Source: Scenedesmus sp. PABB004 (taxonomy: Eukaryota). From it: DNA of 64,000 nt. This document shows positions 1 to 64,000 of the stretch, in pieces. The translations under genes and the position numbers were made by a program. A model generated the notes under the pieces. The model ran no database searches and had not been told where the DNA came from. It saw nothing but the letters and a program-made list of their open reading frames with translations. How positions within the stretch are numbered: position 1 is the first letter of the stretch; every line of letters starts with the position of its first letter. Location of the stretch: the NCBI GenBank assembly GCA_014905635.1, contig JABVCE010000008.1, forward strand, positions 868,001 through 932,000, written 5' to 3'.

Positions 1-1661
1 AGCCGCGGCCACGACGGCCGCGGGGTCCGCCAGCTGCTGGCTCGCGCCCGCCCCGCCCGGCGGCGGCGTCGCAGCAGCGGCGCGGCAGCGGCTGCGGCGG
101 CGGCCACGACCAGGGGGTCAGCCGCCGCGCCGCCCGCGCCCACGGGCACGCCCAGCTCTGCCGCCGCCGCAGCTGCGGCAGCCGCGGCAGCCGCGGCGGC
201 GGCCGCCAGCCCCGGCGTCGCGGCGCGCTCCTCCTCCGCCGCCGCGGCCGCCGCGGCGACCGCCAGCAGCGGCGTCGCCGCGCGCTGCATGCCGGCGGCC
301 AGCCCCGGCGTCGCGGCGCGCTCCTCCTCCGCCGCCGCGGCCGCCGCGGCGACCGCCAGCAGCGGCGTCGCCGCGCGCTGCATGCCGGCGGCCATCGCGG
401 CGGCCGCCGCTGCCGCGGCCGCGTCCCCGGCGGCGCCGCCTTGGCCCAGGAGCTCGAGCAGCGGCGGCGTGCGCGACAGCAGGCCCGCCCAGCTGCCCTG
501 CATGTCTGACAGCGCCGCCGCGAGCTGCGCGCCGCCGAGCCCCTCCGGCGTGGCCGCCCTGAAGAGCGTCGCCAGGTCAGCGAGCCCCAGGGGCGTGGGC
601 GGCCGCGCCTCGTGCAGCTGCAGCGCCGCGGCGATGCCCGGGTCCATGCCAGCGTCCCCCGCCCGGCTGGGCGGCTTGCCCCCGCCGCGGCTGGGCGGGC
701 GGTGCGGGTCGGCCGGCAGCGGCGGCAGCGGCGGCGTGCCTGCGGCGCGGCGGCGGCGGCGGCGCCGGGCAGCGGGCGGGTCGGGGAGGGTTGACCGCTC
801 GCTGCCGGCGCCGGACCCGAGGCGGGCCCGCCGCGCGAGCACCTAGCAGCGCCGCCGCTGTGCGCGCGGCGCTCACCAGAGGGCAGGCCACCAAAGAGAG
901 GCATGAGCAGCCCGCCCAGCGCGTGCTCGCTGGCCAGGCCCTGCACGAGCGGTTGGGGCTGTCCGCGCCGACCCTGCGCCACCGCGGGTGGGCGGCGGCG
1001 GGGTCAGTGCCGTTGGGCGCAGGCGGCGCGCGAGCGCGCGCCGCAGCCCCCCCCCCCCCACCTCCCTCCCAGCGCGCCGCGCCGGCCGCGCGCACCGGTG
1101 CGCCGCCACCAGCTCCTCGCCGTCGCCCGACGCGCGGCGCGGGCCGGCGCCGCCGGCCGCCCGCGCGACGGCGGCGCGCCGCAGCATCGTGGACGGGTGG
1201 TGCTGCTGCGCCCCCGGCGCCTGCTGCTCCAGCTTGACAGCCGCCGGCTGCGGCCCCGAGCCCCAGTCCGGCGGCTGCTCGCCGCCGGCGGGCCGGGCGC
1301 TGTTCTTCCGGGCCACGCTGCGCTGCACCAGCGCCGGCGGCCCGCCGCCGTTGGCGGCGGCGTGCTCGGGCCTGCCCTCGGCGCCCTCGCCCGCCTCGCC
1401 GCCCTGCCACTTGGGGTGGCCCGGCAGCACGGCCGCGGGGTGGTGGCGCCCGGCCCCGCTCGGGCCGGCCGCCGCGCCCTCGCCGCCCTCCGGCGGCTCG
1501 CCCGCGCCCGCGCCGCCGCCCGCCAGGGCGGGCAGGCCGCGGCCCCACTTCTCGGCCGCCTCGCGCGAGCGCCGCGGCGCGCCGCCGGCGCCCCGCTGGC
1601 GCTTGTTCACCTGCAGGGAGCCCTGCAGGTACAGCAGCAGCACCGGGTCAATGTCCACCAG

Positions 1662-1694
<33 letters not shown>

Positions 1695-2712
1695 GGCGCC
1701 GCCGCCGCCGGCGGCGTGCGGCGCCAGGCCGTTGCCGAGGCCCGCCCAGCCCGCGGGCGGCGCGTGCCCGCCGGCCGCCCACGCGGGCTCGCCGCCGCCG
1801 CCGCCGCCCTGCGTGCCCTCGCCGGACAGCGCCGACGGCGGGCGCAGCCCCGCCGACATGGCCGCCAGGTTCTCCGCCGCGACGAGCGCGCCGCTGCTGC
1901 CGTGCGCGGCGGCGAGGCCCTTGCCGCCGCCGGGCCCCGGGCCGCGGCTGCTGCCCAGCTGCTCGCCCTCCGCCGGCGCGCCGCCGGGCACGTCCACGCG
2001 CAGCGCGGGCGGCAGCGGCAGCGCGGGCGTGTGCATGCCGCTCCCCGGGTAGGCGTCGTAGCCCAGCTGCCCCCCCGCGTCGTACGCGCCCCCCGCCTCG
2101 GCGAGCAGCCACGAGTGCAGCGGGTGCGGCATGCCCAGCCCCGGCGTGAAGCGCCCCGGCAGCGCGCCGACGTCGACGCCGCCCGCGGCCGCGGCCGCGG
2201 CCGCGGCCGGGCCCAGCAGGCCCGCGAGCGGGCCGCCCGCGCCCGCCGCCGCGACCGCGGCGGCAGCCGCCGCGTGCGCCGCCGCGGCGGCCGCCGCCGC
2301 CGCGGCCGAGCTGGCGTCGCCGGCCGCGGAGCGCCGCCGCGCGCGTGCGCCGCCGCGCTTGGGCTGCTGCTGCAGCCCCAGCTGGCACTTGAGGCACACA
2401 TAGTGCAAGAAGTCATACGCGTGCGTCGCGGGGTCGGCCTCCTGCGCGCGGCGCCGCGGGCGTGCGGTGTGTCAGCGCGGGTGCCGGCGCGGCGCGCCGG
2501 CAGGTGTCGGCGCGCGGCGCGCGCCGCACCATCTGCGCCTGCAGGCACTGCGTGTGCGCCCAGGCCTTGCAGCTCTCGCACTCGATCATGAGCTGCCCGT
2601 CGTCGTGGTCCACGCCGCACGCGCACTCGACCACGTAGGCATCGTCAAACTCAGTCGCGTCGCTGCTCGACCCAGACGGCGCCGCGCCGCGCCCGCCAGG
2701 CGCCGCGCCGCC

Positions 2713-2743
<31 letters not shown>

Positions 2744-3607
2744 CCGGCGCGAGCGCCAGAGCGCGGCGGGCTGGGGGCGCGAGCGCGGCGCGGCGCGCTC
2801 GCCGCCGCTGCGCTCGGCGCCGCGCTCGCCGCCGCTGCGCTCCGCGCCGGCGGCGCGCTGGCCGCCGCTGCTGCCGTAGCGCCGCCGGTCGTAGATGCCT
2901 GCGGCCGCGGCCGCGGCGGCGGCGGCGCGGCCGGTCGGACCGCTGCGCCCCGCGCGGCCGCCCAGCCCGCTGCGCGCCGCGAGGGCGGGCCTGCCGCGGC
3001 GCCCTGCGTGCGGCGCGCTGCGTGCGGCGCGCTACGTGCGGCGCGCTGCGCGCACCGAAGCGCCGGTCCTCGTTGGCGCCGCCCTCGCCGGGCGGGTTGG
3101 AGCGCCGCCGCTTGCGGCCGCCGCCGGGGCCGCGGCTCTCGCTCTCGCAGCCAATCTCCCAGCTGTCGTCGTCGTCCGGCGGCGCCTCCAGGTCGGAGAA
3201 CGTGCGGCGCTTGACGGCGCGCGCGCTCTTGCGCTTGGGCAGCGGGACCTCCTCGCTGCCGGCCGGCAGCTCCGCGTCCTGCGCGGCGCGGCGAGAGGGG
3301 CGCGGTCAGCCGCTGCCGCCGCCGACGCGGGCGCCCTCGCTGCGCGCTCGGCCGCCGCCGCCGCCACAGTGCCCCGCAGCCCGCACCTCGTCCGTGTCCG
3401 GCTGCTCCTGCTGCGCGCGCGCCCGCGCGCCCGACCGGCCCCCGCCGGACGCTCCAGCGCCTCCCCTGCGGACGGGCGGCGGGCAAGAAATTGGCGGCCG
3501 CACGGCCGTGCGCGCCCCCCGCCCCGCGCGCCGGCGCCGCCGCCGCCCGGCCGCCGGGCCCCCGCGCCCGCCCCGCGCCGGCGGCCGCGCACCGCTGCCC
3601 GCGCGGC

Positions 3608-3639
<32 letters not shown>

Positions 3640-4166
3640 CGCGGCGGCGGAGGCGGCCGCGCTGTGCTTCTTGTGCCACGGCCCGCTGGTCTTGGGCTGC
3701 AGCTCCAACGTCTCATCGGGCGTGATGTGCCGGAACTTGACCAAGTTCCGCCACTTGTCCTTCAGCTGCACGCCCGTGCGGTGCCTGCGCGCGGCGCGCG
3801 GGGCGCGCGGGGCGAGGCGGGCCGCGTCGGCGTCGGCCCGCCGCCCGCCGCAGCAGGCGCCCGCGGCGCCGGGCCGGCGTCGCGCGGCGCGCCCGCGGCG
3901 CCGAGCCGCGCGGGGCTCACAGCAGCACGCTGTACTCGGTGTCCGTGCGGATGCGCTCCCACGCGCCCAGGCCGTGCTTCTTCACGCCCGCCTTGAGCGC
4001 CGCCTCCTCCGCCGGCTCCCAGACCCGGTACTCTCTGCCCGGGCGAGCGGGGTCGCGCGCGGCGCGAGCGCGCGCGCGGCGTCGGCGGCGGCGGCGGCGG
4101 CGCCGGTGCCGGTGCGCGCGCGCGCGGTGTGGCGCCGCACCTGCTGTTGTTCCCCTGCTTGCCCAT
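1..4166 (-). CDS. Telobox (TRF/TRB-type) Myb domain + PHD finger protein, multi-exon, runs off window start
   Basis: ATG 4166 (MGKQGNN). Exons give YRVWEPAEEAALKAGVKKHGLGAWERIRTD..GVQLKDKWRNLVKF (telobox LKDKWRN). PHD: VECACGVDHDDGQLMIECESCKAWAHTQCL..YVCLKC. Ala/Gly-rich frame continues to base 1. Confidence 0.8.
208..393. repeat. 93-bp tandem duplication (2 copies), in frame in the Myb-PHD gene
   Basis: 208-300 is repeated at 301-393; on the minus strand it encodes [30 protein letters not shown] twice. Confidence 0.9.
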
Positions 4167-4956
4167 CGCGGCGGCGGCGGCCGCCGCAGCGCGGGCGCGC
4201 CGGCGGCGCCGCCGGCGAGGCCCGCCGCGCGTGCGACCCCTGCGCGAGCGCGGAGGCGCGGGGCGTGAGGTGCGGAGCAGGAATGCGTCTGAAGAGTGAG
4301 CCGCCCACCCCATGCGCTGCGTGGCGTGAGCCGGGCGTGAGTGTGGGCGTGCGATGCTGCTGCCCTGCTGCCGCCGGCTCGCGCGGCCAGCGCGGCCAGC
4401 TCAGCCCGCGAGGCGGCGGCACGCGCGTTCGCGCGCCTCCTCGGATTGCGCGGCGCGCGCTCGGCGCAGCGCCGGCCGGACAACCCTACTGCGCAACGGC
4501 CGCCCGTCGCGCCCGCGCGCCGCTCGCGTCTGCGCCGGGCAATGCTCAGTCCGCTGGTGCGCTGGGGCGCACCTCAGCCGCCGCGCTGCGGGTGGGCTCG
4601 CATGCTGCTGCCGGCGCGCGCGAGCTGTGCTGTGGCGCCGCCTGGCTGCGACGGCCCGCTCCCGATGCTCGCGTCCAACAGCGCGCGCCGCGGCCGAGCT
4701 GTTGGCGATCGGGCGCGCAGCAGCAGCCCGCCCCAAACCCCAGCCGGAATCCTTGCTTGTTTCGAGTCGAGCTCACGCCAGGGATACCGCGGAGCTGCGT
4801 GCCACCCGCCCGTGACAAGGCCGCGCGCCGCCGCGCCGCGCGCCGCCCGCCCGCGCCGCGCGCCGCCGCGCCGCCCGCCCGCCCGCGCGCCGCCCGCCCG
4901 CCCGCCCGCCGCCCGCGTGCTGTGCCGCCCGCGCCGCGGTCTCGGCGCGCTGGCCC

Positions 4957-7900
4957 TCAGCTCAGCTCGTCCCAGGGGATGGCGGCGGCGACGCGGGTGA
5001 TGTTGGTGGCGAGCTGGTCGCCGAGGCCGCCCCCCTTGCCCGCCACGATAGCGAGCAGGTCCAGCAGCATCGCTTCGTTGCCCAGCACCTCCACGTGCGT
5101 CGACGCGCCGGGGCCGCCCCTGCGGCGCGGCGGCGCGGGCGCGCGCATCGCCCGCTGCGCCCACGTGCTTCGAAGCTGCCGCGCGCCGACCCAGCCTGCG
5201 CAGCGCCGCACCGCGTGTCCTTCAGCGTCACCGGCCCCGGCGCGTGCACATACTCGCGCACCGTCACCGCCGCGCCCGCGGGGTTGAGCCGCCGCGTGCG
5301 CCACCCGCCCGCGCACATCGCGCCGAGGGAGAGCAGCGGCACCGTGCCGTCGCCGTCCGCCAGCTGGACGCCCGAAAGCTGCGGCGGCGAGCACGCACGG
5401 GCGTCGGGCGCCGGCGCCCGCCCGCCCGCGCGCCGGCTCCAGCGGCTGCTGACGCTGCGTGTCTGGCCGGTCGGGCAGGGCTGGCTCCGCGAGCGCCCCG
5501 CTGCCGCGGCGCCCCGCGCCGCCCCGCCGCACCAGGCCCGAGGCTGGCTCGTTGACCATGTTGTTCACGCTCCACTCCACGCCGCCCGCGCGCTTGGTCT
5601 TAAGGTAGTGGTACCTGATGGCGGCGGCGGCGGGGGAGCAGCAGGCGGGGGAGCAGCAGGGTTGGGGCGCAGGCGGGGGAGCAGAGGCGGGGGCGCAGAG
5701 GCGGGGGCGCGGGCGGGGGAGCAGCAGGGGTGAGGGGAGCAGGGGTGACGGGGGGCAGCGCGACGGCGCGGCGCGAGGTGGCGCCCAACCATGCGCGCCG
5801 CGGCGCGCGCGGCCGCGCGCGAGGCCAGCCGCGCGCCGCACCCGCGCTCGGTGGGGGCGCCGACGCCGTACATGCAGAACAGCTTGAAGCTGGGCGCGGC
5901 CGGCAGCGGCGTGGCCACCGGGTTGACCGGCTGCGGCTGCGCGCGGCGGCGGCGCAACGCGGCGCGGGCGAGGCGGCGGGGAGGAGGTCAGGCCGGCGCA
6001 CATGCTTGCGCGGCCGCGCGCGGCGCCCCCCGTGCGGCGGGCCCGCCCCTCGCGCGCGGGCGCGCGCACCCAGGGCCTGCCGTCGGGCGCGACGTCGGGC
6101 GCGTCGCTCTCGGCCGCCGGCGCCGCGTCGTCGGGCTCCTCCGCCGCGGCCGCCGCGGCCGCCGCCGCTTCGCCGCTCGCGGCGCAGCCGCAGCTGGCGG
6201 CGGCGCCGGCGTCGGCGTCGCAGCGCCCCGCGTACGCGCCCGGCTGGCTGGGGTCGACGGCGCAGCGCCTGCGCCGCGCCGCGGCGGCCACGCGCCGGTG
6301 GTGCGCGAGCACGCCCGAGAGGTCGAGCTCGCGCGCGGCGGAGCTCCAGCGCAGCAGGTTGAGCGTGAACTGCTGCCCCGCGGTCGCGGCGAGGCTGGCG
6401 ATGGCGCTGCCCACGTCCAGGAAGCGGACCTGGCGGCGGCGCCAGCAGCGGCTCGGGCGCGCACGTCGGCGCGGCGCGGCGCGGGCGCGCGCGCGGGGCC
6501 CTGCGCGCCCCGCGCCTGTGCCCACCTGCTGCTCCTGCTTGCCCTCCGAGTCCGCAGCCTCAGCCTCCGGGGCGTCAGAGGGGGCCTCGCCCTCTGCCTG
6601 CTGCGCCGGCTGGTCATCGTCGTCGTCGTCGTCGTCCCTGTGGCGGCGAGCGGCCGCCGTCGCTCGCCCGCGCGCGTCCGCGGGCGGCCCCCGCAGGCCG
6701 GCCGGCGCCGCCGCTGCCGCCGCCGCCGCGTGCGCGCCTGTCGGCGGCCGCGCCGAGGGAGGTGATGACCTTGCTCCACCCGCTGAGCGTGGTGGTCAGC
6801 AGGCGCAGGCTGTCGCCCGAGACGAGGCTCGAGTCGTTGCGGTTCACCGCCTCGCGCAGCTGCGCGTCGCGCGAGCGCACCAGCGCGATCAGGCCGCTGC
6901 GGCCGCGGGCGGGCGCCGGCGCGGCGCGGGCGGACGTTGGCGACGGCCGCGCCGCGCGGTCGGCGAGCGCCGCGCGCCGGCGGCGGTCCGGCGCCGGCCC
7001 CCACCTGGCGACGGGCGGCGGGGCGCCGCTCGCGCGCCCGCCCTGCCGCACATCTCACCCGTACGAGCGGCCCGCCTTGATGATCTGCTCGTCATCGTCC
7101 GGCGCGTGCGTGGCGTTGCCCCACACCTTTGGCCCCCCGACGGGCAGCATCGACAGCACGCTGCCCCAGGTGCGGAACAGCTGCCGCGGCGGGCGCGGGC
7201 GCGGGCGCGGGCGCGCTCGTGGCGTGATCCGAGGGACGCGCCCGCCGCCCCGCGCGCGAGCGCGAGCTCGCTCCGCCCGTCCCGCCGCACCTGGGCCCTG
7301 CTCTGCTTGCCCAGGTACTGCTCCACCAGCACCGCCAGCCCAGCCATCATGTCGACCGTCTCCCGCGTCTCGCCTGGCGCGCGGCGCGGCGATATCGCGG
7401 GGCGCCGTCGCGTGTTGCGGCGCCGCGCCCCGCCGCCGCGGCCGGGCCGCGCGCGCGCGGCGGCGCCGCCGCGAGCGCCGCCGCCGCGGCGGCGCGGCGC
7501 ACCCGAGAGCAGCGGCGAGAGCGCCTTTGGCAGGCCGAGCACGGGGCCTGCGAGGTTGACGTAGCCGCCGAGGTGGGCCTCGACCCACCCCGGCGCGCCG
7601 CGCTCAACCCAATCCAGGAAGGAGAGTGTGACGAGGGCGCCGTAGGAGTGTGAGACCAGGTAGGGCTTGATGCCGCCGCTGAGGCGGCCCTGCAGCTCGA
7701 GCTCCTGGCGCAGGCGCGTGAAGTAGCCGTCGCGCGACTCCATGAGCGGGATGGGCAGCCGCCAGTCGTACGGCACCGCGACCTGGCGGCGCGGCGGCGC
7801 GGCAGGCGGGCAGACGCCACGGGCGGGCGCGCGCCGTGGGCGCGGCGCCGTGCGCGCCGCGAGGCTGTCGCGGCGCGGCCGCGGGCCAGCTGTGGTGCCA

Positions 7901-9270
7901 CGTAAGGCGGCGCGGCCGCGCGGCAGCGGCGCGCGGCGCACGAGCTGGTTGTTGTCGTAGCCGATGTCAGCCAGGCTCTGCACGAGCTTGCTGAACACCT
8001 GGGCCGCGCGCGCGGGGTCACGGGGAGGCCCCTGAGCGCCCGCCGCGGGCGGCGCGCTGCGCTGCGCTGCGGCGCGGCCGCCCCCCGCGCGGGGCGGCCG
8101 CCGCCCCTGCACAGCTGCGCAGGGGGCGCTCACCCAGTAGCCGGGCACGAAATAGTCCACCGCCTCGAGCGCCTTGGCCGCGCGCAGCTTGATGCCCGGC
8201 GGGTCGCCGCCTGCGGCGATGGGACGCACGGCGCGCGGCGCGGTCGTGGGTGTGGCGCGGGCGGCTGCCGCGCCCGCGCCCAGCCTCCTCTGCCTCGGCG
8301 CGCGCTGCCCTGCTGCGCCCGCCCGCCACGCGCGCGCGCGCGCACAACACAAGGGCCCCTGCCCGCCCGCCCGCCCGCCCGCCCACCTGTGCGGGGGTTG
8401 AGCTTCATGTGTCGCATCCAGCACGCGCGGTCGGCCAGCAGCGTCTGCGCCATGCTCAGCGTGCCCCACATCCTGCCGCGGCCCGCACCGCGGCGGCGGC
8501 GCCGGCGGCGGCGCCGGCGGCGGCGGCGCGTCGGCGCGCGGTGCAGGCGCGGCGGCGGCGCGCGCTGCGCCCGACCCGCCCCGCCCCGCCGCGCACCGCT
8601 GCCTGAAGTACCCCGCCGCGCACGGCTCGCCCGCCCAGAGCTCCAGGCCCGACGTCACAAAGCCTGCCGCGGCGGCGGGCGGCGCACGCAGCGGCCGGTC
8701 GGTCGGCGGCGCGCCATCACTGTTTGCCGCTCGTGCCGCTCCCGGCGGCGTGCCGGGGGCTAGGGTTGCGGGGTTTCAGCGCGCACCGGGCACAATGACG
8801 ACCGGGTGGTGCGCGCGCAGGCCGGCCTTGGCGGCGAGCTGCCCGGGGCGGGGGCCGTCGTCGCCGATCATGCTGCTCACGGTGTCGCTCAGGTTGGCCA
8901 GGCGCTCCAGGAAGCCGTCGAGCTGCACGTCAAAGTGCTCCGACTGCGGCGGCAGACCGCGCGCGGGTGTTGGTCGCGGGGCCGCGGCGGGCGGCGCAGC
9001 GCGGCGGGGGCGCGGCGGGCGGCGCGGCGCTGCGACGCACCAGCGTGGAGTTGAGGCGGCTGACGCTGTCGCTCACGGCGGCGCGCAGCCGCTCGTCCTG
9101 CGCGGCCTTGGGCACGCCCACGGCCAGCAGGACGACCCCGGCCACCGCGGCGGTCCAGAGCGCCAGGCCCAGCAGCTTGCGCTTGCGCCTGCCGTCTGCG
9201 CTGCGGGCGTGCGGCGCGCCCGCGCCGCCGGGCTGCTGCTCCTGCGCTGCAGCGGCAGCAGCGGCGCGCT

Positions 9271-9302
<32 letters not shown>

Positions 9303-9325
9303 TTGGCCTTCACAGCGGCCGTCAT
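4957..9325 (-). CDS. PDAT: Phospholipid:diacylglycerol acyltransferase (LCAT family), multi-exon
   Basis: N-terminal TM (LLGLALWTAAVAGVVLLAVGV), HPVVIVPG/FVTSGLELWAGEPCA, DPPGIKLRAAKALEAVDYFVPGYW, PYDWRL, nucleophile motif VSHSYG, CMYGVGAPTERG, GDGTVPLLSLGAMC, HVEVLGN. Confidence 0.9.
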
Positions 9326-9626
9326 GCCCCCGCCCCAGATCCGGCGCCGCGAACGGCCCCGTCGGGCGCTGCCGGCGTGGCCGACGACGAGCGCGGCGGC
9401 AGCGGCCGGCGCGTGCGCTGCGGGCGCCGGTGCAGCAGCTGCTGCGGGTGCGGCTACTGCGACGACCGCGGTGTTTGTGGCGCGTGAACGAGGGCTCGGC
9501 AGCGGCGGTCGTCGCAGGGCGCAGCAGCAGAGTTTTTGCAGTGTTCGAACACCCCTGGCCGCTGGCACCCCCCAGCCCGCCCACATCCCCACCCTCGTCG
9601 CTCCCAGCCGGGACCCAGCCGCAGAC

Positions 9627-11091
9627 ATGGCGCTGGCGGGCGCGGCGCAGCGCGCCGGCGTGCGGCCTGCCCGGCCGGCGGGCCGGCGGCCGCTGGCGGT
9701 GCGCGCGGTGCTGGCGACGCCGCTGACGGCCAAGGAGAAGCAGAGCGAGGTGGCCAGCCTCAAGTCCTGCGCGCTCATCACGGCCATCAAGACCCCGTGA
9801 GCGCTGCTGCTCGCCAGCCGGGGCCCCCGGGCGCGCTGCGGGGGCCCGGGCGGGCGCAGGAGCGCGCCGGCAGCGCCCCGCGCCCGGCAGCCGCCTGCGG
9901 GGACCGACCACGGGCGCGGCGCGGCAGCAGCCGGCGGCAGCGGCGCGCCGGCGGCGACACCGCCGGCGGTGCCGCCGGCGCGCGGGCAGCGGCGCGCCGC
10001 GCCTGGCCAGTCCCGGCAGCGGCGTGGGGCCGCCCGGCAGCGCGGGCGCCAGCTGGCAGCGCCGCGGCGCCGCGGCGCCGAGGGTACCGCTCGCGGCGCC
10101 GGCGCCGCGGCGCCGCGCGCCGGCCTCCCCGCGCGCCGCGCGCCGACCTCCCCGCGCGCCGCGCCGACCTCCCCGCGCCGCCCGCCTCTCCGCCCGCGCC
10201 GCGCCCGGGGCACCCAGGTACCTGCCCAACGGCAAGTTTGACCTCAAGGCGTACGACCGGCTGCTGGACCTGCAGGTCGCGCACGGCGTGGAGGGCGTGA
10301 TCGTGGGCGGCACGACGGGCGAGGGCCACCTGATGTCGTGGGACGAGCACATCATGCTCATCGCGCACACGGTCAACGCGTACGGCGACCGCCTCAAGGT
10401 CATCGGCAACACGGGGTCCAACTCGACCGGCGAGGCGCTGCACGCGACGGAGCAGGGCTTTGCGGTCGGCATGCACGCGGCGCTGCAGATCAACCCCTAC
10501 TACGGCAAGACCTCGCTGCCCGGCCTGCGCGCGCACTTTGGCGCGGTGCTGGGCGAGGGGCCCGCGATCATCTACAACGTGCCCGGCCGCACGGGGCAGG
10601 ACATCCCGTCGTCGCTCGTCGACGAGCTCGCGGCCCACCCCAACTTCCTGGGCATGAAGGAGTGCACCGGCAACGCGCGCATCGGCGGCTACACGAGCGG
10701 CGGCGTCAACGCGTGGAGCGGGAACGACGACGAGGCGCACGACGCGCGGCACGGCGCGGGCGCGGCGGGCGTGATCAGCGTGACGTCAAACCTGCTGCCC
10801 GGGCTCTTTGCGCGCATGATGGCGGGGCCGGAGCCGGAGCTCAACGCGAGCCTGCAGGAGCTCATCGCGTGGCTCTTCTGCGAGCCCAACCCCATCCCGC
10901 TCAACACGGCGCTGATGATGTGCGGGCTCGTGCGCCCCGTGTGGCGCCTGCCGTACGTGCCGCTCGAGCGCGCGCAGCGCGAGCGCGGCGCGGCGCTGCT
11001 GCGCGCGGTGCAGGAGCACATCCCGGGCTGCACCGAGGTGCGCGTGATGGAGGATGACGAGTTCATGCTCGTCGGCAGCGCGCACAAGTAG
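9627..11091 (+). CDS. dapA: 4-hydroxy-tetrahydrodipicolinate synthase (DHDPS), plastid-targeted, 2 exons (9627-9796, 10218-11091)
   Basis: Transit-like N-terminus, [52 protein letters not shown] (Schiff-base Lys), [15 protein letters not shown]. Confidence 0.95.
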
Positions 11092-11530
11092 AGGCGCCCA
11101 GGCGGCGACGCGGCCACACGGCCCCGCCGCGCGCGCGGCGGCCGCCGGCGCTGCAGCGGCAGCGGCCGGCGGGCCGCGCGCGCGGCGGGCGGGCGGGGCG
11201 GGGGGAGGGAGGGGGCTGCAGAGAGGAACAGGCGCGGCCGGGGCGCCGCCGCCGCGCGTGAGTTGGTGTTGTGCGTTGAACGCTGGCAGCGTTGCCCTTC
11301 ACCAGCACAGCGCCGGCCGGCGCCGGCGGCGGCCGCACTCTGTGTACATTAGAGCCTGCTTGTGACTGCGGACTGCAGGTCAGCCTCATTCGGGCGCTCG
11401 CTCCGCTGCTGCTGGCGGCCGCCGTCACTGCCGTCAACGGCAGCGCACGTAAGGTCTTTGTTGCCCGAGCTCCCCCGCTCTCTCTCCTGGCAGCGCGTCT
11501 CGCGCCCCGCTCCCGCGCCCTGCGCCCCTG

Positions 11531-13461
11531 TCAGCCCTCGCACGCCGCCACGTCCTCCAGGCCCGCCAGCAGCGCGTCGTCCTCGTCGCCGCCATCGTCG
11601 CCCTCGGTCAGCCAGCCCTGCGGCAGCACCACGCGCGCGCGCGCCCCGCCGCCGGCCTGGCCCGCGCCCTTGAGCCGCGCCACGCGCAGCGCGGCGGCGG
11701 GGAAGGGCTCCGCGGGGTCGTAGCCCCAGCGCCCCGGGTCGCCGACGACCGCCTGCCATTCGTCGACGCGGGTCGCCGCGAACAGCGCGCCCCTGAGCCG
11801 CACCGCGCTGGTGAAGCCCGCGGTGTAGCAGGGGATGAGCTTGCGCATCTTCAGCACCGCGCCGCTGCGGCAGCCAGCAGTGGCAGCGGCGGCGTGGGGC
11901 GAGGTGGGGCGAGGTGGGGGCGCGAGCTCCTGCTGGGCCGCAGGGCTGCAGGGCGCCGCTGGTCACCAGCGCGCGCGGGCCCACGCAGCGCACGCGCACT
12001 CACAGCTCGTCCGCGTCCCACTCCGCCCAGGCCTGCAGGTGGCCCAGCGCGAGCGACAGCACCTCTCCCAGCGCCGGCGGCGCGCGCTCGGGCCAGCGCC
12101 CCGCCAGCATCGCGGCGGCCTCGCTGAACAGCCACGGCCGGCCCAGCGCAGCCCGCCCGATCGCGACGCCTGGAGGCGCGCGGCGGCGGCGGCGGCGGCG
12201 GCGGCCATGGCGGCGGCGGCGCGCGCTCAGGCCCGGCCTCGCCTCGTCTCCCCCAGGGCGCCGCAGCAGCGCTGCGCCGCCGCCGACCTCGGGCGCCGGT
12301 GTCGCGCAGCATCGCCACCGCGTCGGCCGCCTCAAACACGTCGCCGTTGCCGATGACGGGTACGGGCACCGCCGCCGCGAGCGCCGCGACCGCGTCCCAC
12401 TGCGCGGGCGGGGAGTACTGCTGCGCCGCGGTGCGCGCGTGAAGGATGATGCCGGCCGCGCCCTCGTCCGCGGCGATGGCCCCCGCCTGCGCCGGCGGGC
12501 GCGTCGTGGGGCGGGCGCGCTGCCGTCGTGCGCCGCCCACGCGCCCCAGGCCTGCCCAGGCCTGCCGCGCCTGCAGGTACGTCAGCAGCGCGTCGTCCAG
12601 GCCCAGCCGCAGCTTGACCGTCACGGGCACGCCCCCCGCCGCGCCCACCGCGGCCGCCACCAGGCGGCGGAAGAGGCGCGGGCGCAGCGGCAGCGCGCTG
12701 CCGCCGCCCCTGCTCGTTATCTTGCGCACGGGGCAGCCGTAGTTCAGGTCCACGTGCGCCACGCCGCAGTCGCCAACCAGGTGCCTGCGCGCGCGGCGCG
12801 GCGGGGCGGCCGCAGGCGGCCGCCGCGGCGGTCAGGGCCGAGCGAGGAAACCACCGGCTGCACAGTCGCACAGTCGCGCCCGCGCGTCGCCCGGCGCCGC
12901 ATGCCGCGGTGCGCTGCCGCCCACCTGACCGCCCAGTCGATGCTGTCGGGCCTCACGCCGTAGAGCTGGCAGCTCCGCACCGCCTCGTCGGCGTGCCAGC
13001 GCGCGAGGTGGCGGCTCGCGGGCGCGCCGGAGCGCAGCGTCGAGGCGATGACCATCTCGCTCACCGCCAGCCCCGCGCCGGCGGCCTGCGGCGACGCGAC
13101 GCGCGCGCGGCGGCTGGGCAGTCCTCCGGGCGCGCGCCGCCTGGTGTGGCGCTGGCGCCCCTGGTGGTGGTGGTGCGCTGAGCGTGCTGAGCGCGCTGAG
13201 CGCCCGCACCTGGTACATGAGCCGCAGCGGCGCTGCAGTGAGCCCCGCCATCGGCGCGGCCAGCAGCGGCACCTGCGGGTCGGCGGCCGAGCGTCGGCGG
13301 CCGCCCGGCGTAGCACCGCCGCCGCGTGCTGTGCTCAAACTGCCGCGCACCTTGAGCTCCAGGCTTCTCAGCCGGAGCGGTGGCATCTGCTGGGGCGCCA
13401 CGCTCCGTCTGGCCTCCGACACCAGGACGTGCCTCGGCGGCGGCCCAGCGCCGGGCAGCAT
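11531..13461 (-). CDS. tRNA-dihydrouridine synthase (DusB/NifR3-like), multi-exon; start approximate
   Basis: LAAPMAGLT, VSEMV, CQLYG, HVDLNYGCPVRKITSRGGGSAL, VTVKLRLG, LHARTAAQQY, PVIGNGDV, AIGRAALGRPWLF. Confidence 0.88.
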
Positions 13462-13719
13462 GGCTCCCGCCCAGCCAGCAGCGCGCTGCTCAGCGCATGC
13501 CCCTGGTGGTGCTGAGGCAGACACCCTGGAAGCGCTGCGAAGCTGCGAAGCCTTGCCAGCGGCAGCGGCGCACGAACGGCAGCAGCAGCGCCGGCTCGCG
13601 AGCAGCGTCGCGGCGGCGAGCGGCGCGAGGGCGGCGCAGTGCGAGACAGCGCGGCAGCAGGGACAGGAACACAGGCGCATGCCCCAGGCGCGGCCAAGCT
13701 GGGACCGCAGGCTGGGTTC

Positions 13720-13985
13720 GGGGCGTCGCTTTTGCCGCCGCCGCACACTCGCTCCGCCTGTCGTCACCAGCAGGTACCGCCGTCATCCACCCTCCAGCCT
13801 CCAGGACCCGCGCCCGCCCGGGCCGATGGCGCGGGCGCGCGCGCGGCCACCCCCGCGCACGGCGCGGACCGGCGCCGCGCAAAGCACAGTGCTGCTGGTG
13901 ACGGCAGTCGTGGAGGGCTGGCTGGCAAGAAAAAGAGCCCCTACGAGGAAGTGGCGCTCAAGATCGGTGTGTGCCGGCGCCGCCG
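13720..13985 (+). pseudogene. Degenerate, internally deleted fragment of the DUF3181 gene (upstream region plus the VVEGW..KSPYEE exon), inverted relative to the full copies
   Basis: cgcacactcgctcc..cgccgtcatccaccctccagcc matches the reverse complement of ~16380-16440. gcagtcgtggagggctggctgg..aagagcccctacgaggaagtggcgctcaagatcggtg matches the reverse complement of ~15890-15990 with a deletion. Confidence 0.75.
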
Positions 13986-14091
13986 CCGCCCGTAGCTGCG
14001 GCGACGGCCAGGCACCGCGCCACCGTCCGGCTGACCGCTGCGCCGCAGGCCGACACTCGGGAGCCAGTGATCAGCAGGTGCAAGAAGCAAG

Positions 14092-14307
14092 ACCCCTTTA
14101 GAATGCCTGGGCCGCTTGGCTGAGGCGGAATGGTCCTCAACCGCAGTCATCTCGCCTCACGCGCCGATACAGCGTATCAGCACAGTGAGGCTTCGCACTC
14201 AAGCGGCCAGGCTGTCAATCAACATCAGGGGTGGAGAACTTGTCTGTGTTGAAAGACACAGATAAGGTGTACGAACTGTAGAACAGATCCTGTTCAAGTA
14301 CAGTCGT
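14092..14307 (-). ncRNA. U3: U3 snoRNA, copy 1
   Basis: Minus strand starts ACGACTGTACTTGAACAGGATCTGTTCTACAGTTCGTAC, matching the plant/algal U3 5' domain (GAC, A', A boxes). Terminal stem ACCCC/GGGGT, box B-like GAGTGCGA, box C-like GATGA; ~216 nt; low-GC island. Confidence 0.88.
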
Positions 14308-14404
14308 GAAAACGCATTCCGGCCGCGCGGCATTTGACGCACTGCGCGCCGCCGCCGCGCGGGGGACCAGCAGCGCTGGCAGCGCCCACAGCGCGCGGGC
14401 AGCA

Positions 14405-15215
14405 TGCTGTGCAGCTGCCGGCGGCGCCGCCGCCGCTGAGCCTGCTGGCAGCCGGGGCGCCGGGGGCCGCCAGGCGCTGATGGAGGAGAGCTGGGGATCC
14501 CGGAGCCTCGGCCATGGCGTCGCCGGGGCGGGCCTCGGCGCGCCGACGAGCCGGCGGGATGCTGGCGCCCGCCGCTGCTGCTGCGGCGCCGGGCGCCCGG
14601 CGGCGGGGCTGAAGCGCCCTGGATCGGGCCCGAGAGCGGGCGGCTGGGTCCGGTCTGGCGCGTGGTCTGGCGCGTGGGCGGCTGCGGGCAGCGTGGCGTG
14701 CGGGGCGCAGCAGCGGCGGCGGCGGCTCGCGCGCGGCGCCGGCCGGCCGCCCAACAGCAGGGGCGCGGTGTGGGTCGGCCTGTGACTGCACCACGCCACG
14801 CCGGGGCACATCGATAAGGGCGTGAGCGCGGGCGGGGTTCAGGGGCGCGGCGACGGGCACCCAGCGGCGCAGGTTCCCAACACCTGCCGCAGCGTGCCCA
14901 GCGACACACCAAGCAACGGCAAACGACACTGGACCCGCACGCAACTGCGCCTCGCGCGCGAGCGCCCACCACCGCCCTCCGCCCGCGCGCGCCGTCAGCC
15001 GCCGCCCGCGTGCTGCAGCAGCTCGCGCAGCACCTGCTGGATGCGCGGCGTGTTGCGGCGCGCCACCCAGTTGCGCAGCTTGCGGTAGTTGAGCTCAAAG
15101 CGCGCCAGCCAGCCGCCCGGGTCGGCGCCGGCCGCCGCCTGCCCGGCCAGCCCGCGCAGGGCCTCCATGGCCGCCTCCAGCTGCTCCTGCTGCTCGTCCG
15201 GCGCGGCCAGGCACT
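14405..15215 (-). repeat. Truncated copy C of the orphan QLQ/B3-like family (3'-end remnant, spacer, and MAEAP.. start at 14515)
   Basis: Homologous to ~33580-34372 and to the reverse complement of ~57778-58410; breaks into deletion fragments after QRLAAPGA. Confidence 0.85.
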
Positions 15216-16750
15216 CCGCGCGCGCCAGGCGCCGCAGCGCCGGCGCTGCCGCTCCTCGCTCGCTCGCCCGCCGCTAGCTGTTGCGGGCGTAGTCCTCCAG
15301 GATCTTGACCAGGTCGCTCACGCACATGCTGGGCATCACGTCAAACAGCGACACCTGTGACGCCGCGCGCGCGCGGCGCCAGGCGCGGCGGCAGCCGCAC
15401 GGGTGGGCGCGGCCCGAGGAGGTGCACGGCCCCACGCGCCCGCGCCGCTGGCAGCCAGCCGGCCGAGCTCCGCCCAGCGGGCGCACCAGCGTCTTGCCGG
15501 CGCCGAGCTCCACCGGAATCTTCTTGAGCACTGCTGCCACGTCGCTCTCGCGCAGCCCGCCGCGCCCGCCCGCGGCGGCCTGCGCGGCTGGCGCGGCGGC
15601 GCCGCGGTGGGCGCGGCGAGCGCGGCGCCGCCCGGCGCGCGCGGCCTGCACGCTCGCGCGCGCACACACACCTCGGGCCCCAGCTGCGTCGCGAGCGCCT
15701 GGCTCATCTTGAGCCCCGGCACCGCCGACATGTCCCGCAGGAACAGGTGCCAGCCGGCGATGTCGACATACACGTCCCGCCCTGCCGGGGCACACGCGCG
15801 CGCGCGCCGAGCGAGCGGCAGGTCAGCCGGGCGGGTGGGCGCGCATGCCTGCCGCAGCAGCTGCTGCTGCGGGCGGCGGCGCCGCCGGCGCACCGATCTT
15901 GAATGCCAGCTCCTCGTAGGGGCTCTTGTTCTTGCTGCCCTCGCTCGCGACCAGCTTGGCCAGGTCCAGCCAGCCCTCCACGACTGCGGGCAGCAGCGGC
16001 GCCGCGCTCAGCGAGGCCGGCGCCCGCACGGCGCCCGGTCCGCGCTGCGCGGCCGGCCGCGCACCGTCCTTGCCGATGCCCCGAGCCAGCGGCGCCCGTC
16101 GCAGGCGGTGCACCGGCAGCGGCTGCACGCGCGGCAGGACAGCGCCTGCGCGGGCGGCAAGCAGCGGCGTGCGGCGGGCGCGCTTGGTGCCGTCGGTCCT
16201 CGAGCCCACCTGAGCGCGCTCGCTGAGCGCGCTGCGTGCGCCCGGCCGCCCCAACACGCACTGCTGGGCTGCCTGGCGCCCGCCCTGGCGCGGCAGGCGC
16301 CGCTCTGCGCCGCCGCCGCCATCGCCGCCGTCCGTCCCGATCAGCAGCAGTCCCGGCGTGGCTGGCGCGTGGGGATGCTTCGCGGCTGGAGGGTGGATGA
16401 CGGCGATACCGCTGGCGACGGCAGGTGGAGCGAGTGTGCGACGCCAGCTGCGCGGCGCGGCAAAAAGCGCCGAACCGCAGGCTGGGTTGAAGGGCCCCGC
16501 GCGCCACGGTGATCCTGCCACTGCTGCTGCGCGCTCTCGCATTGCACCGCGCATTGGACGCCGCCGCTGCGACCGCGACGCCGGCCGCCGCCGCCGCCGG
16601 AGGAGATCCGCTTTTGCTCAACGAAACAGTCGGAGGCGCCTCCCATTGACGCGCGACATGGCTTCACGCATACCGAGCATGGCGCAGCAGCGCGGGGCCC
16701 TCGGGGCGCGGGCGGCGCCGCGCCGGCAGCAGCGGCCGAGCAGCGCGGTG
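15061..16750. repeat. Recent segmental duplication, direct copy of ~34221-36060
   Basis: Near-identical at offset 19160 from ~15061 to ~16690 (only a few substitutions seen), then a ~145-bp deletion before homology ends near 16750. Confidence 0.93.
15274..16322 (-). CDS. DUF3181-family (cyanobacterial-type, putative plastid) protein, copy 1; start uncertain
   Basis: Exons VVEGWLDLAKLVASEGSKNKSPYEELAFKIG / RDVYVDIAGWHLFLRDM / ESDVAAVLKKIPVELGAGKTL / VSLFDVMPSMCVSDLVKILEDYARNS*. Confidence 0.75.
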
Positions 16751-16753
16751 TGA
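16658..16753 (+). pseudogene. 5' remnant of the GIY-YIG-like gene (parent at 35818)
   Basis: MASRIPSMAQQRGALG-ARAAPRRQQRPSSAV* matches the parent start with an internal deletion and ends in a stop. Confidence 0.8.
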
Positions 16754-16794
16754 GCGCGGCGCCCCCGCCCGCCCGCCCGCGTCCTAGCCAAAAG

Positions 16795-17016
16795 ACCCCT
16801 TAAGAACGCCTGTGCGCGCCAGCTGGGGCGGAAATGCTCCCCAACATACACATCAAGCTCTACGCGTCCGCACAGCGTGCGGCCACAGCAGAGCGTAAGC
16901 TTCGCACTCAAGCGGCCAGGCTGTAAATCAACATCTGGGGTGGAGAACTTGTCTGTGTTGAAAGACACAGATAAGGTGTACGAACTGTAGAACAGATCCT
17001 GTTCAAGTACAGTCGT
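16795..17016 (-). ncRNA. U3: U3 snoRNA, copy 2
   Basis: 5' ~118 nt almost identical to copy 1; same ACCCC/GGGGT closing stem; followed by CTTTT (possible Pol III terminator); ~222 nt. Confidence 0.88.
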
Positions 17017-17450
17017 GAAAACATTTTCCGGCCGCGGCGCATGTGAAGCACTGCTGTGTCTGCGCGGTGCTTGCGACGTTTTGTCTGTTCCACGTCGGTG
17101 TTATGTACCGGTCCAGCTTCCATTTTCTGGAAGACCGTGATCGGCGAAGCCCAGCTGCTTGCTCTGTCGCCTGCCGTCTGCGATGCGCTCGCAGGGCGGG
17201 TGGCGGGGCCACCGGGCTGCGCTCCTGCGGCGCGGAAGTGGCAGCAGCGGACCGCACCGCCGCCGGCGGCTTGGCTGCTCGCCTGCGGTCCCTGCTCGGT
17301 GCTGCGCGTGCGTGTGAGTTGCGCGTCTCTAGAGCGACGCGGCGCAACTGTGGTAGCGGTTCACTCGGCCGCGCGCCGGCGCCGCGCCGCGCCCAGCCGC
17401 CGGCGCCGCGGTGTCGCCGCAGCCGCCTTCCCAGCAGCTGGGCCCAGCGA

Positions 17451-17455
17451 TTACA
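17451..17455 (-). promoter_or_regulatory. TGTAA polyadenylation signal of the helicase gene
   Basis: ttaca on the plus strand ~75 bp beyond the stop at 17527; TGTAA is the chlorophyte poly(A) signal. Confidence 0.6.
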
Positions 17456-17526
17456 GAGCAGAGAGCGCGCCCGCCCGATCGCCGGGCCATTGCGCCACCG
17501 CAGCGCGCCCGACCGCCGCCGCCGGC

Positions 17527-20500
17527 TCAGCCGCACAGGTCGCTGATGGGCTTGCGGTCCATGCCGCGCAGCGCCGCGCGCGCCGGCTCGACCAGGTAGG
17601 GCAGCTCCGCTTGCAGGAAGGTCATCTGCGCCCGCGGCGGGGCGCGGCGGCGGCGGCGGCGGCGGCGCTGACGCGTGAGGCCGGCGGCGCCGCGTGGCAG
17701 GCGCGCGCCGCGCCGCGCGGCGCGCCCCGCCGCCGGCGCCCGCGCCTGCTTGAGCATGTCGGCGGTGCGCGCGAGCAGGCGCGCCATGTCGCCGTCGTCG
17801 AGCGCGCTGTCGGCCATGATCTCCTGCCAGCTCGCGCCGCCCGCCCACGCCTCCACGAGGCCTGCGCGCGCGCGCGCGCGAGGGCGGGTCGGCGCAGCGA
17901 GGGGCCCGCCGCCGCCCCCTGCCCCCCGTCCCGCGCCCTCCCCGCCCGCCCGTCCCGCTCGCTCCCCGCCCGCCCTCCGCGCCGCGCCCCGTCAGACTCC
18001 CCCCCCCCCCGCCCGCCCTCCGCCCCCCGCTCCCGGCCACTCACCCGCGAGGCGCAGGTCGACCGCGAGCTCCTCGTTCCAGCGGTGCTGCCCCGCGTCG
18101 CTCTGGGCGGCGTAGATCGCGTCCATGACCGGCTCCAGCGCCTCGATCGCGGCCACGACCGGCTCGGACACCTGCGCGCACGGCGCGGCGCGGCGGCGTA
18201 GGCGAGGGCGGCAGGGCGCGGCGTAGGCGAGGGCGGCAGGGCGCGGCGTAGGCGAGGGCGGCAGGGCGCGGCGTAGGCGAGGGCGGCAGGGCGCGGCGAA
18301 GCACAGCGCGGCGCGGCGCCGGCAGCCCAGCACAGCGCGCGCGCGCGCGCTCGAAGCTGCTCCACACGCTCATCGGCCGCTTGAGCAGCTCGGCGCACTG
18401 CAGCGCGCCGACAAACGCGGCGAGCTGCGGCGGCGTGAGGCCGACGACGGCGGGGTGGCTGATCGCGGCGGCGACCCAGAGCTCGTTGTTGCAGTTGATG
18501 CTCCGCGCGACGCGCCCGAGCGGCAGCAGGCGCAGCGTCGCGTCCTCCATCGCGCCCAGTCGCACCAGGATGCCCAGCACGCCCTGTGTGTGTGTTGGTG
18601 GGGGGGGGGGCAGTGGCGGCGCGGGGCGGCGTGAGGGCGGGCGCCGCCAGTGCTGGCTCCGCCGCCAGCGCAGCCCGTGCCAGCCGCGCTGGCCGGCCGG
18701 GCGCCCCCTCAGAGCCCCCCCCCCTCCCGCCCCCAGGGCATGCGCCGCACCAGGAAGCCGTTCCACGTCGTCGCGCCCTGGCCCTCGTCCGCGGCGGCCA
18801 TGAGGCGCTTGGCGCGCTTGACCAGCCGCTTCGCGACGACGAGCGGGTCGCGGCCCTTGAGCGCGGCGGCGGCGCCGCCGCCGTCGCCGCCCGCGGCCGC
18901 GGCCGCGGCGGCGTCGAGCTGCGCCGCCGCGGCGGCCTTCTCCGCGCCGCGCACGGCCTGCAGGCCCTGCTTTGCCGCCGCGAGCACGGACCGCGCGCCC
19001 GCGATCGCGCCGGCCGTCTCCGGCGACGGCCCGAGCGGCTCAAACGCGTCGAGGGGGAGGTTGAGCCGCACCGCGAGCGCCGACGTCGCGGCGCTGCCAA
19101 ACGTGACCTGCGCGCTGAACATCTGGCGGCTGAGGTTGGCCCACGCCTTGGTGTTGCCCGCCGCGCCGCCGAGCACGGCGGCCAGCTTGGGCAGCGCGTC
19201 GGCCTGGCCCTCCAGCACGGCCGCGAGCGCGCCCGGGTCGCGCGCCACGCCCGCGACGTGCAGCGCCGACACCGCCATCGGGCGGTTGTCCGCGCCGAGG
19301 CAGAGCAGGATGGGCCCGGGGGGCACGTCGCGCGCCGACGCGGGCGACACGGGCAGCGCGTCCGCGACGCCGACCGCCAGCGCCGGCAGCAGCTCCGCCG
19401 ACTTGGACTCGTCGTTCGGGTGGCGGCTCAGGTTGAGCAGCAGCAGCGCAGGCAGCCCCGGCGGCGGCGCGTCGCCGTCCGCGGCGGCGTCACCGCCGGC
19501 GCCGTCGCCGGCCTGCAGCAGCGCGCCGACCGACGCGCAGCGCTCGAGCGTCGCGCGGTCGCGCAGCGCCTGCAGCGCGCCCTTCTCGCGCTTGACCGCC
19601 GCCTGCGCGCGGAGGCCGGTGGCGGGCGGCGCGGCTCGCGCGTGGCGGCGCGGCGCGCGCGGCGCGCCCGCGACTGCGCCCCAGGCCTCGGCCCTCCGCC
19701 CCCGCGCCGCGCCGCACCGCCGCCGCGCGCATCGCCTCGCTCGCGCCCTCGCGCCCCGTCGCCGAGCCGACGAGCCCCGCCGCCGCCTCGACGAGCGTCT
19801 GCGCCTCGCTGCGCAGCTTCTTGGCGCCCTCCTGCTGCAGCCAGGTGCCGAACGACTTGCTGCGCGCGGGCGGCGGCAGGCGCACACGCAGCGGCGGCAG
19901 GTGAGCGCGCTGCGGCCGGCGCCCGCCCACAGCCGATCGTCTCTGCCCGCCACCGCGCGCCGCCGCGCCGGCCGCGCCGCGCCGCGCCCCATTCAACCTG
20001 AGGAACTCGCGCGCCTCATCCAGGCTGTACACGCTCAGCAGGTTGAGGACGAGCGAGTAGCTGGTGCTGAACTGGCTCGCGAGCGGCTCGGGGCCGGCGG
20101 TGATGATGCTGTGCGCCGCCTCGGCGCCCTCAAAGCTGCGGCGCGCAGCGGCGGCGGCGGCGGTCGGCCGGCAGCGCGCCGCCGACGCGCGCGGCGGGCC
20201 ACGGCGCGGCGCTCCGCGGCGCTGCACTCCGCGGCGGTGCGGGGCGGCGCGCACCGGCCCTGCATGATGACGCAGTGCCCGAGGGTGTCGTAGCCGCGGC
20301 GCCCCGCGCGGCCGGCCATCTGCAGCAGCTCGTTGTGCGGGAGCAGCACGATGCCGTCGTCGCTGCGCCGCGCGAGGTTGCTGATCACGGTCGTGCGCGC
20401 GGGCATGTTGATGCCCGCCGCCAGGGTGCCTGCGCGTGGCGCGTGCGTGACGGCGGCGGCGAGCTCGGCGCACGGCCGCCGGGCGGCGAGCGCCGTGCCG

Positions 20501-23406
20501 CCCGCGAGGGCCGCGCGGCCGCGCACCCGTGGCAAAGACGAGCTTGAGCAGGCCGCGCTGAAAGCAGCGCTCGACCAGCGCCTTCCACGCGGGCAGGCAG
20601 CCCGCGTGGTGGCTCGACACGCCGCGCAGCAGCGCAGGCACCAGCTTCTCACGCACCGCGTCGGGGTTGTCCGCGCTGCGAGGGCGCGGCGCGCGCGCGG
20701 CGGGCGCGCGCGTCGGCCGAGGGCGCGCCCCGCTCGTTGCCCCGGTGCCGCGCCGCGCCGCGCCGCCCCGCGCCGCGCCGCCCCGCGCCGCTCACTAGAG
20801 CTGCGACAGCTCCGCCTCGAGCGCCGCCTCCTCGGCCGCGGTCACGAGCGGCACGTTGCAGGCGATGGCCGAGAGGTCGCAGTCGCGGCGGCTGAGGATG
20901 AACCAGCACGCCGGCAGCATGTTCTTCGCGAGCAGCTGCCGGACGACGCCCTCCTGCGGGGGGATGCGCTTCGACATCACCCGCCGCACCAGCTCCTGGC
21001 GCTCGCGCGCCTCGCCGCGCTCGCCGCCGCCGCGGCCGAAGCGGCCGCCGCCGCCGCGGCCGCCGCGGCCGCCGCGCGGCGAGGAGAGCAGCTCAAAGTC
21101 GGAGGGCCCGCCGTAGCCGCCGCCGCCGCCGCCGTAGCGGTCGCCGCCCTGCTGGCCCAGCGCCGCCGCGCGCGCCTCGCGCGCGTCGCGCAGCGCCTGA
21201 AACCTGCGGCCCGTGCGGCGCGGCGCGGGCGGGTGGGCGGGCGCACGCCGCGGCGCTGGGCCCCCTTGCTGCTGGGCAGGCCGCCGCCTTGATTTAGGGT
21301 TTGGGGTTTGGCGTTCGGGGTGTGCTTGCGCCGCCGCTCACTTGAGCTCCTCGTCCACCCACTCGTCCATGCGCAGCCGCGGGTTGAGCTTCAGCCCGCT
21401 GCTGCTGCCGCTGCTGCTGCTGCCGCTGCTGCTGCTGCTGCCGCTGCTGCTGCCGCTGCTGCTGCTTGCGCCGCTGCCGCCGTCGCGGCCCGGCTGCTGC
21501 TGCGCCGCGCCGCCGCCGCCGCCGAGCAGCAGGTCCTCCAGCACCACGCCCTGGCGCGGCGCGCGGTGGCAGAACACCCAGCGCAGCGGCACGGGCCGGA
21601 AGCGCGTGCGGATGGTCACGCACTCGCCGTGCACCTGCGGCCGCGCGGCGCGGCGCAGCGGCGGCGGCGGTCAGCGCACGCGCAGCAGGCCGCCGCGGCC
21701 GCCCCTGCTGCCCGCGCCGCCGCCGGCGGCGGCAGCTCGGGCGCACACGCACCGCCGAGATCCAGCCGCCCAGGTCCTCTGGGTTCTTCACCGTCGCGCT
21801 CATCGCAAGCATCTGGATGTGCCTGCGCGGCGCGCGCGGCCGCCGCGGGCGCCCCGCGCCGCCGTCGGCGGCCGCGGCGGCGGCGTGCGGCCGGGGCGCA
21901 ACCTCCCCGCGCCCGCCGCACGTGCCCGCGCGCGCGCGCCCTCGCCCGCGCGTTTAACTGTCCGTGGGCGGTTGGCCTCTCACCGCGGGCAGTTGATGAT
22001 CACCTCCTCCCACACGCTGCCCCGCCAGGGGTCGCCGAGGTAGTGCACCTCGTCCAGCACCACCAGCCCCACGTCGCCCAGGCGCTCGTCGCGCGTGCCC
22101 GACAGGCTGCCGCCGCCGACGACCTCGGCCGTGCTGCGCGCGCCGTGGCGACGTGGCGGCGCGGGCGCGCGGCGGTCGGCGGTCAGCGCGCCGCTGCAGG
22201 CATGGGCTGCCACTTGCGCTGCCCAGCGGCGGCGCCAGCAGCAGCGCCAGCTGCAGCAGCGCCGGCGCCAGCAGCAGCAGCGGCGCACCGGTACATGATG
22301 TTTCGCAGGATCTCTGTCGTCATCACCACGATGTCGGCCTCGGTGTTGAGGCTCGTGTCGCCCGTCTGCAGGCCCACGCGCCCGCTGCCGAAGCGCGCCG
22401 CCTTCTCCGCGAGCTTCTGGTTGCTCAGCGCCTTGAGCGGCGTGGTGTAGATCACGCGCTGCCCGCGCGCGAGCGTCGCCGCCGCAGCCGCCTCGGCGAT
22501 CGCTGTCTTGCCCGCGCCTGGCCGCGCGGGCGCGCGGGCGGCGGCGGCGCGGTGTGAGGCGCGGGGGCGGCGGGGCGCGGCGCGTGCGCCTGAAGGCTGC
22601 CGGGCGGGCGGCGCCGGCGGCGCCGGAGCTGCGCCGCGCGGCACCGCGCGCCGCGCACCCGTCGGCGCGCACACGACGACGCTCTTGCCCTCGAGCAGCT
22701 GCTGCACCGACTTTTCCTGGAAGCCGTCCAGGCGGAAGGGGAAGAGGGCCAGCAGCTCCTCCAGCGTCACGCGCCCGTCGCCGCCGCGCGCCGCGGCAGC
22801 CGCGAGCAGCGCCTCGAGCTCCGGGCTCGCCGCCTGCGGCGCAAAGCGCCCGCCAGGCGGCGGCGCGCGGCCGCCGCCGCCGCTGCGGTGGGCGGCGGGG
22901 GCGCGGGGGAGCAGGTTGCGGCTTGCTCGGCGCGCGGCGCGGCCGCTGCCGCGTCCTGCGCACGCGCTGCGTGGCGAGCGAGCCGCGGCTGCTGCTTCCG
23001 GCGCCCACCTGAGCGCGTCCTCGGGCGTGTAGGGGTTTTCGTCGAGGCTGCTCGCCGGGCCGGGCGCGGCGGCAGCGGCAGCGGCGCCTGACCCGGCGAG
23101 CAGGGCCGCGCTGTCAGCCAGCTCCAGCTCCTCCGACTCGCCCTCCACCTCGCCCGAGAGCAGCGCCTCGACGGTGGAGTCGACGGCGGCAAACAGCGCC
23201 GCGTCCTGCTCCGCCGCAGCGAGCGGCGCCGCGCGGCCGCCGCCGCCGCTGCGCCGCGCCGCCGGCGCGCCGGGCCTGCCTGGCGCTCTGCTGGCCCGAT
23301 CCTGCGGCCTCAACCTGACTCCTGGCCGCCGCGCCGCGAGCCCCGGCGCGCCAGGCGCGCGGGGCTGCGACGGCAGCAGCCCGCGCCCGGCTGCTGCGCC
23401 CGCCAT
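17527..23406 (-). CDS. ISE2: DExH-box Ski2-like RNA helicase, ISE2-like (chloroplast), multi-exon
   Basis: FPFRLDGFQ, APTGAGKT, YTTPLKALSNQK, VVLDEVHYLGDPWRGSVWEE, AMSATVKNP, HHAGCLPAWK, TLAAGINMPART, LLQMAGRAGRRGYD, and a C-terminal DSHCT-like region (WAGGASW..LDDGDMARLLARTADML). Confidence 0.88.
18194..18298. repeat. 25-bp minisatellite (~4 copies) in a helicase intron
   Basis: cggcgtaggcgagggcggcagggcg with period 25. Confidence 0.9.
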
Positions 23407-23733
23407 CCCGCTGCGGGAGCCGGGCTCTCGGCGCCCAGGTGTCGCAGAGATCGGTGCGTATCACCCGGTTATGCGCGGCAGCTGCGGGCTGCTGCTGCCG
23501 ATCGTGCGCACTCGCGCGAGGCCGCGTGCGGCAGCGGCGCCCTCGCCGGCAGCGCCGCCGGCACAGTGCAGGCCGCTGGCGCGGCTGCTGGATGCTGGGG
23601 AGGGGCGCTGCCTGGTGGTGAGGCTGTCGGCAGCACGCGGCGCGTTACGTCGGCGCTCGAGACGCGCCGCACCGCCACACAGACCCAGACGCCCGCCCGC
23701 CACAGATCACACGCAGACAGCGCCGCCCCTGCT

Positions 23734-26700
23734 TCACACGCCGCCATAGGCCCAGTCGTCGCCCCAGTCGGCATCCTCGTCGTCGCGCGCCTCCTGCAGC
23801 CGCTTCTCGGCCTCGGCCGCCTTGCGCGCGCGCGCCGCCTCGCGGCTCTCGCCGGCCGGGCGCGGCGCCGCAGGCTCCTCGTCGTCGTCCGACTCGCTCT
23901 CGCTGCTGCTATCCAGGGGCGTGTTGGTGCCGCTGGGGCTCGTCATGCCCAGCGCCTCGCGCAGCGCGGTGAAGCCTGCGCACGCGGCGCGGCCGCGCGC
24001 GCTGAGGCGCTACGCGCAGCGCGCTGAGGCGCTGCGCGCAGCGCGCCGAGTCCGCTGAGCCCCCGCGCCGAGCCCCCGCGCTGAGCCCCCGCGCGCCGCA
24101 GCCAGCTCACCGACGATGGAGCGGTACATGCGCCACAGCGCGGCGCAGTAGCGCGCGTCCGCCGCGCTCGGCCACTCCCCGGCGGCGATGCTGCCGACGT
24201 CGAGCAGCCGCTCCGTCGCCGCCTCCCAGCTCAGCTTGCTGCGGCGCGGTGCGTGGCGCGGCGTGCGGCGCGTGGGCGCGCGGCTGGTCGCGCAGACGCA
24301 GACGCGCCCCGCCCCGCCAGCCGGCCGCCGCGCCCCTCCCCTCCGCGCCGCCTCCCTCCCCGCGCCGCGCCGTGAGCCCTAAACCCCGCGCGTGCGCACG
24401 TGAGCTCGGCGTCGGTCATGGGGGCCGGCTCGTTCAGCAGCGCGCGGTCGACCGCCGAGACAAAGCCCGCGGCGTCGGCGTAGACGAGGCAGTTTGAAAA
24501 CTGCTTGAAAAAGGCGTTGCAGGCGATGTCGGGCACGACCGCCCACTTGCCCATCGCGAGCGCCTCGGCCGTCGTCGTCGCGACGACGTCGCTCGTGCTG
24601 GGGTTTAGGAACACCTGCCGCGGCAGTGCAGTGCGGCGCGGCGGCGGCGTGGGCCGACGCGGCGCGGCGGCGGCCCGCGGCGGCGCCAGCAGGGCCCGCC
24701 GCCGCAGCGTGCGCTCACAGCCCGAGGAAGCCCTGATCCCTCCCACCCCTCCCGGCCCATCCCGGCCCGTCTCGGCTCCTCCCAAGCTCCTGCCGAGCCC
24801 CTGCCGAGCCCCTCCGCTCGTCCCCACCCCACGCACGCACCTGGTAGTCATGCATGCTCGGGTCGGCGTGGTCCTTGGCGCCCAGCCAGCGCCACGCGAG
24901 GCCGCGCGCCGCCGCGCCGGCCTGGATCGCGGCGAGGTCCTCGCCCGCGCCCACGACGTCGAGCACGAGCGGGTCGGGCCGCGCCTGCACGCAGCGCGGC
25001 GGCGGTGTCACAGCGCGGCGGCGGCGGCGGCGGCGGCGGCGGGTCTCGGCCTCGCGGCACGCGGGGCCCGCCCCGCTCGGCGCGCCGCCGCGCCCGGGGC
25101 GTGCGGGCGAGCGAGCGCCCCGGCGGCGGCGCGTGCGCGCGTGGCGCTCGCCTCGTTGTACTCGGCCCCCAGGGCCAGCAGCTCGCGGTAGCCCTTGCCC
25201 CACACGGCCTTGCCGATGAAGTACGCGCCCTGCGGGGCGTGGTGTGGTGTGGTGTCATGTGATGTGATGTGATGTGATGTCATGACATGCACGCGTGAGT
25301 TGGAATAGTGGGCGAGTTGGCCAAGTGTGGGGCGGGGGGAGGGGCAGGCGGGCGGCGCAAGGCGGCGCGCCGGCCCCGGGGCGCCGGCGGACGCGCCGGT
25401 GCGCGCCGCGGCGCGCGCGCCTTTGTGAAGCGGTGCTCGCCCGGCGGCGGCGGCGCCGCCTTGGCGCGGCCGATGGCGAGGAACGACGCGGCGACGCCGT
25501 GGACGTTGCACGTCACCTGCGCGTGGCGCCGCGCGCGGCGCCGGGCGTCACCCGCCGCGGGCGCACGGGCGAATGCACGCGAATGCGCGAACGCGCGCGC
25601 AAGCCAATGCGAATTCGCGAATGCGCGCGTGCTGACCTGGCGCGGCAGCTTCTGCACCGCGTCGCTGAGCTTGATCGCGCGGTGGCAGTGCAGGCGCACG
25701 ACCCAGCGGTTGACGCGGTACACCGCTGCGGCATTGAGGAAGCCGGTCGCCTGGCCCTCCTTTACGTACGACAGGTAGTTGGTGTGCCTGGCGGCGGGGC
25801 GCGCGGGGGCGCGGGGGCGCGGGCGGGCGGGGCGGGCGGGGCGGGCGGGGGCGCGGGCCGGCAGGGCGGTGGTGAGCGGGCTGGGGCGGGCCGGCGCGGC
25901 GGCGCGGGCAGCGGCGGGTGCGGCGGCGTGACCGGGGCGCCGGCGTCGGCCGTGGCGCGCGCACATGATGCCGACGACGTGCGCAAACGCGCGCGACCAG
26001 CGGCTGCTGTGCTGGAACCAGTTGAGGTGCTCCGGCTCCTCCAGGATCGCGACGTCGCGCTGCGCGGCGCCGGCGGGGCGGACGTCATGCTCGAGTGGCC
26101 CAGGCGCCGCGCCGGCCGCGGCGGCAGCGGGCGCCCCGCAGCAAGCGCACCAGCTCCTTGGGGATGAGCCGCACGATGTCCTGCGACGTGCCGACACAAG
26201 GCACAGGTGAAGGCAGGGGGGCGGGGCAGGGGTGTGGGCGCGGCAGGCGGGGCGCAGCCAGCGGCGGCGCGGGCGGCCGCCGCCACGGGCCCCGGTGCAC
26301 TCGCCTGCACCGGGAAGATGGAGCCAAAGCTGGGGAAGTAGCGGCCCTCGTAGAAGATCACACTGAAGTCACACCCCAGGCCGGTGCGCTTGCGCGCCTC
26401 TGCGCCGCGCACGGCGGCGGCGGCGGCGGCGCGCGCGGGCTGGGCTGGGCTGGGCTGGGCGACGGTGGGCACGCGCGTGCACGGCACGGGGCCCGGCGGA
26501 GGCGGCTGCGCGCTGGTCGGCCCCCTGCCTCCCTGCGCGGCGGCGTGCGGCGGCGCACCCTCTAGGATGTACTCAGCCTGCTCAGCGTGGCTGGCAAAGG
26601 TCACGCCCTCTGGGTAGATGAGCGGCTGCTGCTCCAGGCTCACCCACGGCACCACCAGCACCACCTGCGCGCGCCGCGGGCGCACGCGCGGCGGTCGGTG

Positions 26701-27321
26701 CTGCGCCGCAACGCGCCGCTCCGCGCCGCGGGCGGCGGCGGGCGCTGCCGCCTGCTCAGCGCTGCGCGGCGCCGGGTTGGCGCGCGCCTTGCGGTGCGGG
26801 TCGGCCGCCAGGTGCGCCACGCGCAGCATGGGGTTGATGGACGTCCCTGGCGGCACGGTCGTTGCGGGGCGCGCGGGGGGTGTCGGTTGGCGCAGCCGCT
26901 GCCGGCACCGGCGGCAGCGGCGGCGGCACCGGCGGCGGCGGCGGCGCGCGGCGCTGCGGTCTGGCTGCACGCTCAGCCTTCAGGTGCCTGAGTCGGTCCG
27001 CGGGCCTCGGCTGCCCCGGCGCTCGGCACGGCGGCAGCGGCGTCGCCCGCCGCGCCGCTGCTGCGGCGCTGCTGCCGGCGCGTGCGCTGCCCGCCGCGCC
27101 TCACCAGTGCGCCATGGCAGGGCGGCGGTGGTGACCACCACGAAGGTCCGCCCCGGCGCCTTGAGCGAGCTGGGGCCGCGCTCCTGCTTGTGCTTGCGGT
27201 GAAACAGGCCGCTCATCCTGCTGGCTGCGAAGCCTGCCAGCCGCCCCAGGCGCAGCCCGACCTGCCAGGCGAGCGTGCTGATGGACGCCTTGACGAGCGC
27301 CGACCGCAGGCCGCCCAGCAT
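23734..27321 (-). CDS. DGD: Digalactosyldiacylglycerol synthase (GT4), multi-exon
   Basis: VVTTAALPWRTGTSINPMLR, YEGRYFPSFGSIFP, DVAILEEPEHLNW, HTNYLSY, CHRAIKLSDAVQ, CNVHGV, GAYFIGKAVWGKGY, VFLNPSTSDVVATTTAEALAMGK, LSWEAATERLL. Confidence 0.92.
25240..25282. repeat. (TGTGG/TGTGA)n microsatellite in a DGD intron
   Basis: gtggtgtggtgtggtgtcatgtgatgtgatgtgatgtgatgtca. Confidence 0.8.
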
Positions 27322-27774
27322 CGAGTTCCGGCGGCGGCAGCGCGCGCACGGCCGCTAGCTCCGCCCGCGGCTGACTGCGCGCTGAGTGTGCGCGCCCTGG
27401 AGCGGGCGTCGAGGTCCGAGGGCGGCAGGGTCGGAGAAGGCACGGGTTCTGCGGCGCAGGGCCGTCTGTGCGTCTTCACGGGTTTTTGCAGCGCGGGCGC
27501 GTCGCCGCGCCCCGCGCCCGCTCACGCGCGCGCACGCACCCCGCGGCGTCGGCGCCCGCGCGTCGCCCTGCTGAAGCTGGCAGCAGGGGCGGCGGCGGGC
27601 GCGCCGCGCGCGCGCACCACCACTAGTCCTGCGGAGCCAACCGCCCACCGCGCTGGGCGGCCCCAACAGTCGGGTCAAGCGCCGCCGTCGTCGGCGCCGT
27701 CAGCACGTGTCACCCCGCTTCTCCCCCCCTCCCTCGCCCTCCCCTCCCCAGCCCGCAGCCGGCTGCGGCGCGCC

Positions 27775-28649
27775 TCAGAACGAGGCCACGCCGTAGACGG
27801 GGCCGCGGATGCGCCGCGCGAGCTGCAGGTCCTTGGGCATGATGGTCACGCGCTTTGCGTGGATGGCGCAGAGGTTGCAGTCCTCAAACAAGTGCACCAC
27901 AAAGTCCTCGGTGGCCTGCCGCGGCAGGCGCGGTGCGGCGCGGCGCGGCGCGGGCGCGCGCGTGGGCGCCGGCTGCACGGTGCGCGCGCGTGCGCCCGCG
28001 CGCCGCTTCGCCGCGCGCGTCCGCACCTCCTGCAGCGCCATGAGCGCGTCTGCGGTCCACCGGAAGGGCTCGGGCGCGACCTGGTTGCCGATCTCCCGCA
28101 CCTGCGCGGGGCGCGGGGCGCTCACGCGGAGCGCCGGCGCTGCCGCCGCCGCTGCCGCGACCGCGCCGCGCCCGGCCGCCGCGGCGGCGGCCGCGCCGCA
28201 CCAGGCGCGCGAACGGCAGCTTGCGGATGAGCAGCTCGGTGCTTTTCTGGTACTTTCTGATCTCCTGCAGCGCGCGCGTGCCCGGCCGGTAGCGCTTCTT
28301 CTCTGCGCGGCGGCACGGCGCAGCAGGGGGGCGTGCAGCGGTTGGCCCGCCGCCGCCGCCGCCGCCGCAGCAGCAGCAGCGCGCCTCTCGCCCGGCGCCG
28401 CCACTCACTGCGCTCCGTGTGCGCCACGCCGGGCCCCGCGCGGCGCTGGCCGCCGGGCGTGCCGGCCGGCGAGCGCGCGCCCGCCGCCGGCGCCGCGGCG
28501 CGCCCGCGCTGCGGCGTGCCCGCCGGCCTGCCCTTGGCCGCCGGCTGCGGGGCGGGCAGCGGTGTCAGTCAGAGGACGGTCGCCCGGGGACCGGACGCAG
28601 TTGCAGCAGGGCCCCCACGCACGCTGGGCTTTGCCTTCGTCCGCGCCAT
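27775..28649 (-). CDS. CENH3: Centromeric histone H3 variant, intron-containing
   Basis: MARTKAKPS start followed by a divergent tail; [85 protein letters not shown]. Extended loop 1 and RWT in place of canonical RFQ are CENH3 features. Confidence 0.85.
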
Positions 28650-29254
28650 TCGCCCCTACTGCTGCTCCCCCTCCGCTGCGCCGCGGGCGCCGGGCGCAGC
28701 GCCTACTGCCGGCTCAGCGCCTCCTCGTCACGAGCTGGCGCCGGGCATCGGTCCAGAGGCGCGCGGCGCTCGCGCTGGCGGGCTGCTGTGCGATGGCAAC
28801 AACGGAACAGCGAGCGGCGCGGGCGGCGCTGACAGCGGTGTCCACGCGAGAGCGAGCGTCCTGTGGGCGCCGCTGCAGCGGGCGCGGGGCGTGGGACGGT
28901 GCCGCCGGGGCGGCGGCAGCTTAAATCGCGGCGAACGGTCGCGCCGCCCCGGCGCGTCGATCCACCGCCCGCCACATCACGCGCCGGTCACAACGACCGA
29001 TCACCGCACACCGCCTGCTCCGCGGCGCCCCCACGGCCGGCCCGCCGCCGCCAGTGCGCCCGCGCCCCGCGCGCGCCGCGCCTGCGCCGCTGCCGCGGCC
29101 CATGCGCGCAGCGGCCCTGTGCGCGCCAGCTGCAGCAGCCGCAGCCTCCTGCGCGCACGCCGCCTCCCGCGCCCGCCGCCGCTGCGCGCCGTGGGCGGCC
29201 CCGCTGCTGCGCGGCGCGGCGCGCGCGCCGCTGCCGCGCGCGCGGGCGGCAGCG

Positions 29255-30776
29255 ATGGACGCGGCTGTGGCGGCGGCGACCGCGGCGCCGGCGTCGGGGC
29301 ACGCCGGCGCGCTCCTGGCGACGTGCGCGCTGATGTTCGCCGCGGCGTGGGGCTGCGGCGCGCTGCCGTCGTGGGCGCCGCTGCCGGAGGGGCGCCTCGC
29401 CGCGGTCAACGCGCTCGGCGCGGGCCTGCTGGTCGGCAGCGGCCTCGGGATCATCCTGCCAGAGGGCTTTGAGGCGGCGGCGGGCGCCGCGCTGCCCGAG
29501 TGGGCGGCGGCGGCGGCGCTGTGCGCGGGGTTCTGGGCGATGCTGGCGCTCGACGGCGCGGCGCACCTGCTCCCGGCGCCCCCCGCTGCCGCCGCGTCCG
29601 CCGCTGGCCCGGGCGGCGACGCAAGCGGCGGCTGGGCGAGCGACGACGGGCACGGCGACGAGGAGACCGCGGTGCTGCTCGCAGACCTGCACCCGCACCA
29701 CCAGCAGCTCCGCGGCGGCGGCGACGGCGGCGGCGGCCGGCCGGGCACGCCCAGGGCTGCGCCGGGCACGCCGCGCGGCGGCGCGCTGCCGCGCCCCGGC
29801 TCGGCGGCGGGCGCGGCGCTCGCGGCGGCCGGCGACGCGGCGCGCAAGGCCGCCGGCGCCGGCGCGTGCAGCAGCAGCAACCTGCGGCTGCAGTCGCAGC
29901 CGCAGCTCGAGGGCGGCGGCCCTGCGGCGCCGGGGCCCGGCCGGCAGTGCGCCGCCGAGGCCGGCAGCGGCGGCGGCGGCGGGCTGCTGCAGCTCGGCGG
30001 TTGGCTGCGCGAGCCCAGCCAGCAGGCGCTGCTGGGCCTGTGCGTGCACGCAGGTGCGTTGGGGGACAGGCGTGGGGGCCCGTCCGGATGCTGCACCTGG
30101 CCAGGCTTGCCGCGCCCGGCGCCCGGCGCACGCCCAACTGCGGCGCACCCGGCCGCCGCCGCCCCGGCAGCCTCAGACGGGCTGGCTGTCGGCGCGGCCA
30201 GCCTGGCTGCGGACCCTGCAGTCAGCGTCGGCGTGGCGGCGGCCATGATTGTCCACAAAGGGCCCGTGGCTGTGGGCCTCGTGAGCTGCCTGCGCGCCGC
30301 GCGCTGGACGCCGGCGGCGGTGCACAGGGGTGCGCGCGCGCGCGCGTGCTGTCGGCGCCCGCCGCGCGCCGCGCCGCGCCGCGCCGCGCCGCGCCGCGCA
30401 GCGACCAGCCTCGCACGCCGCGGCGCGCCGCCCCGCAGGCCTGCTGCTGTTCTCGGCGGCCTCGCCTGCGGCGGCGCTGCTGACGTTTTGGCTGCTGTCA
30501 GCGTTGCCGAGCCTCGCGGGCGGCGGCGGGGGCAGCGCGCTTGCCGTGCTGTTTTCAGGTGGCACTGTACTTTACGCTGCCACCATGCACATCCTGCCCA
30601 GCGCGCTGGGCGGCGGCACGCTGGGCGGCTCGGCACAGCACCAGTGCGGCCGCGGGGCGGGCGGCGGCAAGGCCGGCGGCGACGGGGCCGGCGCGCGCAA
30701 GGCCGCGCTGGGCGCGGTGTCGCTGGGCATGGCGGCGCCGGTGCTGCTGTCGGCGCTGTTTCAGCACGAGCATTGA
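29255..30776 (+). CDS. ZIP-family zinc transporter (ZIP9-like), multi-exon
   Basis: LGAGLLVGSGLGIILPEG, LGLCVHA/ASDGLAVGA, AMIVHKGPVAVGL, LFSGGTVLYAATMHILP. Confidence 0.88.
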
Positions 30777-30829
30777 ACGATCGGCTGCACAGCCATCTTG
30801 GTTGCAACCCTGCCGCCAACTGACCTGCG

Positions 30830-33800
30830 CACTCGCGCGCGCACCACCGCCCTCCGGCCGCGCGCGCCGTCAGCCACCGACCGCGTGCTGCAGCAGCTCG
30901 CGCAGCACCTGCTGGATGCGCGGCGTGTTGCGGCGCGCCACCCAGTTGCGCAGCTTGAGGTAGTTGAGCTCAAAGCGCGCCAGCCGGCCGCCCGGGTTGG
31001 CGCCGGCCGCCGCCTGCCCGGCCAGTCTGCGCAGGGCCTCCATGGCCGCCTCCAGCTGCTCCAGCTGCTCGTCCGGCGCGGCCAGGCAGTCCATGTCCAC
31101 GAGGCCCCACAGCGCCGACTCCGCCGCCTCCAGCCCGGCATACGCTGGCAGCGCAAAGCCAGGCGGCAGCGGGCAGTCATCGCGCGCTGCCTGCGGGCCG
31201 CTGCAGCCGGGGGCGCCACGGCTGCAGGTGCGCTGGCCTGGGCCGCCGGCGAGCCCGCGGGCTGGGGCTGCGTCGCCGGGCTGCTCTGGTGGTGGGCGCC
31301 CGTGACCAGGGCGGCCGCCGCGCCGCCACTGCGCGCGACTGCTGGTGCTGGCCGCTGCACTGCCGCCGGCTGCTTGGCCACGGCCAGCGCCGCTGCAGCG
31401 GCTGCGGGCGCCACCTCAGCAGGCACGTGCCCGGCGACGATGGCCCGCAGCAGCTGGATGGTCGCGCGGCGCGCCTCGCCAGCCGGCGCGCCGTGCTGCA
31501 GCGTGGCCAGCGCCTGCCGCCAGTCGCTGGTGCCCAGGTCCTGCAGCGTGGGCAGGGCGGCCGGTCAGTCAGCGCTCGGCTGCTCAGCAGCAGGCCAGGC
31601 TGCCCGCTGCGTCGGCGCCATATAAGGAGCCGCACCTTGGCCAGAAAGCGCTCGCCCCCCGCCAGCACAGGCGGCGGCAGCTGCGGCTGGACGCGGCCCG
31701 CCGCCGCAAGGTGCAGCGTGATGTCGGCGCCGTTGCTAGACATGGCCGTCACCTTGTGGCCCAGGTACGCCGCCAGCCCGGCGGCGTGCAGGCCGGACAG
31801 GTGGTACCGCATCTGACCGCGCGGCCGCCGCGTGCTCGGCTGCGCGTGCCTTGGCGAAATCGTCACCATCGGCGCGACGCCGCCTGCGGGGCAGGGGTTG
31901 CGAGCAGGGTTCGCGGTGAGCGCCTGCCTGCACGGCACACGCTGCCCGCTCGCCGCACCTGGCAGCGCCACCGGCGCGCCGTCCACCTCCAGCCGCATCG
32001 GCAGCTCCAGCGGCTGCACCAGCTCGCCAAACTGGGAGTGCACCAGCGCGCCACGCACCGGCAGACCACTGACAAGGGTGGTCATGGTCAGCATCTGGCT
32101 CTGTGGCATGCAGAGGCAGCAACAGCTCGTCAGCGGCAGCGCTCCTGGCCAGCAGCAGGCAGCCAGCAGCAGGCAGCCAGCAGCAGGCAGCCAGCAGCAG
32201 GCAGCCAGCACCCAGCCGCTCACCGTGGCCACGGACGTCACCGCGCGGGACGGCGCGCCGCCCGCACCGCCACTGAGCCCCACGCCGGCCGGCTCCATCT
32301 CGCCGTCTTCCGCCTCGTCACTGCCGCCCTCGTCGTCGCGGCCGCCCTCACTGGCGGCGCAGCGGGGCAGGAATGAAGCTTGCAGTGCTGAGGCTGAGGC
32401 TGAGGCTGGTTGGCCGGCGACCGCGGCGCGCCACCGCCCCGCTGCCCGCGCCGCGCGGCGCCGCGCCGCCGTCGCTGGGTTGTCCCTTGGCTCGCTGGCC
32501 ATGCTGGCACTCTGCTTGTCCTCTGTCGCCCAGCGCCGCGGCTTGCGCTGCCGCTGCGACCGCCGCAGCAGCCCCTCCTCAGGCGCCGCCTCGCTGTCCC
32601 GCTGCTGCGCCACCACAGGCGGCTCTGCCTCGTCGTCGTCTGGCTCCTCGCTGCCGCCCTCGTCGTCGCGGCCGCCATCACTGGCGCTGGCACTCTGCTC
32701 GTCCCCTGTCGCCCAGCGCCGCGGCTTGCGCTGCCGCTGCGACCGCCGCAGCAGCCCCTCCTCAGGCACCGCCTCGCTGTCCCGCTGCTGAGCCACCACA
32801 GGCGGCGGCGGCGGCGGCTCTGCCACTGAGCCCGGCAGGGGCGGCGGCCGGCAGCGGTCCACGTCCGCCTGGCTGCAGCTGCCCCGGCGCACGAGCTTGC
32901 TGAGCGCCCTCATCTGCCGGTCGAGCGTGGCCAGCTGCCCCGCCGTGAACGCGCCGCCGCCCCGGCCACCGCCGTGCAGCGCCGCTGACTCGAGCGGCTG
33001 CGCTGTGGCTGCGCCGGCTGCCGCGGCAGCAGCCGCCGCGGGCGAAGCGCCGACGTGCCAGCCGCCTGTGCGCGGCGCGGCGAGGCTGCGGCTGCCGCTG
33101 TCGCTGCTCGCCCTGCGCAGCGCCGGGGCCAGCGGCGGCGTGCTCAGCGCTGGCGGCAGGCGCGGCTGCGCCCACAGTCCCTGCTGCTCCAGCACGCCTT
33201 CTTCAGACGTGCCTTCAGCCGCAGCAGCGAGCGCCGCTGCCGCGAGGCCGCCGTCGAGCCTGTCGCCCGCTGCGCTGCTGCCGGCGGCGGCGCGCCAGCG
33301 CTTGGCGGCCGGGCTGCCGCCGCTGCCGGTGGTGTCGCAGCCAGCCTCGCCGCCATGCGCCAGCGGGCGCTTGGCCGGCGCCGGGCCGCCCGACGGCACG
33401 CAGGTCAGGCCGCCGCCAGCCTCCACTGTGCGCGCGTCGCCGCCACTGAGCTGCTGCGGCGCCGGCGACTCGTCCTGCATCACCGCCACGCTCGCCAGCG
33501 CGGCCTCCCAGGCGCCCTGCGCCCACGTGGCCGGCGCGCCGCCCCGCTCCTGCGCCGCGCTGCCGTCGGCAGCCGTCCCGGCGCCGGGGGCCGCCAGGCG
33601 CTGGCGGAGGAGAGCTGGGAAGTCCGGAGCCTCGGCCATGGCGTCGCTGGGCCGGGCCTCGGCGCGCCGACGAGCCGGCGGGATGCTGGCGCCCGCCGCT
33701 GCTGCTGCGGCGCCGGGCGCCCCGCCGGCGGGGCTGGGCGCCCTGGATCGGGCCCGAGAGCGCTCGTCTGGGCGCGCTCTGACGCGTGGGGTGGTGCGCG

Positions 33801-34372
33801 GGCTGGTGCGTCGGCGGCTGCGGGCAGCGCGGCGTGCGGGGCGCAGCAGCAGCGGCGGCCGCTCGCGCGCGGCGCCGGCCGGCCGCCCGTCAGCGCGGCT
33901 GTGGTGAGGACCGGCCTGGGACTGCACACGCCACGCCGGGGCACACCGAAAAGGGTCCGGCACGCGGGCGCGAGCGCGGGCGGGGTTCAGGGGCGCGGCG
34001 ACGGGCCAACAGCGCGGCACCAAGCAGGTGCCCAACACCTGCCGCAGCGTGCCCAGCGACACACCAAGCAACGGCAAAACGACACAGGACCCGCACGCAA
34101 CTGCGCCGCGCGCGCGAGCACCCACCACCACCGACCGCTCCGGCCGCGCGCGCCGTCAGCCGCCGCCCGCGTGCTGCAGCAGCTCGCGCAGCACCTGGAC
34201 GCGCGGCGTGCTGCGGCGCGCGCCACCCAGTTGCGCAGCTTGCGGTAGTTGAGCTCAAAGCGCGCCAGCCAGCCGCCCGGGTCGGCGCCGGCCGCCGCCT
34301 GCCCGGCCAGCCCGCGCAGGGCCTCCATGGCCGCCTCCAGCTGCTCCTGCTGCTCGTCCGGCGCGGCCAGGC
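30830..34372 (-). repeat. Orphan family copy A (upstream 3'-end remnant, spacer, gene 33639-30870)
   Basis: Inverted homologue of 57778-61614. The C-terminal coding segment (LAAPDEQ..NTPRIQQVLRELLQHA) occurs at both ends (~30870-31090 and ~34155-34372). Confidence 0.9.
30870..33639 (-). pseudogene. Orphan QLQ-like/B3-like gene, copy A; lacks the second B3-like repeat, C-terminus apparently frameshifted
   Basis: Starts MAEAPDFPALLRQRL. Relative to copy B it has a ~630-bp deletion at ~31540, a frame break near 31195, and an internal 180-bp duplication (PPVVAQQRDSEA..RRSQRQRKPRRWAT twice). Confidence 0.6.
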
Positions 34373-34433
34373 ACTCCGCGCGCGCCAGGCGCCGCAGCGC
34401 CGGCGCTGCCGCTCCTCGCTCGCTCGCCCGCCG

Positions 34434-35482
34434 CTAGCTGTTGCGGGCGTAGTCCTCCAGGATCTTGACCAGGTCGCTCACGCACATGCTGGGCATCACG
34501 TCAAACAGCGACACCTGTGACGCCGCGCGCGCGCGGCGCCAGGCGCGGCGGCAGCCGCACGGGTGGGCGCGGCCCGAGGAGGTGCACGGCCCCACGCGCC
34601 CGCGCCGCTGGCAGCCAGCCGGCCGAGCTCCGCCCAGCGGGCGCACCCGCGTCTTGCCGGCGCCGAGCTCCACCGGAATCTTCTTGAGCACTGCTGCCAC
34701 GTCGCTCTCGCGCAGCCCGCCGCGCCCGCCCGCGGCGGCCTGCGCGGCTGGCGCGGCGGCGCCGCGGTGGGCGCGGCGAGCGCGGCGCCGCCCGGCGCGC
34801 GCGGCCTGCACGCTCGCGCGCGCGCACACACCTCGGGCCCCAGCTGCGTCGCGAGCGCCTGGCTCATCTTGAGCCCCGGCACCGCCGACATGTCCCGCAG
34901 GAACAGGTGCCAGCCGGCGATGTCGACATACACGTCCCGCCCTGCCGGGGCACACGCGCGCGCGCGCCGAGCGAGCGGCAGGTCAGCCGGGCGGGTGGGC
35001 GCGCATGCCTGCCGCAGCAGCTGCTGCTGCGGGCGGCGGCGCCGCCGGCGCACCGATCTTGAATGCCAGCTCCTCGTAGGGGCTCTTGTTCTTGCTGCCC
35101 TCGCTCGCGACCAGCTTGGCCAGGTCCAGCCAGCCCTCCACGACTGCGGGCAGCAGCGGCGCCGCGCTCAGCGAGGCCGGCGCCCGCACGGCGCCCGGTC
35201 CGCGCTGCGCGGCCGGCCGCGCACCGTCCTTGCCGATGCCCCGAGCCAGCGGCGCCCGTCGCAGGCGGTGCACCGGCAGCGGCTGCACGCGCGGCAGGAC
35301 AGCGCCTGCGCGGGCGGCAAGCAGCGGCGTGCGGCGGGCGCGCTTGGTGCCGTCGGTCCTCGAGCCCACCTGAGCGCGCTCGCTGAGCGCGCTGCGTGCG
35401 CCCGGCCGCCCCAACACGCACTGCTGGGCTGCCTGGCGCCCGCCCTGGCGCGGCAGGCGCCGCTCTGCGCCGCCGCCGCCAT
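34434..35482 (-). CDS. DUF3181-family protein, copy 2 (likely the parental locus); start uncertain
   Basis: Same exons as 15274-16322 (GKTR instead of GKTL); head-to-head with the intact GIY-YIG-like gene. Confidence 0.75.
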
Positions 35483-35817
35483 CGCCGCCGTCCGTCCCGA
35501 TCAGCAGCAGTCCCGGCGTGGCTGGCGCGTGGGGATGCTTCGCGGCTGGAGGGTGGATGACGGCGATACCGCTGGCGACGGCAGGTGGAGCGAGTGTGCG
35601 ACGCCAGCTGCGCGGCGCGGCAAAAAGCGCCGAACCGCAGGCTGGGTTGAAGGGCCCCGCGCGCCACGGTGATCCTGCCACTGCTGCCGCGCGCTCTCGC
35701 ATTGCACCGCGCATTGGACGCCGCCGCTGCGACCGCGACGCCGGCCGCCGCCGCCGCCGGAGGAGATCCGCTTTTGCTCAACGAAACAGTCGGAGGCGCC
35801 TCCCATTGACGCGCGAC

Positions 35818-37831
35818 ATGGCTTCACGCATACCGAGCATGGCGCAGCAGCAGCGCGGGGCCCTCGGGCCGCGCGCGCCGGCAGGCATGTCGGCCGGCAC
35901 GCGCTGCGGCGCGCTGAGCCGCGTGCGGGTCGCGGCGTCTGCCGCACCGATGAGGTCCAGTGCACCCTGGTCCGCCGGCGTGCTCGCCTGGAGCAGCGCC
36001 GCCGCGCATGTGCCGGCGCGGGCGGCGCCGCGCCGGCAGCAGCGGCCGAGCCGTGCGGTCGCGGCGGGCGCCGCGGCGGAGCGGCTCAACGCCGACGCCG
36101 AGCCCGTGGCCAGCTCGGCGGGCCCCAAGCTGTCGGACCTGCCGATCCAGGCGATCGTCAACCAGCAGGCGCGCGGGCGGCCCGGCGCCGCCGCCGCGCG
36201 CGGGGCTCCGCCGCCGCCCGCGGCGCGCCCACGCCGCCACCGCCGCCGCCTCGCCGCCCGCAGGGCTACGTCGCGCCGGCGCTCGCGCCCGGGGGCCAGG
36301 CGTGGGTGTTTGCTGTGTACGACGAGGCCCAGAAGCTCCAGTTCATCGGCTTCAGCAAGGACCTCACCACCAGCCTGCGCACCGTGCTGGGGCGCCGCCC
36401 CGACAAAGCCTGGTTCTACAAGTGAGCCCTGCCGCTGACACCCAGCCGCCAGCACCAGCAGCAGCAGCGGCAGCAGCAGCAGCAGGGCGGAGGCGGGGCC
36501 GGGTGGCAGCTCGCGCCCGCCCGCGCCGCCGGCCCACGCGCGCCCCGCCGCGCCCCGCCGCGCCGCGCAGGGCGGCGCAGCTCGACAGCGTGGACCAGGA
36601 GGCGATGCTGGCGCTGCGGCAGGCGTGGTTTGACGAGTGCGGCGCGCCGCCGCCGGGCAACAAGCTGGCGCTGGAGCGCAAGGCCTGGCAGGTGGGGCGG
36701 CGCCACGCGCGCGGGCCGGGGCCCGCCCGCACCGGCGGGCCGCGCCGCCGCGCCGCGCCGCGTGCGCGTGAGCGCGGCGCCGCCGCCCGCCCGCCCGCGC
36801 GCAGTCGGCGGTCGACGCGGGCGCCATCAGCGCGCGCGCCAAGCCCGCCGCCGGCGCGGAGAAGGCGCGGGAGCTGCAGGCCGCGCTGCGCGCGCGCGGC
36901 TGCGTCGAGGAGTTTGTGCCAAACCCCGAGCTGCTCGCGGACGGCCAGGTGCGGCGCGGCGCCACCGCCGCGCACGGCCAGGGCGCCCGCCGCGCGGCGC
37001 GCGCGGCGCGCGGCGCGCGCGCCCTCCCCTCTGCGGGCCGAGCTCACGGCCACCCCCTGCTCCTCCTCCCGTTCCCCGATCCCCCTTCCGCCCCCCTCCG
37101 CCCGCGACAGGTCGACTTCCTGCCGCCGACCGGCGGCGGCGAGGCGGCCGCGGCGGCGGGCGCGGCGGCTGCGGCGGCAGCCGCCGAGTCGGGCGCGGCG
37201 CGGCCGGTGCGGTCGGCGTCGGCAGTCGTGGACGGGCAGGCCAAGACGTTTGACGTCGAGTACTGCACCAAGTTCCAGACCAAGGGCGGCTACCTGTTTG
37301 ACGTCAAGCTCAGCTTCGACCACATGGATACCAAGCACAGGCACGCGCCGCGCCCGACCGCAGCTCTTCGAGACGTGCGCGCCGCCGCGGGGCGCGCCCG
37401 CACGCGCCGCCCGCCTGACGCACCCGCCGCCGCCGCCGTGCCCCGCGCGCCGCCTTTGCAGGGTCATCGTGGGGCGGCAGTACTACGAGCCGTACGGCCT
37501 GCCGCCCGAGGCGCCTGTCGAGGCGGCGCTGTCGCTGCTGCTGGGGCTGAAGCTGCCGCGGCACAGCGAGGGCATGCTGGGCAGCGCGGAGTTCCCGGTC
37601 AACTATTTCACGATCAGCGAGGCGGAGCAGTGGTTCGAGGACGACTTTGCCGCCGCGTTCCTGCACGTCACCGGCGCGACGCTCGTGGACGGCACGGGCG
37701 AGCTGTGGCGAATGAACAAGGTCAACGTGTATGGCGGCCGGCTCGAATTTGAGGCCGCCGCCTCGATGGAGGACCCCGCGGCGCTCGGCGCGGCGCTCGT
37801 GGGCCGCGGCCTCGGCGCGATCGGCGGCTGA
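35818..37831 (+). CDS. Putative plastid protein with an N-terminal GIY-YIG-like domain (AtGRXS16-N type) and an unrecognised C-terminal domain
   Basis: Transit-like start; AWVFAVYDEAQKLQFIGFSKDLTTSLRTVLGRRPDKAWFYK; ALRQAWFDECGAPPPGN; C-terminus FDVKLSFDHMDTKHRVIVGRQYY..FPVNYFTISE. Confidence 0.65.
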
Positions 37832-38079
37832 TCGCGGGGGGAGGGGGCCGGGCGAGGCGCGGCGGGCGGGGCTGCACGCGTGGGTAGGGGGAGGGGGCCG
37901 GGCTAGGGCTGACGTGCGGCGGGCGGGGCTGCACGCGTGCGGGCGCGGAGGGCCGGCGCATGCCGGCGGGGGCGAGGCTCGGCCTCGCCGCGTAACAACT
38001 TGACCAGCGACCACGCGCAGCCCCGACCGCCGACGCCCCCCATTCATTGGCGCAACCGCCTGGCCCCGCCCGTGCGCGC

Positions 38080-40019
38080 TCAGCCCGCCGAGCCCGCGTG
38101 AGCCTGCGCCAGGCGATACTGCAGCCGCAGCTCCGGCCCGGCGCCCCACCAGCCGGCGTACAGCTGCCCCAGCGTGACGCCGTCCGCCAGCGCCCCGGCC
38201 GGCGCGCTGGGCGGCGCCGCGGCGCCGCTGGGCGGCGCCGCGAGCTGCAGCTGCACGTCCGGCGCCTGCGGCCCGCCGCACACGCCCTGCTGGCGCAGCT
38301 GCTGCAGCAGGAGCTGCTTGACGCTGCCCACGGTCAGCTCCATCGGGCACGTGAGGAAGGGCTGGTCCACCGCCGGCTGCGCGTCCTGCGCGCCCTGCGC
38401 GTCCTGCGTGTCCTGCGCGCCCTGCACGTCCGGCGCGTGCTGCTGCTCGCCCTGCTGCTCGCCGCCCGCCGCCGGCAGCAGGTGCACGAGGCACGCTGCC
38501 GGCCGCGGGCCCGCCGCCGCCGCGGCGCGCGCCGCGATGCCCAGCAGCCGCGCCGCCATCTCCTTGGCGAGCAGCTTGCGCTTCTTCTTGGACCCCGCCG
38601 GCGCGGCCGGGCTGCCGACGCCGCCCGCGCCGCCCGCGCCGGCCGCGCCGCTGGGCTGCAGCTGCAGCGGCGGCGGCGCCGCGCTCGCGTAGTGCGGCGG
38701 CGGCGGCGCCGGCGCGCCCGGCGGCGCGAGCCCGTGCGGCCGAGCCGGGCCGCGCTTGGCGCCGACGTCGGAGCGGTAGAAGCTGTCGTCCATGCCGCCC
38801 GACGGCCACGCGCCGCCGTCGCCCCAGCCGCGCTTGCTGCCGGTGAGCGGCTCGCCGCCGCCGCCCGCGCCGCTGTGCGCGCTGCGCAGGCGCTCCGAGG
38901 GCGCGCGCCGCGCGTCGGCCGCGCGCGGCGCGTCCCAGTCGGGCTCGCCGCTCTCCGCGCGCGCCGCCGCGACCGCGGCCGCCTGGCGGGCCTTCATGTG
39001 AGCCAGCTGCGCCTGCCACGCCGCGACGTGGGCCCGGTTGTCGCGGGCAATGAGCGCCTCCTCCTGCGCGCCCAGCGGCGAGCGCCCGGCGGCGGCGCGG
39101 CGGGTTGCGGCGGCCAGCCGCAGCGGCCGCACGCAGGGCGCGGCCGCGCCGCGCGCGTGCAGGACGCGCGCGTTTGCGCGGCGCGGCCCCGCCCCGCCGC
39201 GGCGGCGGCGGCGGGCGCGCCTCTGCGTCGTAGGCGTCCACGTCGCCGTAGAGGGCCTTGATGATCTTGTCAAACGCGTGGTCCTGCAAGCAGACGCGGC
39301 GCCAGCAGCAGCAGGGCGGGCGGGCGCCGGGCCGCGGGCCGAGGCGTGGTGTGGCGGGCGCGGTGCGCGTGCGGCGGGGCGGCCGCGCTGCTGCGCGCTG
39401 CGCGCGGCGGCCGGCCGCACCGGCTTTGTGGCGCGCCGGCTGTGCAGGTGCGCGCGGCACACGGGGCACTCCTTGTCGTCGCCGTGCCTGCCGCGCGCGG
39501 GCGTGCCGGGGGCGGCAGCGCGGCGCGCGGCCGGGCGTCGGCTGCGCGCGCGCGCGCGCGCGGCGCGCGCGTGCGCGCCGGGCATGCGGGCGCGGCGCGC
39601 GGCGGCGCGGCGCTCACCGGCCGGGGACCTTGGCGCGGAGGTACTGCTCGATGCACTTTGCGCAGTAGCGGTGGAGGCAGACCATCGAGATGCGGGCCTC
39701 GCGGATGTAGCCGAAGCACATCGGGCAGCGCGTCTCCTCCTTAAGCTTGGCCAGCTGCACCTGCACCATGCTGCGCCGCCGCCGGCGGCGGCGGCCGGGT
39801 GCGCGTGGGCGAGCGCTCGCACGGCCGCTGCCGCGGTCGCACCCCCGGCGGCGGGCGCGGCGGGCACCTGCGGGGCGCGGTGTACTTGTCGATGGCATCG
39901 GCGAAGACCTTGGAGAGGCGCTCCACCTCCTCGTGGAGGTCCGGGCTCTCCTCGCGCTCGGGCGGAGCCCGCGCCGGCGTTGTGGTGCGGCCGCCGGTGC
40001 GCTGCGCCGCCGCCGCCAT
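38080..40019 (-). CDS. RING1-like (PRC1) E3 ubiquitin ligase with a RAWUL-like C-terminus
   Basis: LKEETRCPMCFGYIREARISMVCLHRYCAKCIEQYLR..KECPVCRAHLHSRR..DHAFDKIIKALYGDVDAYDAEEE; C-terminus PFLTCPMELTVGSVKQLL..TLGQLY..LRLQY. Confidence 0.8.
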
Positions 40020-40507
40020 CGCGGCGGACCCTGCCTCGCGAGGGGCGGCCTCCGGTCGGCCCCGGCAGCGCGTGTGCGGGCGATCCGCTCGCGGCGCCGC
40101 GCGGGGCGGGGGTCGTGCCGACGGCGCGCTGGCGCGGCGGCGGGGGCGAGCCGCGGGCCTGTGCACGGTGAGGGGCGGCGAGAAGGTTCGAAGGCGCGTG
40201 CCTGTGCGGGGCCCCGCGGCCAGCGGCGCGCGACGGGCGGCGGCCGGCAGCGGCGCGGCGCGGCGCAGAGCCGCCGCGAACGAACGCGCGTGCCGCCGCG
40301 CGACGGCGAGCGCGTGCGCATCCCCGCGGTTACCTCGAACACGCGCGCATCGACATCCCCGCGGGAGAGCCCCACGCCCGCGCCTGCTGCTGGGCCGCCG
40401 CCCGCGCGCCGGCGAGCCACCCGAACTCGCGGCGCGCGCACAAATGGATGGTCCCAGCGCGCCCCAGGGATCGCAAAACGAGGGCGCCGCGCCCTCACCA
40501 CGCGCGC

Positions 40508-43500
40508 TCACGACGCCGCCGGCGGCGGCGCGAGGGGCCGGCCGCGGCCGACGCCAAAGCCGCGGCTGCCGTCGGGCATGCGCGCGATGTGCGTGTCGCC
40601 GTGCTGCGCGGCGGCCGCCGCGCCGCCGCCGCCGCCGCCGGCGCTCGCGCGCAGCGGGCTCAGGCCCGCCGCCGCGGCGCGGCCGGGGCTCGTGCCGGGC
40701 GCGCCCGCGCCGCCGCCGCTGCCGCCGCCGGCCGCGTTGGCCGCGGCCGCCGCGGCCCGGAACTCTGGCGTCGCAGCGGCCCAGCTGGCGTAGTCGCGCT
40801 TTTCCTTTTTCTTGGGGATGTCGCGCGCGCCCTCGTGCCCCGCCGCGGACGCCGCCGCGGCGGACGCGGCCGCGGCGACGTGGCTCGCCGGCGCGGGGCT
40901 GCCGTGGTGGTGGCCGCCGCTGTGCGGGCGGCCATGGCCGCCGCGCTCAGGCTCCGGCGACAGCGCGCCCGCGCGGCTGCTGGGCCGGCTGCGGCCGCCG
41001 TGGCCCTCGTCGAGGCTGAGCCGCCGCGCCGCGCCGGCGGCGCCCTCGTCCAGGCTCGTGCGCCGGCTGCCCGTGCCGCTGCGCCGGCGGCGCGAGCGCT
41101 GCTCCCAGCCGCCCTCGTCGTCGCCCTCCTGCGCGTGCTCCGCGTCGCCGCCGCCGGTCGCGCTGCTGCGGCGGCGCGCGGGCGCGGGCGCGGCGGTGGC
41201 CGCCGCTGCGGCCGCGCGCGCCGCGACGACGCTGTCCAGCTCGCAGCTGGCCTCGCGGATGGCCTCGATCGTCGACCGATAGTCGCCCTGCTGTCCCAGC
41301 CGGCTGCGCCGCGCGCCGCCGGCCGCCCTGCTGCTGCCGTCGTCGCTGGTGCTGGCGCACTCGTGGTGCACCGCCAGGCCCGCGAGCGCCGCGGCGACGC
41401 TGTCCGCCGCGTCGTCGCTGTGCCACGAGCGGCGGCGCTGCCGCTCGTCGCCGCCGCTGCCGCTCGCGCGCGGCTTGGGCGGGCGGTGCACCCCGGCGCC
41501 GGGGAGCGAGCTGGGGCCGCCGCTCCAGCTCGAGCGCCAGCCGCCGTTGTCCTCGGCCTCGGAGCCGCTGCTGCGCAGCCCCCCCTGCTCGTGCGCCGCG
41601 GCCTGCATGTGCAGCGCGCGCGACGCGGGCACCCACGGCGCGGGCTTGGGGCTGCTGCTCAGCTCCGGGCTCGCCGCGGCGCCGCGCCGCGCGACGGGGC
41701 TGCACGCGTCGAGCGCCGCCACGACCGCGTCGCCGGCGCTGAGGCCCGCGAGCGGCGTGGTGGGCGCGCTGACGGACGCGCCCGCCGGCCCCGCCGCGCC
41801 GCTGCTGCTGCGCCAGTGGCTCGCGCCGCTGCCCGCCGCCGCGCGCGGGCTGCCCGCCATCGCCGCCTGCGCGGCGGCGGCCGCCGCCGCCGCCAGCTGC
41901 GCCGCCAGCGCGCCCTGCGTGGGCGCCAGCCCCGCGCCGCTGCTGCCGGCGCTGCCGCCCGTGGCGGCCGACAGCCGCGTCGGCGTGCCGGGCACGCCGG
42001 CGGCGCCGCCCGTCAGCGAGCTCCGCACGCCGCCGCCGCCCGTCGCCGAGTGGCGCGGCGAGCTCGACTGCGGCGGCGAGCACACGCCCGCCAGCGCCGC
42101 CGCGACCGCCGCCGCGGGCGTGAGCGCGCCGCCGCCGCTGCTGCCGGCGCCGTCGGCGTGCGACCAGCGCGCCGCGCCCGCGCCGCTGCCGGCGCCGCCG
42201 CCGCCGCGGCCGTCGCGCGTGGGCGTGTTGGCCGTGGGCGCCGCGAGGATGCTGTCAATGAACGACGTGACCTCTGGCGGCGCTGGCGACTGCACGCTGC
42301 GCGGGCTGCCGATCGCGCCGCCCACGCCCGTGCCGCGCGCGGGGCTCGCCGGCGAGCCCGGCTGCCCCGGCGCGCCGCCGTTGGCCCGCGCGCTGCCCGG
42401 CTGGTGCGTGCGGATGGGCGCGAGGCGCACGGGCAGGCCGCTGGGGCCGGCCGCCGCCGCCGCGGCCGCCGCGCCGTGGTCGTGGTCGTGCGCGTGGCCG
42501 CCGTGGCCGTCGTGCGAGGCGCGCTGCGCGGCGCCGGCGTGCTTGCCGCCCGCGTCGCTGCCGCTGGCGCTGCCGCCCGCGCTGCCGTCCCTGTGGCCGT
42601 GCTCCTGCCCCGCCCGGCTGCTCGGCCGGCTGTGCTTGTCCTGCTTCGCCGGCTGGGTGGGCTTGAAGCCCGGCAGCAGGTGCCGCACGCGCAGGCTGGT
42701 GCGCCTGCGGTCGGGCGGGCGCCGCGGCGGCGGTCAGCGTCGTCGGCGGCCGCGGCGGGCTGCGCCGCGGCGGGCTGCGCCGCGGCGGGCTGCGCCGCGG
42801 CGGGCTGCGCCGCCGCGCCGCCCGGCGCCGCGCCGCACCAGTTGTCTGGGTTGCGCGTCTTGGCCACGCACGCGACGCAGTCGTCCTCGCTCCCGTACTC
42901 GGCGAGCGCAAACTCGCCGGGCGCCATGGTCTGCGCGATCGCCTCGACCGCCTTGGCGAGCCAGGCGGGCAGCTTGGAGGTGTTGCCGGGCGTGCAGATG
43001 CGCACCATCGCGACCGCCCCGTACGCCGCGAGCAGCGCAGTCACGCTCTCGATCGTGGGCTTGGGCGGCAGGTGCTCCACGACCACGGTGCGGCGCGCGA
43101 TGTCGGCGACGTCAAACGCGGGCAGCGCGCCGCGCCGCCGCACGCGCTCACCGGCGCGGTCGAGGTCGAGCGCCTCGCTGCCCGCGAGCGCGTCGGCGAC
43201 GAGGCCGAGCTCCCTGGTCAGCGCCTTGACGCGCTTGAAGCCCGCGAGCATGCGCAGCGGCACTGCGCATGATGCGGGGGGCAGCGCGCGCGCGGGCGCG
43301 TGAGCAGGCGGCGGCGCCGCGCGCCCGGCGCGGCGCGCGCGGCGCGGCTCGCCGCGCCGACCCGCGACGCACCCCAGCCCTCGGGGTCCTTCTGGATCTG
43401 CTTCAGCAGGTGCTTGTCGGTGGGCAGGTTGGCGTCGCTGAAGTAAAACTCGATCTGCCGCGGCACCGAGCGGGCGAGCAGGCGGGGCGGTCGGGCGGCG

Positions 43501-43765
43501 CGCTGCGTGCGGGCGGCGCTGGCGCCGCGCGCCCGCCGGCGCCCGCCGGCGCTCCCCGGCGCGTGCGGGCGCGCACCTGCTTCTGCACCGCGTCCATGAC
43601 CTCCTGCCGCGGGCGGCCGGGCTCGTCGCCGCCGCTGCTGCAGCTGCCGGCGCGGGCGTCGTCGGCGCTGCTGCCCGGCGCGGCGGCCGGCGCCGCCTCA
43701 TCGCGCGGCGAGCCCGGCTCGGCCGGCGCCGCGGTCCCTGCGGCAACCGGGGCCGCGTCCGCCAT
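40508..43765 (-). CDS. LARP6: La-related protein 6 (La motif, RRM, C-terminal LSA motif)
   Basis: QIEFYFSDANLPTDKHLLKQI..VPLRMLAGFKRVKALT; RTVVVEHLP..VAMVRIC..FALAEY; C-terminal ARMPDGSRGFGVGRGRP. Confidence 0.85.
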
Positions 43766-44176
43766 CGGGGGCGTGGGCTGGCGCCGGCCTGCGCCCGCGA
43801 AACGCAGGCAACGCAGGCGGCGCGGGCCGGCAGGGCGGGGGGTGGGTGGGGGGGGGGGGGGGGGGAGGGCGGGGGGAGGGAGGGCGGGGGTGGCGTGTGA
43901 CGAGCGCAGGGCGCGGCGCGGCGCGTGGGCACGCGGCGACCGCGCTGCGCGCATCGCAGACTCGCGCCCGCGCGGCTGCCTTTCTCTGCACGCCGCTGTG
44001 GCGCGCACGGCCGCCACAGCTCCGTCTCCGTTTGCCCCGTCACACGACAGCACCTGCAGCCCAGAGCACGCGCCCCTGCGGGCCTGAGCAGCAGCAGCAC
44101 CCGCGACCGGCAGCTCCCGGCGCCGCCGCCGCCCCGCATGCCGCGGCCGTGAGGGCCCGGCGGGACCGCCGCCAGG

Positions 44177-45536
44177 ATGAGCCTGTTCGGCCTGGGCCGG
44201 TGCGGCGCGGCGCGGCGCGCACGCGGCGGGCGCGGCGGCGCGCTGCTCGGCGCCGTCCGCAACCGCCGCGCCCGCGGCGCGGCGGGCGCAGGAACACGGC
44301 CAAGACCTTCCGGCCCAAGAAGAACACGCCCGTGGGAGCCAAGGTGCGGCGCGGCAGCCGGCGGGGGCGGCGCCACGGGCGGCTGGCGCGCGGCGCGCGG
44401 CAGCAGCGGCGCCCGCGCCGACGCGGCCGCCCGGCGCGCCCGCGCCCGCGCCCGTCCCTCCCCCTCCCTCCCCCAACCCCGCAGGGCCTGCAGCTCAAGC
44501 GGCACATCGATGCGACGCTGGGGCAGGGCAACCTGGTGGAGGCGGTGCGGCTGCCGCCGGGCGAGGACATTCAGGAGTGGCTCGCGGTCAACACGGTCGA
44601 CTTCTACAACGCCATCAGCGTCCTCTACTCCACGCTCGCAGAGTTCTGCACCGACCGAAACTGCGAGGTCATGTCGGCGGGCAGCAAGGTGCGGCGGCGC
44701 GCGCCGGCGGCGCGCGGAGGCACGGCGGCGCGCCTGCGGCCGCGCGGCCGAGCCCCGCGCACGTGCGGCGCCTGCGGCCGCGCGGCCGAGCCCCGCGCGC
44801 CCGCGGCCGTCGTGCTGTTGGCAGTACGAGTACCTCTGGGCGGACGGCGTGAAGTACAAGAAGCCGGTGCGGCTGTCGGCGCCCGAGTACGTGGACAAGC
44901 TCTTCGACTGGATCGAGGACCAGGCGCGCGCACGCACGCGGGGCGGGCGGGCGCGGGAGCGCAGCGCAGGCGGCGGCTGCTGCGCCAGGGCCGCGGCGCC
45001 GGCGCGCGGGGAGCGGAGTAGCGGCTGGGCCGGCCCGCCGCCGGCGGCGCCGGCGCGCGCCGCCCGAGCCTGCCGGCCACGCCGCCCGCGCCGGCGCCAC
45101 CCAGATCGACGACCCCTCCGTCTTCCCGGGGCAGTTTGGGGAGCCGTTCCCGCCCAACTTCATGGACGTGGTGCGCACGATCTTCAAGCGCCTCTTCCGC
45201 GTGTACGCGCACATCTACCACTCCCACTTCAAGCAGGTCTGCAGCCTCGGCGAGGAGGCGCACCTCAACACCTGCTTCAAGCACTTCATCTTCTTCGTGC
45301 GGGTGCGGCGCGGCGCGGCGGCGGCGCGCGGCGGGCCGCGCGGCTTGCTGCGGGCCGCGCAGCGGCGGCGGCCCCCTCTGCGCGCTCGCGCCGCGGCCGG
45401 CTGACGCCCGATGCGCGCCGGCGGCGGCGCCCCCCGCCGCTCGCAGCACTTTGACCTTGTGGAGGAGAAGGAGTTGGCCCCACTGGCAGAGCTGATTGAG
45501 CAGTTTTTGGCAGGCAAAATGAACAGCATTCGGTGA
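44177..45536 (+). CDS. MOB1: MOB kinase activator 1, multi-exon
   Basis: MSLFGLGR/NTAKTFRPKK, ATLGQGNLVEAVRLPPGEDIQEWLAVNTVDFYN, YEYLWADG, SAPEY, IFKRLFRVYAHIYHSHF, EEAHLNTCFKHF. Confidence 0.96.
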
Positions 45537-45982
45537 CCCCGGCCAGCGCCGCGCGCCGCGCGCCGGGCGGCGAGCAGCAGCAGCAGCTGGCGCCGCGCCG
45601 CGGCCATTGATTCCGGGCGGCGGCGCTGCTGAGGCTTTTGTGGCGTCCTGCGCGCCGCGCAGCCTGCTGCGCACCGCCCGATGTGACAGTATTTCGAACT
45701 TTGCCGCGCCGCGCTCGCGGCGCCCCCGCCCGCCCGCCGCCGCCCACGACGCGCCCGTAGTTCCGCCAGTGCGCCCACGGGCCGTCCGCGCCCGCCAGCG
45801 CCACGCACCGCCCCCTCGCCTCTCCATGCCTCCGGGCGGCCACCCGCCTGCCCAGCGCGCCTGAGTTCCGCCGACGCGACCCCCCGGAGCGGCTGAGCGC
45901 GCGCCCGCAGCGCGGCGGCGGGGCAGCACGCGCCGGGGCGGCAGCAGCAGCGGGCGCGCCACCGGCGCCGCCGCGCGCAGCC

Positions 45983-48773
45983 ATGTACATCAAGGAGGTC
46001 TCCATCGACGGCTTCAAGTCCTACGCGCAGCGCGTGTGCCTGTCCAACTTTGACCCCGGCTTCAACGCCATCACGGGGCTGAATGGCAGCGGCAAGTCCA
46101 ACATCCTCGACTCGCTCTGCTTCGTGATGGGCATCAAGAACCTCTCCGCGGTGCGCCCGCTAGGCGGCAGGGCGACGTCGGCGCCGACGGCGGCGCCGTG
46201 GGGGCCGTCCGGACAGCGGCGGCGGACGGCAGCGGGCGGCGGGCGGCAGCAGCGGCAGCGGCGTCGCGCGGGCGCCGACGCGGCCGCGCGCTTGCGCACG
46301 CGCGCGGCCGCACGCGCGCCCCGCAGGTGCGCGCCGCGAACCTGCAGGAGCTGGTGTACAAGCAGGGCAGCGCGGGCATCACCAAGGCGACCGTGAGCAT
46401 CGTGTTTGCCAACGACGACCCCGCCAACGGCCCGAGCGGCTACGAGGACAAGCAGACCATCACCGTCACGCGCCAGGCGCGCGCGCGCCACGGCGGCACA
46501 GCTGCGCCAGCTGCAGCGGCTGGCGGCGGCGGCGGTGGCCCGGCCGGGCGGCAGCGGAGGGGCGGCGCGGGCGCCTGACGCCGGGGCGTCGCCGCCGCGC
46601 CCCGCCGCCGCCGCGCGCGCAGATCGTGATCGGCGGCCGCGACAAGTACTCCATCAACGGCCACGCCGCGCAGCAGGGGTGCGCAGCAGCAGCCGCCGCG
46701 GGCGCCCGCGCCGGCAGCCGCCGCTGAGGGGGCCCGCGCCGGCAGCCGCTGAGCGCCCCGCCGCGCCCCGCCGCGCAGCCGCGTCGCGGACCTGTTCCAG
46801 TCGGTGCAGCTCAACGTGAACAACCCCCACTTCCTCATCATGCAGGGCCGCGTCACAAAGGCGCGCCGCGCCGCGCCGCGCGCTCGGCCGCGCTCCCCGC
46901 ACGCTCGGCCGCCCGCCGCGCGCGCGCGGCCACGTCTGCCGCTCACCCCGCGCGTGCTCTGCTGTGCTGCTGTGCTGCGGTCTGCGTGCTGTGTGGTCTG
47001 TGCGCCGCCTCGCCGCGGGGGTCGTTACGTAACTACTCAGATCATGAACATGAAGCCGCCCGAGATCCTGTCCCTGCTCGAGGAGGCGAGCGGGACGAAG
47101 CTGTACGAGCGCAAGAAGGACAGCGCGATGAAGACGCTCGCCAAGAAGCAGACCAAGCTCGACGAGATCGACGAGGTCCGCGCCCGCGCGCGTTGCCTTG
47201 GAGCTGAATAAACAACCTAACTAGCCGCCGGGGCAGCTGCGCGCCGCGCCGCGCGGGGGCGGGCGCGCCACCGGAGCATCGCCGCGCCGCCGACCCATCG
47301 CCGCCCCGCCGCCGCGCAGCTGATGAACACGGAGCTGCTGCCGAGCCTGCACAAGCTGGAGCGCCAGTGCGAGCAGTACCACGAGTTTGCGCAGACGAGC
47401 AGCCGCAACGAGCAGCTCAAGCGCCTCTGCGTGGCCAACGACTACATGACCACGCAGAAGTGAGCGGGGGCAGGCACAGCGCGGCGCTGCTTGTGGGGCA
47501 TGCATGGGCCCGCCCGCCCGCGCTGGCCGGCGGCACGCAGCGCCGGGCTCACGCCACGCCGCCGGCGCCGGCGCCGCCGCGGCGCAGGGCGATCGAGTCG
47601 GGCGAGGCCGAGCTCGCGGCGATGGCGGCGGAGGTCGCGGCGCTGGAGGCGCAGAAGGCGGAGCTCGAGGCCGAGGCGGCCGACAAGGCGGGCGACATCG
47701 CGGGCCTGCAGACGGAGAAGGAGATCCAGGCCGGCGGCGAGGTCAAGGAGCTGCAGGCTGCCGCCGACGAGCTGGCCATGCGGTGCGCGCGGCGCCGCGG
47801 GCGGGCCAGGGGGGGTGCGGGGAGCGCCGCGGGGCGCGCCTGCGCCGGCCGCCTGCTGCTGAACGCCCCGGCGCGCCTCCACCCCGGCTTGTTCATCAAC
47901 CGAAAAGGCTGACCAAGGACACGGCGAGCTGGAAGAACAAGCAGGACATGCTGGAGAGCGAGCAGTCGGGGCTGGCGGGCCTGCAGGCGCAGCTGGCGGA
48001 GCTCAACCAGGGCGAGCTGGACGCGCGCGTCGCGGCCGCGACCGCCGCGCGCGACGCGGCCGCCGCCGAGCTGCAGGCCGCGGAGCACGGCGTCGAGGCG
48101 GCGACGCGCGAGCTGGCGGGTGGGTGGCGCCGCGGCGCGGCGCGCGGCGCGGCGCGGCGCGGCGCGGCACGCGCGGGCGCCGCCGACGCCGCGCCGCCGC
48201 AGGCGCCGAGACGGGCGACGGGCGCGACGAGTCGAACAAAAGCCTGCAGGAGCGTGTGGCGGACGCGCAGAACGCGCAGACCGCGGCCGACGCGGAGGCC
48301 AAGGCCGCGGGCATCAAGGCCAAGCACCTCACCAAGCAGGCCGCCGAGCAGCGCAAGGCGCTCGCCAGCAAGGACAAGGAGGCCGGCGCGATGCGCGCGC
48401 AGCTCGACAAGGCCCAGGCGGCGGTCGACAAGTGCAACGCCGCGCTCAAGGTGGGGGGGGGGGCCTCGCGCGGCGCAGCGCAGGCCTCGCCGGCCCCGCG
48501 CCCGCATGACGTGCGCTCACGCCCACGCGCCGCCGCCGCCGCCGCCGCCCCGCGTGCCCGCCCCCGTCCGCGGCGGGTCAGGCGCTCAACTACGACGCCG
48601 CGGCCGCCGAGGCGTTCGAGGAGGCGCGGCGCGGCGGTGTCGCCGCGGTGCGCGCGGCCAAGGAGGCGGCGGAGGCGCTGTCGGCGCAGATGGGCGGCAT
48701 GGATTTCACCTACCGCGACCCCGAGCGCGGCTGGGACCGCAGCCGCGTCAAGGGGGTGCGCTGCGTCACGCCA

Positions 48774-48808
<35 letters not shown>

Positions 48809-51800
48809 GCAGCGGGCGCTGCGGGAGGCGGCGGCGCGTGGGAGCAGGCGCAGCGCGGGCGGAGCGCGGGCTGAGTGCGCGTGCGCGGCGTGTGCGCCCG
48901 CAGGTGGTGGCCAAGCTCGTGCGCGTGAAGGACCCCGCCGCCGCCACGGCGCTCGAGGTCGCCGCCGGGGGGCGGCTCTACCAGGCGCGCGCCCGCCCGC
49001 GCGGCTGGGCGCCGCGCGGCGCCCCCGCGCCCGCCGCCGGGCGGCTCACTGGGCCGCGCGGCCCGGCCGGCCGACGCGCCGCGCCGCACTGCTGCCGCCG
49101 CCGCGCTGCCAGGTGGTGGTCGACACGGACGCGAGCGCCAAGGCGCTGCTGGAGCGCGGGCAGCTCACCAAGCGCGTCACGATCATTCCGCTCAACCAGG
49201 CGCGCCGCCCTGGGGGCTGGGAGGGGGTGGGGGCAGCGCAGCAACGCACACATGGGCAGGCGCTGGCCGCGCCGCCGCGGCGGCCACGTGAGCGGGCGCC
49301 CCGCTGGGCCGCCGCCGCGCCGCAGGTGCGCTACAGCGAGGCGGCACCCGGCGTGCTCGCGGCGGCGGAGCGCCTCGGCGGCGGCAAGGCGCAGCCGGCG
49401 CTGCAGCTGGTCGGCTACGAGCCGGACGTGGAGGCGGCGGTCAAGTACGCGTTTGGCCCGTCCTTCATCTGCAAGGCGCGACAGCAGGGGGGGGGGCTAG
49501 GAGCTGGCGGCGGGCGCGGCCAGCTTGCGGCCAGCCGGGTCTCGAGCGCGCGCCGCTGAGCCCGACGCATGTGTGCGCGCGCGCGCAGGACGCGGGCACG
49601 GCCAAGAAGCTCGCGTTTGCGCGCGAGGTCGCGCAGCGCTGCATCACGCTCGAGGGTGACGACTTCAACCCCGGCGGCCTGCTCACGGGTGCACGGCGGC
49701 GCGCCGGCAGGCCGCCCGCCGCAGCGTGGCGCGGCGCGCGCGCGACGGCGGCGGCGCGCGCGCTGACCTGCGGCCGGGCGGCGGCGCCGCCGCCCGCGCG
49801 CGCAGGCGGCAGCCGCGGGTCGGGCGGCAGCCTGCTGCTGAAGCTGCACGAGCTGCTGGCGGCGGAGGACGCGCTCGCGGGCGCGCAGGCGCGCCTCGCC
49901 GACGCGGAGGCGCAGCTCGCGGCGCTCGCGCCGGTGGCCAAGCAGTACAGGAAGTGAGCGGCGCGGCAGGGTGGTGCTGCGCGCCGGCCGCCGGCGCCGC
50001 CGGCGCCGACCGCCCGCCCCCCCCCCCCCCCCCCGTGCCGCGTGTCGCGCGCCGCGCAGGCTGCAGCAGGACCTGGAGCTGCAGCAGAACGGCCTGGAGC
50101 TGCTGCAGGGCCGCATGCAGGGCAGCGAGGGCCACCAGCTCGCCGAGGCGCTCGCGGCGACCGAGGCGCAGCTCGCGGCGGCGCAGGAGGAGGCCGACGG
50201 CGCGGCGCGCAAGAAGGCCGACATGGTCGCGCTCGCCAAGGCGCGCCGCCGTGCCGCCGCCGCCGCATGCTGGCGCTGGCCGCGGCCGCGCGCCGCGCCG
50301 CGGCTGACGCTGGCCTGCCCGCCGCCGCGGCCGCAGCGGCTGGAGCGGGAGATCGCTGACTTCAGCAAGGACACCGACAAGCGGGTCAAGGCGGCAAAGG
50401 CCAAGCTCAAGGCCGCCAAAACGGTGCGGCCGCGCGCCTGCCTGGCTGGCGCGCTGGCGGGCTGGCGCGCTGGCCCAGGCGGCGCTCGGCGCGGGGCGCC
50501 CACGGCCGGCGCCGCCCCGCCGCGCAGGCGCTCGAGGGCGCGCGCAAGGCGCTGCGCGCCGCCGAGGCGGCACTGGCCGAGGCGGCCGCGGAGCGCGACG
50601 CGGGCGCGGGCGAGCGCGGGCAGCTGGAGCAGCAGGTCGCGGCGAGCCAGGCGGCCATCGCGGGTGCGGGCCGGTGCTGTGATTGATTGAATCTGGGCGG
50701 CGCGCGGCCAGCCGGCCGACCGCTGACCGCCCGTCGCCGACCGCGCAGGCCTCGCGGGCGAGGTGGAGGCGCTCAAGGCGCAGGTGGACGCCACGAGCGC
50801 GCAGCACGCGGACGCGGCGGCGCAGCTCGAGGCCAAGCGCGCGCGGCTGCGCGAGTGCGACGCGGGTGCGTGCCGCGCGTGCGGCCGCGCCGCCGGGCGG
50901 CGCGGCGCGCGACGGGGGTCGCGGGCCGCGCGGCGGCTGACCGCCGGCCGCGCCTCGCTCGCGTCGCCACAGAGATCCGTGGGCTCGAGAAGGAGCGCCA
51001 GGCGCTGCTCAAGAAGGCGGAGCAGCTGGAGGTGGAGCGCCGCCGGCGCGACAACAAGTGCGCGGCGGCGCACCGCGCACACCCGCGCCGCGCCGCGGGC
51101 TACTGGCCCTGCCGGGTCCCGCCGAGCCCCGCCGCCCCCGCCCGCACGCGCGTGCTCGCGCAGGCTCTCCGCGCGCCGCGCCGAGGCGGGCAGCGGCGCG
51201 GAGCGGCTGCGCCGGCTGGAGGCGGACTACGAGTGGGTGTCGCGCGAGAAGGCGAGCTTTGGCCGCGGCGAGTACGACTTTTCCCGCGTCGACACCGCGG
51301 CGCTCTTCCGGGAGTACGAGGAGACGGAGGCGCGGCTCAAGGCGCTGCGCGAGCAGGGCGCCATCCAGCGCCAGGTGGGGCCGGAGCAGGGCACGCGCGC
51401 GCGCGCGCGCGCCGTCCCGGCGCGGCGGCGGACGCGCGCAGGGGGGCCGCGCCGCGGCTCCTAAACCCACGCCCGCGCCGCCGGGCCGCGCCGCGCCCGC
51501 CAGGCGGAGCTCATGTACCGCCGCAACAAGGAGGAGGTGGAGGGCCTGCAGGCCAAGCGCAAGCAGGTGCTGCCGCGCGCCGCGCCGCGCCGCGCCGCGC
51601 CGCGCCGCGCCCAACCGCGCCAGTGCCAGCGCCAGCGCCGGCGCCAGCGCCAGCGCTGGCACCAACGTTGTCCCGCCACCCCGCCGCCCCGCCGCCGCTC
51701 CACCTCGCCCGCGCAGGTCCAGGACGACCGCACGCAGATCACGGCCGTGATCAGCCAGCTGGACGAGAAGAAGCGCCTCGCGCTGGAGGAGACGTGGAAG

Positions 51801-52322
51801 CAGGCGCGCGCGCTCGCACCCCGCCGGCTGCGCGCACGACGCGGGCAGCGCCGCGCCGCGCTGCCTAGCCCCCCTTGGGCGGGCGGGCAGGCGGGCGGCG
51901 TGACACGCCCTCCACCCTCCCCGCCCCCCGTGGTGCGCAGGTGGACGGCGACTTCAACGCCATCTTCAGCACGCTGCTCCCGGGCACGTCCGCGCGGCTC
52001 ACGCCGCCCGAGGGTGGCACCTTCCTCGACGGCCTCGAGGTGCGACCGCCGCGCGTGGCGGGGCGGGGAGGGCGCGGCGGCGCCACGTGGTGTGAGCCGC
52101 CCGGCCCGCGCGCGTGCGCGCGCGCTGAGCTGACGGAGCGCTCCGCCCCTGCCGCTGCGGCGCAGGTGCGCGTCGCGTTTGGCGGCGTGTGGAAGGAGTC
52201 GCTCACCGAGCTCAGCGGCGGCCAGCGCAGCCTGCTCGCGCTCAGCCTGGTGCTCGCGCTGTGCAGGTGCGCGGCCGCGCCCGCTCGTCCGCGCGCTCCA
52301 TGCGCCTCCGCACCGTCCGCGC

Positions 52323-52418
<96 letters not shown>

Positions 52419-52829
52419 TCAAGCCCGCGCCCATCTACATCCTCGACGAGGTCGACGCGGCGCTGGACCTCAACCACACGCAAAACATCGGGGCCATGAT
52501 CAAGCAGCACTTCCCGCAGGTCCGGCGCCGCGCACCGCGCCACACACTGCACCCGCGCCGCGCCGCGCCGCGCCGCGACCCCGCCGACGCGCGCCCCGCG
52601 GCCCTCCACCCCCCTGCAGAGCCAGTTTATCGTTGTGAGCCTGAAGGAGGGCATGTTCAACAACGCCAACGTCATCTTCAGGACCAAGTTCGTGGACGGC
52701 GTGAGCACCGTCACGCGCACCGTCAACGACACGGGCAGCGGGCGCGAGAACGCGGCCGCGGGCGGCAAGGCGGCGGCCGCGCGCGGCGGCGCGGGCCGCG
52801 CGGCACTGCGGGACAGCAACCGCGCGTGA
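45983..52829 (+). CDS. SMC2: Condensin subunit SMC2, ~27 exons
   Basis: [46 protein letters not shown], hinge ([33 protein letters not shown]), [38 protein letters not shown]. Confidence 0.97.
52326..52415. repeat. (CA)~45 microsatellite directly abutting a 3' splice site in SMC2
   Basis: Perfect CA run ending ..acacag|gttcaag (FKPAP exon). Confidence 0.97.
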
Positions 52830-52899
52830 CGCGCCGCGGCCGCGCGGGCTGGGGCGGGGTGGGGGCGGGCGGTTGACCGACGCGGGCGGGCTGGCGGCG

Positions 52900-52904
52900 T
52901 GTAA
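52900..52904 (+). promoter_or_regulatory. TGTAA poly(A) signal of SMC2
   Basis: gcgtgtaaac ~70 bp after the stop codon. Confidence 0.6.
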
Positions 52905-53054
52905 ACTAGCCGACTTCGTCACACCCGACCCTCGCGGGGCCGCGCCCTCCCTCCCCAGCGGCCCCCCGCTCCGCGTACTGTACAGCGCGCTCTCACTCGC
53001 TCTCTCACACGCTCAGCAGCAACAAGTCAAGTCACAGTCAAAGTCTCCGCGGCG

Positions 53055-56000
53055 TCAGTAGCCGAGCGGCGCGCCGTCCTTGCGCGCGTCGCTCGCGGCC
53101 AGCAGCACGCCGCGCGCCGCGCCGCCGCCGGCCGCGTGGTCGCCGCCGCGCAGCTGCAGCCCCTCGGCCGCCGCGGCGCCGGCGTCATAGCTCACAAAGA
53201 TGGCCTGCGCGACGCCGAGCGCAAACGCGGCCGGCGTCGTGACCTGCCCGCGCGCGCGCAGCGCCGACACCGCGCCCGCCGGCAGCTGGTGATCGGTGCG
53301 CCCCCTGCGGCGCGGCGCGGCGCGGTGTGGGCGGCCGCCCGGCGGGCACACGCGGGAACAGGCAGGCACGCGGGCGCGCCGGCCCCGCTGCGCCCGCCCC
53401 CCGGGGCCTCACCAGCTGACGTTCTCGAAGAACGCGTCCGCCCGCGGCAGCAGCTGGTCGTGCACGCGCGCGCCCGACACCGCGGCGCCGACGTCGGCGC
53501 CCTCGAGCAGCAGCCGCGCGAGCGTGGTGAGCGTCGCGCTGACGATGAGCGGCCCGCCGCTCGCGCCCGCGGTCGCCACGAGGCGCCCGCTGCGCGCGTG
53601 CGCCACGACGAGCGGGCTCATCGCCGACAGCGGGCGGCGCCCCGGGTAGATGAAGTTGGCCTCGCTGGCGTGCGGTGTGACGGTGCTCGACCTGCGCCAC
53701 GCGGGCGTGTGTGAGTGTGTGCGTGTGGGCGCGTGTGTGTCGGCGCCGCCCGCCGCGCCCCGCCGCCGCCGCCGCCGCCGCCGCAGCCGCGCTGTCCCCT
53801 GCCGTGAGCTCGGGCGCTCACGTGTTGGGGAAGGCAAAGTCGTCCATGGTGTTGCCGAGCAGGATGCCGGTCGAGGGAGACACGACCGCCGAGCCAAAGG
53901 GCCCGTTGACCGACGTCGTGACCGCCACGGCGTTGCGCTCCGCGTCGACGATGCTGAAGTGGGTCGTCCCGCGCTCCTCGGGTGGCGCGTCGCCGCGCGG
54001 GTTCCACCGCCCGCCGTAGGCCTCGTCCGGCAGCACGCCGTCGTCGCGCGTCGCGGCGCGCAGCGACGCAGCGAAGCGGGCGTCCAGCAGGTCGGCCGCC
54101 GCGGCGGCGATGCGGTCGGCGTGCGGGAATGGCGCGGCCGGCGTGCCGGGGTCGCCGAGCGCCGTGCGCACGGCAAAGCCGTGCTTCATCGCCTCGACCT
54201 GCGCGCAGCGGCGGCGCGGCGTGTGGGCCGCCAGCGGCAGGCAGGGCAGCGGCGGGCGCGGCAGCGGCGAGCGGCGCGGGCGGCGCGCCGCACCAGCCGG
54301 TGCAGGCCCAGCCCGCCGTCGGCGGGGTGCGGTGCGGGGCCGAAGGCCGCGCGCGGCTGCGCCCCGCCCGGCGCGTCACTGCTGGCGTTGCTGGCGCCCG
54401 CCGTGAGCGCCGTGTTGCCATAGCCGGCCAGGAACTGCAGGGCGAACGCGACCACCGCCGCCGACGACGGCGGCGGCGGCAGCACCAGCTCCAGCTCGCC
54501 GACCGTCACGCGCAGCGGCTCGCGCACCGCGGGCTTGGCGGCCTGCAGGTCGGCCGCGCTGACGATGCCGCCGGCGGCCGCGATCTCGGCCGCCATCGCG
54601 GCGGCGACGTCGGGGCGGTTGAGGTAGGCCGGCCCCTCGGCAGCGACTGCGCGGCGCGGCGCGGCGCGGCGCATTGAGCGGGCTGCCGACGCGGCGGCCG
54701 GCGACGCGGCGGGCGGGGCGCGCGGTGAGCGCCCGCTCACTCTTGTCGAGCGTGTCGGCGAGGCGCGGGCGCTTGCAGCAGAGCTCGCCGACGCGCGGCA
54801 GCCGCCAGCCGCCGCCGGGCGTGGGCACCATGAAAGCTTCGCGCAGGCCGGGGCTCGCCTGCGCACGCCGCGCGGCGCGGCGCGGCGTGGGCGGGGAGCG
54901 CGGGGCTGCGTGGGCCGCGCGGGCGACGCCGGGCGGCGGCCGCGGCGGGCGCCGAGGCCCGGCGCGCGTGCGGCGCGCGCGCGGCGCGCACCGCGATGCG
55001 CGCGGCATTTCGGGGGCCGCTCATCACGTAGACCAGGTACGGGTGCGCGGCCATGCCCTGCCGCGCGAGCTCTGCCGCGGGGCGCACGAGCCGCGCCCAC
55101 GGCAGGCGGCCGTGCGCCGCGTGCAGCGCGCCGAGCCCGGGCAGCTCGCCCGGCACCGCCACTGCGAGGCCGCCGTCGAGGGAGGCGTTGGCGGGGAGGC
55201 CTGGCGGCGGCGCGGGAGGCACGGCGGGCGGCGGCGGCGCGCGTCGGCGGCGCACGGCGGCGCCCGGCGGCGGCCGCACGCGGCCGCGCGCTGTCCCACG
55301 CGCGGACCCGCAAACATGTCGGCCGTCGCCGCGGCGGGCGCGGTCTCTCGCGCGTCCCAGAAAGCCGCGCTGCCGTTGGCGAGGCGCAGCGTGATGAACG
55401 CGCCGCCGCCGAGGCCGCTGCTGCTGGGGTTGACGACGCCCAGGCACAGCGCGACCGCGACCGCCGCGTCGGCGGCGTGCCCGCCCTCGGCCAGCACGTC
55501 GCGCCCGACCTGGCTGCAGCGGCTGTTGTCCGCCGCGACCATGCCCTCCGCCGCCGCGGCCCGGCGGCTGAAGTTGCGGAAGTCAACCTGCGGGCAGCGG
55601 CGGCGCGGCGCGGCGTGGGCTGCCGCGCCCGGCCCCTCCGACACTAGCATGGCCCCACCCTCGCCCGCGCTGCGCGCTGCACGCTGCGGGGCCGCACCTC
55701 GGGCAGCGGCAGGCGGTTCACGACCTCGCACCGCAGCCGGGGGCCGACGCAGGGCACGAAGCCCTCCCCGCCGCCGCCGTCCGGCGGCTCGGCCGCGAGC
55801 TGCGCAAAGCCCTGCGTCCCGCCGCCGGCGCCGACGTTCCACACCGCGCCGCCGCCGTCCTTGTCCAGCGCGTGCGGCGCCGCGGCGGCGGCGCCCTCGC
55901 CGCGCGGCGGCGCCTGCTCCCGCTGCACCGCGGCGGGCCGCGCCGCCAGCAGCACCGCGAGCAGCACGGCCGCCGCGATCATGGCGCCGCCGACTGCGGG

Positions 56001-56254
56001 CCGGCGGGAGCGCACGGCGGGCGGTCGGGCGGGGGACCGCCGCGGCGGGCCGCGACGCGGCGCGCGGCGCACGCACCCGCGGCGACCAGGCGGTGGCGGC
56101 GCCGCCGCGCGGCGCGCTCCTCCGCGTGCCGCGCCTCCGCCTCGTAGTCGCGGCTGCCCTTGTGCCCCCCGCCGCCCGCATGGAGCAGGCTCTCCACGTC
56201 CAGCGGCACGTACGTGAGCGGCGGGCCCCGTCCGCGGTCCTCAGGCGGCGCCAT
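53055..56254 (-). CDS. GGT: Gamma-glutamyltranspeptidase (glutathione hydrolase), multi-exon
   Basis: GMVAADNSRCSQVG..GGHAADAAVAVALCLGVVNPSSSGLGGG, DARETAP, AVPGELPG, GTTHFSIVD..TTSVNGPFGS, NTMDDF, PGRRPLSAMSP, GASGG, ASDARKDG. Confidence 0.95.
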
Positions 56255-56734
56255 CGCCCAGCCGCGGCGTCGCGGGCGGACGTCAGCGCATCAGCAGGGC
56301 CGCAGCTGCAGGCGCCGCAGCAGCCGCTCGGGTGGCGCAGCGTGCGGCGCGCGGGCAGCAGCGGCAGCAGCGGCAGCGGCGCTCGTCGCACTGCGCGGTT
56401 ACGGCAGCGCGCGGTGGACTGGATCAGTGGGCCCAGCGACGCGCGCCGCGGCGGCCATGCACGCTGCGCAGCGGCGGCGCAGCGGCGCGAGGGTCTGAGA
56501 CCTGCACGGCGCCTGCGGGCTTGCGGAGCCTCTCGCGCCCTCCAACGCGGCGGCCCTCTCTTCGCCCCTGCTGATCGCGCCGTCGGCCGCCGCTCGTCTG
56601 CTCGCGCAGCCGCCGCCCGCCGCACGACCACCGCCCGCGACCGCCGCCGGACGCCCCAGCGCCCTGCCCGGGCCGCGCGCAGGGCCGTGGCAAGAACGCG
56701 CCAGCGGCCGCGGCGGCGCGCGCCAGCAGCAGCG

Positions 56735-57555
56735 ATGGCAGCGGCGGCAGCGGCGCGCGGCGGCAGCGCCGCCCGCAACGCAGCCCTCGCGGTCGGCGGG
56801 CTCAGCGTGGCAGGCTACGCCGCCTACTACACCAGCCAGGCGAGCAGGGAGAGGGAGGGACAGGGCGCCGCGCGGCGATCGCGGCGGCGGGGCGGCAGCG
56901 CGGGCGGCAGCGAGCGGCGGCGCCGGCGCGTGGCGGCTGCTTGGCGGCTTGGCGGCGCCCGGGCTCACCGCGCGCCGCCGCCGCGGCCCGCAGAGCGGCG
57001 CGGTCAAGGCGCTCGAGCGCGAGGCGGACGCGCTGCAGACCAAGGCGTTTGTCGCGCGGGGGCGCTTCAAGCGCGCGGAGAGCGACATCGCCGAGTCGGA
57101 GGCGCTGATCGCCGCGCTCGCGCAGCAGAGCGAGCTCGGCGCGCGCGACGCGGCCGACCTGGAGGCGCGGCTCGAGGCCGCGCGGCGCTCGGTCGCGCAG
57201 CTCGAGGCGGCGGCGGAGCAGAAGAGCGCAGACCTGCAGCGCATGCGCGACGACATGGCGCAGGCGCGGCGGGGCGTGGGGCGCGACAAGGCGGCGGCGG
57301 CGGCGGCGGCGCAGCAGCGGCCGGCCCCCGCGCCGGCCGCGGCCGGCGCCGACGCGCCGCGCCGCGCGGCGGCGCCCGCCCCCGGCGCCGCAGGCGGCGC
57401 AGACGCGCGACGCGGCGCGCGGCGACATCGAGCGCTTCCGGTCAGAGGCGGCGATCGCGGAGCGCGCGCTCGCGGCGCTCGGCGCGCAGGTCGCAGAGGC
57501 GCGGAAGCAGCTCAACCCGCTGAACCACCCCGCGCTGCGCGAGTTCTACGGCCGC

Positions 57556-57586
<31 letters not shown>

Positions 57587-57591
57587 AATGA
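56735..57591 (+). CDS. Small N-anchored coiled-coil protein, unknown function (3 exons)
   Basis: Hydrophobic ALAVGGLSVAGYAAYY followed by heptad-rich KALEREADALQTK..ARKQLNPLNHPALREFY; stop at 57589-57591; codon usage like neighbouring genes. Confidence 0.6.
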
Positions 57592-57777
57592 TCGCCGCGC
57601 GCGGGGTTCTCTGCGCAGAGCACGCGCGACGCCGGCGGCGGTTGCTCCAGGAGCGAGAGCGCGGGGCGGGCACCAGGCAGCCGCGCGCGCGCCGTGTGAA
57701 CGCCGCCGCCGACCGCCGCCGCGTTCGAGCCCTTTCGCTGCGCCGCCGTTGACCCAACGCGGGCTGCACCCTCGCCA

Positions 57778-60700
57778 GGTGGCGCGCCGCAACACGCCGC
57801 GCATCCAGCAGGTGCTGCGCGAGCTGCTGCAGCACGCGGGCGGCGGCTGACGGCGAGCGCGCGGCCGGAGGGCGGTGGTGGGTGCTCGCGCGCGCGCGGC
57901 GCAGTTGCGTGCGGGTCCTGTGTCGTTTTGCCGTTGCTTGCTGTGTCGCTGGGCACGCTGCGGCAGGTGTTGGGAACCTGGTTGGCGCCGCTGGGTGCCC
58001 GTCGCCGCGCCCCTGAACCCCGCCCGCGCTCGCGCCCACGTGGGGCACCCTTATCGGTGTGCCCCGGCGTCGCGTGGTGCAGTCACAGGCCGGTCCACAC
58101 CGCACCGCGCTGACGGGCGGCCAGCCGGGGCCCCACGCGAGCCGCTGCTGCTCCCTGCACGCCGCGCTGCCCGCAGCCGCCCACGCAGCCGCCCACGCGC
58201 CAGCCCACGCGTCAGACTGGACCCAGACGCGCGCTCTCGGGCTCGATCCAGGGCGCCCAGCCCCGCCGCCGGGCGCCCGGCGCCGCAGCAGCAGCGGCGG
58301 GCGCAGCATCCCGGCGGCTCGTCGGCGCGCCGAGACCCGCCCCAGCGACGCCATGGCCGAGGCTCCGGACTTCCCAGCTCTCCTCCATCAGCGCCTGGCG
58401 GCCCCCGGAGCCGGGACGGCTGCCGACGACAGCGCGGCGCAGGAGCGGGGCGGCACGCCGGCGGCGTGGGCGCAGGGCACCCTGGGAGGCCGCGCTGGCG
58501 AGCGCGGCGATGCTGGAGGACGAGCCGCCGGCGCTTCAGCAGCTCAGCGGCGGCGACACGCGCACAGCAGGGGCTGGCGGCGGCCTGACCTGCGTGCCGT
58601 CGGGCGGCCCGGCGCCGGCCAAGCGCCCGCTGGCGCATGGCGGCGAGGCTGGCTGCAACAGCACCGACAGCGGCGGCAGCCCGGCCGCCAAGCGCTGGCG
58701 CGCCACCGCCGGCAGCAGCGCAGCGGGCGACAGCCTCGACGGCGGCCTCGCGGCAGCGGCAGGCGCTTTGGCTGCGCCTGCAGCTGAAGGCACGTCCGCA
58801 GACGTGCTGGAGCAGCAGGGACTGTGGGCGCAGCCGCGGCTGCCGCCAGCGCTGAGCACGCCGCCGCTGGCCCCGGCGCTGCGCAGGGCGAGCAGCGACA
58901 GCGGCAGCCGCAGCCTCGCCGCGCCGCGCACAGGCGGCTGGCACGTCGGCGCTTCGCCCGCGGCGGCTGCTGCCGCGGCAGCCGGCGCTGTCACAGCGCA
59001 GCCGCTCGACTCAGCGCTGAACGGCGGTGGCGGGGGCGGCGGCGCGTTCACGGCGGGGCAGCTGGCCACGCTCGAGCCGGTCGAGCTCGACCGGCAGACG
59101 AGGGCGCTCAGCAAGCTCGTGCGCCGGGGCAGCTGCAGCCAGACGGACGTGGACCGCTGCCGGCCGCCGCCCCTGCCGGGCTCAGTGGCAGCGCCGCCGC
59201 CGCCGCCGCCTGTGGTGGCGCAGCAGCGGGACAGCAAGGCGGTGCCTGAAGAGGGGCTGCTGCGGCGGTCGCAGCGGCTGCAGCGCAAGCCGCGGCACTG
59301 GGCGACAGAGGATGAGCAGAGTGCCGGCACCGGTGAGGGCGGCAGCGACGACGAGGGCAACAGCGAGGAGCCGGACGACGGCGAGGTGGTGCCTGCTGGC
59401 GTGGGGCGCAGCGGCGGTGCGGGCGGCGCGCCGTCCCGCGCTGTGACGTCCGTGGCCACGGTGAGCGGCTGCGTGCTGGCTGCCTGCCGCTGGCTGCGTG
59501 CTGCTGGCCAGGAACGCTGCTGCTGACGAGCTGCCGCTGCCTCTGCATTCCACAGAGCCAGATGCTGACCACTGGCACCATGCATACTGGTCTGACAGTG
59601 CGTGACGCGCTGGTGCACTCCCAGTTTGGCCTGCTGGTGCAGCCGCTGGAGCTGCTGCTCCGGCTGGTGGTGGACGGTGCGCCGGTGGCGCCGCCAGGTG
59701 CGGATCACGGCCGCATGCACAGAGTGAGCGGCCGGGTCTTGTCCGGCTCCGCAGCCGCGCGCGCTGCTCACTGCACCGCTTGCTCTGCTTCACAGCCGCC
59801 GGCCGCACGGTGCACCTGGTGCCCGCCACCAGCATAAACTGGTACCGGGCTGCAAAATATCACCTGCGCGGCCTGCGCGCCGCCGGGCTGGACGCATACC
59901 TGGGCCACAAAGTGACGGCCATGTCCAGCCACGGCGCCGACATCACGCTGCACCTGGCGGCGGCGGGCCGCGTCCAGCCGCAGCTGCCGCCGCCTGTGCT
60001 GGCGGGGGGCGAGCGCTTTCTGGCCAAGGTGCGGCTCCTTATGTGGCGCAGACGCGGCGGGCAGCCTCGCCTGCTGCTGAGCAGCCAAGCCCTGACTGGC
60101 CAGCCGCCCTGCCTGCGCTGCAGGACCTGGTGCTGTCTGACAGCTCTCTGGACAGCACTGGCGTCTTTCTCCACAGGGGCTTCGTGGAGGCGCTGTTTGG
60201 CGTGCTCAGGCAGCCGCTGGAGCTGCCGCTGCGGCTGTGCGTGGGCGGCGTGCCCACGGAGCTGCCGGCGCTCAGTGAGCGGCGGCCGCGCTGCGCAGGG
60301 CACGCGCCGGCAGCTGCGCCCGCGCCTCTCATTGGTGCCATCTGCCGCCCCGCACGCAGGAAGCCGCGGCCAGCGGGCCAGCACCACGGTGCGCCTTGCG
60401 CCGGCCAGCCCCGGCAAGCTGGATGACCCGAGCTACCGGCGCGAATACCGCCTGCGCGGCCTGGCCGCCGCCGGGCTGCATGCGTTCAAGGGCCGCCGCC
60501 TGACCAGCGTCGCCAGCGATGGCGCCAGCATCACGCTGCACGTGGAGGGCGAGCCTGGCCGTGGTGCGGACAGCGGCGGCGCGGGCAGCAACGGCACCAG
60601 CGAGGTGGAGGGTGAGGGCGGCAGCAGCCACGCGGAGGGCGACGCCAGCGGTGGCACGCGGTGCGGCGCCAAGGCCCCTGCGCAGCCGGCGCCACCAGCC

Positions 60701-61614
60701 ACGCTGGGCCGCTGCGGCGGGGCGGCCGCAGCAGCAGCCACCAGCAGCAAGGAGGGTGACGGCGCCAGCGACTGGCGGCAGGCGCTGGCCACCCTGCAGC
60801 GTGGCGCGGCGCCTGGCGAGGCGCGCGGCGCGACCATCCAGCTGCTGCAGGCCATCGTCGCCGGGCATGTGCCTGCTGAGGTGGCGCCCGCAGCCGCTGC
60901 TGCATCGGCGCTGGCCGTGGCCCAGCAGCCGGCGGCAGTGCAGCTGCAGCGGCCAGCACCAGCAGGCACGCGCGGTGGCGCGGCGGCCGCCCTGGCCACG
61001 GGCGCCCACCACCAGTGCAGCCCGGCGACGCAGCCCCAGCCCGCGGGCTCGCCGGCGGCCCAGGCCAGCGCACCCGCAGCAGCCGTGGCGCCCCCGGCTG
61101 CAGCGGTTGCGGCGGCAGCGTGCGCGGGCGGGGCGCAGCAGGCAGCGCACGCCGACTGCCCGCTGCCGCCAGGCTTTGCGCTGCCAGCGTATGCCGGGCT
61201 GGAGGCGGCGGAGTCGGCGCTGTGGGGCCTCGTGGACATGGACTGCCTGGCCGCGCCGGACGAGCAGCTGGAGCAGCTGGAGGCGGCCATGGAGGCCCTG
61301 CGCGGACTGGCCGGGCAGGCGGCCGACCCGGGCGGCCGGCTGGCGCGCTTTGAGCTCAACTACCTCAAGCTGCGCAACTGGGTGGCGCACCGCAACACGC
61401 CGCGCATCCAGCAGGTGTTGCGCGAGCTGCTGCAGCACGCGGTCGGTGGCTGACGGCGCGCGCGTGCGGAGGGCGGTGGTGGCGCTCGCGCGCGCGGCGC
61501 AGTTGCTTGCGGCCGGCGTTTGTCGCATTGCCGTTGCTTACTGTGTCGCTGGGCATGCTGCTGCGGCAGTTGGGAACCACTCGGCGGCCCTTGTTGGCCC
61601 GTCGCCGCGCCCCT
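57778..61614 (+). repeat. Orphan family copy B, bounded by diverged ~235-bp direct repeats (57778-58014 and 61381-61614)
   Basis: ggtggcgc..aacacgccgcgcatccagcaggtg..ggctgacggc..gcagttgc..ttgggaacc..gtcgccgcgcccct occurs at both ends, offset ~3600. Confidence 0.9.
58353..61453 (+). CDS. Orphan protein with a QLQ-like motif, two B3-like repeats and a conserved helical C-terminus; 5 exons; +1 frameshift near 58480 (possible pseudogene, or start at 58510)
   Basis: GT-AG introns at ~59461-59555, 59698-59795, 60029-60123 and 60275-60359; repeated unit ..FG.L.QPLEL.LRL.V.G.P / Y.LRGL.AAGL.A..G...T...S.GA.ITLH; TGTAA at 61693. Confidence 0.6.
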
Positions 61615-61732
61615 AGGTTTTCCCACGGCGCGCGCGCACCCAGCGCGCGCAGCCCGAGGGCGCATTCGCCCTTGCCCCGTCCCGAGCCCGCGTGTAACGA
61701 AAACGGTTGCATCGCGCTCCTTGCAGCCACCG

Positions 61733-64000
61733 TCAGCGCGGCCGCGGCTCGTGGCGCTCCGCCGCGGCCACCGCCAGGCTGCGGATGCGGTTCACCGCCG
61801 CGGCAATCTCAAACCGCCGCGGCCGCGCGAGGTTGCCGAGCAGCAGGTGCGGCGCCAGCACGTCGAGGCCCTGCGCGGCGGCGGTCGCTCGAGCTGGTCG
61901 CGGCGGGAGCGCGGCTCGCCTCGTCGCGCTGCGCGCGCGCGCGCACGCCGGCCGCCGCCGCCCGGGGCGCCCCGCGCGGGCGCCGTCGCCGGCGCGCAGT
62001 CAGTGCGACCCCCCTCTCCCGCGCACCTGCTCGTCGATCGCGGCGTCGAGCTCGTCGAGCCACTGCAGCAGCGTGCGCCCGCCGCCGCCCCGCGGCCCCG
62101 CGCCCTGGGGCCCCAGCCGGGCCTGCAGCCACTTGAGCGCGTCCGCGACGGCCCGCGTCTGCGAGCGGTCCACGAGCTGCTCCGCCGCGGCCAGCGGGAT
62201 GTCCTGGTCGCCAAACTGCCAGGCGCGGGGCGGCGGCGCCGCGTCGAGCGCGGCGGCGGCAGCGGCGGCGGGCGCGGGCGCGGCGCGCGGCGGCGGCGCG
62301 CGGCGCGTGGCGCGCGGCCGCGGGCGCGCCTGGATGTGGTGCAGGCCGCGCACGTGCGTCTTGACGCCCCGCCCGGCATCGCCGCCGCCACCGTGCACGC
62401 GCAGCGGCACGCGCGGCGTCACCCACACGCCGCCGCCCGGCGCCGGCGGCGGCGGCGCGACGCCGGCGCCCGCGAGCGTGGCCGCGTGCGCCGCGGCGAT
62501 GGCGTGCGCGGCGGCCGTCTGGTCGCTCGGGGCGTAGCAGTGCATGACAATCACCTGAACAATATGCGGGGGGGCACTGAGCGTTTCAATTGACTTGACT
62601 GATTGACTGACTTGTGTGATTTGGGGCGGGGCGCGTGCCGCGGGCGCGGCGCTCGCGCGTGAATCACTGGCGCCGCCGCGGCCCGCTGGCTGCGCCCGCG
62701 CTGCTCGGCCGTGCTCTCCCGCGGCGGCGCAGGCGCACCGTGTCGGCGAGCTCGAAGTAGTCGCCGCTGCCGCCCATGACCAACACGGTCGACACGCCCG
62801 CGCCGCGCAGCTGCCTGCGCGGAGGCGCGCGGCGCGACGCGTGCGCGCGGCGCCGGCGGCCGGCGCCCGCACGCACCCCGCGCCCGCACGCACCCCGCGC
62901 CCCGCTCCGCGCGCCACGCACGCGCCCCCTCGCCCGCGTGGTTGAGTGCGCACCTGATGCGCGCGCTGAAGGGCGTGATCGGCTCGCGGCTCGGCGGCAC
63001 GAGCGCGGCCATGCGGGGGTCACGCACCATGAGGTTGGTCGCGCACGTGTCCTCGTCCAGCAGCAGCGCCGACGCGCCCAGCTCCACCGCCTCCTGCACG
63101 GCGGCGGCGGCGGTTGCGCGAGCGGCGGCGGTTGCGCGAGCGGGGGCGGCGCCGCGAGCAGGGGCGGCGGCGGGGGAGGGGAACGCCCTTGGGACGCTCG
63201 GGCCACGCGCAGGGCTGCGCGCGGGGCGGCGCGCGGCGCGTGCCTGCATGTTGGTGGCCTGCGATGTCGAGCCGCTCGCGTCGTCGGAGCGGAACGCGGC
63301 CGTGCTGGCGCCGCCCGGGAGGTTGTTGATGAAGGGACTGTGTGTGTGATTGTGTGTGTGTGTTGTGTGTGTGGATGGGTGGGAGGGGGCGTGTCGAGGG
63401 AGGGAGGGGCAGGGGCAGGGGGCAGGGAGGGCCAGGCCGCGCCGGCCGGCGCGCGCCCTGCGGCGGCCGGCGCGGCTTGCCCACCTGATGTCGACGCCCT
63501 CGACGCGCCGCCCGTCCTCCGCCGCTACCTTGACCGCGCCCGGCACCGCCACCACGAGCTCGCGCCCGTCGCCGGGGACCTGCGTGCGGCGCGCGCGCGC
63601 GCGCGTAGCGCCGGCGTCGGGCGCCGGGCGGCAGCCCCTCGCCGCCACCAGGCACGCACGGGCCCGCCCGCCACGTCTGCGCCCCCACCACACACGCACG
63701 CAACACGCCCACCTTGTTGTACACGCCCGCCTCGAGCGCCTGCAGCAGCGTGGACTTGCCGTGGAAGCCGCCGCCCGCGATGAGCGTGACGCCGCGCCGC
63801 ACGCCCAGCCCCCGCACGCGCCCCCGGTGCGGCAGGTCCACCTCGACACACAGGCTCGGCGGCGCCGCAAACGGCACCAGCCCCGGGCCGGGCGGCATCG
63901 GCAGGTCGCTCGCGCCGCTGCGGCGCGGGCGCGGGCGGGCGGGCGCGGGGCTCGGGCGGGGCGCGCGCGCGCGGCCAGCCTGCCGGGCGCGCAGCGGCAC
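61733..64000 (-). CDS. Predicted ABC-class ATPase (COG3044/PF09818 type), multi-exon, 5' end outside window
   Basis: GVTLIAGGGFHGKSTLLQALEAGVYNKVPGDGRE, AEDGRRVEGVDISPFINNLP, DASGSTSQA, LLLDEDTCATNLMVRD, EPITPF, VMGGSGDYFELAD, PRRFEIAAAVNRIR. Confidence 0.9.

What the first reader, a model, noticed from the sequence alone, without database searches (positions are those of the whole stretch)
45983..52829. Very high frequency of GC-AG introns
Seen: keeping SMC2 homology requires GC donors at 46477, 46861, 48985, 49200, 49476, 50241 and 51804, i.e. 7 of ~26 introns, all AG|GCGCG. More occur in MOB1 (~44924), DGD (~25151, 25420, 26304, 26787), Dus (~12570), the helicase (~17745), the GIY-YIG gene (~36169, 37341), RING1 (~39220), the coiled-coil gene and the ATPase (~63243). 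Known: GC-AG is usually about 1% of introns. Inference: GC pressure plus a tolerant U1/U6 recognition that depends on an exonic AG; standard gene predictors would mis-annotate this genome.
Basis: partly seen in the sequence, partly recalled or inferred. Interest (0 to 1): 0.7.

Follow-up and report, generated by a model that had tools for sequence, protein, structure and literature searches.

The report
Abundant GC-AG introns, high-GC alga
About one intron in four in this extremely GC-rich green-algal DNA starts with GC instead of the usual GT, almost only where the exon ends in AG; the same excess is already known from other GC-rich algae.

Summary
A spliced protein-to-genome alignment of the SMC2 gene (45983-52829, +) against its Tetradesmus obliquus orthologue (82% identical) gives 26 introns. 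Forbidding GC donors deletes or garbles conserved residues at every one of the seven.

- Supported by homology: DGD (4), helicase (1), MOB1 (1).
- Supported by Pfam profile collinearity: Dus (1), ATPase (1).
- Supported only by my own gene parser: GIY-YIG (2), RING (1).

Over five genes taken whole, 14 of 60 supported introns are GC-AG (23%, against about 1% in plants). One gene (GGT) has 0 of 7.

GC donors depend on an exonic AG: 13/14 against 13/46 for GT donors. They are all phase 0, which follows from GC3 of 97.6%.

The best reading is ordinary U2-type GC-AG introns. They accumulate under extreme GC pressure where exon-end pairing compensates the +2 mismatch.

This kind of excess is in print for Aureococcus, Micromonas pusilla and Chlorella sp. 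(Iwata and Gotoh 2011), so this is a new member of a known kind.

No RNA reads, whole genome or U1/U6 genes were available. The scan's earlier notes held nothing on this genome.

The parts
45983..52829 (+). SMC2 gene: 27 exons, 26 introns, 7 of them GC-AG
   Evidence: Spliced alignment to P0007 and ten other SMC2 proteins.
46477..46622 (+). SMC2 GC-AG intron 2, cag|GCGCGCGC, phase 0
   Evidence: TVTRQ|IVIGG is collinear with the orthologue. The GT-only model deletes conserved residues.
46861..47040 (+). SMC2 GC-AG intron 4, aag|GCGCGCCG, phase 0
   Evidence: GRVTK|IMNMK is collinear.
48985..49112 (+). SMC2 GC-AG intron 11, cag|GCGCGCGC, phase 0
   Evidence: GGRLYQ|VVVDT. The GT-only model loses 9 conserved residues.
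49200..49325 (+). SMC2 GC-AG intron 12, cag|GCGCGCCG, phase 0
   Evidence: IIPLNQ|VRY.
49476..49588 (+). SMC2 GC-AG intron 13, aag|GCGCGACA, phase 0
50241..50336 (+). SMC2 GC-AG intron 16, aag|GCGCGCCG, phase 0
   Evidence: MVALAK|RLEREIA.
51804..51940 (+). SMC2 GC-AG intron 23, cag|GCGCGCGC, phase 0
   Evidence: ETWKQ|VDGDF.
24400..27327 (-). Digalactosyldiacylglycerol synthase gene. 10 supported introns, 4 of them GC-AG, with donors at 26787, 26304, 25420 and 25151, all AG|GC and all phase 0.
   Evidence: Spliced alignment to P0242 (T. obliquus), P0246 and P0245. Gene ends are approximate.
17530..22800 (-). Resolved part of a DEAD/DSHCT helicase gene. 13 supported introns. GC donors at 17745 (aagcag|GCGCGGGC) and 18346 (gagcgc|GCGCGCGC, no AG, weaker support).
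   Evidence: The N-terminal third (to about 24258) is not resolved.
44924..45104 (+). MOB1 GC-AG intron, gaccag|GCGCGCGC, phase 0
   Evidence: Alignment of the flanking exons to solved MOB1A gives Q86|L87.
12487..12570 (-). Dus GC-AG intron, ctgcag|GCGCGGCA, phase 0
   Evidence: Pfam PF01207 positions are collinear across the junction, 142|143.
63094..63243 (-). ABC_ATPase-family gene GC-AG intron, atgcag|GCACGCGC, phase 0
   Evidence: Pfam PF09818: the exon ends at profile position 169 and the next starts at 170.
53121..55750 (-). Gamma-glutamyltranspeptidase gene. 7 supported introns, all GT-AG. Serves as a counter-example gene.
   Evidence: Spliced alignment to P0363, P0370 and P0395.
36169..36263 (+). 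Candidate GC-AG intron, cagcag|GCGCGCGG, unverified
   Evidence: Motif and SMC2-trained parser only.
37341..37461 (+). Candidate GC-AG intron, gcacag|GCACGCGC, phase 2, unverified
39064..39220 (-). Candidate GC-AG intron in the RING-finger gene, gcagag|GCGCGCCC, unverified

Best explanation
These are ordinary major-spliceosome (U2-type) introns whose second base is C instead of T. They make up roughly a fifth to a quarter of the introns in this stretch of nuclear DNA, which comes from a green alga close to Tetradesmus/Scenedesmus.

Proposed mechanism:
1. The genome is under very strong pressure toward G and C. That pressure also acts on the T at intron position +2.
2. A T-to-C change there removes one base pair with U1 snRNA.
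3. The change is tolerated almost only where the exon ends in AG, because those two bases add pairs on the exon side.
4. Third codon positions are almost always G or C. An exon-final AG is therefore nearly confined to NAG codons, and GC donors sit at phase 0.
5. At such AG| phase-0 sites, C and T at +2 are about equally common. Elsewhere T is kept.

Shown here: the introns, their donor letters, the link to AG and the link to phase.
Inferred: the substitution pressure, the U1 pairing logic, and that the introns are actually spliced at these points.
For: Donor identity by homology:
- SMC2 7/26.
- DGD 4/10 and helicase 2/13.
- MOB1 1/4.
- GGT 0/7.
- Total 14/60 = 23%, Wilson interval 14-35%.
- In addition, Dus and ATPase by Pfam collinearity.

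Some references are transcript-derived by their source names (P0021, P0246). The junctions are therefore continuous in the mRNA of relatives.

Link to AG and phase:
- AG at -2,-1: GC donors 13/14, GT donors 13/46, p = 2e-5.
- Phase 0: GC donors 14/14, GT donors 21/46, p = 1.4e-4.
- AG| phase-0 donors: 13 GC against 11 GT.
- Non-AG donors: 1 GC against 33 GT.

Composition: exon GC3 is 97.6% and intron GC is 85%. Intron-interior C/(C+T) is 0.876. Relative to that, T at +2 is favoured about 6-fold at AG| sites and about 230-fold elsewhere.

The rest of the donor is the same in both classes, G[T/C]GCGC.

An SMC2-trained parser recovers 25 of 26 junctions in three independent genes. Window-wide it gives 29 GC among 128 introns, 23%.

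Published precedent:
- GC-AG excess in high-GC algae, with a canonical U1 5' end (PMC3033335, passages).
- Compensation at the other donor positions (PMC1557818, passage).
Against: - No RNA evidence. No RNA run was listed and no genome is held.
- Homology fixes a junction only to about one codon. A CG 'donor' one codon downstream scores nearly as well (294 against 336).
- The share is uneven between genes, from 0/7 in GGT to 4/10 in DGD.
- One GC donor (18346) lacks AG.
- The motif is not sufficient. Three in-frame AG|GCGCG sites inside conserved SMC2 exons are not used.
- The U1 pairing count assumes a canonical U1 5' end, recalled rather than read from this organism. It shows parity, not an excess, for GC donors.
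- Distant references produce spurious GC donors in low-complexity stretches, so the counts depend on my support filter.
Confidence: 0.8

Rival explanations
1. The spliceosome itself has changed: a variant U1 5' end, U6 ACAGAG box or protein partner accepts C at +2. GC donors are then recognised as well as GT donors, rather than merely tolerated.
For: At AG| phase-0 sites, GC donors are as common as GT donors (13 against 11). The authors of PMC3033335 raise base modification or U1 snRNP proteins as a possibility for Aureococcus and M. pusilla (passage).
Against: GC is almost absent where the exon does not end in AG (1 against 33). That is what a normal U1 with compensation predicts. T at +2 is still about 6-fold over the neutral expectation even at AG| sites. 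U1 5' ends are canonical in the two precedent algae. No U1 or U6 gene lies in the window to test.
Confidence: 0.12
2. Nearby GT donors are the ones really used, and the GC sites are artefacts of aligning to predicted proteins.
For: No RNA data were available. Several references are themselves gene predictions.
Against: GT-only models delete or replace residues that are identical in the orthologue at all 7 SMC2 sites. They lose 252-345 score units with close references. Transcript-derived references agree (P0021, P0246). MOB1, Dus and ATPase junctions fit solved structures or Pfam profiles to the residue. At 44924 the first downstream GT would add about 30 residues.
Confidence: 0.03
3. The GC-AG introns are recent copies of a spreading intron-generating element (introner), as in Micromonas pusilla and Aureococcus.
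For: The two algae with the highest published GC-AG shares are also the ones I recall as carrying introners. That link is recalled, not read.
Against: The best pairwise similarity among 64 introns (median 50 bits, maximum 68) is close to that of composition-matched shuffles (median 40-45, maximum 60-68). The top pairs mix GT with GC introns and both orientations.
Confidence: 0.03
4. T-to-C errors of sequencing or assembly at donor sites.
For: Extreme GC content can trouble base callers. That is general knowledge and was not tested here.
Against: 16 sites would have to be hit at exactly position +2, and nearly only after AG, while the exons stay intact and 82% identical to the orthologue.
Confidence: 0.02

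Closest known systems
Abundant GC-AG introns of high-GC algae: Aureococcus anophagefferens, Micromonas pusilla, Chlorella sp. (Iwata and Gotoh 2011, PMC3033335; pelagophyte preprint 10.1101/2024.10.30.620910)
   Same: A GC-AG share far above 1% in a nuclear genome of very high G+C. Published values are 39.6%, 22.2% and 7.7% and 14-17%. Here it is 23% (14/60).
   Different: A different lineage (Sphaeropleales, next to Tetradesmus). The local GC is higher still, 75-85% against 64-70%. Here the share is measured on one 64-kb window by homology, not genome-wide. The strict tie to exonic AG and phase 0 is shown here; I did not see it described in the passages I read.
Ordinary U2-type GC-AG introns of animals and plants (Sheth et al. 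2006, PMC1557818; Pucker and Brockington 2018, PMC6310983)
   Same: GC...AG ends, no U12-type motif, and a better match at the remaining donor positions that offsets the +2 mismatch.
   Different: The frequency there is 0.4-1.2%, against about 23% here. The intronic consensus here is GCGC, not AAGT, so the compensation sits on the exon side (AG).
Evolutionary GT-to-GC drift of donor sites in mammals (Churbanov et al. 2008, PMC2490688, abstract read)
   Same: A directional gain of GC donors from GT donors.
   Different: Those authors favour selection for alternative splicing. Here composition pressure is the likelier driver. The direction of change could not be tested without orthologous DNA.

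Membership tests
U2-type GC-AG introns | Intron begins with GC and ends with AG at junctions that restore the reading frame | tested here: met
   16 junctions fixed by orthologue, solved-structure or Pfam collinearity.
U2-type GC-AG introns | The intron is removed from the mRNA at these points | not testable with these tools
   No RNA run was listed and no genome is held. Only inferred from protein collinearity and transcript-derived relatives.
U2-type GC-AG introns | No U12-type 5' motif (GCATCC or ATATCC at +1 to +6) | tested here: met
   The GC donors read GCGCGC, GCGAG[CT], GCGCGG, GCGCGA or GCACGC. The motif is as given in PMC1557818 and PMC3033335.
U2-type GC-AG introns | A stronger match at other donor positions compensates the +2 mismatch | tested here: met
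   AG at -2,-1 in 13/14 GC against 13/46 GT donors. +3 G is 14/14, +5 G is 14/14, and +6 C is 11/14 against 23/45.
High-GC algal genomes rich in GC-AG introns | Genomic G+C well above 60% | tested here: met
   The window is 74.7-84.6% GC per 2 kb. Whole-genome value unknown.
High-GC algal genomes rich in GC-AG introns | GC-AG share many times the usual 1%, genome-wide | tested here: inconclusive
   14/60 by homology and 29/128 by parser in this window. There is no genome to count genome-wide.
High-GC algal genomes rich in GC-AG introns | Canonical U1 snRNA 5' end | not testable with these tools
   Rfam finds only two U3 genes in the window.
Introner-derived introns | Introns fall into families of similar sequence | tested here: not met
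   Similarity is no higher than in composition-matched shuffles.

The most novel reading that the evidence does not exclude
In this lineage the working 5' splice-site rule has become AG|GY: once the exon ends in AG, T or C at +2 is close to interchangeable. That would give what may be the highest GC-AG share, and one of the most GC-rich nuclear genomes, among green plants. It would possibly be helped by a change in U1, U6 or their proteins. If so, the organism would be a natural system for asking how the spliceosome reads position +2.
Probability: 0.2. Interest if true: 0.6.

Novelty: new member of a known kind. Interest (0 to 1): 0.35.

Why it matters
- Annotation. A gene finder restricted to GT-AG would damage about one intron in four. 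In SMC2 it loses or garbles conserved residues at seven places.
- Biology. The window gives a clean natural experiment on donor-site compensation. C at +2 is accepted about as often as T after an exonic AG, and almost never otherwise. Codon bias then confines such introns to phase 0.
- It extends the link between extreme GC content and GC-AG introns to another green-algal order.
- It does not open a new kind of mechanism.

Tried and rejected
- RNA evidence: no RNA holder was listed for 45900-52900, so read laying was never used.
- Whole genome: none is held. There could be no genome-wide donor count and no U1/U6 search.
- Close relatives' DNA: the single metagenome scan returned 80 loci, but the best is only 82% identical in exon 1. 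The 96-100% relatives seen as proteins were not among them. Orthologous donor comparison (GT against GC at the same site) could not be done, and the 80 loci were not used further.
- tblastn alone was useless for boundaries, because HSPs run through the stop-poor introns.
- The first, loose setting of my gene parser over-predicted badly (637 introns, genes merged). Only the tuned and filtered version is reported. It is trained on SMC2, so its GC calls lean toward AG|GCGCG.
- Distant references add false GC donors in coiled-coil or low-complexity parts. I counted junctions supported by close references. In most, at least 5 of 8 flanking residues are identical on both sides without gaps. I kept 18346, 19717, 54991, 54293 and 53412 on weaker but repeated support. 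I left out the helicase N-terminal third and 21494, 21341, 54397 and 54386.
- Pfam gave nothing for the 36-38 kb gene or the exons around 39220.
- Literature: no paper in the held library on GC-AG frequency in Scenedesmaceae or Sphaeropleales. That covers these searches only.
- The earlier scan notes concern Ostreococcus and do not bear on this finding.

Full report
WHAT THE DNA IS

The window is 74.7-84.6% G+C in every 2-kb block. It carries two plant-type U3 snoRNA genes. Its genes are closest to those of Tetradesmus obliquus and Scenedesmus. SMC2 is 1001/1214 identical to T. obliquus P0007. The T. obliquus SMC2, helicase and DGD orthologues carry neighbouring locus tags on one contig. It is therefore nuclear DNA of a green alga near the Scenedesmaceae.

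From the SMC2 model, exons are 71% GC with GC3 of 97.6%, and introns are 85% GC.

CHECKING THE OBSERVATION IN SMC2

I wrote a protein-to-genome spliced aligner with all three intron phases, split codons and AG acceptors. I ran it on 45701-53100 with P0007.

- With GT and GC donors it returns 26 introns within the gene. It also returns one spurious terminal intron, which vanished when the region was cut at the stop codon.
- Seven introns have GC donors, at 46477, 46861, 48985, 49200, 49476, 50241 and 51804. Each is AG|GCGCG and phase 0.
- With GT only, the alignment drops conserved residues at every one of these places. Examples are VTRQ, VTK and VAAGGRLYQ. Elsewhere it invents a micro-exon. 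Gap columns rise from 13 to 49.

GC is the commonest dinucleotide here (21% of positions), so I repeated the run with each of the other 15 dinucleotides as the second allowed donor. GC gives the largest gain (336). CG comes second (294), at the same seven sites shifted by one codon. The other dinucleotides gain between 0 and 199. Homology alone thus fixes each boundary to about one codon. The shared AG|GCGCG motif at all seven sites fixes it further.

Ten more SMC2 references were tried. Eight give 7/7. A partial transcript-derived protein gives 6 of the 6 in its range. Mesostigma gives 6/7.

OTHER GENES

DGD (about 24.4-27.3 kb, minus strand) has 10 supported introns.

The DEAD/DSHCT helicase has 13 supported junctions in its resolved part. 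The N-terminal third could not be resolved.

MOB1: the exon before 44924 ends at the residue matching Q86 of solved MOB1A. The exon after the acceptor at 45104 starts at L87. The first downstream GT would add about 30 residues.

Dus 12570 and ATPase 63243 fit Pfam profiles without a gap or overlap, at 142|143 and 169|170.

All 7 of its supported junctions are GT.

Taking the five genes whole, 14 of 60 introns are GC-AG. That is 23%, Wilson interval 14-35%, p = 1e-14 against 1.2%.

A WINDOW-WIDE ESTIMATE

I built a simple gene parser from SMC2 codon usage and SMC2 splice-site matrices. Once tuned, it recovers DGD 10/10, helicase 12/12 and MOB1 3/4 junctions.

After filtering for short introns between well-scoring exons, it introns in the window, 29 of them GC (23%). 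Outside the five checked genes it GT and 13 GC. Only 6 of those 13 have AG: 6737, 36169, 37341, 39220, 56840 and 57264. These remain predictions, and the parser leans toward the SMC2 motif.

WHAT DISTINGUISHES GC DONORS

- AG at -2,-1 occurs in 13/14 GC donors and 13/46 GT donors (p = 2e-5).
- All 14 GC donors are phase 0, against 21/46 GT donors (p = 1.4e-4).
- Among donors that follow AG at phase 0 there are 13 GC and 11 GT. Among donors not after AG there is 1 GC and 33 GT.

The phase bias follows from codon usage. With GC3 of 97.6%, an A at -2 is nearly impossible in phase 1 and needs an AGN codon in phase 2. AG exon ends are therefore almost all NAG codons.

The intronic part of the donor is the same in both classes, G[T/C]GCGC.

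Counting Watson-Crick pairs to a canonical U1 5' end gives 4.64 for GC and 5.09 for GT donors, not significantly different. The U1 sequence is recalled, and it matches the consensus quoted in PMC3033335.

In intron interiors C/(C+T) is 0.876. Against that neutral expectation, T at +2 is favoured about 6-fold after AG and about 230-fold otherwise.

MECHANISM

The simplest account is the known one for GC-AG introns. U1 tolerates the +2 mismatch when the rest of the site pairs better (PMC1557818, passage). Here that operates in a genome whose substitution pressure pushes every tolerated T to C.

The pressure itself, whether mutation bias or biased gene conversion, is inferred from composition only.

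The motif is not sufficient. Three in-frame AG|GCGCG sites lie inside conserved SMC2 exons, while AGGTG[CA]G is absent from 4898 nt of SMC2 and DGD exons. What tells true GC donors from these decoys is not explained.

RIVALS

- A changed spliceosome is not excluded, since no U1 or U6 is available. It is not required either, and the near-absence of GC donors without AG argues for normal U1 logic.
- Use of nearby GT donors is contradicted at every tested site.
- Introner origin is not supported. Introns are no more alike than composition-matched shuffles.
- Sequencing error would have to strike +2 after AG specifically.

WHAT IS KNOWN

Iwata and Gotoh 2011 (PMC3033335; abstract and passages read) report GC-AG shares of 39.6% in Aureococcus, 22.2% in Micromonas pusilla and 7.7% in Chlorella sp. 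They tie this to high G+C, call the origin an enigma, and find canonical U1 5' ends.

A 2024 preprint gives 14-17% for pelagophytes. Typical values are 0.4-1.2%.

My searches of the held library found nothing on Scenedesmaceae or Sphaeropleales. Supplementary tables of the surveys, which I did not open, may hold per-species values.

VERDICT

The phenomenon is a new member of a known kind. The new detail here is the sharp AG and phase-0 rule.

Noticed in passing
window 14092-14307 (-) and 16795-17016 (-): Two plant-type U3 snoRNA genes about 2.7 kb apart (105.7 and 86.2 bits).
   Followed up: no
window 15001-16017 (-) and 34203-35177 (-): A DUF3181-family gene seems to be present twice. The exon pattern, coding scores and Pfam coordinates are the same, and both copies have the same predicted donor, gactac|GCCCGCAA, at 15288 and 34448. 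This looks like a segmental duplication about 19 kb apart.
   Followed up: partly
window 1-64000: Extreme composition: 75-85% GC throughout, GC3 of 97.6% in SMC2, and introns (85%) richer in GC than exons (71%). I know of no described green-algal nuclear genome this GC-rich. That is recalled, not searched.
   Followed up: partly
window 48624, 49889, 51330 (+): In-frame AG|GCGCG sites inside conserved SMC2 exons that are apparently not used as donors. 49889 matches true donors over 9 bases.
   Followed up: partly
window 46325, 49324, 52164 (+): Three SMC2 exons begin with GTGCGC right after the acceptor AG, so the acceptor junction itself looks like a perfect GT donor (AG|GTGCGC).
   Followed up: no
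window about 52330-52416 (+) and the acceptor at 18584 (-): A long (CA)n microsatellite fills the 3' part of SMC2 intron 25 and supplies its acceptor, ACACACACAG. A helicase intron ends in the same way.
   Followed up: no
window 10171-10953 (+): A dihydrodipicolinate synthase (DHDPS) domain is encoded in one 261-residue uninterrupted stretch, among genes whose exons are mostly 30-70 residues long.
   Followed up: no
window 27778-28330 (-): A histone H3-type gene split by introns (Pfam Histone positions 27-63 and 85-122 on separate exons).
   Followed up: no
   Followed up: partly
window 17.5-27.3 kb and 46-53 kb: Gene neighbourhood is shared with Tetradesmus obliquus. The orthologues carry locus tags OEZ86_007870 (SMC2), _007879 (helicase) and _007880 (DGD) on one contig.
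   Followed up: no

Follow-up and report, generated by a model that had tools for sequence, protein, structure and literature searches.

A local algal gene family with a relic of its own 3′ end upstream of each copy is probably a re-copied tandem duplication

Three copies of one gene family, here called A, B, and C, lie in the window analyzed (64,000 nucleotides of contig JABVCE010000008.1 from Scenedesmus sp. PABB004), and each carries upstream a piece of the family's own 3′ end. They are best read as DNA-level segmental duplicates of an ordinary intron-bearing nuclear gene, not as a jumping element. Probably, a relic of a tandem duplication was re-copied as a block, after which gene conversion and decay altered it. 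The first-pass annotation had offered a block-copied remnant of a tandem array and a mobile unit as alternatives; the former fits everything that we tested, and a mobile-element reading is not supported. As in segmental duplication, the predicted introns are kept, an unrelated flanking gene is included, and breakpoints are specific to each copy.

Copy boundaries and identities were obtained by BLASTN, using positions 57000–62500 as the query against the 64-kb window. Copy B (57772–61614, plus strand) consists of an upstream piece, which we call the tail, followed by a spacer, the gene and its 3′UTR. Copy A (34412–30817, minus strand) has a tail, a spacer and the gene, and the truncated copy C (15252–14447, minus strand) has a tail, a spacer and the start of the coding sequence (CDS). 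The three copies noted initially are thus real, with BLASTN boundaries 10–40 nt away from the coordinates first given, and A, B, and C do each open with C-terminal coding sequence of the family, cut on its 5′ side and running through the stop codon and 3′UTR to the spacer. B 57782–59429 is 90.0% identical to A 34221–32583 over 1675 nt, B 60761–61505 is 88.4% identical to A 31534–30817, and B 57778–58424 is 88.2% identical to C 15067–14447. The 3′ end of B (61381–61614) matches its own upstream piece (57778–58014) at 85.0% over 240 nt (E = 1e-69), while B 61205–61614 matches the upstream pieces of C (15252–14841) and A (34412–33989) at 86.2% and 83.7%, respectively.

A tblastn search of the window with the five B exons revealed no extra copy, and all copies found in the window by BLASTN and tblastn fall inside 47 kb. 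Protein searches, each of which scored the 8000 candidates with the most words in common, found no further paralogue among the annotated proteins so ranked. Among proteins of 199–2000 aa, the last exon of B matched the NCBI models at loci A and C and nothing else, and exon 1 had no match among proteins of 174–555 aa. Four public metagenome runs (freshwater/other, Logan contigs) contain sequence of the B region, with shares of 0.05–0.16, and no RNA run was among those listed. Their contigs were placed on 54000–64000 at a likeness threshold of 85%; those on the gene are short (about 75–340 nt), some being equal to B and others 5–15% different, and among the pieces listed none crosses either outer end of the B block with at least 31 nt per side. 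In JGI metagenome contigs, the last exon of B gave 597 pattern matches, none of which was confirmed by tblastn.

The tail of B (57772–58014) comprises the last ~27 codons of the family, cut on the 5′ side, a TGA at 57848–57850 and ~165 nt of 3′UTR. It is followed by the spacer, presumed to hold the promoter and 5′UTR (58015–58352), and by the gene (58353–61453). An exon model based on GT-AG sites and reading frames (58510–59460, 59556–59697, 59796–60028, 60124–60274, and 60360–61453) codes for 856 aa when read from the second ATG; relative to A, a 1-nt indel near 58479, located within a run of C, puts the first ATG (58353) out of frame. Copy B lies in the interval between a coiled-coil gene and an ABC_ATPase gene. 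The 3′UTR (61454–61614) is drawn up to the point where the upstream tails cease to match; TGTAA, considered as a poly(A) signal, was uninformative (four occurrences in 64 kb on both strands, roughly the chance level). The introns of the family gene are predicted from the GT-AG sites and frames, and three junctions of the NCBI model P0006 agree with them, consistent with the earlier remark that introns are kept in the copies.

At locus A, the tail (33989–34412, minus strand; ~410 nt of the family 3′ end) starts ~20 nt behind the stop codon (34436–34434) of a DUF3181 gene, and small indels break its frame just past 34218. The spacer and gene occupy 30817–33988 on the minus strand (spacer 33988–33640, ATG 33639, stop 30872–30870), with exons at 33639–32224, 32100–31959, 31883–31636, and 31540–30870. 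Copy A is without the equivalent of B 60136–60765, the second of two internal repeats in B, a loss that is in frame. It also has an internal insertion of ~270 nt, including a 121-nt duplication, and a 28-nt deletion that causes a frameshift ahead of the C-terminal domain; an intron proposed in the NCBI model may bypass this gap. Its 3′UTR homology ends at 30817, which is 53 nt past its own stop codon and 41 nt from the stop codon (30774–30776) of a convergent ZIP gene.

The product of the B gene contains two internal repeats of two exons apiece, visible by BLASTN as 59856–59960 matching 60444–60548 and 59624–59683 matching 60195–60254, followed by a C-terminal four-helix domain. No sequence match to the B3 profile PF02362 was found, either with Pfam on the five B exons (E ≤ 1) or on P0006 (E ≤ 0.1), and a PDB sequence search with P0006 returned a single chance-level row (E = 2.6). 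The repeated domain was modeled with AF2 from an input alignment of five rows (mean pLDDT 77.2; 69.7–77.2 across the five models). In a wide VIA-align search with this model, the top 11 rows were all B3 or B3-like pseudobarrel DNA-binding domains, with rmsd 3.0–4.3 over 88–102 aligned residues and Z of 7.6–4.2, although Z below 8 may mean a common arrangement alone; the next, unrelated row had Z 3.6. The predicted fold thereby aligns both with plant B3 proteins (FUS3, VAL1, RAV1, ARF, and VRN1) and with the B3-like domains of restriction enzymes (EcoRII-N, BfiI-C, UbaLAI, and NgoAVII), but identity to the matched chains is 8–13%. A B3 domain is a seven-stranded pseudobarrel with two helices and about 110 aa long, and the predicted model agrees with this architecture in the fold search; B3-like domains are also the top Foldseek matches for the internal-domain model and the Atlas lead. 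The repeated domain thus appears, as far as these models go, to have a B3-like DNA-binding pseudobarrel fold.

Unlike in B3 proteins, a C-terminal four-helix domain of ~90 aa follows this domain and has no Pfam or structural match; a fold search with its model gave nothing at E ≤ 0.001 and only generic helical rows. The C-terminal domain is nonetheless conserved in six other proteins, with weak relatives in other assemblies, and appears to be a new conserved domain. The label 'orphan', given to the gene at first, holds in so far as there is no Pfam match, but it does not fit an internal domain that folds like B3 in the model or a C-terminal domain with remote relatives. The product is best explained as a lineage-restricted protein that has one or two B3-like domains and ends in a conserved helical domain. 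Because of the B3-like fold and the C-terminal domain conserved in six proteins, the gene looks host-type.

The junction between tail and spacer is identical in A, B, and C (…CGCCGCGCCCCT joined to GAACCCC…). All three upstream pieces end in LQHAGGG and a stop, both 3′ ends in LQHAVGG and a stop, and the upstream pieces of A and C read NYRK where both 3′ ends read NYLK. The diagnostic residues described initially (HAGGG versus HAVGG before the stop; YRK versus YLK) therefore do separate upstream pieces from downstream ends. The three tails are 88–92% alike in the distal part of the UTR, where their likeness to the 3′ end of B is 73–77%. Across the 131 nt common to the five ends, two columns split tails from 3′ ends and none pairs a tail with the 3′ end of its own copy. 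Since the tails group together against the 3′ ends, the two-ended layout was inherited rather than regenerated at each copying, in line with the earlier proposal that it is older than the spread. Changes between tail and 3′ end comprise seven replacement nucleotides and one silent, and thus give no sign of constraint on the tail.

The outer ends are ragged, and all four differ. Homology starts at the equivalent of 61375 in the tail of B and of 61205 in those of A and C, making the B tail about 170 nt shorter; the 3′ end of A lies at the equivalent of 61505, ~109 nt short of 61614, which the tails and B reach. Given these differing ends, neither present-day A nor B can be the other's parent, and the fixed termini sought for a mobile unit are not seen in these copies. 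An identical inner junction together with a 5′-shortened B tail would also be expected from a partial tandem of the Penelope type.

Copy C, which has the most private indels of the three, lies on the minus strand between two U3 snoRNA genes on the same strand (14092–14307, Plant_U3, 105.7 bits; 16795–17016, Plant_U3, 86.2 bits). Its tail (15252–14841) has an open reading frame intact for 72 codons to the stop at 14997–14995; the spacer (14840–14516) leads to an ATG at 14515 and the first 69 nt of CDS, cut off at 14447. A simple chimera of A and B was ruled out for C, as each copy has many private changes from the tail to the CDS start. Loci A and C share more than the family: BLASTN aligns 14447–16717 with 33568–35880 at 95.4% over 2318 columns, reaching 1.47 kb beyond the tail. 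This homology contains the whole of an unrelated host gene, DUF3181, with the DNA upstream of it (minus strand; 15274–16717 at C, ATG 16322, stop 15276–15274, ~400 nt of upstream DNA included; 34434–35880 at A, ATG 35482, stop 34436–34434). Within it, a 1.66-kb tract (15058–16717 versus 34218–35880) is 99.5% identical, and A/C identity jumps from about 84% to this value at 15058. The end of the tract lies within about 15 nt of the equivalent of the B left edge (15067–15073), at a (GC)n-rich spot that is both the left breakpoint of B and the site of the indel cluster in A. A common break-prone site may be behind the tract end and the B left edge.

The abruptness of this change leaves room for an artefact of assembly or polishing in part of the data, an unlikely explanation in which the near-identity of the A/C tract comes from mis-mapped reads and the single-base and 28-nt frame breaks in B and A are errors in GC-rich DNA. 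The 1-nt indel in a C run and the 75–85% GC found throughout the window would suit such errors. However, with ~10% divergence and numerous indels spread over kilobases, A, B, and C must be real copies, and gene conversion would produce an equally sharp boundary.

Another reading, to which we give little weight, takes the tail as a 3′ exon that the DUF3181 gene captured; the chimeric product would then close with most of the C-terminal helical domain. The intact tail frame in C, the near-identity of DUF3181 and the 5′ stretch of the tail between A and C, and the two NCBI models, both of which use a GT-AG intron to connect DUF3181 with the tail, are consistent with capture. Yet the DUF3181 frame stays open as far as a stop of its own, and its Pfam match extends to the last position of the profile (67–90 of 90), showing that the gene is complete without the tail; moreover, the tail of A is frame-shifted and the excess of replacement changes gives no sign of constraint. 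The same public models also take in the following gene, joining DUF3181 and tail to family gene A in one case and to Dus, across a U3 gene, in the other; with all frames open in this genome, they look like over-fusions. The unfiltered tblastn search with P0006 was swamped by Ala/Gly/Arg-rich noise and was used solely for two exact 22-aa matches to the DUF3181 start.

Hallmarks of mobile elements were sought around the three loci. Of 174 stop-to-stop ORFs of at least 100 aa, 16 had Pfam matches at E ≤ 0.001, all to host-type families (Dus, DUF3181, DSHCT, Zip, GGT, MRB1590_C, and ABC_ATPase). No reverse transcriptase (RT), integrase, transposase, GIY-YIG, Rep/helicase, or HUH domain was detected in these ORFs or in the five B exons. 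Rfam scans at E ≤ 1 over 57000–62500, 30000–36500, and 13000–17600 yielded no hammerhead or other ribozyme, and inspection of the copy ends revealed neither a target site duplication (TSD) nor an adjoining microsatellite. We thus agree with the first-pass annotation on the absence of RT, transposase and a clear TSD near the copies, whereas the hammerhead that it proposed to look for in the spacer did not turn up. Local copies with ragged ends, which it had named as the mark of ordinary segmental duplication, are what we find in the window and among the annotated proteins searched, again with none of the hallmarks. An autonomous Penelope-like element was rejected for want of an ORF with PLE-type RT and GIY-YIG in Pfam, and the canonical PLE clades because the Rfam scan found no pLTR hammerhead. 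An LTR retrotransposon was discarded on the tail comparison, the lack of a TSD and the absence of gag/pol domains.

The family does show the pseudo-LTR layout of a 5′-truncated copy directly upstream of a full one, with one identical tail–spacer junction in A, B, and C, but this layout is not specific to PLEs. It is very improbable, in our view, that the unit 58015–61614 moved as a non-autonomous retroelement, or as a host gene mobilized in trans by a Penelope-like (Chlamys-type) element, with an unspliced RNA starting in the tail being copied and a partial-tandem insertion leaving the pseudo-LTR. This would account for the one fixed inner junction, the 5′-side shortening of the B tail and the retention of the predicted introns. 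Target-primed copying preserves 3′ ends, whereas that of A is truncated; A/C homology spans the entire DUF3181 gene; and no tail groups with its own 3′ end. The lack of RT and GIY-YIG domains in or near the copies, of TSDs and of microsatellites, and the confinement of all copies found to 47 kb, with no other paralogue among the annotated proteins searched, also stand against it. So does a genome with 1.31% repeats as listed in Table 1 of PMC12571836, where the species corresponding to the window has 78.5% GC, matching the window.

Least credible of all is rolling-circle copying (Helitron-like or eccDNA), in which replication would have carried a one-unit circle a little past its full length before it was re-inserted. 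A and B do exceed one unit slightly, and the 3′-to-5′ joint is identical in all copies, but Pfam finds neither a Rep/helicase nor a HUH domain, the copies have ragged outer ends, a neighboring gene was co-duplicated and the tails are inherited rather than regenerated. A Helitron was rejected, since HUH/helicase matches are missing, the unit starts with GAACC rather than TC and the block with GGTGGCGC, and the junction CCCCT to GAACC lacks a CTRR end followed by a TC start. Taken together, mobilization of a host B3-like gene with its introns as a pseudo-LTR unit, whether by a Chlamys-type PLE in trans or by rolling-circle copying, seems a very slim prospect; the CCCCT–GAACCCC junction would then be a fixed 3′-to-5′ joint and the ragged outer ends later deletions.

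Under the preferred reading, in which a tandem relic was copied again as one block, a unit made up of spacer, gene and 3′UTR (as in B 58015–61614) would first have been tandemly duplicated, creating the CCCCT–GAACCCC junction. The upstream copy would then have been lost save for its last ~410 nt, leaving a tail that now lies ~20 nt behind the DUF3181 stop. Next, the block of tail, spacer and gene may have been re-copied inside one and the same ~50-kb stretch, each time with other breakpoints, such that B starts inside the tail, A ends 53 nt past its stop, and C, between the two U3 snoRNA genes, retains 69 nt of CDS. Gene conversion or a recent re-copy could have made the DUF3181 parts of A and C near-identical, and the copies would since have been decaying or diverging under weak constraint. 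We infer the sequence of these steps, the origin of the tail in a tandem and the existence of a break-prone site. Tandem duplication is seen at other scales in the gene, in the two B3-like repeats and in the 121-nt duplication of A. Direct copying of the last 410 nt upstream would look like a relic of a tandem stage.

The family most resembles ordinary local clusters of segmental or tandem paralogues, with which it shares intron-bearing copies made at the DNA level, neighbors carried along, clustering, per-copy breakpoints, patchy identity (99.5% beside about 84%), frame breaks and weak constraint (dN/dS 0.76). It differs in that a lost upstream copy has left its 3′ end as a relic in each of the copies, which makes them look longer than one unit; this goes back to where the first deletion and the later breaks happened to fall. 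As a discovery this carries little weight; its use is for annotators, who meet here public models that look over-fused and a Pfam-less protein with apparent B3-like domains. Penelope-like elements with pseudo-LTRs, including the green-lineage Chlamys elements and their non-autonomous derivatives (PMC8557442), likewise have a 5′-truncated copy followed by a full copy and retained introns, and the Chlamys and Naiad elements of that account are, like the family copies, without hammerheads. Unlike these elements, the copies have no RT/GIY-YIG, no wider spread in the window and annotated proteins searched and no fixed 3′ end in A, and they combine a co-duplicated host gene and inherited tails with a host-type B3-like protein. 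A tandem relic re-copied by segmental duplication can therefore imitate the pseudo-LTR layout of Penelope-like elements, which is worth bearing in mind when repeats are annotated in compact algal genomes of extreme GC content.

BLASTN and MAFFT alignments confirmed three copies of the gene family in the window, namely A (34412-30817, minus strand), B (57772-61614, plus strand) and the truncated C (15252-14447, minus strand), each of which starts with a copy of the 3′ end of the family itself, as the first-pass annotation had described. B aligns with A over 57782-59429 and 34221-32583 (90.0%), 59858-60130 and 31806-31534 (92.3%), and 60761-61505 and 31534-30817 (88.4%), and with C over 57778-58424 and 15067-14447 (88.2%). 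The upstream tails are 5′-cut copies of the C-terminal coding sequence, its stop and the 3′UTR. The 3′ end of B (61381-61614) matches its own tail (57778-58014) at 85.0% (E 1e-69), a longer part of it (61205-61614) matches the tails of C (15252-14841, 86.2%) and A (34412-33989, 83.7%), and the 3′ end of A (30817-31127) matches the A tail (34098-34412) at 87.1%. The diagnostic residues said to separate tails from 3′ ends were correct. In all three copies the tail ends in CGCCGCGCCCCT and the spacer begins with GAACCCC, with the ATG about 340 nt past this junction (B 58353, A 33639, C 14515). A tblastn search with the five B exons as queries found no further copy in the window.

Introns were inferred in both full copies, from GT-AG sites and reading frames in B. 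B comprises five exons (58510-59460, 59556-59697, 59796-60028, 60124-60274 and 60360-61453, plus strand) encoding 856 aa, and the B locus (58353-61453) provides the longest intact frame in the family. A has four exons, and our model agrees with the NCBI model at three junctions; C retains only 69 nt of coding sequence. An internal two-exon module occurs twice in B (59624-59683 resembles 60195-60254 at 80%, and 59856-59960 resembles 60444-60548 at 74%). A is without the second module, an in-frame 630-nt gap, and carries an insertion of about 270 nt that includes a 121-nt duplication. The first ATG of B is out of frame owing to a 1-nt indel near 58479, a 28-nt deletion in A shifts the frame ahead of the C-terminal domain, and it is possible that both full copies are defective. 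The NCBI model of A takes out the frame-shifted stretch as an intron. Where A 31305-31190 (minus) aligns with B 60995-61140, a C>T change in A creates the GT used as donor of this extra intron, which skips the deletion; B has GC there and reads straight through. Over 614 codons the two copies differ with a dS of 0.073 and a dN of 0.056 (ratio 0.76), indicating weak constraint. The stop codons of gene A (30872-30870, minus) and the convergent ZIP-transporter gene (30774-30776, plus) are only 94 nt apart, so the 3′UTRs must overlap.

GC content is 75-85% all along the window, which contains genes with introns. Because 430 stop-to-stop ORFs of at least 100 aa occur in the six frames of the 64 kb, ORF length is no evidence of coding here. 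Scenedesmus sp. PABB004 has a 39.8 Mb genome with 78.5% GC and 1.31% repeats, the lowest repeat content among the Sphaeropleales compared, according to Table 1 and accompanying text of PMC12571836. Our evidence comes from the 64-kb window, protein databases and papers. The window encodes two NCBI proteins from this species, P0006 (hypothetical protein HT031_003177, 1036 aa) at locus A and P0013 ('dus', 628 aa) at locus C. P0006 joins DUF3181, tail and gene A (30870-35482, minus), and P0013 joins DUF3181, tail and a dihydrouridine synthase (Dus) gene across a U3 snoRNA gene (about 11000-16322, minus). Both models look over-fused; the DUF3181 frame closes with a stop of its own and covers the Pfam profile as far as its end. 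Copy B had no counterpart among the 199-2000-aa proteins of the searched collection and seems to be unannotated, or very differently annotated.

Pfam searches of the exons and P0006 returned nothing apart from the fused DUF3181 part of P0006. The repeated module was modeled from a five-row alignment of paralogous repeats, with a mean pLDDT of 77.2 (five models, 69.7-77.2). Against 48,161 chains, the top 11 VIA-align rows were all B3 or B3-like DNA-binding pseudobarrels, namely FUS3 (Z 7.6, rmsd 3.1, 92 aligned), At1g16640 (7.3), EcoRII-N (6.9, second entry 6.8), VRN1 (6.1), ARF1 (5.7), RAV1 (5.7), LlaJI.R1-N (5.6), BfiI (5.0, second entry 4.9) and UbaLAI B3 (4.2), followed by the first unrelated row at 3.6, where a Z below 8 may reflect merely a common arrangement. 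EcoRII-N, BfiI-C and LlaJI-N are members of the B3-like fold. Foldseek likewise ranked B3 domains first, though with E values no better than 0.07-1.4, and the nearest Atlas clusters were B3 (score 0.79, a lead only). A B3-like fold is therefore likely for the modeled module, with DNA binding a predicted function only. A four-helix unit is predicted for the last ~90 residues (best model pLDDT 82.9, the other four 58-65), and a structure search with it gave no hit at E≤0.001. A search of 1.84 billion representative proteins yielded six weak relatives of this domain (E 1e-9 to 5e-5, 33-41% identity), all from Logan assemblies and sharing the pattern L..PD.QL.QL...RF..Y..L..W. Given these relatives and the likely B3-like fold, the family first described as orphan is lineage-restricted, not orphan.

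Of the origins proposed in the first-pass annotation, a non-autonomous mobile unit of Penelope-like or rolling-circle kind is not supported. No two copies have the same outer ends: the tail of B begins about 170 nt further along than those of A and C, and 3′UTR homology in A ends at 30817 (equivalent to B 61505), 41 nt from the ZIP-transporter stop codon, whereas the tails and B extend to 61614 in B coordinates. A/C homology continues 1.47 kb past the tail and holds a complete DUF3181 gene (ATG 35482 and stop 34434 in A; 16322 and 15274 in C). In the distal UTR the tails are 88-92% alike and 73-77% like the 3′ end of B, and no column pairs a tail with the 3′ end of its own copy. The tails were thus inherited, which contradicts LTR-like or pLTR-like regeneration of ends at each insertion. 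No target-site duplication was found at any junction. Of 174 six-frame ORFs of at least 100 aa (12-18, 29-37 and 54-64 kb), 16 match Pfam at E≤0.001, all to host families and none to mobile-element families. The suggested hammerhead search (Rfam, E≤1), run over 13000-17600, 30000-36500 and 57000-62500, detected no ribozyme. In protein searches that each scored the 8000 candidates sharing most words, the last B exon matched only P0006 and P0013 among 199-2000-aa proteins, and exon 1 matched nothing among 174-555-aa proteins.

The proposed alternative, a tandem-array remnant copied as a block, is well supported and quite probably correct. C is flanked by two U3 snoRNA genes (14092-14307 and 16795-17016, both minus; Rfam Plant_U3, 105.7 and 86.2 bits), which share 83% identity and are separated by 2.7 kb. 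The C segment fits exactly between them, so the duplicated block is enclosed by a tandem U3 pair. The interval from the Dus gene to the first U3 gene also contains part of an older DUF3181-like sequence in inverted orientation (13577-13799 and 13925-14036, plus strand), with 70% and 80% identity to the promoter region and an exon of the C-locus copy, respectively.

The A/C alignment has two parts. C and A disagree at 9 of 1660 positions over C 15058-16717 (3 of 1625 within 15058-16682) and at about 101 of 610 over 14447-15057; in the latter part A, B and C are about equidistant, with most private indels in C. In our reading, tail, spacer and gene underwent an old three-way duplication, and the DUF3181 part would more recently have been converted or copied again between A and C. 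The tract (15058-16717, equal to 34218-35880) is 1.66 kb long and 99.5% identical, adjoining sequence being only ~84% identical, so that complete and nearly identical DUF3181 genes stand at both loci, 19 kb from each other. Gene conversion, recent re-copying or an artefact of polishing could account for this. The tract ends within ~15 nt of the left breakpoint of B, beside a cluster of A-private indels, in an alternating GC stretch; these three features could all stem from a common break-prone site. The coding part of the tail differs from the A 3′ end by seven replacement and one silent nucleotide in 219 nt, and so gives no sign of having been kept as coding sequence.

The Penelope-like idea was reasonable, since the layout resembles the partial tandem of pseudo-LTRs (pLTRs). 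The portions of PMC8557442 consulted describe pLTRs as 5′-truncated copies in partial tandem, and report non-autonomous derivatives, introns that are retained even when host genes are copied in trans, and green algal Chlamys elements without canonical hammerheads. Unlike Penelope-like elements, the copies described here show no RT/EN, fixed 3′ end or regenerated tails, and were duplicated together with a neighboring host gene.
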